In this document: piece after piece, positions 1 to 64,000 of the stretch | How positions within the stretch are numbered: position 1 is the stretch's first letter | How the letters are laid out: every line of letters starts with the position of its first letter | DNA from: Octopus bimaculoides | Lineage: Eukaryota | Direction: 5' to 3' | Length of the DNA: 64,000 nt | NCBI RefSeq assembly: GCF_001194135.2 | Contig: NC_068981.1 | Coordinates: 155,007,043-155,071,042, forward strand | Position numbers and translations under genes: made by a program | Notes under the pieces: model-generated | The model's database searches: none | What the model was told of the DNA's origin: nothing | What the model saw: only the letters and a program-made list of their open reading frames with translations

Positions 1-55
1 ATCATCCAACCCATGCTAGCATGGAAGGCGGACATTAAACGATGATGATGATGAT
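1..55 (+). mobile_element. RTE-type LINE 3' tail fragment
   Basis: ccaacccatgctagcatggaaggcggacattaaac(gat)n, same tail as copies at 8053 and 60315. Confidence 0.8.
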
Positions 56-58
56 AAT

Positions 59-92
<34 letters not shown>

Positions 93-540
93 TATACATA
101 TACATATACATATACACACACACATATATATATACACACATATATACATATATATGTATATATATACATATTTATATATACATGAATATATATCTTTATT
201 TCATTCACACACACATGAATATGCATGTGTGAACATATGCATATTCATGTGTGTGTGTGTTTGCAACTATGCACATTTATATACATAGATGCATACATGT
301 AAATGTAAGTGAAACAATATATGCATGTATGTACATATACATACATACTACATATGTGCATGCATTCATGCATGCATACATACATATATACATACATACA
401 TACATACATGCATACATACATACATACATACCTACATACATACATACATGCATGCATACATACATACATACATACATACATACATACATACATACATTTG
501 TATGCACTCATACACAGACAAACACACATGTATACACACA
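56..540. repeat. Compound microsatellite (AT)n/(AC)n/(ATAC)n
   Basis: Read directly; source of the spurious H/T/Y/I and C/M/Y/V ORFs. Confidence 0.95.
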
Positions 541-1809
541 TTTATTCCTATTCATATAAATACACCTATGCACTGTTTATTGGAGTTTTGCCAGTGGTAG
601 GTTACATTTTAAGGAGCAAAATTTCATTATCAGATCGTCTTTTCAACATTTCAACTCCTTCTACCATAGATTATAGAATATTAATGCGTTAGTGAGAAGA
701 TTAATTCAAGTAAAGTAGAAATTATAGCTGTAAGCAAGTTATATTTCAGTTTAATTTTATAAGAAATTTCATGCCTTATATATGGTTAAATTCAAAGATT
801 TAACTTCAGTAATTTGGTGAAGATTTTTTTAAATATTAGTAGCAATAATGGTTTGAAGATTGTATTCCAGTATAGCAGACTATGCCATGACGGCTAGCTC
901 ACACTAAAGAAATAAAATAGTGTGCAAGTTGCATCATCTCAAGCATTATCATTTGAATTACATTAAGTTTACTGAAAAAAATTATAATATAAAATGAAAT
1001 ATTATAACTTGAGAAATATTTTCTTTTCATAAAGAAACATTAAATTAGAACGGAAATTTTATAGTCATTTTATGAGCAAGGACATCTTATTAATTTAATA
1101 AAAGCTTCTTATTTCTTTCTCTCCTCTTTTTTTTTATTCACAAAGTAGCCTCTCTGTTTTTAGATGAGCCAGTGAGGAAACATCTGCATGGTTGATGTAT
1201 CAGCTAGAAATTACAACTAAAATTGCCCTCAAATTACACATCATCATCTTAAGAAAGGAAAGATGCATTGAAAACTGGAGACATAGATATACAAAATGAA
1301 GAGATGATTATGGCTGGAATGACTAAAAGTTTTGGCTTGATCGATCAAGCCTGACTTGGGATTAAAAAAAGACACTGTTTCTAGATATAGCTCCCCTATG
1401 ATAAAGAAAGTATGGTGTTTTTCCTGATGCTATTTCAAATCAAGTGAGATTTTTCTAAGATCTTGAGAATAACTTAATTTCGAAAAGTGGCTTTCATATA
1501 TTTTAGAGAGAAAAAGATAACTTAGAAAAATTACTTAGATGCACCATCTGCAATAAAAATAACAGTCAAAGTAGTTTTACCATATTTAATGCCATGAATC
1601 TTAAAGAACTAATTAGAAATAATTATGCTGTGAGGAAAAGACTATTAATCAATGACCAAGGCAGTGTGATTAAGAAGTTTGCTTCACACCTGTGTAGTTT
1701 TGAGTTCAGTTTCTCTGCATTGTACTCTTATTGTTATATATTATTACCTTTGACCAACCAATGCCTTGTGAATGAATTTGGTAGGCAGAAACTGTGAGAA
1801 AACCTGTTG

Positions 1810-1810
<1 letters not shown>

Positions 1811-1875
<65 letters not shown>
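1811..1875. repeat. (TG)n microsatellite
   Basis: Read directly. Confidence 0.97.
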
Positions 1876-1878
<3 letters not shown>

Positions 1879-2701
1879 CGCGCTTGTGTGTGTATGTGTT
1901 TACATGTGTATCTTCACCACCAGACCAATAGTATTAGTTTGTTTGTGTCTCTGTAACTTAGCAGTTCAGCAAAAAGACTAACAGAATAAGTACTACTCTT
2001 CAAAAATTAGTACTAGGATCAATTTGTTCAACTAAATCTTTCAAGATGGAATCCTAACATGAAACAAGTAAAAGAATAAAATAATATTCTGGCAAATGTG
2101 GGAGACAGCCCCAGGCATGTTTCAATGTTATTAAATTTCCTCAGTGAAGCATAGATTTCACTGTACTTGCCAAAGTATTTTTTTTTTTTAGTTTCTCTGA
2201 TGTTCTTACAAGAGTATTAAGATGTCTAAAGACATTTATAACACTCAGGAAGTGAAAAATGGCATCAACTAGAAAATCATACCACATCACAGATTAGGCT
2301 TGGGAAGAGTCTTATCACCGCTATGAGAGTTATGAGAGATTAGACAGATAAATACATAGGAAATAAATCAATCGATAAAAAGAATTAAAGACAAGCTAAT
2401 TCAGAAAGTTATAGTTTAAAGTTTACCAGAGTCTATGATATTGCAAGCATTCAGAGTATGTTTAGAGGATTCCAATCTGTTGCAAGTGAAGATGCTTAGT
2501 GTAATGGTTAAGGTTTTGAACTAAAGATTAGTAGATCATAGGTTCAATTTTTGAACTGGGCAGCACATTAAGTTCTCGAGCAAGACACTTGTTTTTGTGT
2601 TGCACCACTAAACTCGGCAAAAAATGAATACAAGTGATACTTGGAGATTAGCTCTGTAACTGACTGGAGTTCTGGTCAATGGGGAGTTTTATATTCTAAA
2701 C

Positions 2702-3401
2702 TAGTGGGTCTCAACCATTTTTTGCCTATGGACCCCTTTGATTCCTATTTAATTCTACTGGTCCCCCATAGCCATTCGATGTGTGTAAAAAAACATCCTG
2801 CTGTATTTACTCTCTCTCTCTTTTACTCTTTTACTTGTTTCAGTCATTTTGACTGTGGCCATGCTGGAGCACCACCTTTAGTCAAACAAATCGACCCCAG
2901 GACTTATTCTTTGGAAGCTTAGTACTTATTCTATCGGTCTCTTTTGCCGAACCACTAAGTTATGGGGACGTAAACACACCAGCATGTTGGGGGGACAAAC
3001 ACAGACACGCAAACATATACACACATACACATATATATACACATATATGACGGGCTTCTTTCAGTTTCCATCTACCAAATCCACTCACAAGGCTTTGGTC
3101 GGCTCGCGGCTATAGTAGAAGACACCTGCCCAAGATGCCATGCAGTGGGACTGAACCCAGAACCATATGGTTGGTGAGCAAGCTACTTACCGCACAGCCA
3201 CTCCTACGCCTATTAAATATTATTTGGAAAATAATTTGTGTATTGTAGAAGTATAAGAAATTTATTGCACATAAACTTTAACAACAAAATTTTATATAGA
3301 CCCCTAAGGGTCTANNNNNNNNNNGTATAAGAAATTTATTGCACATAAACTTTAACAACAAAATTTTATATAGACCCCTAAGGGTCTATAGAGAACTACT
3401 G
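2702..3401. mobile_element. hAT/Charlie-like MITE with nested SINE
   Basis: Termini TAGTGGGTCTCAAC ... GAGAACTACTG; flanking 8-mers TTCTAAAC / CTCCAAAC (6/8 match). Confidence 0.6.
2808..3211 (-). mobile_element. tRNA-derived SINE (abundant family in window)
   Basis: Reverse complement starts ggcgtaggagtggctgtgcggtaagtagcttgct...gggttcagtcccactg (A/B-box-like head); recurs many times. Confidence 0.85.
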
Positions 3402-4307
3402 CTCCAAACTTTAAATATTTTGAAAATCTGGATATGATCTGGCCACATGAGGCTGTTCGCTTGAGGCAAACTATTTTTACATTGTTGAAAGCATTCAGAC
3501 CAGATTTCAAGATTGCAAAATTGAGAGTAACCTGATACCATAATCTGTTGCTTCCTAATATCTCATTTTTTTAGAAATTTTCCTACTTCTTCCTCCAACC
3601 TATCAGCCATTGAGATTCTGCAAAGGTCATGTGTACTGATTAAATCATAAAAGTTTTATTTTCTTTAAAATTCAAACTTAAGTGATAATCCCCAAAACAG
3701 GTACTTCATTTGTTATTATCAATGAAGTATATTTGCTTGTAATGTTTACAACAATGCAAGCCCAGAAATCGAAATATATTAATAAATTTTCAATGTGTCA
3801 TGATGTAGAAAATGATGAAGTGATAAGAATGTTAGCAGTTATAAATTAATTGAACTTAAACTACCGGAAGAAATACAAGTGCTATCAATATCAGGCATAA
3901 CAACAATAACTTAGCTAGAAGATGACATTAATGTGCTATGGAATCACAAAGAGCTAACACCAATAACTGATGATGCATTACTTATAGCTGATATAAATTT
4001 AACATAAAATGTAAATAACGCACAACATCAATAATCTGTGACAACCATAATTTACGGCACCATTATCATTAGGTCAATGACAGCAGTAATAATGATTTCT
4101 TAGATTGGTACCATTTTAATAAATCTGGGGAAAGCTGATTGAATTTATGCCCTAGTATATTACTAGTATGCCGATATTTATTTTGATCACTGTGGAAAAA
4201 GAAAAAAAAATGACAAACCCAGCATGGCTTAAACTCAGATCTGCAAGAATCTTTTACTTTTTCTTTTGCTTGTTTCAGTGTATGTGACTCTGTGTGTAAA
4301 TTCATAA

Positions 4308-4338
<31 letters not shown>

Positions 4339-5235
4339 AATGACTGTCTATATTCTGTGCAACTTCCCTCTACATCCCCTACACTCTTTGAAAACATACA
4401 TAGCTTTGGTCATAATTTGCTATTATGTCATAGCATTTCTAAAGCGAGTTGATTGATTACCAAACATCTTCTCCTATAGTTATGAAGGCCTTGATTTCAA
4501 GAATTAAAAGAAGCTGCAGAACTCATGAGTGTTAATGACTGCAAAATATGCTGAGCAACAGAATTAATTCCAGGTTGCTGTCTCAGCATGTAGGCAAATA
4601 CAGTAGTAGCAAACAGCTAGAGAATAGCTAAGATGGAATTTGAAACCAAATCCACATTTTTATACATTGTCAAACAAATCCTCAGTCTATTGATTTAGCC
4701 TTATTGCACTTACAGATTAATGAGAAAAAGTTGACCTCTTGATCTTTCTCAAGTCATTCTTTGATCAATTCTGATTAAGAATGAAGAACCCTATTGTTTA
4801 GCTCAACTTACTTTAGTCAGCAAGTTATAAAAACACAAGCAAATAGCTATCATCTCCTATTTGGCCAATCCACTGTGGACAGACAGCAACTCCGTCAGTA
4901 TGCTGATCAACACATGCAAAAGTAGACCTCTTAATATATTATTCTACCTTGATTGTTTTATTCCGTCTTTCTCTTTAACAGCACAAAGATGAAGCTAGCT
5001 CCCACATACGATGATCATGGAACCAGAGACAAATATTCTACCGCATCCACGAAAAGCTGTGTACACAAACAAACAACCAGATAAGGTTGTATATTTTTTA
5101 TATATTGTAATAACTAATATTATATTCATTTTCAACATTGTAATGACATGATCATTGATATATAATAAATGGCCTTATTAATAATCAAGTAACTATTGTT
5201 TTCCAATCATTTCTGGTTTACATTTTCACATTTAA

Positions 5236-5438
5236 CCCTTTTGATGCCAACCTGCCTGAAGCCACCCTTGGTTCCATGATACAAACCTTTAAATTTAAAT
5301 CTTCCACCAAAATTTCAGGTTATTTATGTTCTAAACACCAGTTTAATTGTGATAATTATTTGTGTAAATTTTTCATTGTTTTTTAAATTAACTGAAACAA
5401 AGTTGGTACATTTCAACAGTAATGTGGTAACGAAAGGG
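5236..5438 (+). mobile_element. piggyBac-type MITE, 203 bp
   Basis: TTAA at 5232-5235 and 5439-5442; ends CCCTTTTGATGC / GTAACGAAAGGG. Confidence 0.85.
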
Positions 5439-6578
5439 TTAAATAGTGTCATTACACAATATATACTCTATACTGCTCACATATGGACGCAACATGGCCA
5501 AATGGTTAAGAAGTTTGTTTTATAATCCTGAGGTCCAAGGTTTAATCGCACTGCTTGGCATTATGGGTAAGTATCTTGTGTCTTTTACCATTACCTCATA
5601 TCAATGTAATGGAAACTAGGAAGACAGAAACTGTGCACAAGCTCATTGAATGGATTGTACATGTACTTGAAAGGTAGTCTTTTCACACTGTGTCATGCTG
5701 ATCCTACCTCAGATCTACATTACGGAAACAGGTGTCTGTAGAATTCCCATCCACTTCCATGCTAATTCAATGAGCAGATAATCCAATTGGATGAACAACT
5801 GAATTGATTTCAATGATGGATCCTCTTTATTGAAATCAACAGAATTCACTAACTCATTACTTTACAATGCTCACAAACCAATGAGAGAGCTTTTAGATGA
5901 TTCTTCAACCTGCTAGAAATAGCAGCTAAATCTGCTTTAAATGACTACCTACTATACACATTAGTAATGTTGTCCAGATACACTATGTCTGAAACTGTTG
6001 GAATGCCTCTGATGATTACAGATCTCCTTGACCAAGCAACCACAAAAACAGTGGCAAAGATGAACACAAGCTAATGTGAACACTATTGTCCCGAAGATGC
6101 CATTTAAACTGCAAGAATAGCAACTTAATTTTCTTCAAAACACACACTACTGTCTTCAGTAAGGAAGATACATAAGATACTGTCTCACTACATCATGTGG
6201 AAAAAAAGACAGAATAGTCATGACTAGAATGCTTTGATCAGAGGCCTCCACAACCATGAAAAGTGAAACAGTTTATGGTAAACAAAGGCATTTACAAAAG
6301 AGATGAGATGGTCATGATCAGAGTGCCTTTGGTCCTAGGCTTGCTCAGTCAAAGCTGACTTCAGGTTAAACAACAACTATTCCCAGATATCACTTCCTAT
6401 GATAACATGCTATATATAGCTCTCTATGATGTTGTTATAAGTCTTATAATACCTGTCAAATCACCAGTAGCTTCTGTCTGGATTAGAGCTCTATATGATA
6501 AGCTTTTGAAGCATTCTTCAATGTTAAAGTTATTCTCCAAAGAATCTAGTAATACCAAGTTAAACTGCTGAGATTTAA

Positions 6579-6797
6579 CCCTTTAGCATTTAATCCAGCC
6601 ATATCCAGCCCAAATATTCTACCTGTTTTATGTTAAACTGACTACATCCACCTCTCACACCTACCCTCCAATGTCATTCTAAAAACATACCAACATACCA
6701 TTGAAATCTTGAAGCTACAAAATAACATGTGATTAATTCAAAGCAATAGGAATAAATAAGTATTATAATTTGACAAAGAAACCTGAATGCTAAAGGG
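6579..6797. mobile_element. piggyBac-type MITE, 219 bp
   Basis: TTAA TSDs; perfect 12-bp TIR CCCTTTAGCATT / AATGCTAAAGGG. Confidence 0.9.
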
Positions 6798-6879
6798 TTA
6801 AGTGTTATTGCCAAAGGCAAAGCACAGTATCTGACACATAATTTACATCATTCCATTGTTCATATCAAACAGGTATAGG

Positions 6880-7050
6880 CAAGGCTGTGTGAGGTACAAG
6901 TGTGGCTGTATGGTAAGCAGTTTGCTTCTCAACCAAATGGTTCTGGGTTCAATCCCACTACGTGGCACCTTGGGCAAATGTCTTCTACTATAGCTCTACA
7001 CTGACCAAAGCTTTGTGAGTGGATTTAGTTGACAGGAACTGAAAGAAGGT
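6880..7050 (+). mobile_element. tRNA-derived SINE head
   Basis: tggctgtatggtaagcagtttgcttctcaaccaaatggttctgggttcaatcccact... Confidence 0.8.
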
Positions 7051-7567
7051 CATCATAAATATATCATCATCATTGTTTAACATCCATATTCCATGCAGGT
7101 ATGCATAGGACAGTCTAATAGAAAACTGGTGAGCTGCAGGGCTACATTGAAGGGTTTAAGTTGAACAAACTAATCCAAGTATGTTTGTGCATGTGTATGT
7201 GAATCTAAACGATGATACGACTGTCTATATTCTGTGCAACTTCCCTCTACATCCCCTACACTCTTTGAAAACATACATAGCTTTGGTCATAATTTGCTAT
7301 TTTTGTCATAGCATTTCTAAAGAGAGTTGATTGATTACCAAACATCTATATATATTATCAATCATCGGACATACTCAGCATATGCTTTGTTAGTTAAAAC
7401 ACTTGAAATTCATAGACACAAGAGACAACTCAACTTGAATCGAATTCAGGAGTGACGGATACTGACATTTCACCATTTTGACTTGAATCACCAGTCTATG
7501 ACTATATATAAGTAGTGTCATAACTATTTGCTGATGTGCCATTTGCTATATTATATATACATATATA

Positions 7568-8590
7568 TTAGTGACAATTATAATTCTCCATTTTGGTGAA
7601 AAATTGCAAACTGCTCTTTACTTTAATTTTATATATACACATTAGCGAATCGCTAAACCATCCAATAATTTGGATGACAAAAACATAAATACAAATAGGA
7701 GGTCTGGAGAAAGTTGAACAATCTAGTGGGCTTAACTGATGAAGCAACGGAAATTGCTGAAACTGTTGTCAGTATTAAGAATTCTCAATCAACATTTTTT
7801 GGGATAACTACAATCCCTGTTAGCATATATGTTTTCATCCATGTGCATTAAGTACAGCACTAGAGCACTTTAGCTCTTATTTCTAGCTCAATGTAGATGT
7901 TTCCAAACACCCTAATCATAATTAGTGTCAATTATAAATCTCCTTTCTGGTGAAACATTGCAAACTGTTGTATATATTGATTTTATATATAGACATTAGC
8001 GAATCGCTAAATCATTCAATAATTTGGATGACAAAAACATAAATACTAATAGCGAAATGGGGACTGGCTTGTGCGGGTGGCACATAAAAGACACCATTTC
8101 GAGCGTGGCCGTTTTCGTGCGGGTGACACGTAAAAGCACCCACTACACTCTCTGAGTGGTTGGCGTTAGGAAGGGCATCCAGCTGTAGAAACTCTGCCAA
8201 ATTAGATTGGAGCCTGGTGTTGCCATCCGGTTTCACCAGTCCTCAGTCAAATCATCCAACCCATGCTAGCATGGAAAGCGGACGTTAAACGATGATGATG
8301 ATGATGATGTCCTGAAAAAGCCGAGCAATCAAGTGGGCTGAACTGATGAGGCAACAGAAATTGCCGAAACTGATGTCAGAATTAAGAATTCAGGATTGGC
8401 ATTTTTCAGACAATTATGGTCCCTATTAGTATATATGTTTTCATTCATGTGCGTTAACTACAGCATTAGAGCTCTAGCTCTTATTTCTTCCAATGTTGGT
8501 GTTTCCTAACACCCTAGTCATATTTAGTGACAATTATAAATCTCCTTTATGGTGAAACATTGCAAACTGCTGTTTATATTAATTTTAAAT
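7568..8590. repeat. About 350-bp tandem repeat, about 2.2 units, unit 2 split by an RTE insertion
   Basis: Units start at 7568, 7922 and 8524 (ttagtgacaattataa...). Confidence 0.9.
8053..8309 (+). mobile_element. Young 5'-truncated RTE LINE 3' end
   Basis: About 98% identical to the reverse complement of the 3' part of 60315-60810; (GAT)n tail; CpGs intact. Confidence 0.92.
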
Positions 8591-8952
8591 ATATATATAT
8601 ATATATATATACATATATATCATAAGGGCACATGAAGTGCCTACCTGCTTGAAAGTGGTGTTAAAACCTTCAACTAAGCCACCAATGACACTGAAAAATT
8701 CAACAGATAACAACAGTAATTGAGTGAATGAGTAAAAACATTTTGCCATACCATCACAGCTTAATGCTATATAGTTTGGTAATTTGGATATGATAAATAT
8801 AAATTTTAATTATATAGGTATCTAATGCTATTTAAAGCCTGAAGCCACCTATATTATTGTTGTTATCAATTTATATTTACTACAGATAGTAATAACAATA
8901 ATAATATCTTTATAAATATTCATTTTTGAATATTTACTCCTTATAATATATA

Positions 8953-10229
8953 CACAGACATGCAGGAAATAAATAAAACATATTTAATTTTCAAAATTTC
9001 TGATCTAAGCATCTTCATATGTTTTCAGCAGTGTACAATTTTCAATGTAATTATTCTTTTTCATTCCAGGTGCCATTATATTAAACATTTGTGAAGAGTA
9101 GCCATCCACACACAAAATATTCAGCAGAACTGTCAGATTTTCAAAGAGGTTGTGTTGGTGGGCAATCTGAGGCTGGTCTTAGCCAACAAAAAATTGCCGA
9201 AAATCTTCAAATTCCTCTTTCTACTGTTAATTGAATTATAGTGCAATTCAAAAGCCAAGGAAAAGAATCAACAGATTCTCGTCCCAGCTGACCTGGGCCC
9301 TCGGGAAGGAAGCTTCGCTGTTTGAAGAGAATTGTGGAAAGCAAACCCCATTTGAAGGCTTCTGACATTGCAAAACAGCTAGAAGTTAGTCCAAGAATGT
9401 GTGTTACATATTTGCATAAGTTTGGGTATTATAGACGAGCAGTTAGAAGAAAGCCTTTCCTTCAACCAATTAATATCATGAAAAAAAAGAAATGGGCTAA
9501 AGAGATGTCAGAAAAATCCAGTTCATTTTGGGATAGAGTGATTTTCTCAGATGAATCCAGATTTGCATTCTTTTCAAACAGTGGACATGTTTGGGTCTGG
9601 AGGCTTCCAAATCAAGAATTTGATTTGAAACGACTCCAACCAACTGTAAAATATAGCAGTATCTCTGTAATGGTATGGGAAGCTGTTACCAGCAATGGTC
9701 GTTCTGAGCTGATCGAATGTGTTGGAACCATAAACTCTGAAAAATACATCGAAATACTTAAGCAAGGACTACTTCCAACATATTCACATGATAACATAAC
9801 AAAAAATGAGTTTTTATTCATGGAAGATGGGGTTCCATGCCACACAGCAAAAAGGAATCAACAATGGCTGACTGAAAATAGAATCATAAAGCTTCCTTGG
9901 CCGAGCCAATCTCCTGACATGAACCCAATTGAAAATCTTTGGAGCATACTAGATAGAGCTTTATGAAAAACTCAACAGAAACCTAAATCTAAAGATGAAT
10001 TGTTTCGATTGTTGTGCGAAAAGTGGGCAGAAATTCCACAAGAGACAATTACAAAGCTCATCAGTTCAATGCCAAAAAGAGATTCTGAATTAAAAACTGC
10101 AAAGGGAATATCAACTAAATACTAAAATATGTAGTCCTACCTATCAATTACTTTTCAATTGTTTACTTTGCATATTAAATAAAAGATTTTGAAAATTAAA
10201 GGTGTCTATTTACTTCCTGCATGTCTGTG
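8953..10229 (+). mobile_element. Tc1-family DNA transposon (DD34E), near full length
   Basis: Imperfect TIRs of about 47 bp starting CACAGACATGCAGGAA; TA on the left, CA on the right; transposase inside. Confidence 0.93.
9091..10125 (+). pseudogene. Tc1 transposase pseudogene, 344 codons, three in-frame TGA
   Basis: One frame: [11 protein letters not shown]...[22 protein letters not shown](34 aa)E in DMNPIENLW, C-terminal SMPKR...AKGISTKY. Stops at 9232, 9289, 9964; presumed start reads GTG. Confidence 0.92.
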
Positions 10230-10409
10230 CATATATGCTTTCAGTGCAAATTGTTTTTTATACAGCGCCGAGTTTACAATCCTGTAAATAATAATAATGG
10301 TATTTTTATATAAGCTTAAAGCTTATGGCAATCACCGTGCAATGACTAGGGAAATAGTCTAATTAAGGGGCATTGTAAGCCCTCAACAGAAAAAAGAAGG
10401 CTTTCCTAT

Positions 10410-10640
10410 CCACGTGGGAGTTGAACCCACATCCCTTTGTTAACGCGACTAAGTGTGTTACCTTTACATACACACACACACATGCATGCAAATAGATATA
10501 TGTATATATATATATGATCGGCTTCTTTCAGTTTCCGTCTAGCAAGTACACTCACAATGCTTTAGTTGGCCTGAGATTAGAGGAGAACACTTGTCCAAGG
10601 TACTGCACAATGGGACTGAACCCAAGAACACATGGTTGAG
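10410..10640 (-). mobile_element. Two SINE head fragments (tRNA-like B box GGTTCAACTC, then the common SINE)
   Basis: Reverse complement ...gggatgtgggttcaactcccacgtgg; cttctttcagtttccgtct... matches SINE at 2808. Confidence 0.65.
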
Positions 10641-13600
10641 AATTTTGTTCCTCAGATGTGACATAAAAGAGAAAAAGAAAACCCTTACCATAAGAATTTC
10701 TTCTCTGTTTTTATCACTTATAGATCCATTTACATCTAGGAAACATAGATGTGAATGTGAATGGAATGAAGCCCAGTACTTAACTGATATTTTACTTTAT
10801 TGATCCTGCTAGGATGAAAGGCAAAGTTAAAAGTGACATGATTTCATTTTAGAGTTTAAAGTGTCATACCTAAATACTATACCTATGTAGTAGAGCTTTT
10901 GCTGAATTCTGAACCATTGTTCTTAGATTTTTCTAACTTAAGACTATATTATCACCATAAAAGGCATGCCTATGTGAATATGGCTTGACTAATCAGCATT
11001 GGCTGACTTGTCATGGTTGCCATGTCAAACCTCAAAGTATGTATGTGGGTTTTCCTACCAAATAGCTTGATAAAAGGTTCTGGAAAAATTGGTTTATGGT
11101 TATAAAAAGCTGGTTAAATTCAACCTCAGACTAGATCCACTCAGCATTCCACATGAAACTATACCACTTTACTCAGTGAGTTGGTCTCTTGCTTTCTTTT
11201 ACATTTCCGTTTTAACACGCTTATGTATTACTTATATGCTCAGATTTTAACTTCTTCAACTGATTTCATCTTCAATAACTAAGAACTAATTTCGTATTAC
11301 CTAGTACATAAGTTGTACTACAGAAGGTTCCACTTGTTCTAATAAATCATTTATATATATGCAAATAAAAATAAATAGTGCAGGTTAAATAAAATATATG
11401 AAAACACAAATAAATATTAGTGGGGTTGTAGTGGGGCTTAGATTTTGAAACCACATTTGCTCAGTAACGAGAAATAGGCCACAGTATATCAAGTGATTTG
11501 GCCTAATTATTAGCCAATAGTATTTCGACTCTAATTGTTTGTATAATTTCCAACAGAAATTTTCATGAGTTTCTCACTGAAACAGGTATAAATTAAAATG
11601 CATGCCACAATCTGAGAGGCAACAGAGAAGGTAAGTTTCTTGGTCGTTGCCTGTTTTAAAGGAATTGTTTGTCTACAATGGACACAGAATTTTTCTGCTT
11701 CTCACATGACAATATAACTAGCTTTCCTAGCTAACATGTAGTCATATCTTCTATAACAATAAATGTGAAATTCTGTTTATCTAGGACCCCTGTATCTCAG
11801 TCTACATTTGCTCTAGATAGACATATTATACCTTTTTGGAATCAGGATGTCCTTCACTTGCCCTTCATTTGGTTCTTGAACATCCAGCATTGGGATCTGA
11901 TTTAAAAGCATTTAGGTTGCTATTTCTTGCAAGTAAAGCTTGACTGATTCACACCATCTTGATTGGTGTTTGTCAGATGATGTTAGAGATTAATGGGGAG
12001 ATTAATGACATTAGCTTCACTAATTTTACGTCGAGATAAGAACTCTGGGATAAATTGGTCAACAGTTGGAATTCAAATTGGGACTGAAACATTAGAATAA
12101 TTGCATTACAGAATTAATTCTCATCTCTCCTTAACCTGCAGTCAAACACCACCAGGGCACAATGATTATAGTCATGCTATTTAATTCTCCTTAATTTTGG
12201 GCCACAAGCCCAATTAGCCCTCCACAGGAGCTAGCTTAAAAGTCTGCATGGAGTGCGACTTTTAAGCTAGTTAGTAATAAATGCTTATCTAGACACTTCT
12301 GGCATGCAGTTTACACCTGGCAAAAACTTCTGTATGCTTTAATTAAGTAAATGCTTTTGTTGAGAATATTGAATGAACTTAATTTTAATTTGGGTGACAG
12401 CAAAAAGCCAAAATCAGTCTTACCAATTATTGAACACCTATTTAATCAAGTTTCTGCAAGGTCATTATTGCCTTCACACACAGATTACCCAACATTGTGA
12501 CCTACCAACAAAGAATAAATGACTTAAAAATTCCAAATTAGGAACGTTTTGTCTGATGCTCTAACAATTCTGCCATTGTTAAACAGAGGCGTTGCTTTGA
12601 AAGCGTATTGTACTAAAAGATTACATATGTAAGCCCCCACTCTGTATGTATTTATTGGCATTATTTCTATGTATTTAGTATGCAGAAAACTATTCTAAAG
12701 TATTTTCCCTCAGTTGATACTGATAATTGATGTGTATACATTGCCTCTGTTTCTTTTTAAATCTATCAATTCATTGTCATAACAATTGAGAATATGCTCT
12801 GCTGAGGAGATTTTAATAACATAGAAACAGGTTTATTGCTTTCACTTTTAAAGAAGTGATCCACATTTAATCGCAATGCCTTTTACTTTTTTGAAAATTT
12901 CAATTAACTGTTATTATTTGAGTTATGTGGTTACTTTTTGATCTTAAAAACCTATTGAAGTAGTTTTTATTTACTAATTGCTTTGGTAATTCCGTTTAAT
13001 CGAAGTTTTACAATCGCTATACTACATTTCTGAAATCCTGCTATTATATGCCTCTAGTAGCAGAACGCTTCCTTGATTTTACCCCAGCCCTATTATATAT
13101 TTATCCCTTTCATAAAGACATCACAGTTGAGAAAATTAATTCCGATATATTGACCGAACCAATATTGAACGTACCTTACACTCCTAATGTTTATTAAACG
13201 GTATTATGTTTAAAAGTCTATGATGAGAAATAACCTTTCCTTTAGTGTTATATCTTTTTTTAATATGGCGGGGTGAGGGTGGGATATCATCTCCATTTTT
13301 GTCTCATTTATTAAGGAAAATGATGAATACAACTGATCAGACCTATTGAACGAATAGAATTCTTTAAATAGATTAATGTCCTGATAAAATAGGTGAGTAC
13401 GGATGTTTGGGGCATAAGAAAAGCCTTTCTCGAAATATCAGAACCACCCACCTTCTTTACGGCACATGAACTCATTTTACAGATTTTAACTGCTTTGTGA
13501 TATATATATTATATATATATATCGTGTATCTGCAGATCATCACTAGTTTTTCTTAGATTCTATATTCTTTTCCTTTTACTATCCAACGAATAATGAAGGC

Positions 13601-15974
13601 ATTCCTCACCACCACCACATCAGTAATCAAAGTAATAGTGCCGACTGTCTGATGTTATGATTGTGGTGATGAAGATGCCGTCAAAGCCAGGAATCCGTGT
13701 CGGTTAACGATAAATATCTTAAACAACTATTATATATACCATATATAATTTTATTGAAATGCACGTACATAATAGCATATTCGCAAAAACCAGAGATTGT
13801 TAGTCCCCGGTTAGTTCTCACTGAGCAAACCTACAACGATCAAAGGTATTCCAGCCATGGCCATCTCGTCTTTCTCTTGGGCAATACTTTTATAGGTTTA
13901 CAATATGTCCCTCCCTTTTCGAGACAACAACACGTAATTTACTGAAAAATGTAGCTGCTATTTCTAGCTGATCGAGTTTCTTTGGTGAAGTTCGGAGAAA
14001 CTTACCCAGAGTCGATAACATAATCAGTAGGGTCTCGCACCTGATTACCAGATGTAGGTGGGCTAGGAATGTAAGAGATAGAGTGGCTGCATTACATCTC
14101 GCAGCCGTCGACACAGTCGGAGTAGTCGTAGACAAATACACTTCCTTGAATTCTACTGATGACAGCGGCGATGACAAAAAGAGGTCCTTTATACGAGGAA
14201 AAATTATCCTCTCATTCTAGCATAGTTTATTTACAAACAGCAAAAACAAACTAAAACAGAATGTGCATCTTCAAACACATTGTCTGATGTTTTGTTTTGT
14301 TTGTTTTCTTCCTCGTTGTTAAGAAGAAAAAAATGATCAAAACAAAACAAAACACCGAGTTCATTTCACTCAAAATGTAAATTGAGATCTAAATTTTATT
14401 ATTAATAGGAGTATTTAATGTAGCAGATATATCTGAAATGTGTTTTAGTAATAAATAAATGAACAGATATACAAAATGGTAACTTGAACGAAATAAAAAC
14501 AAAAATGGCATGTTAAGTAATATACTCGGTAATGAGAAAATACTGAAAATTTATTAAGAATTTTTATGCTCAAGATATTCAATGAATATCAACAGTATTA
14601 TTTATGATAAAATTGATTATAATTATTATTAGGAAAACTATTTCTCCAGTTGTATTCTTACATTATACTTTAGTCCATCATTCTATTGAAATCACAAGTT
14701 AGCTCCCTTGGACACCGTTATTGAACGAGTTAAAGGAAATCGCCATCTTGCTGTCAACTTTAAGTAAATGGTTTCATTGCAATCGTCGACTTGCATTGTG
14801 ATTTGAAGTGAGTATCCGAAATAACGCAATTTTCTAAAATATTTACTCTATTCCAAACTAACTCTTATGTACATATATGTATGTTTATACTTTGTATTGT
14901 ACAGCAGAGAAGAGTTTTACTGTATAATACAGGACGGCGATACTAAAAGTGATTTATGAAAAGCATTTTAATCCGAACTTCGAACAATAGTTTCATTAAT
15001 ATTTTATATATATATATGTATATATATACATACACCATGCATTGTATTTGTTAGACAGTTTGCATTTGTCATCAAAATACACGAGTAAAAAGAAAACGGA
15101 CAGATGTAGGGATCATAACAACGTCTTTCTAAATAAATACTTTTAATAAATTAAGGAAGCGATGTGAAATTTGTTCAATTTTATTAACTCTTTTTGTTTC
15201 TTTTTTAACTTTGGTTCTGATGACAGTTGTTATTTCAACGTCTGGTTTAATGTTAGAGTTAAATATAAAAGTCTTATATTTATACTCGAGAATTGGCGTT
15301 ACATAAACTGTAACAACATCTTCCCCCTAACACAATATTTTATTTATCCTGACAGATTATCGAAAGCTTTTACACGTGGGTTTATGTCTGGATAAATAAT
15401 AGTTGCTGTTTTCTGTATGCTTGTGTTTAACAATTCGATGAAATCTTTATTTTGTTTAAAGTATTATGATTATCGTTAGGGCTATTTGCCTAAACGAAAT
15501 CACCACCAAAACACTTAGTATTTAGTATGTCATTTGAAGATGACATGCGTAAAAATAATGCCGACTCTGTTGACTTGTACAGGCAAAATGGCCGGCGAGT
15601 TTCTGGATAGAATTGCGTTTTGGTTTAACAAGCAAGCTAAGATGTTTTAGTTAATGTTTATGTCGGCACACATAGTGTTCACGATAGTCAGCAAACTAAC
15701 TACCTCTGAGTGTGAGTTTTGATGTCATTTACACTGGAACATATTGCGAAATTTGTCTGTTAAACATCATAATAATAGAAATTAGCTAAGTTTTTGTAAG
15801 TCGTATGAAGCCTGGTAGAAACTTCAACTGAAACATTAAAATTTATACTACTGCTTCACGACAAATGAAGAACCTAATGAAATTTTGCCGACTTTATTCA
15901 CAGATTTTTACCTTCGCTTATCACTAGCTTACCTTCGGATTCTGTACTTTTCTATTCGCTATAATGATTATGAT

Positions 15975-16850
15975 AATTATTCTTCTAATTTTGGCAATAA
16001 GGCTTGCATTTTGTTTTTAAAGAGGAGTTAGACTAGTACCGAAAGATCACCGTTAGTCGATTACATTCGACCTCAGTACTCAGCTGGTATTTATTTTATC
16101 GATGCCTGAAGGATGATAAATGGTCAAGTCGGCCTCGGTTGAATTTGTACACAACGTAAAAAGCCAGAAGAAAATGCAGCTAAGCATTTTGCCCAACGCA
16201 CTATCCTGCTTACTGACTATATTTGATAATTCTTTCTAATTTTGGCACAAGGCCAGCAATTTTGAGGGGAGAGGGTATGTCGATATATCGACTCCAAAAG
16301 AATGTATGGCACAGTTGACCTCGGCGGGATTTCAACTCAGATGACAAAGAGCCGGAACAAATGTCACTAAGCATTTTGTCAGCTCGCCACCTTTATAATA
16401 ACAATCCTTTCTACTACAGGCACAAGGCCTGAAATTTTGAGGGGAGGAGTTACTTGATTACATTGACCGAGTGTTCAGTTGGTACTTATTTTATCAACCA
16501 CAAAAGGATGAAAGACAAGGTCGAACTAAGAACGTAAAGAGGGAAGAAATGTCGTTAAGTATTTAATTCGGTGTGCTAACGGTTGACAACAATAGGGAGA
16601 GGGGGTAAATCGATTACATTGACCCCTAAAGGATGAAAGGCAAAGTCGAACTCGGTGGTACCTGAACTCAAAACGTAAAGTCAGACGAAATGCCACTGAG
16701 CTCTTGGCCCCTGCAATTTTAGCGGAGGGGATTAGTCGAAAATACCGATTCCAGTACTTGTACTTTATTCAATCAACCCCGAAAGGATGAGCATCGGCGG
16801 GATTTGAATGCGGAACAATAAAAAGCCAAAACAAATGCAACAAGGAATTT
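15975..16850 (-). mobile_element. Five tandem decayed copies of a Nin/Deu-domain-like SINE
   Basis: Repeated aaggatgaaaggcaaagtcga-ctcgg...gaactca...cgtaaag core; its reverse complement matches 28320-28540. Confidence 0.75.
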
Positions 16851-17657
16851 TTTTTTGTACCGACAAAAAGCGTGTTACATAAGATGTGTGTGTGTGTGTG
16901 TGTGACGTCGAATGTATTGAATGTTCATAGTGTACAAATAAAGAAGTCTTTTTGAAACAGAAGCCTCAAACTAGGGATTGACCACAAGTGCCTGAGACAT
17001 CGGGGACATTATGATTACGAAATTAAAACAAGATTTACAAGTAAAAGGATGAGATTAATAACTACAAACATTCATAAATATATAATAAAATAGTAATAAT
17101 TTCTTTTATTTGCCACAAGGGGAACAGATGATGGGAACGTTACAAAGTACAAACAAAAACATTTACGCAGAATCAATTATGAAATAATATTTATGTAATT
17201 CCTTTGTTTGATAAGGAATTACTGATTTATGTAGTTTCGCATTCATACTAGCACGTGTTATAAACACTTTCGCTAATGTAAACATCGGCTACTAGTTAAC
17301 TCTCAAGTACCCACTATACTAAACTCTAAGAGAAATTAGTTTTACACACACACACAAAAAAAAAAGAAAATTGTTTCAAAGTGAAAATAATAGTACTTCT
17401 TCCGAGTACAGTTTGTGAATTCTATTATCCAGGATAGGTTACAGAAGTGTTTAAATTTATAGTTGTATTAATTTGTGGTGATAAGATGTTTGGGAACATT
17501 TTTTTTTTCAAGTTTGAAAATAAAAATGATACAACAGTGTAAAATTGTTTTGTTGAATTTAAGAAACCTCCTCCCCGTTTTATTTTTTCACCGATAAAAT
17601 TTGGTTTTTAATATATTTTAATTTAAATCATTTTATTATATATATATATATATATAT

Positions 17658-17788
17658 NNNNNNNNNNNNNNNNNNNNNNNNNNNNNNNNNNNNNNNNNNN
17701 NNNNNNNNNNNNNNNNNNNNNNNNNNNNNNNNNNNNNNNNNNNNNNNNNNNNNNNNNNNNNNNNNNNNNNNNNNNNNNNNNNNNNNNN
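17658..17788. other. Assembly gap in (TA)n; other gaps at 3315-3324, 28129-28138, 51482-51632
   Basis: N runs. Confidence 1.
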
Positions 17789-18059
17789 TATACCCACTAT
17801 ATATATATAGTGATTTTCAACCTACTGACTTGGAAATATTGTTTATCGTGTTTTGTAAAATAAAGCTATAGACAATAAACTTCTCTATGTCAGTTTGAGT
17901 AAATTGTAAAAGTCATGTGAGAATATTATCGAAAGTACCTTATTTCTTTTCCTTTTCCCGCTAATCTTAACTGACAACTGCAGTTTAGCGAGCGATGTTT
18001 GGCCTGTATGTTTTGCTGGCACTCTTTTTCAATTTATTACTCAATTGATTATTGATACT

Positions 18060-18380
18060 TCATGTGCGGGTGAATTTGCTTCTACTGCATACAGTAGTGC
18101 TGCATTCTTTTGTCAGTATGTTTGCGTGAGTGTTCAGTAATGAGTTTACTGCGCCCACCGTTGTAGAGGTTTGTGTACTCTGCTTACGTTGTATCAATCG
18201 TCATCTTTCCTCCTGCTGCCGTCACTGCAGCTACAAATGCATTTCTGCTCAGTCCGAGTCTGACTCTGGTGTCGCCCTCTCGCTGTGCGATATCGTTATT
18301 GTATACGGATTTAGTATCACCGCCTCATTCAGCCTCTTTAACTTTGTTTTTGTACTGGGACTTGTTTAATTTAGCCAAAG
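18060..18380 (+). other. DHX9: Candidate non-coding 5'-UTR exon of DHX9 (start uncertain)
   Basis: CpG-rich segment ending AAG|GTAAAC at 18380/18381; DHX9 ATG lies 5 nt after an acceptor, so an upstream exon is required. Confidence 0.4.
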
Positions 18381-19331
18381 GTAAACAAATCGTCTAAGTG
18401 GCCAGCCTCGACAGCCGTTTTCTTTTTTTTTTTTTTTTTTTTTCCACCAAGGGGAAACCACGGAAAACTAAAGGTATGCAACAACCATTCTTGGATGAGT
18501 CTCAAATGGTATTGCTTCGGAAAGAATGAAAACATGTACTTTTGATCGGAGTTGTCTGAGTCACTCTTTCTCAATCTACTCCTCTGTCTCTTCGTATGTG
18601 TTGTGTGTATGTATTTTGGAAACAAAATGTGATTAATTTACTAACCTCAACATTTAGGGGTTTCCCATTTCTCAAACTGTAATAATTGCATACATTAGAC
18701 GCACACCCACTGAATTTCATGTTGATTCTATTTTTCTATTGTATTTATATGATGTAAACTTTGACTACTACAACACTGTTTTATATATTTATATAATTTC
18801 GCGATTTCTGGCGTATATTCCCTCTATAATCATAGCTCCTTTCTCAGTTTGTTTTTGAAAACCACCACTGTTCACAGTAACATTTTTGTCATTGTGATCG
18901 GATTTAAAATTTCTTGAACACTTAAAAAAAAAAATGTTAAAAATACTACAGTTTCGTAAAGAATTTACTGAATTTTATCACAGAAGAGAAATCTTACCAT
19001 CATTTTCAGAAAACAAGTTGTATGTCATGTAAGGGGTATTTCCGCCTACTGACGATTCCAATTGTGGGAAATCCCACATTTGGATTCTATTAATTGCAAT
19101 TAATTGCTCGTGATGGTAATGGTGATTTAGTTGCTACTTTTTCGTGTATAATTTCTAAGGTCTTCAAATTTCATTTTAAATTTCCACATTGTTATTTTCC
19201 CGGCACGTTTGTTTACTGCGTACAAGCAATTTACTAATGTCGTTTGTTGGTTTTCTGTCTATATTGTATAACCCCAAGAGAAGAAAGTGTTTTTTTCTAA
19301 TGCTTTGTATTGTTTCCTATTTTTTATATAC

Positions 19332-19366
<35 letters not shown>

Positions 19367-22300
19367 CCATCATGACCCATTTAAATTACTATTTCGTCTA
19401 TGAAATGTGTATTCTATTACAAATTATAACCATGGATAAAAGCTTACATTTTGAAGATAGTCATTTCATTTATTTGTTTATATGTTCCCTTTCTACTTCA
19501 TACCCTTGAATTTTATGATAGTGTAGAGCAGCACTGTGTGTGTACCATTATGGCAATAAACGATATCTAAATGTAATTTCTCAAAGCTCTCGCATATCCA
19601 GCTTCATATATTTTTGTCACTTGATTCCACAATCACTATTCTTTGATTATAGTGATTATCGTATAGTAATAAACTCTAGGATAGGAGCTTATGAAGTTTT
19701 GTTGAGTTTGGTACTGGGTTTTAGAATTTTTTTTTTTTTTTTTTTTGAAGTTCTAGATGTTGATTAATATATTTTGATTAAATTTAATTCATGCTTAAAA
19801 TAACTGGAAATTATTGGTTATTCTAGAAGATTATTTTTATTAGTAAATGCTAAAAGTTGAAAATAATAATTTTATGTTTTACTATAGAACAGGTGAATTT
19901 TACCCGTTGAATGTTGGTAGAAAATGCTCTTTCATAAGAGGCGATGGTCCACTGTTAGAAAATAAATCTATGCTAAGATTTGATTACACTAGCTGTTTTT
20001 GATTAATTAATATAGAAGCACCTTCTCTGACCACTTACTGACTGCTACACTTCACTGAACAGAGCATAATAATACTGTTTCTGAGAGGTAGCTATTGATC
20101 TTTTCTACAGAATCACTGGAAAGCGAGGAGGAGGAGGAAGTGTGAAGACATTTGTCTTCATGATGATTAATGTCCTGATTAAAGAATTGGGTTATTTTGA
20201 AAAGGGCTCAGGAGTATTTTATGAGAATTTGTTTCTTTATATGTCAGTACCAATAATTATTCTCTCGTCATTTGCTTTGAATACTTTGAATGCTAGCTAC
20301 TTCTCTTCTTTTCATAAGTTGTTCATTAATCACTTTGTTGCCTGACAGAAATTTTAGTAGTTACTCTTGAGATTTCCTTTCAGCAGCATTGTCTGATATT
20401 TTTCCATTTTATGTTTTTAACTGAATGATGAATCAGCTTCTATGAAACTTAATGTTTTTCAACAATTTTCTTTTATTTGTTTGATGTGGGTTTAACTGCA
20501 CGAGCTCTAATTGTTGATAATTTAATTATAATTTTTATTTCCATATAATGGTTTGTAGATATTTGAAATGTATATATATTCTGTAGTAAAACTGAAAGGT
20601 TTTTATTTTGTTTCTTGTCATTATATTATTGCTTAAAAGATAGATTAATATTGGATACCCTTGAAAAGTAGGATCTTGCTCAAGAATATAAGAATATATA
20701 CTTTCTAGAGAACTACTTTGATCAACATCCACTTTAATGATTCAGTGGTATGGTTCTGCTCCAATCAACACAACTTAAATTTACAGCTGCTAACTTAAAT
20801 TGAGCATGTTCTCCTGTTCTTTAAAAAAAAAAAAATGTAAAAAAAAAAATGAAGCCATTTCTTTTTCTTAGACTTTTTTTTTAAAGTTGCTTATTTATCC
20901 CACATAGGTGAGACAGGTGAATATTTCTTTGCAGTAGTAAGTTGGGTATAGATTAGGAAAAAAATCATTTGACTTGAATAATATTGGATGAAATACATTA
21001 TTTTAGGTAGTTATGGCTAATCTTCATTAAGTAATTATTTGAAGAGACAATGTTTGAAACATTTGTTATAATTTGGATGATGTTATGAAAGATTTCTCTC
21101 ATTTTTATTTGGCAATAACTAATCTGAAAGCAAGATATCTTGTTTATTAATTAGTATTATTTAAAATCGGTATTTAATCATTCAGATTTTCTTTTATTTC
21201 TCTTTGTTTCACATAACAAAAAAAATTACCGGCCTTCATTTTCATGCAAACAAAAGCAAGAATTATTCTCAATACAAATTCATTTTTAGTGTTATACGTG
21301 TTTCTAAATATTGCATTCTCTGTCTTGTTACTAATCTAGATAGAATCAAACTATTGCAGATTACAAGTAATATTAGTATTAACATTTAATTTAGACAAAC
21401 AAGAGTCTCTAATCAATTTGTAGCTTCTGTTACTAAGATATGAAATTATGACTAGAGAAATTATAGGGAATTAAAACAACTAGATTAATTATAATAGTAG
21501 ATAAATAGCTGATATCTGACTCAATGAAGAACATCATTGCAGTTATGTTTTGTGTTAAACTGATAAGTGATCAATGTGAGATGAGTTCATAACAAATAGC
21601 TTTCTTTTATTAATAGACATAGCTTTGATTAAAATCTTGTTTGGTGGCCTTGTTTACTATGTAAATAAGGGTGGTTGCTTCCTAAAACATGTTTATTAGT
21701 GGCACATTAATAAAGGTTAACAAGTTTTAGTTGTTTGTTTGTTATTGCTCAGTCCTCTGCTGTTTTTATTTTATTATAGTTTCTAAATTCTGACAACATT
21801 TAGTAGAAATTTTCAGAGCTGAGTGCTTTTGGAAACTCCCATGCAGATGATTAATTAACTTTATGGGAATTCCATGTTTTTAAAAAAAAATGTTGTTTAT
21901 AATTAATTTGTTAAACATTTTCCAGTATTAATGAGTGTAACTTTTCTCTGTAACCCAAACCCAACCTGTCCAACTCATGCCAGGATGAACAATGGACATT
22001 AAATGATGAGAATGTTAATATTAAATATTTGTTCAAACTGATATATTGGGCAATCTCTTATGCACTGAGTACTTTTAATAAATAATGAACCTTGTCCTAA
22101 ATTTTGAAGACTTGTGATATTCAATTTGAAATATAAAAGTGAAACATTTGAGGGCAATTAATTGATCAAGTCTTGATTAAATAAATATTAAGTGGGTACA
22201 CATTGATATCTTGTTTGAATCAGTAAACTCAGTATTTTTCTTGGAAAGCTGTTTACTTTTTTCACATCTATTTATCTATTTGCTTTCCCCTGTATTCATT

Positions 22301-23919
22301 AATTCTTTCTGCTATTACTTTTAAAAAGATTTACTTATGACTATTTTGCAATCAAAAACTTGAACCCTTATCTTTCAGAAATCCTCCTTTAATAATTAAT
22401 ATAAGATTTGATAGAATGCTTTACTATGTCTAATTTGGTACTTTACTGATCTTCATTCAAATCTGCTGTAATTGATGATCCTTTTTTGCCCCTCTGAGAG
22501 CTGGAAATGCAATTGATAATAACCTCCAAAACTAGTCTAATAAAAGAAAAATCAATATTTGGTCTTAAAAGAGACCAAACCTCACCTGATCAGGAGTGTT
22601 TAAAGTGTGTTTTAATTTTCTAGAATTTTGCAATTTTAATTCCCATTCCATTTTCATGTGTTGTAATAACAATTAAACCATATGAATTATTCATATTAGA
22701 CAGTAAAACAAATGTTCAGGTATAAATAATATGTACTGATTCAATAATTTTTCCATAGAATATTTATATCATCTTGATCAACGGTATTCAAATCTAAATA
22801 GCCATAACCATTCTGTGTGTGTGAGCAGAATAGCCTGGTGGATGGACTAGATGTTTTGCTTCAATTAGGTCATTTTCTATATTATTATTATACTTCACTT
22901 AACCGTTGAAAAATAGGTCTGATCTTGATACCTGTACCACTGATCATCCAAGATTAAGCAGTTGACTATTTCACCTTGCACATTAATTTCATAATGTATA
23001 ACCAATTTCATACAATTCCTATTTGACTTAAGTATAAAAAATTAAAGTAATTAGTATTTTATTTTTTCTAGAAATTCATAAGCTCTATTTGTAGGAATTT
23101 GTAAAAGGTGAATATGAAATACCTAGAGCATCATAAATTGAATTAAAAACTAAAATTTCAGTTTTAAGCAAGTAATTATTCAACATTTTATGGAAGTTGT
23201 TTTGGCGTTACATTATGGATTTAAAAGATAAAAATGAATCACCACCACAGATGTTGTGTTGTCTTTTAAATTTAATTTCTATCATCATTTACAGATTTGT
23301 TAGTCTCTTCTTTGTACTTACTTAAACTGTCCAAAGTAGCAATTAAATCTTTTATGGCAATGTCAATAGAATGCTTCATTAACTACACCTATGATATTGG
23401 TCTTTTCTGAATTGACTGGGGCTCCCTAGCAACATAGTTTGGTTTAGATGCAGTTTTTGATTTGAGTTTAATAAGTGAATTTCTACAAGAATACTTTGTG
23501 CAATTTTAGAGATGTAAAAGTAATATTGATTATTCAAAATTCAGATCTTGCTATCATCATTGAGATTGTTATTTTGTATAGTTGTCTAGAGCAAAGGTAC
23601 ACTTGTGTTATGGCTGCCATTATGAAATAACTATAGTATAGTGCAATATAAAAAACGGTAGGTGGTTGGAGATTTGACATTTTAGCATTGTTACTAGAAA
23701 ACATTTTCCACTTCCTTGATTTAGATATAGAGATAAACTGGATCAATAGATATGGCTTTGTATCCCTTTTGGACAAATAATCACTCAAAACTATTTGCCT
23801 TAGTTTATCTAACTGTAGTATTGAACCAGACCAAAAAAAAAAAGAGTTGTCCATCGTCTAATGTTGGCATTGTTATGTCATTTATGAAAGGATTAATTAT
23901 TGAACTTGTGAAGGCACAT

Positions 23920-24760
23920 GACTTAGTGGTTAGGCTATTCAGCTCACAATTGTAAGGTTGTTTGATTCCTGGCAGTACATTGAGTCCTTGAGGAAGATAC
24001 TTTATTTCATGTTGCTCCAGTCTACTCAGCTGGCAATAATGAGTTGTACCTGTAAGCCAAAGGGCCAGCTTTATCATATTCTGTGTCATACTGAATCTGT
24101 CTGAGAACTATGTTAAGTGTATGTGTGTTTGTGGAGTGCTCAGCCACTTGCATGTAAATTTCAATGGAGTAGGCTGCTCCATTGATCAGATCAAAAGTAA
24201 CTAATGGAGTTCAAAAAAGTTAATTATTAAACTTGCAAAATAGCTCTATTAAGTTCAATTCTTTAAAGCTCAGTCAGTCCACATTTGTTTCAGATCTAAT
24301 CCATATCTTAGGCAGTTATAGAAAAATGTTAAAATTTTGAAGAATTACAGTGGATAAAACTAAATTTCATTTAGCATGGCCTTGTGGTTAAGAAGTTCAT
24401 TTCACAACTACAAGGTTTCAAGTCTATTCCCATTGCATGGCACTGTGCAGATGTCTTCTACTTTCACTTCAGACTGATTAATACCTTGTGAATGACATTG
24501 GCAGATGGAAACTAGGAGGTGCAGTGTGTGTATTTGTACATGCAAGTGTTGATTTTTATAATGTGCAGTATAAAAACAATGCCATCACCTATGCAACTGT
24601 GTCTTTCCAATCTGCTGCAGACATATGCCTGGCCATTAAGCTGTTCATTATGCAACATATTCTGGGAAATAGTATCTTACTTGGAAACTAGTGAAGGTTG
24701 GTGACAGGAAGAGCCATCAAGCTGTAGAAAAGCTTCCTCAATAAGTCTCATGTAATTCAT
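23920..24760 (+). mobile_element. Two adjacent decayed SINEs
   Basis: ggcacatgacttagtggttagg... and gcatggccttgtggttaagaagttc... heads. Confidence 0.65.
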
Positions 24761-25584
24761 ACTGGTATCAAAAAGTGTGTTTGTTGAAATGGTGTTTATC
24801 TGTCTGATGTTAGGTGATCTTGCAAATTTAAATATTTGCTCATGTTTTTAAATTAGCTGTTTAATGATTAGAATCTCTTATTGCCATCTATTATCATGAA
24901 TTGGGAGTGGTTAGGTCAGCTGCAACAAACAAACTGATTTATCTTAGGATACAGAACATTAACTAGTGTATAATATTGAATATTTATTACATAGAATTTA
25001 ATATATGAGATGTTTCTTGTTGTAAGACTCCAAGATTTCTTTCATGAATTAGTTATTGAACCTATTACAATATTTCTCTTACAATATTTCAAGTTTTCTC
25101 AGCTGAACCAGTAACTATTCTTCATTGAAAAGATCTTTTTGCATAAAAGCAACACTTATATACTATTTATTGTTCTGGTATCTAGTCTGCTTGACCTCAA
25201 CACTTTTTTTTTCTTTTCTGTTAAAGTTTGATCTAGAAAACATATTTTTTGCAATGTAATAAACTCAAGACTTGCTACTTGCATTGCTTCTCACTTTAGG
25301 GTAAATTTCGATATCACTTAATACTGCAGATGTGTTGTTTTATAAAAAAATTTCCAGTTATAAAACCTTTATCAATATCATCTGAAATATTGTAAACTGA
25401 GACACAGTGCCACAGAGAATAAGGAAGTTAGTTGTTGTATGTAAGATGCTATCTTAAAATGGGAATTAAACTTGTACAATTAATGCCTGCAGAGAAAGAT
25501 TATAAGGATATTCTGTTGATTTTTGTAATAAAATATAACTTCTTTTTAACTTACTAATTAATGAAATTATTATTTTCAGCGAAC

Positions 25585-25695
25585 ATGGGAGATATCAAGC
25601 AGTTTTTATATGCTTGGTGTGGTAAACAGAAGGTCACTCCTGTTTACGAATTCAACACTGGTGGACCGAAACATAAACCTCGGTTCAAATGTGAA
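25585..25695 (+). CDS. DHX9: DHX9 coding exon 1 (dsRBD1 start)
   Basis: Acceptor ttttcag ends 25579, ATG 25585; [37 protein letters not shown]; donor GTAAGT, phase 0. Confidence 0.96.
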
Positions 25696-28600
25696 GTAAG
25701 TAAAGCTTTACCTTTTTTTTGTGCAGTATAAATCATTCAAATTGCAAAATAATTGTTCTCAATTTTTTTTAAAATAAAAGTACCAACACATCTATATTTT
25801 TCAACTCTTAGCATCTGTAGTAATTTATTTCTTTTCATTTTTACATGATTTCAAAGACATTATTCCTACACTTCAAATTTTATTTATCTCCAAAGTGCAC
25901 TCCTATAAATAAACAATAACATGTGTGAGATATTTCTGAATGCTAAAAACTCTTTTAATTTTCCTCCACAATGTTTAGTTCTGTCTTCCACATTGATTTA
26001 CATGATAATGTGTTCCACCATCTGAAATGTATCTTGCTCATAGAAAACAAGAATATCCTACATACTGTCCCCATTTTCTGGTTCACTCCAAACTTGTCCC
26101 TTTCTTGACCTCTTACAAACACCCTTATTTTAAAATGCAATTTCTGAACAATAGCATTATTACAGTTATATGTTCCCAGTTAATGACTCATTGTATTTCT
26201 GATGGCAAGAGTGTCAATAGAAGTAGTGTCGAACCTGATGCATAGCATTTAGTCTGTAAATTTGCACTTTTTTTTTCTCTCTTGCCAGTGTTTATATTCT
26301 AGGCTGATAATAGAATTAATGAAAGATACAGACATACTTAAATAATTGCATGCATTTATATTTGTCCAGTGAACTTCTGTGCAGTTTCCTTCTGCTGAAT
26401 TCCACTTGACTATTATTAGCATTCAACTTGATGTTATGGTAGAAAACATTTGCCTCAAGTACTGCAAATAGGTGCCATTTTTGTCTCTTTAGATCTTGCA
26501 GAAAACCTTTTACTTCCTTTCTTAGAACTGCCATCTGGTAACCAACTACAACAATTCAACTTAGCAATAAGTATTCAATATAAACATAAACTATACTAAC
26601 TTTACTTAGCAGTAGATACAAGCATGGCTTGTAGGGTTAAGAAGTTTGCTTTGTAAACTACAAAGTGCAAGGTTGATCCTATTGTGAATGCACCTCTGGC
26701 ATTTGTTTTCTACCATTATCTTGGGTTGACCAATAACTTGTGAGTAGAATTTGATTAGTGGAAATTGAGCAGATGTACAAGGTTTGTGAGTGAGTATCTA
26801 TGAGCAAAAGATATAAGCATTGGCAAGAGACACTCCTTTGTCTATTGCACTATCAGAAATGCAATCAACCAGTAAGTAACTGACCTATTGCAACTCTGAA
26901 GCTTAGGATGTTGTTCACCAACTTCCAATGTAAAACCATCTCACATCTCTAGTGCTTGATGGTTTCATGTGGGTCTATTTTCTACCTTGCTTTCTTGACT
27001 TAATAAATGAAGCATTTTTCTACACCTGTTTGGTTTTGACAGATGTATAAATTTGGATGTTGGCGTGAATTATTGAATTGGTTATTTCTTACAAAGATTT
27101 ATAACATAGCTGTTATTTTAGGTATACACATTTCTGTTTAAAATCTCATTTTAATTTTTCTATTTATTAACTTAGGCTGAAACCATAAAACAAGTGCTGG
27201 AATACTGACTGCTTGTTCATGGACTCATTCAGATTTTGTTACTGTTCTCATTACGTTGTATGCTTAAGGAACATGCATAGTACTATTTTCTTGTGTACTT
27301 TGCTGAAAAATACATCTGAATCCACCTTAATTTGTAAAACTAACCTTTTTAATGGAAGTGTTCTGTGAAAATACTTAACATTGGCACATGTGGCTGTGTG
27401 GTAAGAAGCTTGCTTCCCAACCACATCATTCTGGGTTCAGTCCCACTGTGTGGAACCTTGGGCAAGTGTCTTTTATAGCCTCAGGCCAACCACATCCTTG
27501 TGAGTGGATTTGTTAGACAGAAACTGAAAGAAGCCCATCGTGTGTGTGTGTCCTGTGTTTGTCCCCATAACTTAGTACTGGGATTGATTCATTTAACTAA
27601 AAATTCTTCAGGGTGGTACCTCAGCATGGTCTCAGTCTCATGGATAAACTCTAAAATGAGGTAATTTACAAGACTTTTTGCATTGGTTAAAACTTTATAA
27701 ATCAGTTGTCCATGTATATCATAAACTATCTCTTCAATATTTAGTATAAATAGCTAACAAATATAAAGGGCAATAATTTGATCTTATAGATCTACATATG
27801 TTGTTATTATTGTAACTACTTTCCTACTAGAAACAAATTTAAATAATTATGCTATATAATTTTTCTCTGTTAAACACAAGTATTCAAGGAATCTAGCAGT
27901 GATGTGTATTGGCAAAAGCCAATTTTAAGTGTCATGAGAAATGAATTCTAACCATTCTTCTATGTCAGAATTTTCTCTTTACATCTCATTAATATTTCAT
28001 CTGTTTATATAATCCAGTCTTGTACGAAGTTATTTTAACACATCTCTGAAAAACTTTAATCTCCTTTATCTGTAAACTCTTATAAACTTCATTTAAAAAA
28101 AAAAAAGTTTTTTTTTTTTTTTTTTTTTNNNNNNNNNNAAAAAAAAAAGTTTTTTTTTTTTTTTTGTTTTATTTCAAACTTAGATGTTAAAAAGTATTCA
28201 TGATATAATTTTTATTTTCGATATTTCTGAATGATTCAGCTTTTGATCATTTTTTTTTTTTAATGATCTTATAATGTAGGGCAGGAGCGCACACATACAC
28301 ACACATTATTACTTGGAGTTAAGGTGGCAAGCTGGCAGAATTGCTAGCACATTGGGCAAAATGCTTAGCAGCATTTCATCCATCTGTTCTGAATTCTAAT
28401 TCCACTGGGGTCGACTAGCCTTTCATCCTTTCAGGGTTGATAAAATAAGTACCAGTTGAGCACTACAGTTGGTGTAATTGACTTAGCCCCTCCTCTGAAA
28501 TTGCTAGCCTTGTGCCAAAGTTTGAAACCAATATTACTTGAGCGTGTTTGAAATTTGTGATGAGCTGTGTTCTTGATGTTATAATCATTTATATATTAAG

Positions 28601-31600
28601 TTTCATGGATTTCTTGTCATTATCAAATGTACTTGTTAGTGTATTTTTATATAATTAGTTTTACACGGTTCTGCTTTTGTTTCCTACAAATTTCTGTTAC
28701 TTTAAAGATATGAAAACCAAATTTTTTAGAAGCAGTTTTCTTATACTGTTTTCATATGATGTAAATGAGATGGAAGGAGAATGTGAAACATTGATTTTTA
28801 TCATGAAGTAACTTCAGAAGACTTACTAGATCTTAGCTTATGATGTATGGCAGGAGCGCACACATACACACACACACACACACTCCCTCCCACTCTCTCA
28901 TACATAATGTTATTGGCTGAAAAGAGCAGGTGACCAAATATATAAATTTCTTTGGAGCTCTTTTAAATTGATATTAAATAAAACTCCATCAATAGTATAG
29001 ATGCACCAGGAATTTAGTTTGTGCATAGATATTAATTCTGGTTGCTTTCATGCCATATTTTACTGTTGCCAGTGGATTTGGTAGATCAAGAGCTAAATTT
29101 AGTAGTTATTGAAAAGCAAGTTTGTGTCTAAATAAAGTATCTGGTTTTATAACCCATGATATAGATTCTTTGAATAAGTAGTGTAATTGTATAAAATTAG
29201 TGAGGTTGAATGTTTTACCATTCTTTGGCATATCAGCATCCCACATGTTATAGAATTGATGCATTCCTGAAAATGTTACTATAGCAGGGAATTCCATTCC
29301 GATTGACATTCATGTAATATGGAAGTCAATGGGAAAAGGTTTGCATTACAGAATTCTTTGCAAAAAGGTTTTCAGGAACACATAACTTCCATAATGTGAA
29401 GGATCCTTGTTTGTTTACTCATATATGAATGTAAAGTTAGATAAATCTGGAATAGTAAAAACTTTAAACTGCAAAAGATAGTTGTATAGATACACAAACA
29501 TGGCCATGTGGTTAAGCAGTTCATTTTGCAACCACATGGATTTGGTTTAGTCCCACTACATTGCACATCGAACATAGGCGAGTGTCTATTACCAAAGCCC
29601 TAGGCCAGTTCTTTGTGAGTTAATTGGTACAGGGAAACTAGTTAGCCCATTGTCTTTGTATGTATGTGTGAAAATGCATGAGTGTTGATATTTTGCTTGT
29701 TGTCATGGATAAAGTGATGGTGATAACATTATGACTTATCTCTCTGGACTTGTGGAATAGAGGAAATCCTTTACTTGAAAAAGAGGTTGGTTGGCAACTG
29801 GAGGAACTCACTATTAAAAGTCTTTGACTTCTTGTCCAAGCCATACAAACAGAAAAAAGGATGTTAAATGAATGAACATACATACATGCATCTCATCCTA
29901 ATTTTGTATCTACTTTTGTGTGTGTTATGTGTTTGTTGTACACCACACTGGTTTATCTTTATCCACCATATTATGGCTTCTTAATATTTTTTTAGCATGA
30001 TAAATGGGAAAAGAGGTCAGTCCTGCTATATTTCTTGGAAGAAACAAGCACTGACTGGTAGCTTTTCCAGCCTTCTTGGAGTACTGCATAGCTGATTCTG
30101 TTAGAGTAAGAGAGAAAATAAAATTAGTCCTAGTACATGTCTTGGATGGCTAAATGGAATATTTGAACTTAGAATGTACAATCAGGAACAATTACTGCAA
30201 CGTTTTTGCTGAATTCTCTTATGATTCTTCCAATCAACTGCTTTGTGTGTTTGTGCAGGTGTGGGAGGTATGGGTTTGTGCCTAATTATCTGTGGAGTTA
30301 GTTGTTAGAAAAATATATTTTGTAGGGAGAATAAGGCAGGTGAAAAATGTTCAGCAAACCATTATCTCTCTTGACAACAAAGGGTTATTACCAGGGCTGT
30401 GGAGTCGAAACAAAAAACTTTGACTCTGACTCCTCTACTATTGGCACCTCCGACTACTCTTTATGTAATTGATTGGGTTTACATATCCCATAAAGCATAT
30501 GTATTTGCTTGTACTTTGAGTATGCCTATATGTTATAACTGGTTTATATTAAAGAATAAAGATATTGTGAGTTGGAGTTGATATAGTTTTACCGATTCTG
30601 ACTACCCCTTAATTGCTTCTGACTCCAACTCCATGGGCCTGGTTATTACACTAAACTTCAGCTAGCCAATCAGATAGATTTTTCTGTATAGAGAGATTCT
30701 ATCCAGGTTGATTCATCTTAACTTATAATGTCTTTCAAAATTCTTTTCCAATCATATTCATTTACATTTGACATTGTACTCTTCACTTAGACTGTTTGTA
30801 AACTTTTAAGTTTACATGACTGAAGAAAAATTAGTTTAATTCTAGGTTTAGTTTACTTATATTTCCATTGTTTATTCTCTATCAACAGTAGGGAAACTGA
30901 ATTGATATACCACAGTTATAAAATCATTGATACTCAAAGTTTGCCCATATCATATTTGTGTATGTGGGTGCTTGAGGTAAAAACACATTTATCAAAGCTT
31001 GTGCTGTTGTTCAGTTCAGGTGAGCACTGGTAGGATAGACCTATGATCAAAAAGTGTTTCGGTTGTTGTTCTCCCTCCCCACCTCTCTTTCTCACATCGA
31101 AAGCATATCTACTACTACAAATGTATGCTTGCTAATCCCTTGAGTGCCTGCTTAGAGCAGCAGTGCACAGCCTATGGGTTGCATTATTCTGAAAGAGTTG
31201 TGAAGATAAAAATCTTTCACTTTTGTAATTTTTGATAGAACATATGTTCTGGAGAAAAATACTTTTTGCTGCAAAGACTGAAGAATTTTTCTGTGATGAA
31301 AATTATGAAATGCTTATGTGTGTTTGTTGTATATGTATACTGTATATAACTTAGGTGTTTAGAAAACAGTTGCAATTGATGTTGATTTGCATAAATGGGT
31401 TGCAGTGGTGCGACTTGTATGTTAGTGGTTGGTTCACTGTCAAAATATATAATTGTAGGCATCAAGAGTTTATCCTGTAATTGGCAGATTTTGTCATACT
31501 CTTTTGGTATTGGCTTCTCGATATTTTGAGCAGTCTTCTATTTTGAACATCTGTAGTAAATGATTGTATGTTAATAACAATGTGCCTTTGTCTTTAAGTG

Positions 31601-34600
31601 AAGAAACACTGAAAAAGCACTAAAATAGGGAAGTTGTAATTGATTGTAGCATAGTTGAAATTAAATTCCAATTCATAAGTCCTCCGACCCCGACTATTCA
31701 TAGTGTAGATATTTTAAGATTAGAAAAAAAGCTCTCTGCATACTGCTTCACAGATATATCAAGTTTTAGACATCTTATGTTAAGTTGGTTTTTCAGGAAT
31801 ATTTTACAGATAAGTCTGCTTTTGAATGCATCAGAAAATTTCCTTCCTGGAAAAAATACAGCAAATTTTTTTGTCTATTGTCACTTAAATCAAGAACTAG
31901 GGGTTTATGGACGGAATCCTTGCATAAACTTTTTTTTCTTAATTTCTACTGACTACATTAAAATTCAAGTGTATCTAACTTTTTAGATACATATTATTGT
32001 TGTTTTTTAACATGCACTTTTCTATGCTTGCATGGGTTGGGTGGAATTTGTTGAGGTAGATTTTTCTACTGCCAGATGCCCATCCTATCACCAACCTTCA
32101 CCTGTTCCGATGTGAGGTGATATTTCCTCATGACCAGACACATTTTTATGTAAGATTGGAAATGAATGACACCACTTCCGTAAGAGTGCTACTCATTTAC
32201 AATTATCATGTGAAGGCAAGGCAAGGATATATAAGCACACTCTCTCTCTCCTGTGTGATGGGTTTCTTTCAGGTTCTGTCTACCAAATGCATTCACAAGG
32301 CTTTGATCAGCTCAGAGCTACAATAGAAAACACCTGCCCTGGGTTTCACTCAGTGGTATGAAACTTTAACCTTTCGATTGGTTTAGCAACTTAGTTACTA
32401 AACAGCTATGCCTGCACCTCATAAAGTTAAGCAAATAGAAACAGCTGTTAATGTGTTTTTCAATTTTTGTTTGTTCTATGCTTGCATTAAATTAGCTTAC
32501 ACTTGTCACTGTCATTTTTCATCTGGCAAACCAACAACAAAGTCATCAGTGATAGATGGTGTATGTCTTATTATTTATCATTTCTTTCTTCTCCATGCTG
32601 ACATCATAGATTCAGTAGTTCAACAGGTCAGAGGATCACATCTTGTTTCAGTTCTGGCTTAGTTTCCATGGTTGGATGCTCATCTAACACTGCATACATT
32701 CTTTTCATGGCACTAGCATTGTAGAGGTTGTCTTGCCCACAACAAAACTAAAGGAGTCCCTTAAAGCCTTGTGTTTTTTCGGCTTCATTTCCCAACCACT
32801 TTATAGAGTGCTTTTTTTTTTCATGCACTAATAGTAGTGAGATCACCTTGTAACTCAGAGAGTGAAAGCACCTCCTCAATTGTAAGAGATAATTGATGAC
32901 ATTTGGTGAGGTGTTGTTAGAAGTTACAGTACGATGGAAGAAATGGATTTGTTGTTGTGAGGAGGTGGTGGCTGTGGAGAGAGTTGCAGAGGTGACTAAG
33001 GAGATGCTAGAGCATAGAGAGAATGGTGAGTGAAGTTTGCAAGACTGAAATACCACCCCTCTGCATTTGAGCATCATGATTTAGAAGACTAGAGAAAGAA
33101 AGGTAGCAGGATATGAATGTGGAGGCAGGGGAGATCCAGAATGTATAGGTTGGGTGGCATGGTACTATGTGTAGAGGAAGAGATGAAGAAATTGAGGATA
33201 TAAGGTATAGAAAGAGCTGAGGATGTAATAAGTACACATTGAATACTTTCGTGGCTTAGTATGATTAGTAGAATGTGTGTGTGTATACATACACACAGAT
33301 TTTTGCATGTTTCTTTAGTGAAATAGCACCCTTTCTGTTATCACTCACTTAACAGCATGGACTGAGTCCATTTTATTGTGCATTGCACTAGAGAGGTTGT
33401 CTTTCAGGTCTAAAGAAGCTTCTCGACTATCATTCCTGAATTTAATATTTTATAAAGATATCAACACATGTTGAATCATTGTTTTAAACTCAAATTCAAC
33501 CACAATGCAATCTGACTTGCATGTAAAACTTTGAGAAACTCACAAGTTTTAGAATTTACCTGTTATATTGATATAAATATATAGTCTGTAACTTGCATCA
33601 TTTACAGTGTTAAGTGTAGTTCAGCATAAAAATTGTCTCCATTATGTAGGCAGAGAGGTTGGAGTTGCAAATATTCTTGGGCAGTTTCTTTAGCACTGCA
33701 TAGAAGGAGATATTTAGGGTTTGAAAAGTTACAAAAGAAGTTCTCATGTTTGGTATCGAGAAGGGGTGGCTATACTATCCTCCAATAAAGTTTACTTCTT
33801 TTTATATGTATGTGTAGGTTCACTCATGGCTTTCTGGTTAACTTTGCAACCACATGGTTTCAGATTCAGTCTCACTGCATGCTGTCATGGGCCAATGTCT
33901 TCTACTGAGCCCCTAGTGTACCAGTGCCTTGTCATTGAATTCAGTAAATGGGAAATGTTTAGAATCCTATTCTGTGTATGTGCGTGCATGCATCTTGTTT
34001 GTTGCTCTCTACTTGACAACTGGTGTTAGTTTGTTCACGTCTTTGTAACTTAGTGGTTCAAGAAAAAAGAAACTGATAAAGTATCAGGCAAAAATAAGCA
34101 CCAGGATTTGATTTGGTTAACTAAACTCAGGTTAGTGCCCCAACATGTTTATAGTCCAATGACTGTAAAAGAGAGAGAGAATGTGTGTGTTTTTTAATAA
34201 AACATTGCTTATCTTGTCTTCATCTTCCATCCATTCCATCAATATTTCTCAGATTTTCTTTCAGAGTTGCCATTTTTAAAGTACAATTCTTAGACTTGTG
34301 GGCAGTGCTACATACATAAAATATTAATAGAAATATGATTAACATAGTTTTATCTTTCAGAAGTCAATAACCATTTAATCATTTGTACAACTTGCTCTCT
34401 GACCTGTTGCTGATATAACACGGTTGCAAACTGGCAGCAGCAGTTTGAGTTATGATTTACAATTTGTAAACTATGATTCCTGATCACAATTGGGTTTTCC
34501 TGTTCTACTTCCTGCTTCAAGTTCTTTACCTTTTAGTCTGAATCCAGAACATTACTTTGTGTATAATTACTGTAATAAAACAGATAATGGTCCTAGCTTG

Positions 34601-37600
34601 CTCATCCGATATCCTTTATTGTTAACTTGTGTTTCCTAGATAATTTTAAACAATTTGATACTTTCCTATAATTTCAATGTGAATGTAAAAAATGTAAAAA
34701 TTTGGGTTAAAAATTGAAATAATATTAATAATGATTTGTTAAATGCTTTTATTTCTTTTCATTTTAGATTCGGGTTGATAATTTCGACTACATTGGTGTT
34801 GGTAATTCAACAAATAAAAAAGATTCCCAGGCAAATGCTGCTAGGGATTTTGTCCAGTTCTTAGTTCGGCAGGGACAGGTCCAACAATCAGAAGTGCCTA
34901 CTGTAAGTACATATCTTCAGTCTTTTAGAAAACTTTAAAAAATTTTTTTTTTTAATTAACAATATTTGCATCTTAAATATGTCAAGTCTACATTAATATT
35001 CTATTATTGTTAGCATTCTTAGATATGTAGAGTATCTTCACAATTCATTAGGTTGTTTACTAACATCCATCTTCCATGCAGGCATGAATAGGACTGTTGA
35101 CAAGAGCTGGCCAGGTAGAAGACTACCCTAGGCTACTGTGTCTGTTTTGCAGAGTTTTTATGGCTGGATGCCCTTCCTAACACCAACCACTTTGCAGAGT
35201 GGATTGAGTGTTTTTCATGTGACACCAATGTGTTTATAAATAATAATAAATTAATGTCGATTAACATTTAAGAATTTTCACTGCAAGGTCTTCATGTCGA
35301 CTTCAGAATAGCTTTTAAATAGTTCCGTTTAATATATATGAAGAAACTGTTAACTGGAATATATTATGCATTGCTATTTTGTATTTCACCACTTCAAAAT
35401 TGTTATTGTAGGATAAATTAATAGCCATGTGCATTATTCATGATATAAACTAGAAAACATTTAAAAATGAATTTTTAGCTAAAACCATGAATCACAAATA
35501 ATATGTAATAGTAAAGTACAGTTTTATCTATTCCCTTTTGCATTCTTTTATCTTCCAGTTAACTGTTGGCATGGGTGCTGGGACAGCAGAAACTGTGTCT
35601 GGAAATGACACACCTGCAGATGATATGACTGATTCTGGAATATCTTCTGGTGGCTGTAAGTTAATTCTTTCTATACATTTCGCTTTTAGAAAAAACAGTT
35701 TGTTAATGAAGAATTTACTTTAAACAAATATCTTCTTTCTTGATAGCTTTCCCTGGATTAGACGCTAACAGAGATATTCCTGCTTATCAAAGGGGCCCAC
35801 CAATGAGTTATTTGGACCGACTTGCAGAAAAAAGGAAATTGGAAGAAGTAATTATTTTTTCATCATTTTTTCTTGATTTTTGCTGTCAATGTCTACATTA
35901 TTTATTTACCATATTTAGTTGAAGTATTGAGTGAAGAGGTGGTGGTGGTGGACTTGTTTCATAATTGTTCTCTGTTAAGTTTAGGGCAAGTGCAGACTTT
36001 TTTTTTTTTTGGAGTTAAGAAGTTTAAATTTGCGACTACATAGTGCCAGGTTCAATCTGTTATGCTGTATCTTATAGAAATACATTCTACCATAGCCTTG
36101 GGCTGATCAATCCTTGTGAGTGAAATTTGGTAGATGGAAACTGTGGAAATATATCTGAAGGATAAATCCTGTTAGTACCACTGTCTGACCTTTGGGTGCC
36201 TTTAGCAGGTTTGACTGTTTTAAGAATTCAGCACAGTCAGCATTGGTAGCCCTAAAAATGCTGTGGGTTTTATCCTATCTTCTCTGACCAAGCCTAAAAA
36301 AAAAAAAAAAGATGCAAATGTTGTGTGGGCTTTGTTTCCTTTTGTATTTGAATAAAATGGAAGACATAGATCATATTCATATCGACATAATAACTTGAAA
36401 GTAGCTTTTAATGTGGTTATTTATTATAATTAATAGGAAGAAAATATTTCCATGTACAAGAACTTCCAATAATGCTTGGCAAAGAAGAATGGATCATTGA
36501 TAGATAACTATTTCATTTTATAGTAGTCCTGTAGCAATGAAGCAAGAACTAAATGTTATGATATCTTTTGTTACCATATTTCTGTTTAAATACACTTTTG
36601 TTTCAATTAACTCTTAGTAAAAAATTAAATAATTTTGCCATTATTAAGTTGGTTTTTTGTAACTTAGATTTTAACAGAAAGTTTTAATTTAGGTCATCTT
36701 AACCTTTTTGACACTAACCCATCTAAGACTGCCCTCTGGTTCTATATGATGCAAACTCCTCGTTAAAAGTGATCTAAATTAAAAACTTTCAAAATGGACT
36801 GTTAATTTATGTTCCAAATACCAGCATAATAATGATAGTTATTTTTCTGTTCTTCGTTAATTTCAGAATTAATTGAAACAATAGAACTATAGGTTTATCT
36901 TTGATGGGTTGGTATGAAAAGGGTTTAAAAGCCTTTTATAAAAATTAGAATTTTAATGTTATTTTAGAGATGTCAGAAACTAAATATTTAGGAGGTTATA
37001 TACTGACACGGCGCTAGTTGCACAAGCTGATACTCGTTGTTATTTAGAACCAGATTAACTCTGATCAAAAGCCTTTCTAAGTGTGAATATCACTTTCCCC
37101 CCCCCCCTCTGCTCAAGCATATTGACTATAGAACAATGTTGTCTAATATGTCCTTCCTGTTTTTAAGACAGTAAAGTGAGATCTAGCAGGTTGAGCAACC
37201 ACGTAAAGAATCTTTTTTTATTTGCTCATAATGATATTGGACAAGTTTAGATTGTTGATATTTGCAATATCTTTTTCTAAAGATGGGCACATTGCAGTTA
37301 GCTGGAATCTGTGATGGAACTAGTAGATCTTTTTGCATGGAATATAGCACAAATGAACTCAATCTCAGTTTTCGGTGACATGACACTACTAATAATAAAC
37401 TTAATTTACATATGTTAGATATAATTAAGGTATTAGATTTCTCATTACTATTCTGATTTTATTTCTTCAGTCAGAAGATCTTGACTTGAATGCTAGTATT
37501 CACGGCAACTGGACACTGGAAAATGCTAAAAGCAGACTCCATCAATTTCTGCAGCAAAATAAAATACAAGCTGATTATAAATATTCTATGATAGGTCCAG

Positions 37601-40600
37601 ATCATAATCGGTAAGTTAAAATGTTGGATATTGTTTCCTTGTGTTGAATCTCTCTTGACTCCTGAAAATTTTATTACTTTTTCATGAAATTTCGGGTTTT
37701 AAAGTTCAAAGTTCTTAATTCTTAAACAGGTTTTATTTTATGTGTAAACTACAAACTTAGTATAACTTTCTCTACATTGGAATATATTTACATATATTAT
37801 ATAGTAGCTACAAGTCATTCACTAGTATGAGTAAACAGTTAAATGTAATGCTTATTTATAAAAGCAGTAATTTAGTTATTTATAGTAGTTAGTCTTATAT
37901 TTTTTCTATCTGATGAAAATGTAAAACAAAACAGTTGTACTTTTTTCATGTGTTCTCAATTATATAGATATATTTAAAAACTATTAACTTTGTTTTAATT
38001 TTCTCTCTTATAATTACCATTAGCAAATGTTAAGAAATATTAAAATAAACGAAGCTTACCATCACTACAAAATTTGCTCTAATTATGCAACTGTAATTTC
38101 TGGTTTGACTTAGAATTACATTCGTATTATTTTATTTTTAAGTTCCCATATCTCAATGTTTAAAATATTGAGGAATACTATCTTTTGCCAATAATTACTT
38201 TTTTGTTGAGATTTAAGACCAACTCTGTCAAAAAATTCTTTATATCTCCTATCTGTTGGTTTGTAGTCTATACTAGATTAATATTTAGTGTTTATTTTGT
38301 AATTAGTTAATTGGATTTTTTCATGTTTTTTAATAGAAATAATTGTAAAATATTCCTCTGATCATTCTTTGGAATTTTTATTGGTGATTTCTTGTAATGG
38401 AATTTTTAATTTTTTTAAATTTTTTTTTTGTATAAATAAAATATTTTCTTTTAAATGTTTTCAATAAAGTTTGTTTCAGGAAACAATATTTATCTACAAT
38501 GCTTGGGTCTGCTAAAAGAAGATGCATTATCTGCATGAAATATTTGTGAATGTTTGTGTCATTTTGTGTGTTAAGATTATTTAAATTACAAAAAAGTTTA
38601 TGCTCAGTAAGATAGTGCCTTAAGGTACTGCTAATTCTCTAGTTAACTATTTGACTTGTAATTTTGATCAGATTATTTAGGTATAGTTACTGAAAAACAC
38701 TATATTTCATTTAGGAATTTTATTCTTGGCTTTTTTTTTTTTAACTCAATAGCAACTTAATACTTCTGATACGATTGACTTGCTGTTGATGTTTGTTTAA
38801 TCTGTTTATTATATATTTTGTAACAAATTATATTTGTAGTTTTAAAAAGTAAGGCCTAAAACTTAGTTTCTAAAAATGGTGATTAAATTAGTTATAATAG
38901 TTGAATGAATTTAAAAAGAAAAATTTTTTGATCAAAGATTCTCTATTTGAAAGATTGAAAGTTCAGTTTTTAAAAAAAAATTTTCAAAGCTTAGACTAAT
39001 TAAGGTTTTCTTTTATAATTGCTTAAATTTGCAAAATATTTCACCATTAGTCAATTTTGCTTTACAGCTTAAGTAAACAGTTATGAAAAACTGAAAACAA
39101 AACAATTTTATGTTCTACATGTTTGTATAGGGGGTTGGCATAGGTGTAAAGGAATAGAAAGAAAATTTTAAAGAACTGTTATGTGATTACAAATATGAAG
39201 TGGTTCCACTGAATCAGTGTATCAACACTGGTTTCAAATGTGTATAGATTCTTGCACATATAGTTTGACTGTCCTATCTACTTTTCAAAAATGTAATCAG
39301 TTCTGATGAATTTGAATATAATTATTTTCTCTTTTAAAGACATCCCTAAACTAATACATTACAGCCTTTATGTTTATCTTTTACTCATATTCTATTAGTC
39401 TCCTTTATTTTGGTCATCATTAGCAATTACCTTCACACACTTGTGTTAACACTACATCTTGAATAAAATTAACTTGGTGTCTTTTGTTATTGTCTAAGAC
39501 AGGAGTGTTATAATTATAGAATATTAAATTATCACTACTGTAAAAGTAGTGTTAATTTTATGTTCTTTTATATCTGTAAATTAGTGTTAAATTCTCTTGT
39601 TCCAGTAGACTCCTTGTTAAACATTAAATTGATATTACATCCTAGTAACTCAGATGTTTGTATTTTTTAAAGATTTTTTACATTGTTGTTGTTGTTTGTT
39701 CAACTGGTTTAATTGGCTTGTTTCAATACATGCTTTTTTTAATACTATAAATGAATAGATTTAGATTATTTATTCTCTAGCTGTTTGGTAGGTTACAACA
39801 TCTCTAACTTTGGTAAGAAGCATGTCTAATTGTTGTTAGTGATGCTGTTAGTTTTGCTGTTTACACCTTGGTGCTGCTGTGCTGTCTGACCTGATATTTG
39901 CTAGACAACGCCTGCTTGCGTGGCTTTTTTCTATTAAAATGTAATAGAACTGAAATGACTACAGCTCAAATAGCTAAAATGTAATTCGACAGATTTATTG
40001 TTTGTTATACTCCTCTTTATTCATGTTGATAATAAACCAATATGAAGCATTTAATTTATTAAATGTATAGAATATACAAGTGAAAGTTTGTATACTGATA
40101 GGAATAGTAGGCTTTCTGACATTTTCTCAGAATTCTTCTGGCTTTCAGTGTTGCTATAATTTCTATAATTTAACGGGTTTAATAATGTAAGAAAGAAAGG
40201 TATTTTATTCTATTTATTCTATATAATTCAGTATTAACTTTCATTATTTAATAAGATTACAACCATGATTTGCCAGAATGATGGATCAGTGGACTAGCTT
40301 TCTTGGTAGGTGATACTTTAAAGCATTTTGGGTATAATAATGGGTAAAATGTTTTTTTTTTAATGTTGTAATAAATGTTAATTGTAATTTAAGTTGGTAA
40401 TTTACATATGATATGGAATAGTCAAGCCAGTTACTGGTATTGTAATGTAAATCAAAATAGGAATATTTTTTCATAAAGATACATTCTCAATTAATATTAA
40501 TAAGAAAGAGAACATATTGTGTTGCAATTTCCGGTATTAATGTTGACTGAGAACTATATTTCAGTACTTTTGTCACATATATTTGAAACTTTATTACTAC

Positions 40601-43600
40601 TTTAGAAAAAAAATTATACCAAATATAACTATGAAAGCAAGAAAAAATTTTTGAAATGTCAAAAAGGAATTTATTCTGTGTAATGTGAGCTTCCATAGAT
40701 AGATGACATAGTGTAATTATTTCACTCATTAAAGCTAAGTGTTGTGTTTTTGTAAATCAAGGAAAGTAATTTATTTATTAGCAAAATTTAGGAGACATCA
40801 TGAGAATTAGATCATAGAAATATGTTCAGTTTTCATTCTTGATCTTCAGAAATTAATTCTGTTAAGAAAATGTCCATGTTCAGTATGAGGGGAGAATAGA
40901 CGGTAGCAAGGCAATATTTTGCATGTTGTGCACCTTGAATGTTTGAGTAAATGAATTCAGTTATTTTTATAGTAAAAGTCCAAGTAAAACTAAAAATATA
41001 ATTCAAGGAGTATCCAGGGCTTGAGTTAAAAAAAACTACTAATCTTCATTCAAATGTTAAGTTACATAACCTTTGCATGCTGAAAGTATTTTGTTGTATA
41101 AGAATGAAAATTAAGGACTTTCAGTAACTGAAGAACAAGAAGAAATATAAACATATATACACACAGGTAGATAATTTTAATTTTAAAACAGCTTTTGGTT
41201 CTATAAAGTAAAACTGCCAATGTTAGCATGTTCACATTTAATTTTGTACCTTTCACCATAATCTTATATGAGCTTTGCTTCATGGTGAAAAGTTATTTTA
41301 TTTAATTACTAAAAATTCCTGATTATTTTCAAATTGAAATACATAGTGTATGTCAATGACAAATAAGGTAATGAGAGGGTTAAAAAAAGACAACTGAAAA
41401 TGACTGCCTGTTCTAAATGAGAGTTTATTATACAAGTGAAAGTTGCTAAAATGTTTTACTACTGCCTGGTTTGGTCGCGTGACTGAGTAACTGTCTGAGA
41501 AAATAGCTAGTGTTTGCTTTTAGTGGTAATTATACTAAAGGTAAGTCATGGAATATTTGAAAAATATGACTTAAAAAGTTTGCGTTAAGAATGGAATAAG
41601 TAGGATGTGGTTGTATGACCATTTTATAAAAGTATTTTAAATAATTGTTTCTTTTTTCAAGCTAGATCTTATTCCACAAAATGAGATTATTTGTTTTAAT
41701 TTAAGACAAACTGATTTTACATTGACTAGTTATTTTCATTTCAATTTTTAATTTAAAAAAAAAAATTAACATCAACTTCTTGCATTCAATTTGAAAACAA
41801 AAATGCTATATGGATATGTTTAACACCTTTTTTTTTTTAATCAATTCTTTAAAAGCATAGTTTCTAATATATTTTCTTTCCCTCTCGATTCCCTCTTTCT
41901 ATGGTTCTATCAATGCAGTGAGTTTGTCTTTACAGTACTCTTAGGTTGCACAGCTACAAGTGCCTGGACTTGCAACAACAATATTTAATAATCTGTGGCA
42001 CTGAAAGACTGATTTCTTTTTCAGTCGTTATGCCACTGAAACCGACGACAGTATCATTCTTATTAGGTTTGTCCCACAACATTTATCAATTTGGATTATT
42101 TAGTAATCATAGCCAAAGCTCATAAAAGTAATCTGCTGAAAATTTTATTCTGTTTTATTTTTATATGAAAATATTCTGTTTTCTATTTCTTATACTTTTC
42201 TATTTTCTATTTAGACATTTATTTTTCCTAAAATGTTTTTTTTTTTAATGTTTATTATATGCTACTCTGTATACCAAGAACAATATAGAAAATATGTAAT
42301 TGTATATGTTTATAGACTTTAAGAAAACATGCATTCAAATCTAACTCATATTTGTTGCTCATAGGTGCTGTTTTATTTTTCACTATTTGTTCTAATTAAA
42401 TGGTATATTTAAATATTTTCAATGTGTATTAGAAACTTTAAGGTTTTAGTAGTTTCAAAATGAGTTCATGCTATATTTAAACATAAAAGTTGATCATCTT
42501 AAGGATTTTAACTCATGAAGTTTGAACAGTGCCATTAGGAAGTTTATGCTGGTTTTGCACATAAATATTGTGGTGCCACTTAATCATAGTAACAAGAATG
42601 ATAATTATTTCTTTTGGCAAAATACAAGGCCATGTTTGTGCTCAATGTAATTCATTCAATTTCTTGCCTGTATTTGTTAAACCCATTAAAATTCTAATAA
42701 ATTCAAATATTCAGGTACCATATTACATTGGTATTGTTTCCTATCCTTCATGGGCATAAATCCTGAGATTCTTAAGAAAGGAGGAAATTAAATGTTTTAA
42801 AACATTCAAGAATTGAAATCGAGTCACAGGCTCAGCTGGCCAAAAATTTAACTATACTCAATGATTCTGGCCAAATGATAATGACTATGATGACATGAGA
42901 ACAATGGTGCTGCTGTTTCAAAATTGCAGTGCTACCCTGTAAATAGAATTAAGGAATATATATAAAAAACGAATTTCAAGAATTAATTATTTGAAATTCT
43001 AAATTCATTACGTTGATACGTAATAGCTGCTCTTGATCATCTTCCTCTATATTATTGTTTAAATGTTGGGTGTTTACTTAGTAATTGTATCTGCTTTCAA
43101 TTTTTTTCTGTCATTAGTTGATTGAAAAGTTTGTGGTATATTCTGTATCATTTTTACTGGCCTTTCTGCATGAAAATAATTTCAGTTTGGTAAAGATAAT
43201 CTACATTTTAGCACATAGTGCCATCAGCTGAATATGTCCTGTTACTCACTTTTGATAAAACACTAATATTAATCTTCAAATTAGAAATTGACACATTAGA
43301 TTCTATGTCCTGATTTTTTTTTTTTTTACTTTGGTTAACATATCTACAGCAGATTGTTGGAGCTTTGAGTAAAAGAAACAACCAATACATTGTCTGATAT
43401 TTGTTGATAATGTTATAATTGTCTACATTTGTGTTTGTTATGTTAGTGGCAAGTATCTGTCAGATGTATTATTTTTTTAAAAATAAGTATTGCATAATAA
43501 GTATAACTTATTTTTCTGTTGCTGCTAATGCCAGTTATTAGCATTTCCATTTAGTAAGTAGAACATGATTATATCAAGTCTTACCATTGTAATGTTAAAA

Positions 43601-46600
43601 CAATTGTTATATTATCTTGTAATAAATTAAGAATAGGAAAGTTAAATTTCTTTCAGTAGACCTACCTGTTGTTAGCTTCCTTAAAAATTGGAATAATTAC
43701 AATAAAATGCCATTATATATACTTACAGATATTTCTGTTTTATAAACAGTATTTAAGGTATTCATTTTTTATGAAATTTGGTCTTGTTGGTTGTAAAATA
43801 AAAACTTTTAAAGCTGCATCTTGGTTTCAACAGAACTTTTGTTAAGTTTGCAAAAAAAAAACAAAAAAACTGGAAATCAGTTGGGTAAAAATAAAATTTG
43901 TCATTTAATTTTTTTTTTTTTTTTCATATCAGCTATTTAAAATGAGATAGCTATATTTATTGTAGGTCCTTGTGAAGTTTTATGAATAAGCAGTAATAAT
44001 AGAAATAAATAGCTTAATGTATTGGTGTAATAACCGTTGTTGGTTGGTAGATTTTGAAGTCTTATACTATTCTATGATGTATGAAGATGCTATCAATCTG
44101 TTATTATTGACTTGACAAATAAATTACTCTCTTTATGAAGTGATTTCTGGAAAAAAAAAAAAAAAAACATTATTGTATTACATGGAAGGGATTGACTTTG
44201 ATAATTGGAACAGGTAATTGTCCTTTATCCAGTAATTTTTGCAAGTGTCTCTTGAAAATATTGTGTAGATTAATGCAATACTCATACAAAGGATATGCAG
44301 TTGTACAAACCACACACACATACACAAAATAGCTGATATACAGAGCAACAGAGTTGTCTAGTTTTTCTCTATTACTGTGTGTTCCAGATGCAAAAGATCT
44401 TTTGAATGGCGAAGCATTATGAGACTCAACCAACTTGGGAAAATGAACATAAAATTTATGTCTGTGTGTTTGTATTTAATTTACATATGAGCACAAAACC
44501 ATGATGTTGTCTCATAACATACTTTTGTGTAGCAACTAGACATTTTGATTAAAATTTCCTGTTTCTGCAGGTAAATAAATAATAGAAAGCTGTGGAACAA
44601 TGAAAAATAGAAAATTATCAACAAAATAAGATGTTTAATAGTATGAGGGGAAAAGAACTGAGTATGCATGGTATCCAATTTTATAAAATATTTTGTGCAT
44701 ACTTATTTTTAATAGTCCTTTCCTTATCCTTATATTTTTAAACACCTTGTTTTGTCTGTAATTTTCTGTTTTTGCCTTGTTACTTTTATGTTATTATAGT
44801 TGATTATTAGTGTGGATATGACAACCAAAAAATGAAATTTTAATTTGGCCATTGAGTTATTGATTTCATTTGATTTGTATTTCAACTACAACTCTAACAA
44901 AATAAATTGTTGATAACAAATGAGTATGCATCTGAAATATTAAAGATAGTCCTATTATAGTTTGGGGAATGCTTCGAACAACACCACATTGCTTTCTTAC
45001 ATATTCCATTTAAAATTAATATAATTACTTGAAATATTTGGTTATGGAACAAATGAAAGTAATAAGCATTCAGGTTACAAGAAATGGAGGATTTGGCAGG
45101 GCTTTTCCATTGTGCTTAACTGAATTTCACATTTTATATTAATGTAGATTTTTGAAAACAGGATAATGCATGCAAATTCAGAGTTCTGGCAGTGTAAATA
45201 AATTCAAATACTATTATAGGTATTAACTAAAACAGGTATTAAATAGTGCTTGTTTTATTGGCTATGCATGACTAGGATGACGTTATCAATTTTTATAATT
45301 TCAATGTTTTCATAGCCATTTTTTTAGTTATTTATTGTGACCTTTGTTTGCTATTTGTTTAAAAGGATTTGACCTTATTTGGTATTTTCATCTCAACTAA
45401 AATAAGATTTATCTGTTGAAAATTGACAAAGAAATCTAAAAACATTAACCAAGTGAGTGGTATCACTCTCATGGTAATGGATGTTCATTTGTTAATAAGT
45501 CTGATACTGTCGTTGTTTGACCCTTGTCCTTTTACCATGCAACTTAACTTACCATCATGGCGTTTAACCCTGAAAATTTCATTGCAAGAAACAGCTTTCT
45601 ACATGAAACATTTGAAGTGTGCAGCTCTTATTCTATAACATTAAGCTGGCATTGTGCATGCTGTGGTTTCCAGACATAATTTAATTCCCTTAATGCTATT
45701 TTAAGTCTCAAAAATTTTCCTTTAATTATTGAAATGATTTGAGCTGTTATAAGAATGTCTTAAGATTTGTTCCAGTAATCACTTAATGATTAGAAATTCA
45801 TAAAGTTATTTTGTATCAATTCTTTGTGTCTGGAATATGGTTCAATATCTGTTTAGTAAATCTATGAATGATGATTAACTATACTATATATTATACTTTA
45901 CCATTGTGTTTTCCAGAATAAAAGGAGATTGTTTTATGCTACATTATCTGTAATATCAACAGATCTGTCATATTAGATCTATTTATATTAAAGATAAATT
46001 CTCTCTCAAAAAAAAAAAAAACCCTTTTTTTGGTGATTTGTAAAAGGATAAAGGAATGTATATTGCAGCTTAAAAGAAAAAAATCTGTAGAGTTTGAAGT
46101 GCATTCTTCTGAGATTTTTTTTTTATGTTGAGTTGATTTCTTGCCATAAAATTTAATTTTATCTTAGTCAATTTTCTTACCTACAGAAAATCTAAGATAA
46201 AAGAAAAAAAATTGTTCAATTATTTGTATGCACTAAATGCATACATAAATATTAAATATTTAAGATGGTAAAGTTGCAATTCTTCACTGATTGTTTGTCC
46301 TGTATTCCTGCTGTAGTGGGATGGATTTTTTATGTCCCCCACTAGAGCAGTAAAGGGCTTTAGAAGGGTTAATATATTTGTTTGTCTGTCATGCAGCAGG
46401 CACTCATAAAGTTGTTGCAGTCGTTGCCTCTCGTTCCTCCTCAACAGAATCTTACCATTGTGGCACTTGTATGCTGTGCAACCCAACTGCGTGTCTTCCT
46501 TGCTAGTTAAAGACAGCCCTGTATCTTCTCAGGTAAGTTATTTCCTGCTCTGCAGAAAACTGCAGCCCTTTTATTTCAGCATTATAGTGTACTACAAAGA

Positions 46601-49600
46601 AAACCAGCTGGAAAAAGAATAAAATAATGCAGTCATATTTATATATATTCTCTTCTGCAAAGATTCTTACTGTTTGAAAATGTTCTTCTATCACAGCAGT
46701 ACAGTCACTTAGACAATTCCACTACTTTTTTTTTTTCCGCCCCTTCTTTGTATTAGCTGATATTAAATATTTTATTTTCAAATCACAAAGATGGATAGCT
46801 CTGAAAAGAAGCATTTATCACAATAATACCTTCTATTGAAATAACTGTTTTTAATTCATTTTTATCATCTTTTTTTTTCTATTTTTTTAAGTCTGAAGTT
46901 AGTTTCATCTAGTTACTTTTTAAAAGAATTAATATTGCTTTCATCTAAACGTTGACAAAAACTGAAATATTTATTGGGCTGTTACACCTGCTTTGGTGAA
47001 GTTGAATGTTGGAAGTGAGTTTTAAAAGTGAAATTGTAATTTCTCCTCCCTTATGCTTTAGATGTAGTCTATTGATATGCTAAATTCTAACATTAATTGT
47101 ATCTTTAGGAGATCAAATATAAAGATCTTTGTTTAAGTACTCTGACAGTTTATGCAAAGGACTCAGCAGGTTTTTGGATAAACTATTATTGCAGCATTAA
47201 TATCAGTCTTACTAGAAATATTCTATTGCTATTTGGAGCAATAATTTTGATTTTTCATCTTTATATATATCATACAACTTTTCAAAATTTAAGTACAAGA
47301 AATTTCTTCTTAGACTCCTTAAATTACAAGTCATTATAAACATTTTCATTTAGGAACCAGCCTTGAAACATTTTGAACGGTTTCTATAAACATAAATTTG
47401 TCACTAAAATACATCAGTTTTATATTTGTTACGGTTTATCATTAACTTTATTCAACAGTCTTATTTCACTTCCTCCAAACAAACTACTGAAAATATTGTA
47501 TGTTTAATCAGTTGGTCTCAAGCAGATGACATGTGTGTTTTGCTTGTATGTATGTATTTATGTGAGTGAGTGAAGTGTATAACTGGTGGAATACATTGTT
47601 ATGAGGAGTTTTTAAATTACTAACCTAATCTCAAATTGTACAAAGAAACATTAGAATTATTTCACTAAGTAAGAGTAAAATATTGTTTAAGGACCCTGCA
47701 AATGGAATGGTCAATTTATTCTGGTGTCCACCTGTTAGCTTGATAAACTTAGATTTAAATATTGATGAAATAATTCTTTGAAATAAGGTAAATATTATTT
47801 AGTTTGTTTTTCTGCAACAAAATGCAAAATAATTTGAAAATATCTTTTAATGATGCCTAGGATTTTTTTAAATATGTAAATGGTTTTCATTCTGTTTCAT
47901 TTTAAATGAAGAGATGGAAAATGCATTTAAAGCTCCTAGTTATTGAATACTTGAGAAGTAATGTTTCCTATATCAGTTCTTGTGTAATCACAAATGTTAT
48001 TCTTTACTGCCTCCACCAATAATTTTTACTCTGAACCCTAAAGTAAGCCACGGTGTGATCATTCAACCAGCTAGAAATATCCCCTATATAACATTCTACC
48101 TAAGTAATGAAAGGACACATTAGATAATGTACCCCAAGATAACTTTGATATAGTTGGCATTAGGAATAATATAACGCTATTAAGAGGTTTTGCTCTAAAT
48201 ATTTGATGACTTGCTCGTCTAGAAAAATACCATTCAAAGTAATGAATCTAAGAGCCTGGCTACTTGGCTCATTTTAGGAAAATGACGTTTGAAATCCTTT
48301 CTGTAACATAATTATTTTATAGTAGAATATTATCTTTTTATTTTTTATTTTATTTCTGGCAATAGTCCAGATGAAAAGAGTTGATGTAACATATTAGTGC
48401 TTATTAGGAGAAAAATCAATTCACTTGAAGCGCGTTTTATATTTGATTTTTTTTTTTAGCTATTTTTGCATTAAGTGTTGTAAGAATTATTTGATGGCTA
48501 GGTTGTAGCCGAATAGTAACTACTCAATTACTGGTTTCGATAATTGTTAAGTTTACGAGGTTGTAATGAAATTTGATTAGTGCTTATATTTTTAAATAAA
48601 TGCTTTCAGTTGTTATTTATTAATCATCTCTAATCAAGCAGACTGCTTATGGTAGTGGTTTGATAGCAACAATGGCTAAACATATTAGGTCTACTCTTTT
48701 TTAGTGATAGGGATTGCTGTGTGAATGACTTCTTTGCCTTCAGACTGAAAGAAAGGTGTGGAAGACAAAGCTTTTAGAGTTCTCATTTCATAGCATTACG
48801 ACATACAAATACATAATAATGTATTGTCATTCCATTTGTTCTCTAATGCTAAACAAAGTACTTATTTATTGACTAGATAGATTGAAGACTATTTAATTTG
48901 ACCTGGTATGTGTTGTTTTTGGTCTAAGCAGGTTTTAACGATTTATAAATATTCAATCTTTAGTATCAAGGGCGATAAATATTAGAAATACCAAGAGGAG
49001 TTTTCTCCCTAACTCATAGGATTGGGTCATCCTATAAATAATGTGGCTTTTTCAATTGCATGAAAAGTTGGAGGGGGACAGGATAAACTACCTGCATCAA
49101 CTTGCTATAAAAGCAAGTAGTAATTTTACCTTGTCCTTATTCTTAGTGTAAATTTTGAAGAGCTGTTCGATTTTAACAGTTACTTTTTTAAAGCTATAAT
49201 GGAAGTGACAAAGGTGCATATTCAGCCTATTTTGCTTTATGAGTTCAATAAAGTTAACGCACCAGAAAGTGCAGGGAATATTAATGCAGTATATGGGGAT
49301 TGAACAATAAGTGTAAGCCAGTGTCAATGGTGCTTCCAGAAATTCAGAACCAGAAACTACAGCCTGGCAGATGAGCCTCGTCCTGGAAAATCTGTGGAGT
49401 TTGATGAGGATATCCTGCAAATCTTGGAACAAAATCCTATCATAACTGTTGAGGAACTAGCAGAGTAGCTTGAATTTGGTCGTTCAACCACTGATCAACA
49501 TCTGTGTGTCATTGGAAGAATCAGCAAATTGGATCAGTGGGTTCCTCACAAACTTTCCGAGTCTAATCACATGGAGAGACTGAATGTATGCTCTTCTTTG

Positions 49601-52600
49601 CTGTCATGTCTCACAAATGAACCTTTTTTGGACCAAATAGTGGACAGGTGACAAGTACTGAAAACAGTGGGAAAAGGAGGAACACCAGCACCCCAGGCTA
49701 AAATTCTTCACCCACATAAGGTGTTATCTGTTTGGTGGGATATGAAAGGTTTAGTCCACCTTGAACTTTTAAACCCAGACCAAATGATAACAAAGGACAT
49801 GTACTGTAAGCAGCTTGAGTCGGCGCTAGAAGTAAAATGACCATCTTTGGTTCCAAGATGAAAAGTGAATGCTTGGTCACATACAGCAAGGATGACATTC
49901 CAAAGGCTGGAGCAATTTGAATGGGGAACTATGCCCCACCCACCATATTCGCCAGATATTACTTCATCTGATTATCATTTATTCCGCAGTCTTCAAAACC
50001 ATTTGGCTGGAAAAAATATGAATTCTGTAGATGAGGTCAGAACAGTACTGGGGGAGTATTTTTCGTCATGGACAAGTGAATTTTGGAAGAGCATTGTAAA
50101 AAATGAAGGAGAGTATATTTTAGAGTAAAAAAAGAATATTATCTTAATTTTGAAAAGTAAAAGAAAACCACATTATTTATGGAGAGCCTATGTATTTTAC
50201 TGTTTTTAATGTGTGCTTTGGGGAAAAGAAGACTATATATTAAGTGTGGTATGGATCTATACATCAGGAACCTAGCACATTAAATTTACTAGAATTTTTT
50301 TTTTTGTTTTTACTGGCCCCTGACAATAGATGGTGGGGTGTTGTCTTGTGTGTGTATGTACCTGGTATATGAAGCTGTAGAGAGCATCTGCATTTAGTGC
50401 TATGAATTGGTTTAGTGAATAGTCTCTGTGTTTGAATGTTTTGATACGCTTTAGATTTTTAAGAGAAAATATAGAAAGGCTGGTCTTATTTAAACTCCAA
50501 TCTTTGGTGTGAGAGTGCAGAACTTTTAGCACTTGGAAGTGTAATCAAGTTTATGGATTTGTACAGCTTTCAGAACCAATGTTTTGGTGCAGTCCTCTGA
50601 GATCTTCCAGATTTTAGTCACTGCTTTTTCATGTTTTTATTTGTCCATTTGATACATGGAAGCAATTTAGGACTGTTGTATTGCTTCCATTTCATCAGTG
50701 AAGTTGGTATTATAAAGTGCCTTTCTAGAAGAGGAATTTTATTTAAAAACTAAGGACAAGTATCTTTTGACTGGACCAAAATTGGTGTTTTCTAAATATT
50801 CTCAAGATTCCATCCTGCTAGTAGTTTGCAAATTGTCATAGCATTTCATTAAAATAATCCTGTAATAGTAAACGTTACTTATAATTTGTATGTGTCACAT
50901 GGATTCTGATTAGGTATTGCATTACCTTGTACATCTACATTGCGATGTGCTATAAGGCTCATAAGGAATGTGTTGTTTCTATCAAATCAATGTCTTTCTG
51001 TAGGTTTTTGACACCATTGAGACTCTTAATTACTATTGATATTTTAATGTTATTGTTTGTAAAGATGGTAGTTCTGAGTAAGATTTAAATAAACTATTAT
51101 TCAAGAAAGAATTCAAAAACGATATAATCAGTGATTTACTTGCTTTAAAGATAGGTCAGCCAAACCTTTTTATTTTTCCTTTAGCATCAATGTGGCCTTT
51201 TGTTTTATTTTTTATGTAGAAAATTTTAAATTCTATAAACCCTTTTGAAGACTTGTCCATGTTAGCAGTGTTTTTGAATCCTTTAAATTTTCATAATCAA
51301 AACCATACTCATTCTAAAATAACATTTTAATGTGTGTATGTATATGCACATATGTCTATGGGTGTGGTGTTTGTATGTAAATTGTTGTGTGTGTGTGTGT
51401 ATGTGTACTTGCATGTGTACAGGTGGCCCATAAATGGCTTAATATATAATGTTATAGTAATGCAATATATATATATATATANNNNNNNNNNNNNNNNNNN
51501 NNNNNNNNNNNNNNNNNNNNNNNNNNNNNNNNNNNNNNNNNNNNNNNNNNNNNNNNNNNNNNNNNNNNNNNNNNNNNNNNNNNNNNNNNNNNNNNNNNNN
51601 NNNNNNNNNNNNNNNNNNNNNNNNNNNNNNNNATATATATTCATGCATTCTTGCTTTCATTGTTCTTGTTATATTAAATTTGGATCTTGGATAGATCTTT
51701 TTCTTTTGTTATTAACATTATTTTATTGTTCTTTTGTAGGAGCTTCATTGCCGAGATGAAAATCTATGTCAAATCTATTGGGAAGCGTAAGTATTTTAAA
51801 AGAATTAAAAATGTTTCTTTTATTAATGTTATATATTCTTATGTTTTATAGACTGACTCAAAATGTAACAACACTATACAATTTTTTTCCAAAATGTCTA
51901 AGCAGCTAAAATCTTTAATGACCATTTGATACAAAAAGAAAACCATTCTCATGTATGATTATTTATAACTACTTCATAACTTTCATTTGATTTTCTTTCT
52001 CTCTCTCTCATGTTAGATGTATCATCACGAGAGCATGGTTCAAATAAACAAGTGGCTTCCAAATCATGTGCTTTGTCTTTGGTACGCCAACTCTATCACA
52101 TGAATGTTATTGAAGCTTACACCGGTTTGAAGAAAAAGAAAGATGCTGATAAGGTATGTTCTTAAGGAATTTTATCACTATAGTAAAGCCTTTCCTTGAG
52201 TGCATTTTGGAATAATTATGTGGAGAGTTGTAGTTGTACCACTGGTGTGTGAACAGTACCTATATATTATGTATCACATATTCTTTTGGTTCTTGCATCA
52301 TAGAACATCTATGGGAAAAATTTCAAGATGGTGCGAGTGATTACTTATAATTGTCTCTTTCAATGTCGTTATTGCTTGCAAACCCAACATACACTGTTGT
52401 GCATTGTCACAGAGAGCCAACAGAATGCTTTAAGTCTTGATAAAATACCTTTATTTCATGTTTTTATAAAGTAATCATTACACTCAAAACTATTTGTAAA
52501 TATTTTTATCATTGGGTGTAAACAAAGCAATGCACTGTGGGATGGTGGTAAAAAAAAGGGAAGGATTTGAAATGCATGTGTAGATGTTTACTAATTCAAG

Positions 52601-55600
52601 TAGGGGCAGGTCAAGTGAAATTGTTTGAATTTGAATGTTGTTTGTGGAAGAAATGGGAGTCCCATGGTGTTGTACAAGCTCACAGTTGGAAAAAAAAAAT
52701 AATGGTGGGAATGACATAGAGAATTGAATGATGGACTACAGGCTTAAGATATCTGTACTTATTTTGTCAATGAATGCTGACCAGTTTCTCATATATATAT
52801 ATATATATATATAACCAATTTCGATCACTGGCACCCGTGCCACAGTAAAGTGATTCTAAAATCCTCGTAGGAAAAGCAGTAATGTTGGTTTTAAGAAGGC
52901 AAAAAGCAATGAGTTCTAGTTAAGAGATGCTGGCACTTCTGAATATCAAAATAGTCCAGTGTTGTGACACAGGCTGTGTTCATTGGAGTTGTATGATGCT
53001 TGTGTATAAACAGTGATAATGCATGGTAGTGAGACATTGAAACTCTAAGCAGGGAATGTGCATAGGTTGGAGAGGAATGAAGCGAACATGATCTGCTGGA
53101 TATAGAATGTCTGTGTATGACATGAACTGATAAAAAAACTGGGTATAAAAGTAATCAGTTGTAGTGTGCAAATGAGATGGTTACACTATTATATAGAGGT
53201 AATGTGTAATGAATTATTCACGTGGGTGAATAAGTACCAGGAGATGTGTGGGAGAGGAAGACGGGGACAGAAGTGGTAGAGGTTGATATCCGGATACTCA
53301 ATCATACAAAGGTGATGGCAAAGGAATGTGACAAGTGATGGGATACCATGTTAAGGGCCTATCCAGCTCATGCAAGTATAGTAAAAATGAACTTAAAATG
53401 TTAATTGTGTTATAATCTACTAGTTCTGTGTGTATATTGTGTGGTTGAGAATTTAATGATAATAATACAGGTATTTGAACCAAGTGTGCTTTTACTTCAT
53501 ATCATTTACAGATACCACCATTTGAAGTTTCCATTAGTCCTGAATTGGAAACTAGTCTGGATGAAGCTTTGCATGCATGGAATATCGAGCCTATTCAAGT
53601 AGTAAGTTGTTTATTTATTATTAAGTAATAAATTTACGGTGTTTTAACTTGATGCCTTTTATATAACATTTTCTCATTAACTATTTAATTTCTATCTACA
53701 TTTTAAAGCCTGCTGAACTTTCCCCGGAGCCATTCTCACTAGTAACTCATACTCAACTGGATGAATTTGTTCCTGCACCTAAACGTCCTCAGCCAGGTGT
53801 GGTTTCTTGGTGTCCACCACAACCCAACTGGAACCCTTGGACAAATTGTAACATCGATGAAGGTCCTTTGGCGCATGTGAGTAAAACATTTTATTGTGTG
53901 TGCAAGAGAGTGCCATGTGTCTCCAAAATAAAAGAATATAAGTTATGATATGAAAGGAATGGCAGAAAGCTGAATGTAGTGCGTGGAATTCTTGGACTTC
54001 TTGTTCTTGTGGAAATAACCTCTTTACTGGCATGTCTCTGTTTTTTTTTTAACTATTATATATACATAAAAGGAACTGCTTTGCCTGAGCAGGTTTTTCA
54101 ACGAAGGGTTTGATCTTTATGTAATTGTAAATCCAAAAAGATGCATTTGTAAAATTGGTTGTAAAGAATTAAAATATAACCTAAAAATGTATAATATAGT
54201 GATGCAGTATTAACTGCCTCTTGGATGTTGTTTACTGTCAAGCTAACTCTGATCAGGTGAATCCAGTTGAGATCATCCTGTCATTTTATGAGTATCTAGG
54301 ACTAAGGCTTGAAAGTTATTGGTTGGTTATATAGATGAAATGGACTGCTTCCTAATTCTATGTTCAGATGCTTTCTGTATTGACTTCACATTCCAATTTT
54401 CTATAATAGGTAATGTAAAACACTAAACTTTTTTTTCACCGATAAAAGTTTACTTATTACCATTAATATAAAAAAAAAGTATGTTGAAACAATAGATCCT
54501 TCCAAAAATTGCCTTTCTTTTCGTCAAACTGGAGTCAATAAAAGTACCTGTCAATTTTTAGGGGCAGATTTAATTAACTCCTCCTGTCTATTCATATGAC
54601 TTTGCATCAGTTAGAATTAATTATTATTATTTATTTTCTGTGATTATTATTGTTATTTAGGCCTCAATGGAACAAATCAGTCAGGATGTGTACCGGTCAC
54701 TAGAAGAACAGAGAGCCAATGATAGAGATCTTCAGGCTGTAAGTCCTCATTGCTTAATTGTATATGTTACTATATTTTTATGTCTGAGACCGTCTATATC
54801 TTTATTGCTAATAATTTTGGCAATAAAGTTGTATGTTAAATAATATTTATTTTGAAAATATTAATAGTAGATACATTTTCTTTGAATTAAGTTTTAGTTC
54901 AGTTATTTTGAGCAATGATACCTTTTTTGGTTCATGTTGCCATGAATCAATTTAAGCAGAATCAAAACCAATGAACTTGTGTTAGTGTAGCATTTTAATT
55001 TTACTATCATATTTTCCATACTCTTCATATTTCCTTGTGAGAGTAATACATGTGAATATTTTTTCCATATTGTAACAGTAGTATCCAGCATGAGGAAAGA
55101 ATTAGAAAATTATTATTTTAGCAGGTGTTTGTTGAATGAAGCATGGATGATCTATTCCAGTATGACTAAAATTAAATGTCAATATACCATTATGATATTT
55201 TCTTTTTTTTTTATTTTAAACATCTTTCATTGAATTTTTTCTGTTTTCAGATGCTCCATGATCGAAGCAAGTTACCTATCAATCAATCTAGAGATCATAT
55301 TGTACACGTTATCAAAACTTCCCCGGTTGTTCTCATAAGAGGAGAAACTGGATGCGGTAAAACAACACAGGTAATTGACTTTGTTGTTTTATTTGTGAAA
55401 GAAATTAAAAAATTACTTGCAAAATGTGCGAGTAAAAGTAAATATGCAGGTTTAAGTGCTCCTATTGCTCACATGATTAAATCACAAGTCAAACTTAAAA
55501 GATAGATACTGAAAGATGAATGATAGTCTTTTTAGATATTGTGTCTTAAAAAATAAAAAAAAATAAGGTTGTGGCTGAAAGGCTTTTGAATGGGTCAGAC

Positions 55601-58600
55601 AATGAATATTTGAAAATTTCATATGTAAATCTAAATTTTTATTACCTTAACCTTTTCGTTACTATATTTCTGACCAAAATACACCCTTCATGAGTTTCAA
55701 TTAAATTCTAAAATAATCATGAATTTAGACTAGTTTCATTAAACAACTGTAACTTTTTTACTTATCAACATATGCTTTCCTGGCATATACTATCAGAAGC
55801 GTACCCTTCCTTTATACTCCACCATGCCCTCATCAACAGGTAAGTATCTCTCAGGGTTGTAAAATATTTTATATGCATTTTGAAAGCAGTCGATGAGGGG
55901 TCTTATTTTAAATAAGAGATCAAAGTTTGGTTCTCCATGTATTGTGGCACTGCTAGTATCCCTCACATGTCGATACTGGTTCAGTTTCACAAATCATATT
56001 CAGATCATAATACTGGAAACATACTGATTGCCAAAAGGTTCCTGATTGTTCCAGTAATTTGTAATCCTGGGTAACTGTCTAATAACCCATAAAAATATTT
56101 ATGGTAAAAAAATGCCCGTATTTCTTGTGGGAAACCACAAGCTATCTTTTTTTCCAGCTTCCTTACATTCTGCGTAACGGTTTGTTTCTTCAGTGATCAC
56201 TTCAAACAAGTATGCTGGAAAAAATAAGAAGGAAATGTCTAATGGTTTCGCTTCTTGAGAAAGACTATAAGTAGACCCTGTCTCCTCAGAAAAATTGTTA
56301 ATAAAAACATTTTTAAAGTTTTTACTCCATTCTGGTGTAAAATCGTCCTCGCTATCGCTGCTTTCAGTTTCTTCAGAATTGCTGCTTTTGGACTCCGATA
56401 CACAAATATACGATTCATTTTCGTTCACCATGTGCTTTTGTACCTCATTCATTCTTTTTCTCGATATCTCCATATCTTCCATTGAAAAGCCTTCAAATTT
56501 GGAATCACTGCTTGATAGCATGAAACTCCTCTTCATCTTCAAAGTTTTAAAAAATCAGCACCGTAAAAATGTGGCAAAAAATCTTTCAAAATTCACCGAG
56601 TTCAAATATCGCGCCAAACAATGTTGGATACAATAGCTCAAGTATTTACAAAGTGAAATCACGTTTCTCACGAATATACTAACAAGATTTGTGTTCAAAT
56701 TTACATTTAAATAACTCTTGGGTACTCACGGCTGGTTATGGCCGGGTTGGTCTTATGAACCAAAATGTTTTTTAGCCGGCTACAGCCAGGCTTGTATCAA
56801 AAGGGTTAACTGTGAAAATCCTGTTGTTTTTTCTCTATATTAATCTCCCAATCCTGTTAGGAACTAGAGATTTTAATGAAATGCAGTTAGTTGAGTATAA
56901 AAATCATAAAAATATAACTGTTGCATGTATTCAGACAAAATTTACTGATATGGTATAATGATGATTGGTGTACATTGTGAATGATTTTTTTTTTTTTTTT
57001 TTTTTTTTGGTAATTTTTACCTGTTGTCATATCACATTCACGTACAAAGGAAAGTTGAATACAGTTAAGTTGATTACATATAAGTGTTTTCACACAATTT
57101 TGATTCCTGAGCATTGAGTTTACAGTCACAGAGCTGAATTTGTACCTCAGTTGGTCTCTAACTTGGAAACTGCACAACTCCTAAAATCATGTTGAAGAGC
57201 TCAATTACCACTGAGGCCTTGCTCCTGCATAAAATTATAAAATTTCCCAGTGAAGATGTATCACTCATAAAATGCACATTTTACATGATTGATAACTTTG
57301 TGGCTGAAAACAGTTTACATATTTTTTCTTTTCTTTTTATGCTGCTTGACTATAATGATTGAAGCTTTTAAATCTGATGTTGGTTTAAATCTTTCTATTT
57401 TTAGGTCCCTCAGTTTATTTTGGACGGCATGGTTGCAGAAGGCAAGGGTGCTGACTGTAATATAATTGTGACTCAGGTAAAACTCTTAAAATACTTAAAA
57501 GTTAGTTTGCCATGTAATAGCAAAAATTATTAGTTAGACATTTAAAAGCAAAAAAAAAAGAGAGAGAGAGAAAGAAAAAATAAATTATTCTATTCATTTG
57601 TGAACATCAACACTTATCTTTGACTGTTTTCTGTTAGGTGCATTGTTAGTTTAATAAGGGTCACTCTTTGCCTGTGTACAAGTTAATCTGTGATAGTCTG
57701 AATTTGTACATATTAGTTAATATTTCAGTGTCTCTCTTACTTTTAGTTTAAGTCATCTTAACAGCAACTATTTTTAAACATTTAGCTTAAAGTATAAAGT
57801 TATGAGTTTTTAATAATTTTTACTGTATTTTTCTTTTCTTAATTGCTACAATTTAATGACTTGCAAGGTTCAACACTTAACCTGTGCTACAAGATAGCAA
57901 AAATTCCACTGTTGTTTTTGCAAATTATTCCTAAATTTTCATAATACTTCAAATGCATTAAAGAAAATAACAACAAAAAAAACACACATCCTGAATTCCA
58001 ACTTTTATGACTAATTAATTCCATCACTTTGAATATGCCACTTCCCTTAACACAGAATATTAAGCCTGTAGTCAACTGATACATTCATTCATATTAGGTT
58101 CCCATTAATCTCTGAAAAAAAACATCTTTCCATTATTGATTTAACAAATGAGTGTATTTGTGGATTGTTCAGTATGTATTAGTAATATCTGTTGTAAATT
58201 ACAGCATTGAGAAATACTGCTTGTAAATAATTAGTCACTAAAATATTTCAGTTAGTCTTCAATCTCAGATTCTGTTCTGTAATATGGTATCATTATATAT
58301 AGGGGTCATATTGTAGTTGACTGACTCACAGTGTCTTTACTAAGCTATTGTCTTCATCCAGCCTAGAAGAATCAGTGCCGTATCCATCGCCGAAAGGGTC
58401 GCTATGGAAAGGAATGAGAACTTGGGGCTGAGTACTGGCTACAGTGTCAGATTTGAAAGTGTTCTACCTCGGCCCTATGCAGCTATTCTCTATTGTACAT
58501 TAGGTATGTACCTCCAGAAAGTTCTTTACTATTTACGTTTTTTTTTAATGAACAAAATGCTCTGTCTTATTCTGTTCATAATGTAATCTTCTCAGATCTA

Positions 58601-61600
58601 TGTTTAATTTGTTCTGTATTAAATTGATGTATCACTATTGTATCTTTGATTTCAGGAACATTATTACGACGATTAGAGAATGGCTTGCGTGGTGTTTCTC
58701 ATGTAATTGTTGATGAAATCCATGAAAGAGACATAAATGTAAGTTACAGTAATTACATAGTTTGTTTTGTCTCTTTTCTAATACTCTTCCTACCACTATC
58801 ATTGAGGTTGTTTTCCAACTGGTCAGATTGCATGAATATTCAGACAACATAAATGCAGCTGGTTTTATGAATTCATCTTATGCTCATACTTCTTTTATTT
58901 TTTTTTTTTTCCTTCTATTAAATTTTAGACTGACTTCTTGTTGGTGTTACTCCGGGATATGTTAGCAACTTATAGTGAACTGCGTGTTGTACTTATGTCT
59001 GCTACTGTAGATGTAACTCTGTTCTGTGAATACTTCGGCAATTGTAGAGTGGTAGAAGTTTATGGCCGAGTTTTTCCAGTTCAAGGTTAGTCGTATTTAT
59101 TATCAGTAGTTTCCTTCTGTATTATAGATGGAACAAAAAATTTATGTTTATGTATTTTAAAATCAATGTATAATTACTAAGGAATTTTTTTCTTGGTTTT
59201 TCATAGATTATTTCTTAGAGGATTGTATTCAAATGACTAATTTCGTGCCACCACCATCAGATAGAAAGAAAAAGAAAGAGAAAGATGAGGATGGAGAAGA
59301 TGGTGACAAAGAGGTAATCTTATGATTCTCAAATAGTACCAGAATTTGTATTAATATATATATATTTTTCCATCAATCATTTTCAATTGGAGCAATACTT
59401 CTGTGTATTATGTTCAACCTCTGAAGTTTATTCAAACTGATTAGAAAGCTCCATATTTATTAAGTACAACATGTATGAGGATATAAATAAAAATAATTTT
59501 TGTAGCTTTTTCTTTACATTTTTACTGTTAGTATATTTCTTTACCTATTTTCCTTAGAAGACAATTTAGTATATTTCGACTCTTTATTTTACAGGAAAAT
59601 TGCAATTTGCTGATATCTGGTGACTACTCAGAAGCCACTCGAAGAGCAATGGCTATGTTAAATGAGAAAGAAATGTCATTTGAATTAATTGAAGTAAGTT
59701 CTATTTTTAATGCAATAGGATAAGATTTCAAGCATTGTTAGTAATAGTAGTCAATGTTGAATATTAGAATGATTAAAAAATCCTGTATTCTTGTAACATT
59801 ACATCTTGTTTCTTGTCAGGCATTACTACAATACATCAAAAGTCTGAATATTCCCGGTGCTGTCTTAATTTTCTTACCTGGCTGGAATCTCATCTTTGCT
59901 CTACAGAAACACCTGGAGATGTCGGCTGAGTTTGGTAAGTTTGATTGTCTTAAGTTAGCACTTTTGTTTCTTCCTTTTTTTTTTGTAGTTTTTGGACAGT
60001 AGCTAATACAAGCACATCTACATAAAATATTACTTTCAATAACCTTTTTGAACTTCTGTAAAAAAAATTTTAAGTTCTGATTTTCTTACCAGTGAGTGTA
60101 ATGATATTCTAAATCCCATTATAAAATATTACATTTTCAGGCTCTTCTAGGTATCGAATTCTTCCTTTACATTCACAAATACCTCGAGAAGACCAAAAGA
60201 AAGTATTTGAAAGCGTGCCACCTGGTATTACGAAGGTAAGTTTACCTTGTACTGACTATGATTTTTAGAGTAATAAATTAATAATTGAAATAATACCCGC
60301 TTTTTTCTTTCACTATCATCATCATCATCGTTTAACGTCCGCTTTCCATGCTAGCATGGGTTGGACGATTTGACTGAGGACTGGTGAAACCGGATGGCAA
60401 CACCAGGCTCCAGTCCGATTTGGCAGAGTTTCTACAGCTGGATGCCCTTCCTAACGCCAACCACTCAGAGAGTGTAGTGGGTGCTTTTACGTGTCACCCG
60501 CACGAAAACGGCCACGCTCGAAATGGTGTCTTTTATGTGCCACCCGCACAAGCCAGTCCAGGGGCACTGGCAACGATCTTACTTGGCTTGCCGGGTCTTC
60601 TCACGCACAGCCCATTTCCAAAGGTCTCGGTCCGTAGTCATCGCCTCGGTGAGGCCCAATGTACGAAGGTCTTGCCTCACCACCTCAGCCCAGGTCTTCC
60701 TGGGCCTACCTCTTCCACGGGTTCCCTCAACTGTTAGGGTGTGGCACTTTTTCACGCAGCTATCCTCCTCCATTCTCACCACATGTCCATACCAGCGCAA
60801 TCGTCGTCTAATTTTCCTTGTCATTTCTTATACTACTTGTTCACATTTCATATAATTATTCCATATAAATTCCTCAAAAGACTCAAATCTTTCTGATAAT
60901 GTATCATTTTGGAAATAAGAATCAAAATCGAGATATTTATTTGTTTTTTAAATTTTTTTTTGACAACACTAAAGTCTGTGATTTACATTAGTTACTATTT
61001 AGTTGCATTTCTAACAAAATGGTAACCCTTTGTTTTTTAGATTATTCTCTCAACCAATATTGCTGAGACCAGTGTGACCATCAATGATGTCGTCTATGTC
61101 ATTGACTGTTGCAAGTAAGTTTAAAATTATCCCAAGTCTTTGTTACTATTATTGTAATGTCTGCATTTCTTAGTTAACATTCTACAATGTGGTTTTATTG
61201 GTATATTTCAGAGCTAAAATGAAACTCTTCACTTCACACAACAACATGACTAATTATGCTACTTTATGGGCTTCCAAAACTAACTTGGAACAACGTCGTG
61301 GGCGTGCTGGACGTGTTCGGCCTGGATTCTGCTTTCATCTTTGTAGCAGAGCCAGGTATGAAAGGTGAGTGATAGTGCTTTGTATACTTCCTTCATAAAA
61401 TTCCATTCAGTAAATTAAAAAGACAAAATATATTGTAATAAATCAGTAAGCTATAACAATGTTAGTGATATGAACATAATTTGTTAGTAATTCTTTAATC
61501 TTTAAGCATAATACTCATTAAACAAGGCATAGTAAAATGTAACTTTACTTTGAGAATTTGTTTACATACTATTTAAAGAAATGTATATTGGATGCTTTTG

Positions 61601-63787
61601 GTGTTTAGCTTTCTCAAAATTTGTGTCTATGATAGAAATTAATGTTATGATTGAGATAAGGCAGAGATATTGTATTTTCTTAATTTTGATTTCAATGTAG
61701 TTTTGATGATTAGTTAAAATCAGTGCTGTTTATTTTCAGGCTAGAACAACATACAACACCTGAAATATTCCGCACACCACTTCATGAATTAGCATTGGCT
61801 ATCAAACTGCTAAGGCTCGGGTCTATTGGTCTATTTTTGGCCAAAGCTGTTGAGCCACCTCCTATTGATGCTGTTATTGAAGCTGAAGCCCTATTAAAAG
61901 GTGAGGATTTACATATCTTAAAATTCTTGGCTAATCTAATTTTATCTCTTGTTTGCAGTGTAAATAAAATATATTGAAAATCTTATTTTTCTTTCTAGAA
62001 ATGCGTGCTCTTGATTCTAATGATGAATTAACTCCTTTGGGCCGTATTCTTGCCAGACTTCCTATTGAACCTCGCTTAGGAAAAATGATGATTTATGGTT
62101 GCCTGTTTTAGTAAGTTGCAGTTTTCTCATGTCCCAATATTGTTTGCTATATTTTCTTTTTTTAGTTACTAACCAGATTTATAACCATTCTTGAGCATCT
62201 TATTTTCCAGTATTACCAGAAGTAACTTGAGACTAATTCATAAATTTAGTTACAGGTTACTTGAAATGAACATTGTTTTTGTATGAATGGAAAAGTTATG
62301 TTAATAGAGTGGTTTACTTTAGATTTAACTAAATGTCTATTATGACATGCTGTCAAATGGTGAATCAGAACCTTTTAATTGTAATTAAGTATCAAACAAC
62401 TGAGAATCAATGTAAATATGAAAATATTCATCAACCCTAAATAACAGCTAACCTTATACAAACTACCATTTTAGAATACTGCTTATATGTCAGAGTAAGA
62501 GTTATTTCCTTATATGCATATACCATAGAAATAGCTATGATAAACCCATGTTTAAGTTCAATTCTACATCATTCACCTTTTGTCTCACATCCACCTCATT
62601 TGTGACAATGACTTTTTTTTTTTTTACTTCTTGTATAACTAAATGCAAGACTGTAAGTAGGCCATATGCATTTCTCTTCCTCTAATTTTAAAGTTGCTTT
62701 CAGCAGTTTGATTCTTGTTTCTCTATTTCCCTTCTATGATTCAAATATATCTTTATACAGCTGTGGAGATGCTGTGTGTACAGTTGCTGCTAGCACTACG
62801 TTTCCAGAACCATTTATAACACATGACCGGAAGCGCCTTGGCTGGATACATAAAAATCTGGCTGGTACAAGATGCAGTGATCATGTAGCCTTATTGAATG
62901 CATTTCAACTTTGGGAAGATGCTCGGTGTGTACTCATATTCATTTCCATTTAATTCTACCATTTTATACCTAGTTTTCTGAATTATTTTCTCACCCAAAA
63001 TATATGCTTTTATTTCAGTATGGCTGGTGAAGATAGTGAAGCTTGCTTTTGTGACAATAAATCTCTTTCAATGCCAACGTTGCGAATGACATGTGAAGCA
63101 AAGGTAATCAGTTATATTTATGTACATTTATATATATTATGAAATTACCCTTATTCTTGTCAAAAAAGTATTTGTAGCAATGTGTTTGAATTTGGATGGC
63201 TTTTTGAGTACTTGAATTTAGCCATATTTTTAATTGGATATTGAAATTGTCATCATCATTAATATCTGCTTTTTTTCCCCAAAATATCATCTTAAGTTTA
63301 ATGTTTACTGTCAGTCATTGTAATCCTTTTGTCTTTTCAAAAGTTTTCAGATCGGACTTTTTCTTGTTTTCCCTAGCTTTACCACAGTTATCTTACCCTG
63401 CATACATCAGTTGTTATCTTCTCAACTCTCTCAGCTAATAATTGTACATGCATCAAATCGTACACACCTCATTTCACTCCAACTTTTATAGATCTGCTGT
63501 ACAATGTTGCTGCTACCATGCAACATTTGAATTGTTGTATATGCTTCATACAGTCTGCTTCTTACTGACTGAAAAAAAAAAGGGGTGGGGACTAGTCTAA
63601 CCAATACTTTAAAGTGCCATTGAGTATTATTATGTTTCTGATTACTAAAACGTTTTTGTATATATTTTTTCTTCCTTTACATTTGTAGAATCAGTTAAGA
63701 GATATTCTTACCAATACTGGTTTCCCAGAAGAATGTATGTTGCCCAAAGTATACAATTACACTGGACCCGATGGTAATTTAGATATT
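25585..63787 (+). CDS. DHX9: ATP-dependent RNA helicase A (DHX9/maleless), spliced CDS, 26 coding exons in window, 3' end beyond window
   Basis: 26 exons with GT-AG boundaries and consistent phases sum to 2943 nt (981 codons, no stops). N-terminus [14 protein letters not shown], two dsRBDs, [39 protein letters not shown] and HA2 match DHX9 as I recall it. Confidence 0.97.
27380..27650 (+). mobile_element. SINE in DHX9 intron 1 (similar copies near 26620, 29500, 33820, 36010 on plus; 32260 on minus)
   Basis: tggctgtgtggtaagaagcttgcttcccaaccac...ggaaactgaaagaagccc. Confidence 0.85.
28315..28540 (+). mobile_element. Nin/Deu-domain-like SINE in intron 1
   Basis: ggggtcgactagcctttcatcctttcagggttgataaaataagtaccag core; family name is from recall. 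Confidence 0.75.
30392..30641. mobile_element. hAT-type MITE, 250 bp
   Basis: Perfect 8-bp TSD GTTATTAC (30384-30391, 30642-30649); imperfect TIR CAGGGCTGTGGAGT / ACTCCATGGGCCTG. Confidence 0.88.
34768..34902 (+). CDS. DHX9: DHX9 coding exon 2 (dsRBD1)
   Basis: [45 protein letters not shown]; ttttag / GTAAGT. Confidence 0.96.
35559..35655 (+). CDS. DHX9: DHX9 coding exon 3 (linker)
   Basis: [32 protein letters not shown]; ttccag / GTAAGT; phase 0 to 1, fits neighbours. Confidence 0.88.
35747..35847 (+). CDS. DHX9: DHX9 coding exon 4 (linker)
   Basis: [34 protein letters not shown]; phase 1 to 0. Confidence 0.9.
36565..36923. mobile_element. Two oppositely oriented piggyBac-MITE copies in intron 4
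   Basis: 36565-36700 is a reverse partial copy; 36703-36923 starts TTAA CCTTTTTGACAC and ends GGTATGAAAAGGG. Confidence 0.7.
37471..37610 (+). CDS. DHX9: DHX9 coding exon 5 (dsRBD2 start)
   Basis: [47 protein letters not shown]; donor GTAAGT, phase 2. Confidence 0.96.
49021..50192 (+). mobile_element. Decayed mariner transposon in intron 5
   Basis: WVPHKL at 49538, [17 protein letters not shown] in ORF 49865-50128; TIR core ATAAATAATGTGG (49034) / CCACATTATTTAT (50168); frameshifts and stops. Confidence 0.9.
51740..51786 (+). CDS. DHX9: DHX9 coding exon 6 (dsRBD2)
   Basis: [15 protein letters not shown]; ttttgtag / GTAAGT; phase 2 to 1. Confidence 0.95.
52017..52153 (+). CDS. DHX9: DHX9 coding exon 7 (dsRBD2 end)
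   Basis: [46 protein letters not shown]. Confidence 0.96.
52980..53400 (+). mobile_element. Old RTE-like LINE ORF2 C-terminal fragment in intron 7
   Basis: Broken frames read [13 protein letters not shown] ... GRGR, typical of RTE C-termini. Confidence 0.5.
53512..53601 (+). CDS. DHX9: DHX9 coding exon 8
   Basis: [30 protein letters not shown]; tttacag / GTAAGT. Confidence 0.92.
53709..53876 (+). CDS. DHX9: DHX9 coding exon 9 (MTAD)
   Basis: ...[27 protein letters not shown]; donor GTGAGT. Confidence 0.95.
54661..54738 (+). CDS. DHX9: DHX9 coding exon 10
   Basis: [26 protein letters not shown]; tttag / GTAAGT. Confidence 0.93.
55251..55370 (+). CDS. DHX9: DHX9 coding exon 11 (Walker A)
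   Basis: [40 protein letters not shown]. Confidence 0.97.
55651..56805 (-). mobile_element. Internally deleted piggyBac (PGBD4-like) element in intron 11
   Basis: TTAA at 55647-55650 and 56806-56809; minus-strand remnants: acidic N-terminus to EETNRYA (56099-56542) and LFKIRPLID...[19 protein letters not shown] (55793-55990). Confidence 0.9.
57405..57476 (+). CDS. DHX9: DHX9 coding exon 12
   Basis: [24 protein letters not shown]. Confidence 0.95.
58362..58503 (+). CDS. DHX9: DHX9 coding exon 13 (motifs Ia/Ib)
   Basis: [47 protein letters not shown]. Confidence 0.96.
58656..58738 (+). CDS. DHX9: DHX9 coding exon 14 (DEIH)
   Basis: [28 protein letters not shown]. Confidence 0.97.
58929..59085 (+). 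CDS. DHX9: DHX9 coding exon 15 (SAT motif III)
   Basis: [52 protein letters not shown]. Confidence 0.96.
59207..59313 (+). CDS. DHX9: DHX9 coding exon 16
   Basis: [36 protein letters not shown]. Confidence 0.95.
59595..59693 (+). CDS. DHX9: DHX9 coding exon 17
   Basis: [33 protein letters not shown]. Confidence 0.95.
59820..59934 (+). CDS. DHX9: DHX9 coding exon 18 (motif IV)
   Basis: [38 protein letters not shown]. Confidence 0.96.
60141..60235 (+). CDS. DHX9: DHX9 coding exon 19
   Basis: [32 protein letters not shown]. Confidence 0.96.
60315..60810 (-). mobile_element. Young RTE LINE 3' end, antisense in intron 19
   Basis: Minus [15 protein letters not shown]...[12 protein letters not shown]...DRDLWK, then 3' UTR and (GAT)n tail. 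Confidence 0.93.
61041..61114 (+). CDS. DHX9: DHX9 coding exon 20 (motif V)
   Basis: [25 protein letters not shown]. Confidence 0.96.
61212..61364 (+). CDS. DHX9: DHX9 coding exon 21 (motif VI)
   Basis: [51 protein letters not shown]. Confidence 0.97.
61740..61900 (+). CDS. DHX9: DHX9 coding exon 22
   Basis: [53 protein letters not shown]. Confidence 0.96.
61999..62110 (+). CDS. DHX9: DHX9 coding exon 23 (HA2)
   Basis: [38 protein letters not shown]. Confidence 0.96.
62761..62925 (+). CDS. DHX9: DHX9 coding exon 24
   Basis: [55 protein letters not shown]; donor GTGTGT. Confidence 0.94.
63019..63103 (+). CDS. DHX9: DHX9 coding exon 25
   Basis: [28 protein letters not shown]. Confidence 0.94.
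63689..63787 (+). CDS. DHX9: DHX9 coding exon 26 (last in window)
   Basis: [33 protein letters not shown]; donor GTAAGT, so gene continues. Confidence 0.94.
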
Positions 63788-64000
63788 GTAAGTAATAGAT
63801 CAGTTTGAATTTGTCAGGAACTTGCTTCTATTGCAAAGATTGTAAATTTCTCACTTTTATGCGTTTTATTTATTAACATAGGTACGAGTTAGAAATATGC
63901 TTATATGCTTTCTTAATCTGAAATGTTATGAAATCATAAACCTTTCAAATCTTAATTCAGTCAAATTCTTTACTATGTAAATCAAGAAGTACAATATTTT

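What the first reader, a model, noticed from the sequence alone, without database searches (positions are those of the whole stretch)
37611..51739. TE-poor 14-kb intron inside dsRBD2 with a cryptic exon set where every combination gives a premature stop
Seen: from about 37.6 to 48 kb I find none of the SINE, MITE or RTE copies that recur every 1-2 kb in intron 1 and upstream. Instead there are small GC-richer islands around three cassette candidates (32, 17, 85 nt). Each alone frameshifts to TGA 51757 or TAA 52045. The frame-restoring pairs (32+85, 17+85) hit TAG inside the 85-nt exon, 32+17 hits TAA 52045, and all three hit TAA inside the 85-nt exon. Established (from recall): human DHX9 has a stress-regulated poison exon 6A in what appears to be this intron, and long retained introns can use multiple decoy exons. 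Inference: a conserved or convergent poison/decoy system tuning DHX9 level in a heavily RNA-editing lineage.
Basis: partly seen in the sequence, partly recalled or inferred. Interest (0 to 1): 0.75.

Follow-up and report, generated by a model that had tools for sequence, protein, structure and literature searches.

The report
Candidate poison exon in octopod DHX9
A long, repeat-poor intron splitting the second RNA-binding domain of an octopus-like DHX9 helicase gene holds one very exon-like 85-base element that would truncate the protein if spliced in, at the same intron where human DHX9 has a proven "poison exon", but its use here is predicted only and the other two proposed mini-exons look like chance.

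Summary
The interval is the GT..AG intron (37611-51739) that splits dsRBD2 of a DHX9/RNA helicase A gene on the + strand. The N gap (51482-51632) lies inside the intron in a (TA)n tract, 107 nt upstream of exon B, and touches no coding frame.

The 32- and 17-nt candidates have chance-level splice signals.

The 85-nt candidate (46448-46532) is different. It sits in the top GC island and is the only acceptor/donor pair in the window, on either strand, with both scores at least 8 (Markov null p about 0.008).

No window repeat family occurs in the intron, but a mariner remnant lies at about 49.2-50.4 kb.

Published primer sequences show that human poison exon 6A lies in the orthologous intron, at the same codon and phase. 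Transcript contigs from two other animals carry frame-shifting inserts (74 and 55 nt) at this junction, with no sequence similarity to the octopod element.

Verdict: a plausible, untested poison exon and a new member of a known kind. The three-exon "set" is not supported.

The parts
37471..37610 (+). DHX9 exon A: N-terminal half of dsRBD2 (SEDLDLNAS...MIGPDHN-R). It ends with the first two bases (CG) of the Arg codon. It corresponds to human exon 6.
   Evidence: tblastn; PDB match E = 4e-48; human primers
37611..51739 (+). Phase-2 GT..AG intron splitting dsRBD2. It is 14,129 nt including 151 N, with about 27% GC up to 48 kb. It contains none of the window's recurrent repeat families.
   Evidence: Orthologous introns are 2.26-7.6 kb in four other taxa
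39781..39812 (+). The acceptor is weak (0.3) and the donor modest (2.5). It is chance-level.
41524..41540 (+). The acceptor is poor (-2.9) and the donor good (7.6). It is chance-level and implausibly short.
46256..46632 (+). The strongest GC island of the intron up to 48 kb (up to 49% GC against a mean of 27%). It surrounds the 85-nt candidate.
   Evidence: No Pfam, Rfam or homologue hits. Folding z-score is -1.6
46448..46532 (+). The 85-nt candidate cassette (poison) exon: gcctctcgttcctcctcaacag|AATC...CTCAG|gtaagt. It is open in the incoming frame. Inclusion shifts the frame and ends at TAA 52045-52047. A moderate upstream acceptor at 46397 (score 4.84) and a poor one at 46421 (-5.41) would give 136- and 112-nt versions, all equal to 1 mod 3.
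49200..50400 (+). Degraded mariner-type DNA transposon. It has a Transposase_1 fragment at 49667-49837 and a further mariner-like ORF at 49862-50125. It accounts for the second GC-rich block.
51482..51632 (.). Assembly gap inside (TG)n/(TA)n microsatellite. It is intronic, 107 nt upstream of exon B.
51740..51786 (+). DHX9 exon B (47 nt, (R)[15 protein letters not shown]). It holds TGA 51757-51759, which is reached in the frame set by the 32- or 17-nt insert. It corresponds to human exon 7.
52017..52155 (+). DHX9 exon C ([12 protein letters not shown]...). TAA 52045-52047 lies in the +1 frame of the conserved GSNK codons and is the predicted premature stop after 85-nt inclusion.
   Evidence: The same TCA-AAT-AAA stop is used in L018

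Best explanation
The window carries an octopod DHX9 (RNA helicase A) gene on the + strand. Interval 37611-51739 is the ancient phase-2 intron that splits dsRBD2 between GPDHN-R and SFIAEM. Here it has grown to 14 kb of AT-rich DNA that is largely free of recognisable repeats, with one old mariner copy and a microsatellite that broke the assembly.

Inside it, one element (46448-46532, 85 nt) most likely acts as a cassette "poison" exon. When the spliceosome includes it between exons A and B, the reading frame shifts by +1. Translation reads 28 new codons, then exon B and the start of exon C out of frame, and stops at TAA 52045-52047. More than 15 exon junctions lie downstream within the window. 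The mRNA would then be degraded by nonsense-mediated decay, or at most yield dsRBD1 plus half of dsRBD2, so inclusion lowers DHX9 output.

Shown: the gene, the intron, its orthology to human intron 6, the splice-signal strength of the element, and the frame consequences. Inferred: that the exon is actually used, that NMD follows, and that inclusion is regulated. The 32- and 17-nt candidates and the "all combinations are poisoned" pattern are chance features of an AT-rich intron.
For: Gene and intron.

The 85-nt element has acceptor 8.5 and donor 9.1, against real-exon medians of 4.5 and 3.6. It is the only acceptor/donor pair with both scores at least 8 in 64 kb on both strands. The best pair in other non-coding parts of the window, on either strand, scores 6.84. 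A first-order Markov null of the intron reaches 8.54 or more in 3 of 400 simulations. No candidate in four orthologous introns exceeds 4.8. The element lies in the highest GC island of the intron, and its 46% GC is at or above that of real exons. The frame consequence was computed.

Precedent at the same intron: human exon 6A is validated as NMD-coupled (PMC4741636, PMC7072589), and the junction sequences are. Transcript contig L010 includes a 74-nt frame-shifting cassette that maps, flanked by AG and GTGAGT, inside the orthologous intron of L004. Transcript contig L018 has a 55-nt frame-shifting insert at the same junction.
Against: There is no transcript evidence for this species. No octopod transcript or ORF containing exon A exists in the searchable collections.

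No conservation could be shown. The island has no similarity to any fetched locus. ORFs across 43-49 kb have no relatives in the protein database, so close octopods could not be compared.

My splice scores come from a simple generic weight matrix, not a trained cephalopod model. The one verified cassette (L004) has a weak acceptor (2.8), so splice-signal strength is neither necessary nor sufficient.

Strong pseudo-exons that are never spliced do occur in long introns.

The contigs from other taxa are subject to ascertainment bias, because premature stops create the short complete ORFs that the database indexes. L010 also carries a second unproductive event, so it may reflect splicing noise.
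Confidence: 0.5

Rival explanations
1. The 85-nt element is a chance pseudo-exon that is never, or only negligibly, spliced. The intron is simply a large AT-rich intron whose lack of repeats reflects the patchy distribution of insertions.
For: "Poisoning" is the null outcome for 95% of AG..GT intervals. There is no expression or conservation evidence. Another 7.7-kb stretch (17.8-25.6 kb) has only 1% repeat cover. The intron does contain a TE. The site was chosen after the fact.
Against: Both splice signals exceed those of every real exon in the window. A pair this strong arises in fewer than 1% of composition-matched simulations and nowhere else on either strand. It coincides with the top GC island. 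Three other taxa use the same intron for unproductive splicing.
Confidence: 0.33
2. The GC island is something other than a DHX9 cassette. It could be an exon of an unannotated same-strand transcript (a lncRNA, nested gene or alternative terminal exon). It could be an exonised fragment of an old mobile element. It could be a regulatory element that only happens to carry splice-like motifs.
For: The island (about 380 nt) is larger than the exon. It contains a 13-nt inverted repeat (46308-46350). All five AGs upstream of the exon are in one phase, which could be a relic of coding sequence. A 102-codon open frame runs on the minus strand (46223-46528).
Against: There are no Pfam, Rfam or tRNA hits. 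No copies occur elsewhere in the window or in other loci. No homologous ORFs exist in 5.8 billion proteins. No partner exons of comparable strength lie nearby. The minus-strand open frame is not unusual for this intron (101 and 119 codons occur elsewhere).
Confidence: 0.1
3. One reading: three cooperating cryptic exons (32, 17 and 85 nt) form a decoy or poison system, selected so that every combination is unproductive.
For: The arithmetic is correct. Two of the three candidates touch GC-rich islands.
Against: The 32- and 17-nt candidates have acceptor scores of 0.3 and -2.9 and do not stand out among the 54 and 44 same-length AG..GT intervals. The combinatorial property is expected by chance. 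A 17-nt exon would need special definition signals, and none is seen.
Confidence: 0.05

Closest known systems
Human DHX9 poison exon 6A (transcript NR_033302; Fidaleo et al. 2015, PMC4741636; Palombo et al. 2020, PMC7072589)
   Same: It is in the same gene and the orthologous intron, entered after the same codon position (human AG|G, octopod CG|G of the Arg in GPDHNR). It is a cassette that brings in a premature stop. The predicted effect is the same: less DHX9.
   Different: No sequence similarity was detectable, although only the published primer sequences of 6A could be compared. Human 6A carries its own in-exon stop, whereas the octopod 85-nt element is open and acts by frameshift. Human inclusion, UPF1 dependence and regulation by Pol II speed, hnRNPM and SRSF3 were shown experimentally. 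Nothing has been shown for the octopod.
74/83-nt cassette in the orthologous intron of an unidentified distant relative (transcript L010 from ERR10659120; genomic L004-L007 from SRR273628xx)
   Same: It is in the same intron and is flanked by AG and GTGAGT. It shifts the frame (lengths equal 2 mod 3). It is GC-richer than its intron (43% against 31%).
   Different: It lies about 280 nt upstream of exon B in a 2.26-kb intron, not 5.2 kb upstream in a 14-kb intron. Its acceptor is weak. It has no sequence similarity to the window. It has transcript evidence, which the window element lacks.
Ultraconserved poison exons of SR-protein and other RNA-binding-protein genes (Lareau et al. 2007, cited in PMC7072589)
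   Same: This is the same logic: an RNA-binding protein gene carries a normally skipped cassette that couples splicing to NMD to set protein level.
   Different: Those exons are defined by extreme sequence conservation and, for several, by proven autoregulation. Here conservation across distant taxa was tested and not found, and autoregulation was not tested.

Membership tests
NMD-coupled cassette (poison) exon | An internal sequence bounded by a functional 3' splice site (polypyrimidine tract plus AG) and a functional 5' splice site | tested here: met
   In silico only. Acceptor 8.5 and donor 9.1 (CAG|GTAAGT), the best pair in the window.
NMD-coupled cassette (poison) exon | Inclusion introduces a premature stop upstream of later exon junctions | tested here: met
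   Inclusion leads to TAA 52045-52047 in exon C, with more than 15 coding exons downstream in the window.
NMD-coupled cassette (poison) exon | The exon is actually included in some transcripts | not testable with these tools
   No octopod transcripts are present in the searchable collections.
NMD-coupled cassette (poison) exon | The inclusion isoform is stabilised when NMD or translation is blocked | not testable with these tools
   This needs an experiment.
Orthologue of human DHX9 exon 6A | Located in the orthologous intron | tested here: met
   Primer junction sequences compared with window 37610|51740.
Orthologue of human DHX9 exon 6A | Sequence homology to exon 6A | tested here: inconclusive
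   Only four published primer sequences were available. None matches the intron with 4 or fewer mismatches.
Conserved or ultraconserved poison exon | The exon and its flanks are conserved well above the intron background across species | tested here: not met
   No similarity to orthologous introns of L004, L011, L015 and L016 or to the upstream part of L001. These taxa are distant, and close octopods could not be obtained.
Decoy-exon-mediated intron retention | Intron retained in polyadenylated RNA, with cryptic exons engaging the spliceosome unproductively | not testable with these tools
   No RNA data.
DHX9 / RNA helicase A gene | Two N-terminal dsRBDs followed by a DExH helicase core, in this order | tested here: met
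   tblastn maps dsRBD1, dsRBD2 and helicase motifs (GCGKTTQ, DEIHER, and onward) from 25.6 to 63.8 kb. PDB RNA helicase A and MLE match at E = 1e-42 to 1e-48.

The most novel reading that the evidence does not exclude
The intron that splits dsRBD2 of DHX9 is a bilaterian-wide site of unproductive splicing. Under this reading, animals as far apart as humans (exon 6A), an unidentified relative of cephalopods (74-nt cassette), another invertebrate (55-nt insert) and octopods (85-nt element) each keep a frame-shifting cassette in this one intron, while its sequence turns over completely. That would imply long-term selection for a dosage valve on DHX9 at a fixed gene position rather than on a fixed sequence.
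Probability: 0.2. Interest if true: 0.6.

Novelty: new member of a known kind. Interest (0 to 1): 0.4.

Why it matters
DHX9 unwinds double-stranded RNA and works alongside ADAR editing, which is unusually extensive in coleoid cephalopods. How its level is set there is unknown. If the 85-nt element is a working poison exon, it would be a simple handle for measuring or manipulating DHX9 dosage in octopus.

Together with human 6A and the two transcript contigs found here, it would also be an example of positional rather than sequence conservation of a poison exon, which alignment-based screens for conserved poison exons would miss.

If it is not used, the finding is an ordinary long intron. The useful lesson is then that "every combination is poisoned" carries no information in AT-rich introns.

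Tried and rejected
1. Conservation in close octopods. The only close relative reachable (L002) is a 3-kb contig that starts at the gap. Two protein-database searches with ORFs from the island and from 43-49 kb returned nothing, so this route is closed with these tools.

2. Homology between the island and the L004/L010 cassette, four other orthologous introns and the human 6A primers, using blastn at word size 7, nhmmer, local alignment against shuffles and fuzzy matching. All results were at noise level.

3. Non-coding RNA or repeat explanations for the island: Rfam at E <= 1, ARAGORN, TRF, inverted repeats and RNA folding. Nothing was found, and the folding z-score was -1.6.

4. A recursive-splicing site was rejected, because the acceptor is followed by AATCTT, not GTAAGT.

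6. P0231, which looked like a fourth non-canonical junction, is read-through of a GC-AG intron (R|QV = G|GCAAGT) and was discarded.

7. The taxa of L004/L010 and L018 could not be identified. Per-exon amino-acid identity of L010 to the window is about 65-94%, against 45-88% for human.

Identity claims rest.
Full report
WHAT THE REGION IS. The window is AT-rich eukaryotic DNA with four N runs. A tblastn scan places a DHX9/RNA helicase A gene on the + strand. The gene runs from a start codon at 25585 ([14 protein letters not shown]...) to at least 63.8 kb.

The exon at 37471-37610 encodes [46 protein letters not shown] and ends with CG. The next coding exon is 51740-51786 (G AGC TTC ATT GCC GAG ATG ..., 47 nt, donor GTAAGT at 51787), followed by 52017-52155. 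Joined, they read ...GPDHNR|[27 protein letters not shown]... with no stop. This peptide matches dsRBD2 of RNA helicase A and Drosophila MLE in the PDB at E = 1e-42 to 4e-48. The finding's coordinates are therefore exactly a GT..AG, phase-2 intron of 14,129 nt inside dsRBD2.

THE ASSEMBLY GAP. The 151 Ns at 51482-51632 are intronic, 107 nt upstream of exon B. They have (TA)n on the left and atatatat on the right, with (TG)n just upstream. The polypyrimidine tract, the acceptor and exon B are contiguous on the right side.

The nearest relative I could fetch is L002, a Logan contig that is 81.6% identical over 51640-52812 including introns. It aligns from the first base after the gap, and it also begins in TA-rich sequence. 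The gap is therefore a microsatellite break. It does not affect any reading frame, but its content and length are unknown.

REPEAT CONTENT. A self-comparison of the window finds 27 repeated segments: 17 upstream of 17.6 kb, five in the 9-kb intron 25.7-34.7 kb, two in 34.9-37.5 kb, two after 52 kb and one more near 24.7 kb. None lies between 36144 and 56777. A more sensitive search of the intron against the rest of the window also finds nothing. None of the 22 stop-to-stop ORFs of at least 60 codons in 37.6-49.1 kb hits a transposon domain.

The GC-rich block at 49.2-50.4 kb is a degraded mariner element, with Transposase_1 at 49667-49837 (E = 9.5e-14). The intron as a whole is not TE-free, and a species repeat library was not available. 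Orthologous introns in the other taxa I could fetch are 2.26 kb (L004), 5.65 kb (L011), 5.96 kb (L016), 7.57 kb (L015) and more than 6.3 kb (L001), so this one is the longest seen.

THE THREE CANDIDATES. Scanning for AG..GT intervals of 32, 17 and 85 nt and ranking them by a simple splice weight matrix gave 39781-39812, 41524-41540 and 46448-46532.
- The 32- or 17-nt insert alone leads to TGA 51757.
- The 85-nt insert alone, or 32+17, leads to TAA 52045.
- The 32+85 or 17+85 combination leads to TAG 46504.
- All three together lead to TAA 46508.

The pattern carries no information. Of 7,996 AG..GT intervals of 15-200 nt in this intron, all 5,350 with a length not divisible by three and 86% of the other 2,646 give a premature stop within the next two exons.

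The 32- and 17-nt candidates have acceptor scores of 0.3 and -2.9, against a median of 4.5 for the real exons of this gene. They are two among 54 and 44 same-length intervals. I treat them as chance.

THE 85-NT ELEMENT IS DIFFERENT. Its context is gcctctcgttcctcctcaacag|AATCTT...TCTCAG|gtaagt. The acceptor scores 8.5 and the donor 9.1, above every real exon in the window.
- It is the only acceptor/donor pair 25-300 nt apart with both scores at least 8 on either strand of the 64-kb window. At a threshold of 7, only two other pairs appear; both lie within the DHX9 exon cluster at 60-64 kb and may be real exons, though I did not check them.
- The best pair in the other non-coding parts of the window, on both strands, scores 6.84. 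A first-order Markov model of the intron reaches 8.54 in 3 of 400 simulations.
- No candidate in four orthologous introns exceeds 4.8.
- The element lies in the highest GC island of 37.6-48 kb (46256-46632, up to 49% GC against a mean of 27%).
- It is open in the incoming frame ([29 protein letters not shown]). Its inclusion shifts the frame so that translation ends at TAA 52045-52047, in the +1 frame of the conserved GSNK codons.
- A moderate upstream acceptor at 46397 (score 4.84) and a poor one at 46421 (-5.41) would give 136- and 112-nt versions, also equal to 1 mod 3. The 136-nt version has its own TAA.
- Rfam, tRNA, tandem-repeat, inverted-repeat and folding analyses give no alternative identity for the island.

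COMPARISON WITH THE HUMAN POISON EXON. Human exon 6A is an experimentally validated, UPF1-sensitive cassette between exons 6 and 7. It is induced by UV or etoposide through slower Pol II and repressed by hnRNPM and SRSF3 (PMC4741636, PMC7072589).

The papers' primer tables settle its position. DHX9_E6jE6AF is GTCCTGATCACAACAG|GTGG, which encodes (G)PDHN-R and then runs into exon 6A. DHX9_E6FjE7R reverse-complemented is CAG|GAGCTTTATTGCAGAAATG, which encodes N-R|SFIAEM. Human exon 6 therefore ends after the second base of the same Arg codon as window 37610. The four published 6A and intron-6 primer sequences have no match in the octopod intron with 4 or fewer mismatches, which is a weak test.

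NEW EVIDENCE FROM OTHER ANIMALS. Among the database hits to the dsRBD2 peptide, P0013 reads ...GPDHNR|KRLNQHLSWSCVTLVGRIYWTLLKGAS*. Its contig L010 (Logan, ERR10659120) is a spliced DHX9 transcript. Compared with the genomic contigs L004-L007 (94-100% identical in the coding exons, 92% in the 49-nt exon B), it carries 74 extra bases between exon A and exon B. These bases map inside the orthologous 2.26-kb intron, flanked by ...ttgatcag| and |gtgagt. The cassette is 83 nt in L004 and 74 nt in L010; both lengths equal 2 mod 3.

L010 also uses an acceptor 4 nt downstream of the in-frame one at an upstream junction. It is therefore doubly unproductive and may partly reflect splicing noise.

I then screened 253 proteins from the two searches for what follows the GPDHxR motif. 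Genomic read-through must continue with a T-initial codon, and canonical splicing continues with SF[IV]AE. The screen found 105 read-throughs, 24 proteins that end at the motif, 19 canonical junctions, one GC-AG read-through and two true exceptions. The exceptions are P0013 and P0124. The contig of P0124 is L018, a JGI transcript from another invertebrate. It has 55 extra bases at the same junction, bounded by neither GT nor AG, so the insert is not a retained intron. Translation ends at the same TCA-AAT-AAA stop.

These contigs show that unproductive splicing through this intron occurs outside vertebrates. The screen is biased, however, because premature stops create the short complete ORFs that the database indexes. 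The taxa are also unidentified and distant: L010 has about 65-94% amino-acid identity per exon to the window, against 45-88% for human. Neither insert resembles the octopod island.

WHAT COULD NOT BE DONE. No octopod transcript or exon-A ORF is present in the collections, so use of the 85-nt element is untested. ORFs from the island and from 43-49 kb have no relatives in the protein database, so conservation among close octopods is untested.

VERDICT.
- There is one strong candidate poison exon, not a set of three.
- It lies in the intron orthologous to human intron 6.
- There is precedent for unproductive splicing of this intron in two further animals.
- There is no sequence conservation and no expression evidence in this species.
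- I put the probability that the 85-nt element is a real, spliced cassette at about one half.
- If real, it is a new member of a known kind. The broader idea that the position rather than the sequence of a DHX9 poison exon is conserved is the most interesting reading left open.

Noticed in passing
L010:1-470 against L004:268-3280: The transcript contig with the 74-nt cassette also uses an acceptor 4 nt downstream of the in-frame one (L004 601 instead of 597, ttag|atag|). This is a second frame-shifting event in the same contig.
   Followed up: partly
L018:380-520: A JGI transcript contig from an unidentified invertebrate has a 55-nt insert between the GPDHSR exon and the (T)FVAEM exon of its DHX9. 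Translation stops at the same TCA-AAT-AAA (GSNK) site that the octopod 85-nt frame would use. Without the genome, a cassette cannot be told from an alternative 3' splice site.
   Followed up: partly
window 46395-46447: All five AG dinucleotides upstream of the 85-nt element give exon lengths of 1 mod 3 (136, 133, 121, 112, 85). The chance of this is about 1 in 81. It could be coincidence or a relic of periodicity.
   Followed up: no
window 46308-46350: A near-perfect 13-nt inverted repeat (CTGCTGTAGTGGG ... CCCACTAGAGCAG) forms a hairpin about 100 nt upstream of the candidate exon. The folding z-score of the whole island is not significant.
   Followed up: partly
window 9292-9963 (+): A Tc1-type transposase ORF of 224 codons (DDE_3 E = 1.7e-12, HTH_Tnp_Tc3_2) lies upstream of the gene.
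   Followed up: yes
window 8061-8321 and 60299-60559; also 1-60: A 261-nt inverted pair, 96% complementary, has one copy upstream of the gene and one inside a late DHX9 intron. The first 60 bases of the window are a third partial copy. This is a young dispersed repeat. ORFs in the 60.4-60.8 kb copy look like the tail of a retroelement but have no Pfam hit.
   Followed up: partly
window 3251-3314 / 3325-3388 and 4342-4469 / 7219-7347: Exact 64-nt copies flank the 10-N gap at 3315-3324, which is probably an assembly artefact at the gap edges. A second repeat of about 128 nt recurs 2.9 kb apart, with an 83-nt core that is 100% identical (4342-4424 = 7219-7301).
   Followed up: no
window 56102-56554 (-): A 151-codon open frame in a DHX9 intron has an acidic serine-rich stretch and a ...[21 protein letters not shown]... 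motif that recalls piggyBac-derived proteins. It has no Pfam hit.
   Followed up: partly
window about 17000-64000: AT skew turns and stays negative (T over A on the + strand) from about 17 kb to the end of the window. This fits transcription of the + strand starting near the gap at 17658-17788, some 8 kb upstream of the start codon, and suggests one or more 5'UTR exons there.
   Followed up: no
L001:17852-19039: In one distant taxon, the helicase-core region that is split into about seven exons in the window (58.3-61.4 kb) is a single 395-codon ORF. An RVT_1 retroelement lies in the intron after exon B. The gene structure differs from the octopod's.
   Followed up: no
P0007, P0198 (proteins): Vertebrate-like DHX9 transcript ORFs carry other aberrations just downstream of exon 7. 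P0007 has a 1-nt frameshift after GRRI. In P0198 the exon-8 segment is replaced by VCVIYILM. Unproductive or odd isoforms around dsRBD2 seem common in assembled contigs.
   Followed up: no

Follow-up and report, generated by a model that had tools for sequence, protein, structure and literature searches.

The 14-kb DHX9 intron of Octopus bimaculoides that splits dsRBD2 carries, within a small GC-rich island, a candidate cassette that appears splice-competent and poison exon-like, an account to which, taken as a whole, we give slightly less than an even chance. From its motifs and reading frame, the cassette is a credible candidate for coupling to nonsense-mediated decay (NMD). That it is spliced in at all is quite possible, with the balance tipping just to the doubtful side, and that its inclusion acts as a regulated switch rather than as splicing noise is rather unlikely. 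A solid by-product of the analysis is a frameshifting cassette that is demonstrably spliced in the same DHX9 intron of another cephalopod lineage, the decapodiforms. All positions given here without the name of another transcript or contig refer to the window, i.e., the whole 64-kb stretch of octopus DNA that was analysed, in which the constitutive exons around the host intron are as follows:

37471-37610, + strand: upstream constitutive DHX9 exon (exon 5), placed by spliced alignment to the cephalopod transcript L001 and by translation
51740-51786, + strand: downstream constitutive exon 6, 47 nt, read out of frame upon cassette inclusion
52017-52153, + strand: following constitutive exon (exon 7), placed by spliced alignment to L001, carrying the premature stop of the 85- and 112-nt cassette forms

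Exon 5, which covers the first half of dsRBD2, ends in ..GPDHN + CG, in phase 2, at the donor TCG/GTAAGT (slashes mark splice cuts). Its 3' end, ..CCAGATCATAATCG/, reads ..P D H N (R)/, i.e., ..GATCATAATCG/, and matches the human primer across the junction of exons 6 and 6A, GTCCTGATCACAACAG/GTGG, which likewise reads ..P D H N (R)/ (PMC7072589, suppl. Table 2). Two transcripts from vertebrates, P0002 and P0013, continue as ..GPDHNRSF(T/I)AE... On these exon ends, the host intron is orthologous by position to human DHX9 intron 6, with identical codon and phase, and the octopus candidate is thus located in the intron orthologous to the one that harbors the human poison exon 6A (transcript NR_033302; Fidaleo et al. 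2015, PMC4741636; Palombo et al. 2020, PMC7072589). The octopus intron contains a mariner Transposase_1 match at 49667-49840, SINE-like families are present elsewhere in the window, and an assembly gap at 51482-51632 lies 108-258 nt upstream of exon 6.

The island, the candidate exon in its several forms and the associated stops are these:

46280-46560, + strand: GC-rich island containing the candidate exon, 44% GC against 29% in the intron, single-copy in the window
46369-46373, + strand: branch-point-like TTAAT (yUnAy; putative branch A at 46372), read from the sequence
46374-46399, + strand: T-rich polypyrimidine tract with the NAGNAG acceptor catgcag/cag/, from the scan with a position weight matrix (PWM)
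46402-46406, + strand: branch-like CTCAT, the sole good yUnAy match preceding the acceptor at 46447
46407-46409, + strand: in-frame TAA within the 136- and 133-nt forms (..DHNR(R)HS, then stop), from translation
46421-46532, + strand: 112-nt form via the AG at 46419-46420, weak acceptor of 1.8 bits
46427-46447, + strand: acceptor ...cctcctcaacag/ with its C-rich tract, belonging to the 85-nt form and scoring 6.4 bits
46448-46532, + strand: 85-nt candidate cassette, 46% GC, +1 frameshift
46530-46538, + strand: donor CAG/GTAAGT, 9/9 consensus match, 13.2 bits, cut between 46532 and 46533
52045-52047, + strand: TAA in exon 7, first in-frame stop for the 85- or 112-nt form

An initial annotation of this DNA had proposed the 85-nt exon, bounded by an acceptor ending at 46447 and by the CAG/GTAAGT donor, within a GC-richer island, as well as a 112-nt alternative through the AG at 46419-46420. 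All of these were recovered, including the last base of the acceptor gcctctcgttcctcctcaacag at 46447, and the arithmetic of the proposed frameshift and stop proved correct, inclusion of the 85-nt form (and in the same way of the 112-nt form) shifting the frame across exon 6 before the TAA in exon 7 is reached, with at least 17 exon junctions downstream of it when the window alone is counted. The NAGNAG acceptor adds two further exon starts, 46397 (136 nt, 7.5 bits) and 46400 (133 nt, 5.5 bits). Usable 3' and 5' splice sites, as read in the DNA, thus bound the segment, and in all four forms the premature stop falls far upstream of the last junction.

The splice sites had been described as near-ideal, which holds for the donor and fails for the acceptor. 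By a PWM trained on only 17-18 sites and with a predictive value calibrated on a single case, the candidate donor is the top score among the 852 GTs of the intron and exceeds all real donors (17/17). A full 9/9 donor consensus match is found at two places on the + strand and nowhere on the - strand, whereas our estimate from base composition predicts ~0.19 per strand. The 46447 acceptor, at 6.4 bits, is mid-range, within roughly the lowest third of the real ones (3.4-10.3 bits, leave-one-out), and its tract is C-rich, whereas the real acceptors of this gene have T-rich tracts; both it and the acceptor for start 46397 nevertheless fall inside the range of real acceptors. Scanning by the spliceosome for the first AG downstream of the branch site is an established rule for 3' splice sites, and the AGs at 46411-46412 and 46419-46420 separate CTCAT from the 46447 acceptor, so that the branch-like motif pointed out earlier, although the only good one upstream of that acceptor, has AGs intervening before the splice site. 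TTAAT, for its part, lies 24 nt upstream of an AG (46395-46396) that is the first to follow it. The claim that this is the strongest candidate of the intron was nearly right: among 11,821 AG-GT pairs, the 85-nt form ranks 4 (19.6 bits) and the longer form with the same donor, 46397-46532, ranks 2 (20.7 bits). The 85-nt form is therefore probably not the best-formed version of the exon, given the alternative acceptors for starts 46397/46400.

Strong splice sites by themselves are not in excess over chance. About 12 distinct pseudo-exons in the intron clear the lower quartile of the real sites, and across the window 106 AG-GT pairs on the + strand pass these thresholds vs 47 on the - strand. What is unusual is that the best donor of the intron borders a small GC island free of any transposase match, one of only two such islands, which at ~280 nt covers ~2% of the 14-kb intron by position. 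Real exons in this region have a GC content of 34-49% and the candidate forms one of 46-48%, and the candidate alone among the top-scoring pseudo-exons has exon-like GC.

In the mechanism that we propose, the perfectly U1-complementary donor would define a cassette at 46.28-46.56 kb, the likeliest 3' splice site being the NAGNAG at 46396/46399, which would yield the 136/133-nt exon with the TAA at 46407-46409, and the acceptors at 46447 (85 nt) and 46420 (112 nt) serving as minor alternatives. Any of these forms is predicted to end the frame inside dsRBD2, after ~230 codons and ahead of the entire helicase core. The inclusion mRNA would be destroyed by NMD, so that the amount of productive DHX9 mRNA would be set by how often the exon is included, as with human 6A. 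Exon junction complex (EJC)-dependent NMD, which the initial annotation took as established, is so in mammals but not in cephalopods; the stop, however, leaves a 3' UTR of more than 3 kb, which makes NMD plausible under either model.

The decapodiform cassette provides the closest point of reference within cephalopods. In the spliced DHX9 transcript L001, a 74-nt frameshifting cassette (350-423) lies exactly between the orthologous exons and leads to a TAG stop at 432-434 of that transcript. In the genomic contigs L002 (2870-2952) and L008 (536-618) the cassette is 83 nt long, and in these and three further contigs (L003-L005) it is bounded by ...ttgatcag/ and /gtgagt, so that genomic contigs from two related taxa carry it with canonical AG/GT sites. 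The public runs connected with this cassette are ERR10659120, SRR27362821-36 and SRR14864936. The cassette has 43% GC vs 31% in its own intron, which is 2.3 kb long, and is located ~280 nt upstream of exon 6. The same PWM ranks this verified cassette first of the 1,921 AG-GT pairs of its own intron, with 20.5 bits. Full-text literature searching found no published description of it. The octopus candidate resembles it in occupying the same intron, in size (74-83 vs 85-136 nt), in causing a frameshift or containing a stop, in having a GC content above that of its own intron, and in a combined splice score of ~20 bits by one and the same PWM. However, the decapodiform cassette has transcript support while the octopus candidate is a sequence prediction, and the frame shifts differ (+2 in decapodiforms, +1 in octopus). 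The two also differ in their distance to exon 6, which counts against the candidate: 5.2 kb in a 14-kb intron, as compared with ~280 nt in one of 2.3 kb.

Neither in sequence nor in position relative to exon 6 does the octopus candidate behave as an orthologue of the decapodiform cassette. Searches of the window with the decapodiform cassette and its flanks by blastn-short, blastn with word size 7 and nhmmer (with a three-species profile) found nothing, and the local and global alignment scores of the candidate against the decapodiform cassette are within the shuffle distributions. Homology to that cassette elsewhere in the octopus intron was also considered, using Smith-Waterman alignment with shuffles and intron-window backgrounds, and was discarded since nothing robust emerged. 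Conservation among decapodiforms was likewise set aside as a proof of constraint, L002 and L008 being ~90-95% identical in neighboring introns too and therefore too close to reveal selection. The more distant L010 and L011 have a gene structure that is not cephalopod-like, and in L012 and L013, which contain the intron, a homologue of the octopus or the decapodiform cassette was not detectable. On the human side, where only primer-derived fragments, ~80 nt of exon 6A and intron 6 in all, could be compared, the candidate shows no similarity above background; detectable non-coding homology to human 6A is not expected at such an evolutionary distance. The term 'counterpart', by which the initial annotation linked the candidate to human exon 6A, can therefore refer only to the shared intron and the shared truncating outcome and not to homology.

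The main alternative is an inert pseudo-exon, in which splice-like motifs that arose by chance or are silenced never produce inclusion above noise and DHX9 output is independent of them, a serious possibility that falls somewhat below even. Such motifs are common here: the ~12 comparable pseudo-exons share the intron with the candidate, which was picked as the best of many, the passing pairs across the window have been given above, and the 85-nt acceptor is mediocre, with AGs in its exclusion zone. Neither a transcript nor an orthologue turned up in the collections searched. The searchable protein and contig collections contain no octopus DHX9 transcript, an absence that is uninformative either way. 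A chimeric query of island reading frames and the junction peptide had no match, nor did a six-frame query of 1,172 aa that covered 45.9-47.35 kb, and a 102-aa island frame retrieved only spurious matches (one tandem-repeat protein, one bacterial protein) from 1.8 billion cluster representatives; these searches, among 5.8 billion proteins or the 1.8 billion representatives, thus yielded no protein-level relative. Of two exact-DNA scans of metagenome contigs, one came back empty and the other gave two contigs that match only the 21-mer itself and are therefore chance matches. Neither the reading-frame searches nor these scans found the orthologous octopod intron over the island, and the sole other octopod contig found, L009, spans 51640-53104, outside the island; conservation of exon and splice sites among related species is customary for functional poison exons, though not a strictly defining trait. 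Against an inert pseudo-exon speak the rarity of the 9/9 donor, its location at the edge of an island that makes up so little of the intron, the presence further upstream of a well-formed acceptor and its branch site, and the fact that the same scoring recovers a true cassette in the decapodiform intron.

It is unlikely, though conceivable, that a different segment of this intron is the poison exon, either one hidden in the assembly gap or one of two pseudo-exons:

46892-47014, + strand: rival pseudo-exon, 123 nt, with an excellent T-rich acceptor, the donor GAA/GTGAGT and an in-frame TGA at 46953-46955
43933-44213, + strand: rival pseudo-exon, 281 nt, with an in-frame TGA at 43943-43945

Both contain in-frame stops and have combined scores (20.3 and 23.6 bits, respectively) that are comparable to or above the 19.6-20.7 bits of the candidate, but their GC content is intron-like, 30% and 27%. 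The segment 46850-47100 can be aligned to the 3' half, donor and downstream flank of the decapodiform cassette with very lenient gap penalties, the observed score being reached by 1/300 shuffles; this alignment does not survive ordinary scoring, and there are intron windows that rank above it. In favor of the gap are its 108-258 nt to exon 6, as compared with the ~280 nt of the decapodiform cassette. However, L009 has nothing but a TA-rich repeat where the gap ends on its 3' side, and the decapodiform block has no nhmmer or blastn match in the window.

The candidate island cassette remains the preferred reading, and the nature of the island bears on it. Apart from one 25-nt inverted match, no repeat family covers the island within the 64-kb window, and the island matches nothing in Rfam, among tRNA-like elements or, in its open frames, in Pfam; Rfam at gathering thresholds is empty for the whole window. 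The inverted match pairs 46462-46486 with 41941-41964 (24/25 nt), the latter inside the only other small GC island, and a nested inverted pair joins 45493-45518 with 42040-42065 (22/26). The predicted energy of the 24/25 duplex is -42 kcal/mol, and this duplex outscores 400/400 dinucleotide shuffles; it was nonetheless rejected as an exceptional long-range duplex, at least 8/67 other 85-nt windows of the intron scoring higher. An antisense U1 snRNA pseudogene was also rejected: as ACTTACCTG, read on the minus strand, equals the U1 5' end, such a pseudogene would account for the perfect donor, but no Rfam U1 match was obtained at E <= 10 over 45800-47200. That the island is a non-coding transposable-element fragment or relic, its splicing an incidental species-specific exonisation, is quite improbable: the intron abounds in transposable elements (the mariner match, with SINE-like families elsewhere in the window) and the 24/25 and nested 22/26 inverted matches could be what is left of two oppositely oriented copies, but the 64 kb hold no further copy of the island, the protein-level searches, tRNA-like elements and Rfam yield no relative, inverted matches this strong are not unusual in the intron, and use as a poison exon would in any case be compatible with such an origin.

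Taken together, the DHX9 intron that splits dsRBD2 might host unproductive cassettes of unrelated sequence in human, decapodiforms and, as a candidate, octopus, to which a more speculative layer can be added, namely that DHX9 unwinds the 46462-46486/41941-41964 duplex and in this way gates its own poison exon; this wider reading is a long shot. If the pattern is true, it would represent either a bilaterian-ancestral DHX9 dosage module with full sequence turnover or the repeated recruitment of one intron. DHX9 dosage bears on the handling of dsRNA, R-loops, transposon-derived dsRNA and RNA editing, the last of which occurs in cephalopods on an exceptional scale. A poison exon used by the octopus in the intron that human uses would thus point to an ancient or repeatedly evolved control point that is testable in a non-vertebrate, while an unused exon would be an ordinary strong pseudo-exon.

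NMD-coupled poison exons are already known in kind, and the octopus candidate would credibly be a further instance, as its motifs and frame suggest. Human 6A is close to it in design: it lies in the same gene and the same intron (after ..GPDHN(R), before SFIAEM), contains a UAA within the exon as the 136/133-nt octopus forms contain a TAA, and shares the predicted outcome, i.e., the loss of productive mRNA through NMD. Experiments have shown its inclusion and its dependence on UPF1, and also that the speed of RNA polymerase II as well as hnRNPM and SRSF3 control it (PMC4741636, PMC7072589), while the octopus candidate is known from its sequence. The candidate is also comparable to the poison exons of RNA-binding proteins at large in being a premature-stop cassette early in the coding sequence, for which a homeostatic role would be predicted. 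In the SR proteins and hnRNPs, such exons couple unproductive splicing to NMD, typically lie in ultraconserved sequence and have a demonstrated role in autoregulation.

The cephalopod DHX9 (RNA helicase A) gene occupies the + strand of the window from ~25.5 kb to past 64 kb. Its exon map was obtained by spliced alignment of the window to a cephalopod DHX9 transcript, with 19 exon seeds and 17-18 splice sites placed confidently.

DHX9 features around the host intron
25561 (start), + strand: dsRBD1 ORF (translation)
37471-37610, + strand: upstream constitutive exon (exon 5), ending ..GPDHN plus CG, phase 2
51740-51786, + strand: next constitutive exon (exon 6; spliced alignment)
52017-52153, + strand: constitutive exon after exon 6 (spliced alignment)

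The flanking constitutive exons 37471-37610 and 51740-51786 thus place the candidate inside intron 37611-51739, which is 14.1 kb long and splits the second dsRNA-binding domain of DHX9. In decapodiform-like cephalopods, a frameshifting cassette of 74-83 nt is verified in the orthologous intron. The first protein search returned a match (P0020) that reads ..GPDHNR and then KRLNQHLSWSCVTLVGRIYWTLLKGAS before a stop. The contig behind it, L001 (3,397 nt, from the Logan assembly of run ERR10659120), represents a spliced DHX9 mRNA that is near full-length and has ~75-80% identity to the octopus DHX9 exons. Precisely at the junction of exon 5 (ending ..AATCG) with exon 6 (beginning GAGCTTCAT..), it carries 74 extra nt (350-423), which shift the frame to a stop TAG at 432-434. 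Genomic contigs from two related taxa (L002-L005, runs SRR273628xx; L008, run SRR14864936) have the segment as an 83-nt exon (L002 2870-2952; L008 536-618) with canonical AG/GT sites (..tttacatttt(t/c)tgatcag^CAAAAG...GTTA(G/A)AAG^gtgagtg, ^ marking the splice junction), located ~1.9 kb 3' of exon 5 and ~280 nt 5' of exon 6. The stop is a TAA within the cassette in L002 and lies just inside exon 6 in L008 and L001. Neighbouring introns of the cassette-bearing taxa are ~90-95% identical, as in close relatives, and their agreement therefore proves the presence of the cassette, not selection on it. No homologue was detectable in a more distant cephalopod-like genome (L012) or in the octopus window, and full-text literature searches found no cephalopod poison exon in this DHX9 intron, the decapodiform cassette included. 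The mRNA contig shows a second unproductive splice choice, in which the preceding linker exon is spliced from its distal donor (L001 24-94, L002 291-361; CTAG^GTAATG, not GCAGG^GTCATC), adding 71 nt and shifting the frame.

The octopus candidate has an acceptor (...cctcctcaacag) ending at 46447, an 85-nt exon at 46448-46532 and a CAG^GTAAGT donor; letters and arithmetic were reproduced as first annotated. Translation bears out that inclusion of the 85 nt shifts the frame to a stop at TAA 52045-52047, and the 112-nt form made through the AG at 46419-46420 has the identical shift. The GC-rich island is likewise real: 46280-46560 has 44% GC versus 29% in the intron (real exons, 34-49%). Further upstream lies a 3' splice site in which TTAAT (46369-46373) is followed by a T-rich tract and catgcag^cag^, with no AG between. 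Its exon would start at 46397 (7.5 bits, 136 nt) or 46400 (5.5 bits, 133 nt), and both forms have their own in-frame stop, TAA 46407-46409. Of the putative exon's versions, that of 136/133 nt is the better built.

Splice-site strength was scored in bits with PWMs trained on DHX9's 17 donors and 18 acceptors in the window, with pyrimidine-tract positions pooled. The near-ideal splice sites described by the initial annotation proved to be one such site. The donor (13.2 bits) is the top of 852 intron GTs and exceeds every real donor of the gene. Only two small GC islands in the 14 kb lack a transposase match, and the donor borders one of them. CAGGTAAGT occurs twice on the + strand of the window (46530, 55837) but is absent from the - strand; base composition predicts ~0.19 per strand. 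At 6.4 bits the 46447 acceptor, however, ranks among the lower third of real acceptors, and its tract is C-rich where those of DHX9 are T-rich. Between the sole good branch motif 5' of it, CTCAT at 46402-46406, and the 46447 AG stand two further AGs (46411-46412 and 46419-46420), which by the AG-scanning rule should compete with the latter. The candidate's splice sites by themselves are no more than chance: ~12 distinct pseudo-exons of the host intron score above the real sites' lower quartile.

Combined acceptor and donor PWM score, ranked over 11,821 AG-GT pairs of the octopus intron
Rank 1: 43933-44213, 281 nt, 23.6 bits
Rank 2: 46397-46532, 136 nt, 20.7 bits
Rank 3: 46892-47014, 123 nt, 20.3 bits
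Rank 4: 46448-46532, 85 nt, 19.6 bits

What lifts the candidate is the performance of the score on a known case, together with base composition. Run blind on the decapodiform intron, the octopus-trained PWMs place the verified cassette first of 1,921 pairs (20.5 bits), and the score thus has some predictive value, calibrated on this one case. The cassette has 43% GC versus 31% in its own intron; among the octopus top scorers the candidate alone is GC-rich (46-48%, against 27% and 30% in 43933-44213 and 46892-47014). The most likely reading, held tentatively, is that the candidate is a splice-competent cassette yielding a predicted NMD-targeted isoform, if spliced at all; that it would act as a regulated switch is doubtful. 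The main alternative, an inert pseudo-exon, is a serious possibility in view of the dozen comparable pseudo-exons, and is opposed by the calibration and the shared GC-richness. As a sub-case, the octopus's true poison exon may lie elsewhere in the intron, which we consider unlikely: the two competing pseudo-exons also hold in-frame stops, and both are GC-poor. A non-coding transposable-element origin of the island, which has no transposase match, is improbable and would be compatible with either a cassette or an inert exon. The readings overlap, and their probabilities do not add up to one.

The host intron has several other features. Its top pseudo-exon, 43933-44213, is preceded by a T16 run and has TGA 43943-43945 in frame. 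The 123-nt pseudo-exon 46892-47014, 360 nt 3' of the candidate, pairs a GAA^GTGAGT donor with a T-rich acceptor that is very strong (11.2 bits), and has TGA 46953-46955 in frame; its gapped resemblance to the decapodiform cassette is weak and non-robust. Two nested reverse-complementary matches tie the candidate core (46462-46486 with 41941-41964, 24/25 nt) and the region upstream (45493-45518 with 42040-42065, 22/26 nt) to the intron's only other small GC island, with a predicted duplex energy of -42 kcal/mol, unexceptional beside other intron windows. A mariner-type transposase remnant (49667-50128, + strand; Pfam Transposase_1, E = 9.5e-14) accounts for the largest GC-rich stretch, 49261-49911. 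An assembly gap of 151 N (51482-51632), 108 nt 5' of exon 6 and flanked by TG and TA microsatellites, falls where the decapodiform cassette would be expected if spacing were conserved.

Elsewhere in the window, a Tc1/mariner-like DDE_3 transposase ORF lies upstream of DHX9 (9322-9966, + strand), and a piggyBac-like DDE_Tnp_1_7 fragment in a downstream DHX9 intron (55793-55990 and 56099-56542, - strand) adjoins the only other CAGGTAAGT. A 261-nt inverted repeat pair (8061-8321 and 60299-60559; 96% complementary), with an ORF common to both copies, one copy within a DHX9 intron and no Pfam match, looks like a young dispersed element. The exact or near-exact duplication 3251-3314/3325-3388 around a 10-N gap (3315-3324) is probably an assembly artefact; another exact or near-exact direct repeat pair, 4342-4469/7219-7347, is 2,877 nt apart. 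In P0013, a vertebrate Logan DHX9 transcript, frame is lost after ..QLGRRI, which fits one T missing from a T run and probably reflects faulty sequencing or assembly, not a splice variant.

The collections searched (proteins, cluster representatives and metagenome scans) contained neither an octopus DHX9 transcript nor another octopod sequence covering the island. L009, the one further octopod contig, spans 51640-53104 with ~90% identity in aligned columns (~82% with gaps over the longer match), and at the 3' margin of the assembly gap has only TA repeat.

EJC-dependent NMD, taken as established in the initial annotation, is so in mammals, whereas for cephalopods we infer it. Under the long-3'UTR model NMD should be triggered as well, since the stop falls near codon 230 in a message of ~1,250 codons. 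The human DHX9 poison exon 6A, which carries a stop codon, is experimentally established; its isoform gains stability on UPF1 knock-down and is induced when RNA polymerase II is slow, with hnRNPM and SRSF3 as repressors (PMC4741636, PMC7072589). The published human primer across the exon 6/6A junction, GTCCTGATCACAACAG^GTGG (PMC7072589), encodes ..P D H N (R) before departing from the normal ..R SFIAEM.. of vertebrate transcripts (P0002, P0013). Octopus exon 5 ends ..CCAGATCATAATCG^, matching the human exon 6 end in codon and phase, which makes the octopus host intron orthologous by position to human intron 6. The proposed counterpart relationship with exon 6A stands to this extent: human exon and octopus candidate share a host intron by position, codon and phase. 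RNA-binding-protein genes are known to carry poison exons, and human DHX9 is one such case; the octopus candidate would be, at best, another DHX9 poison exon.
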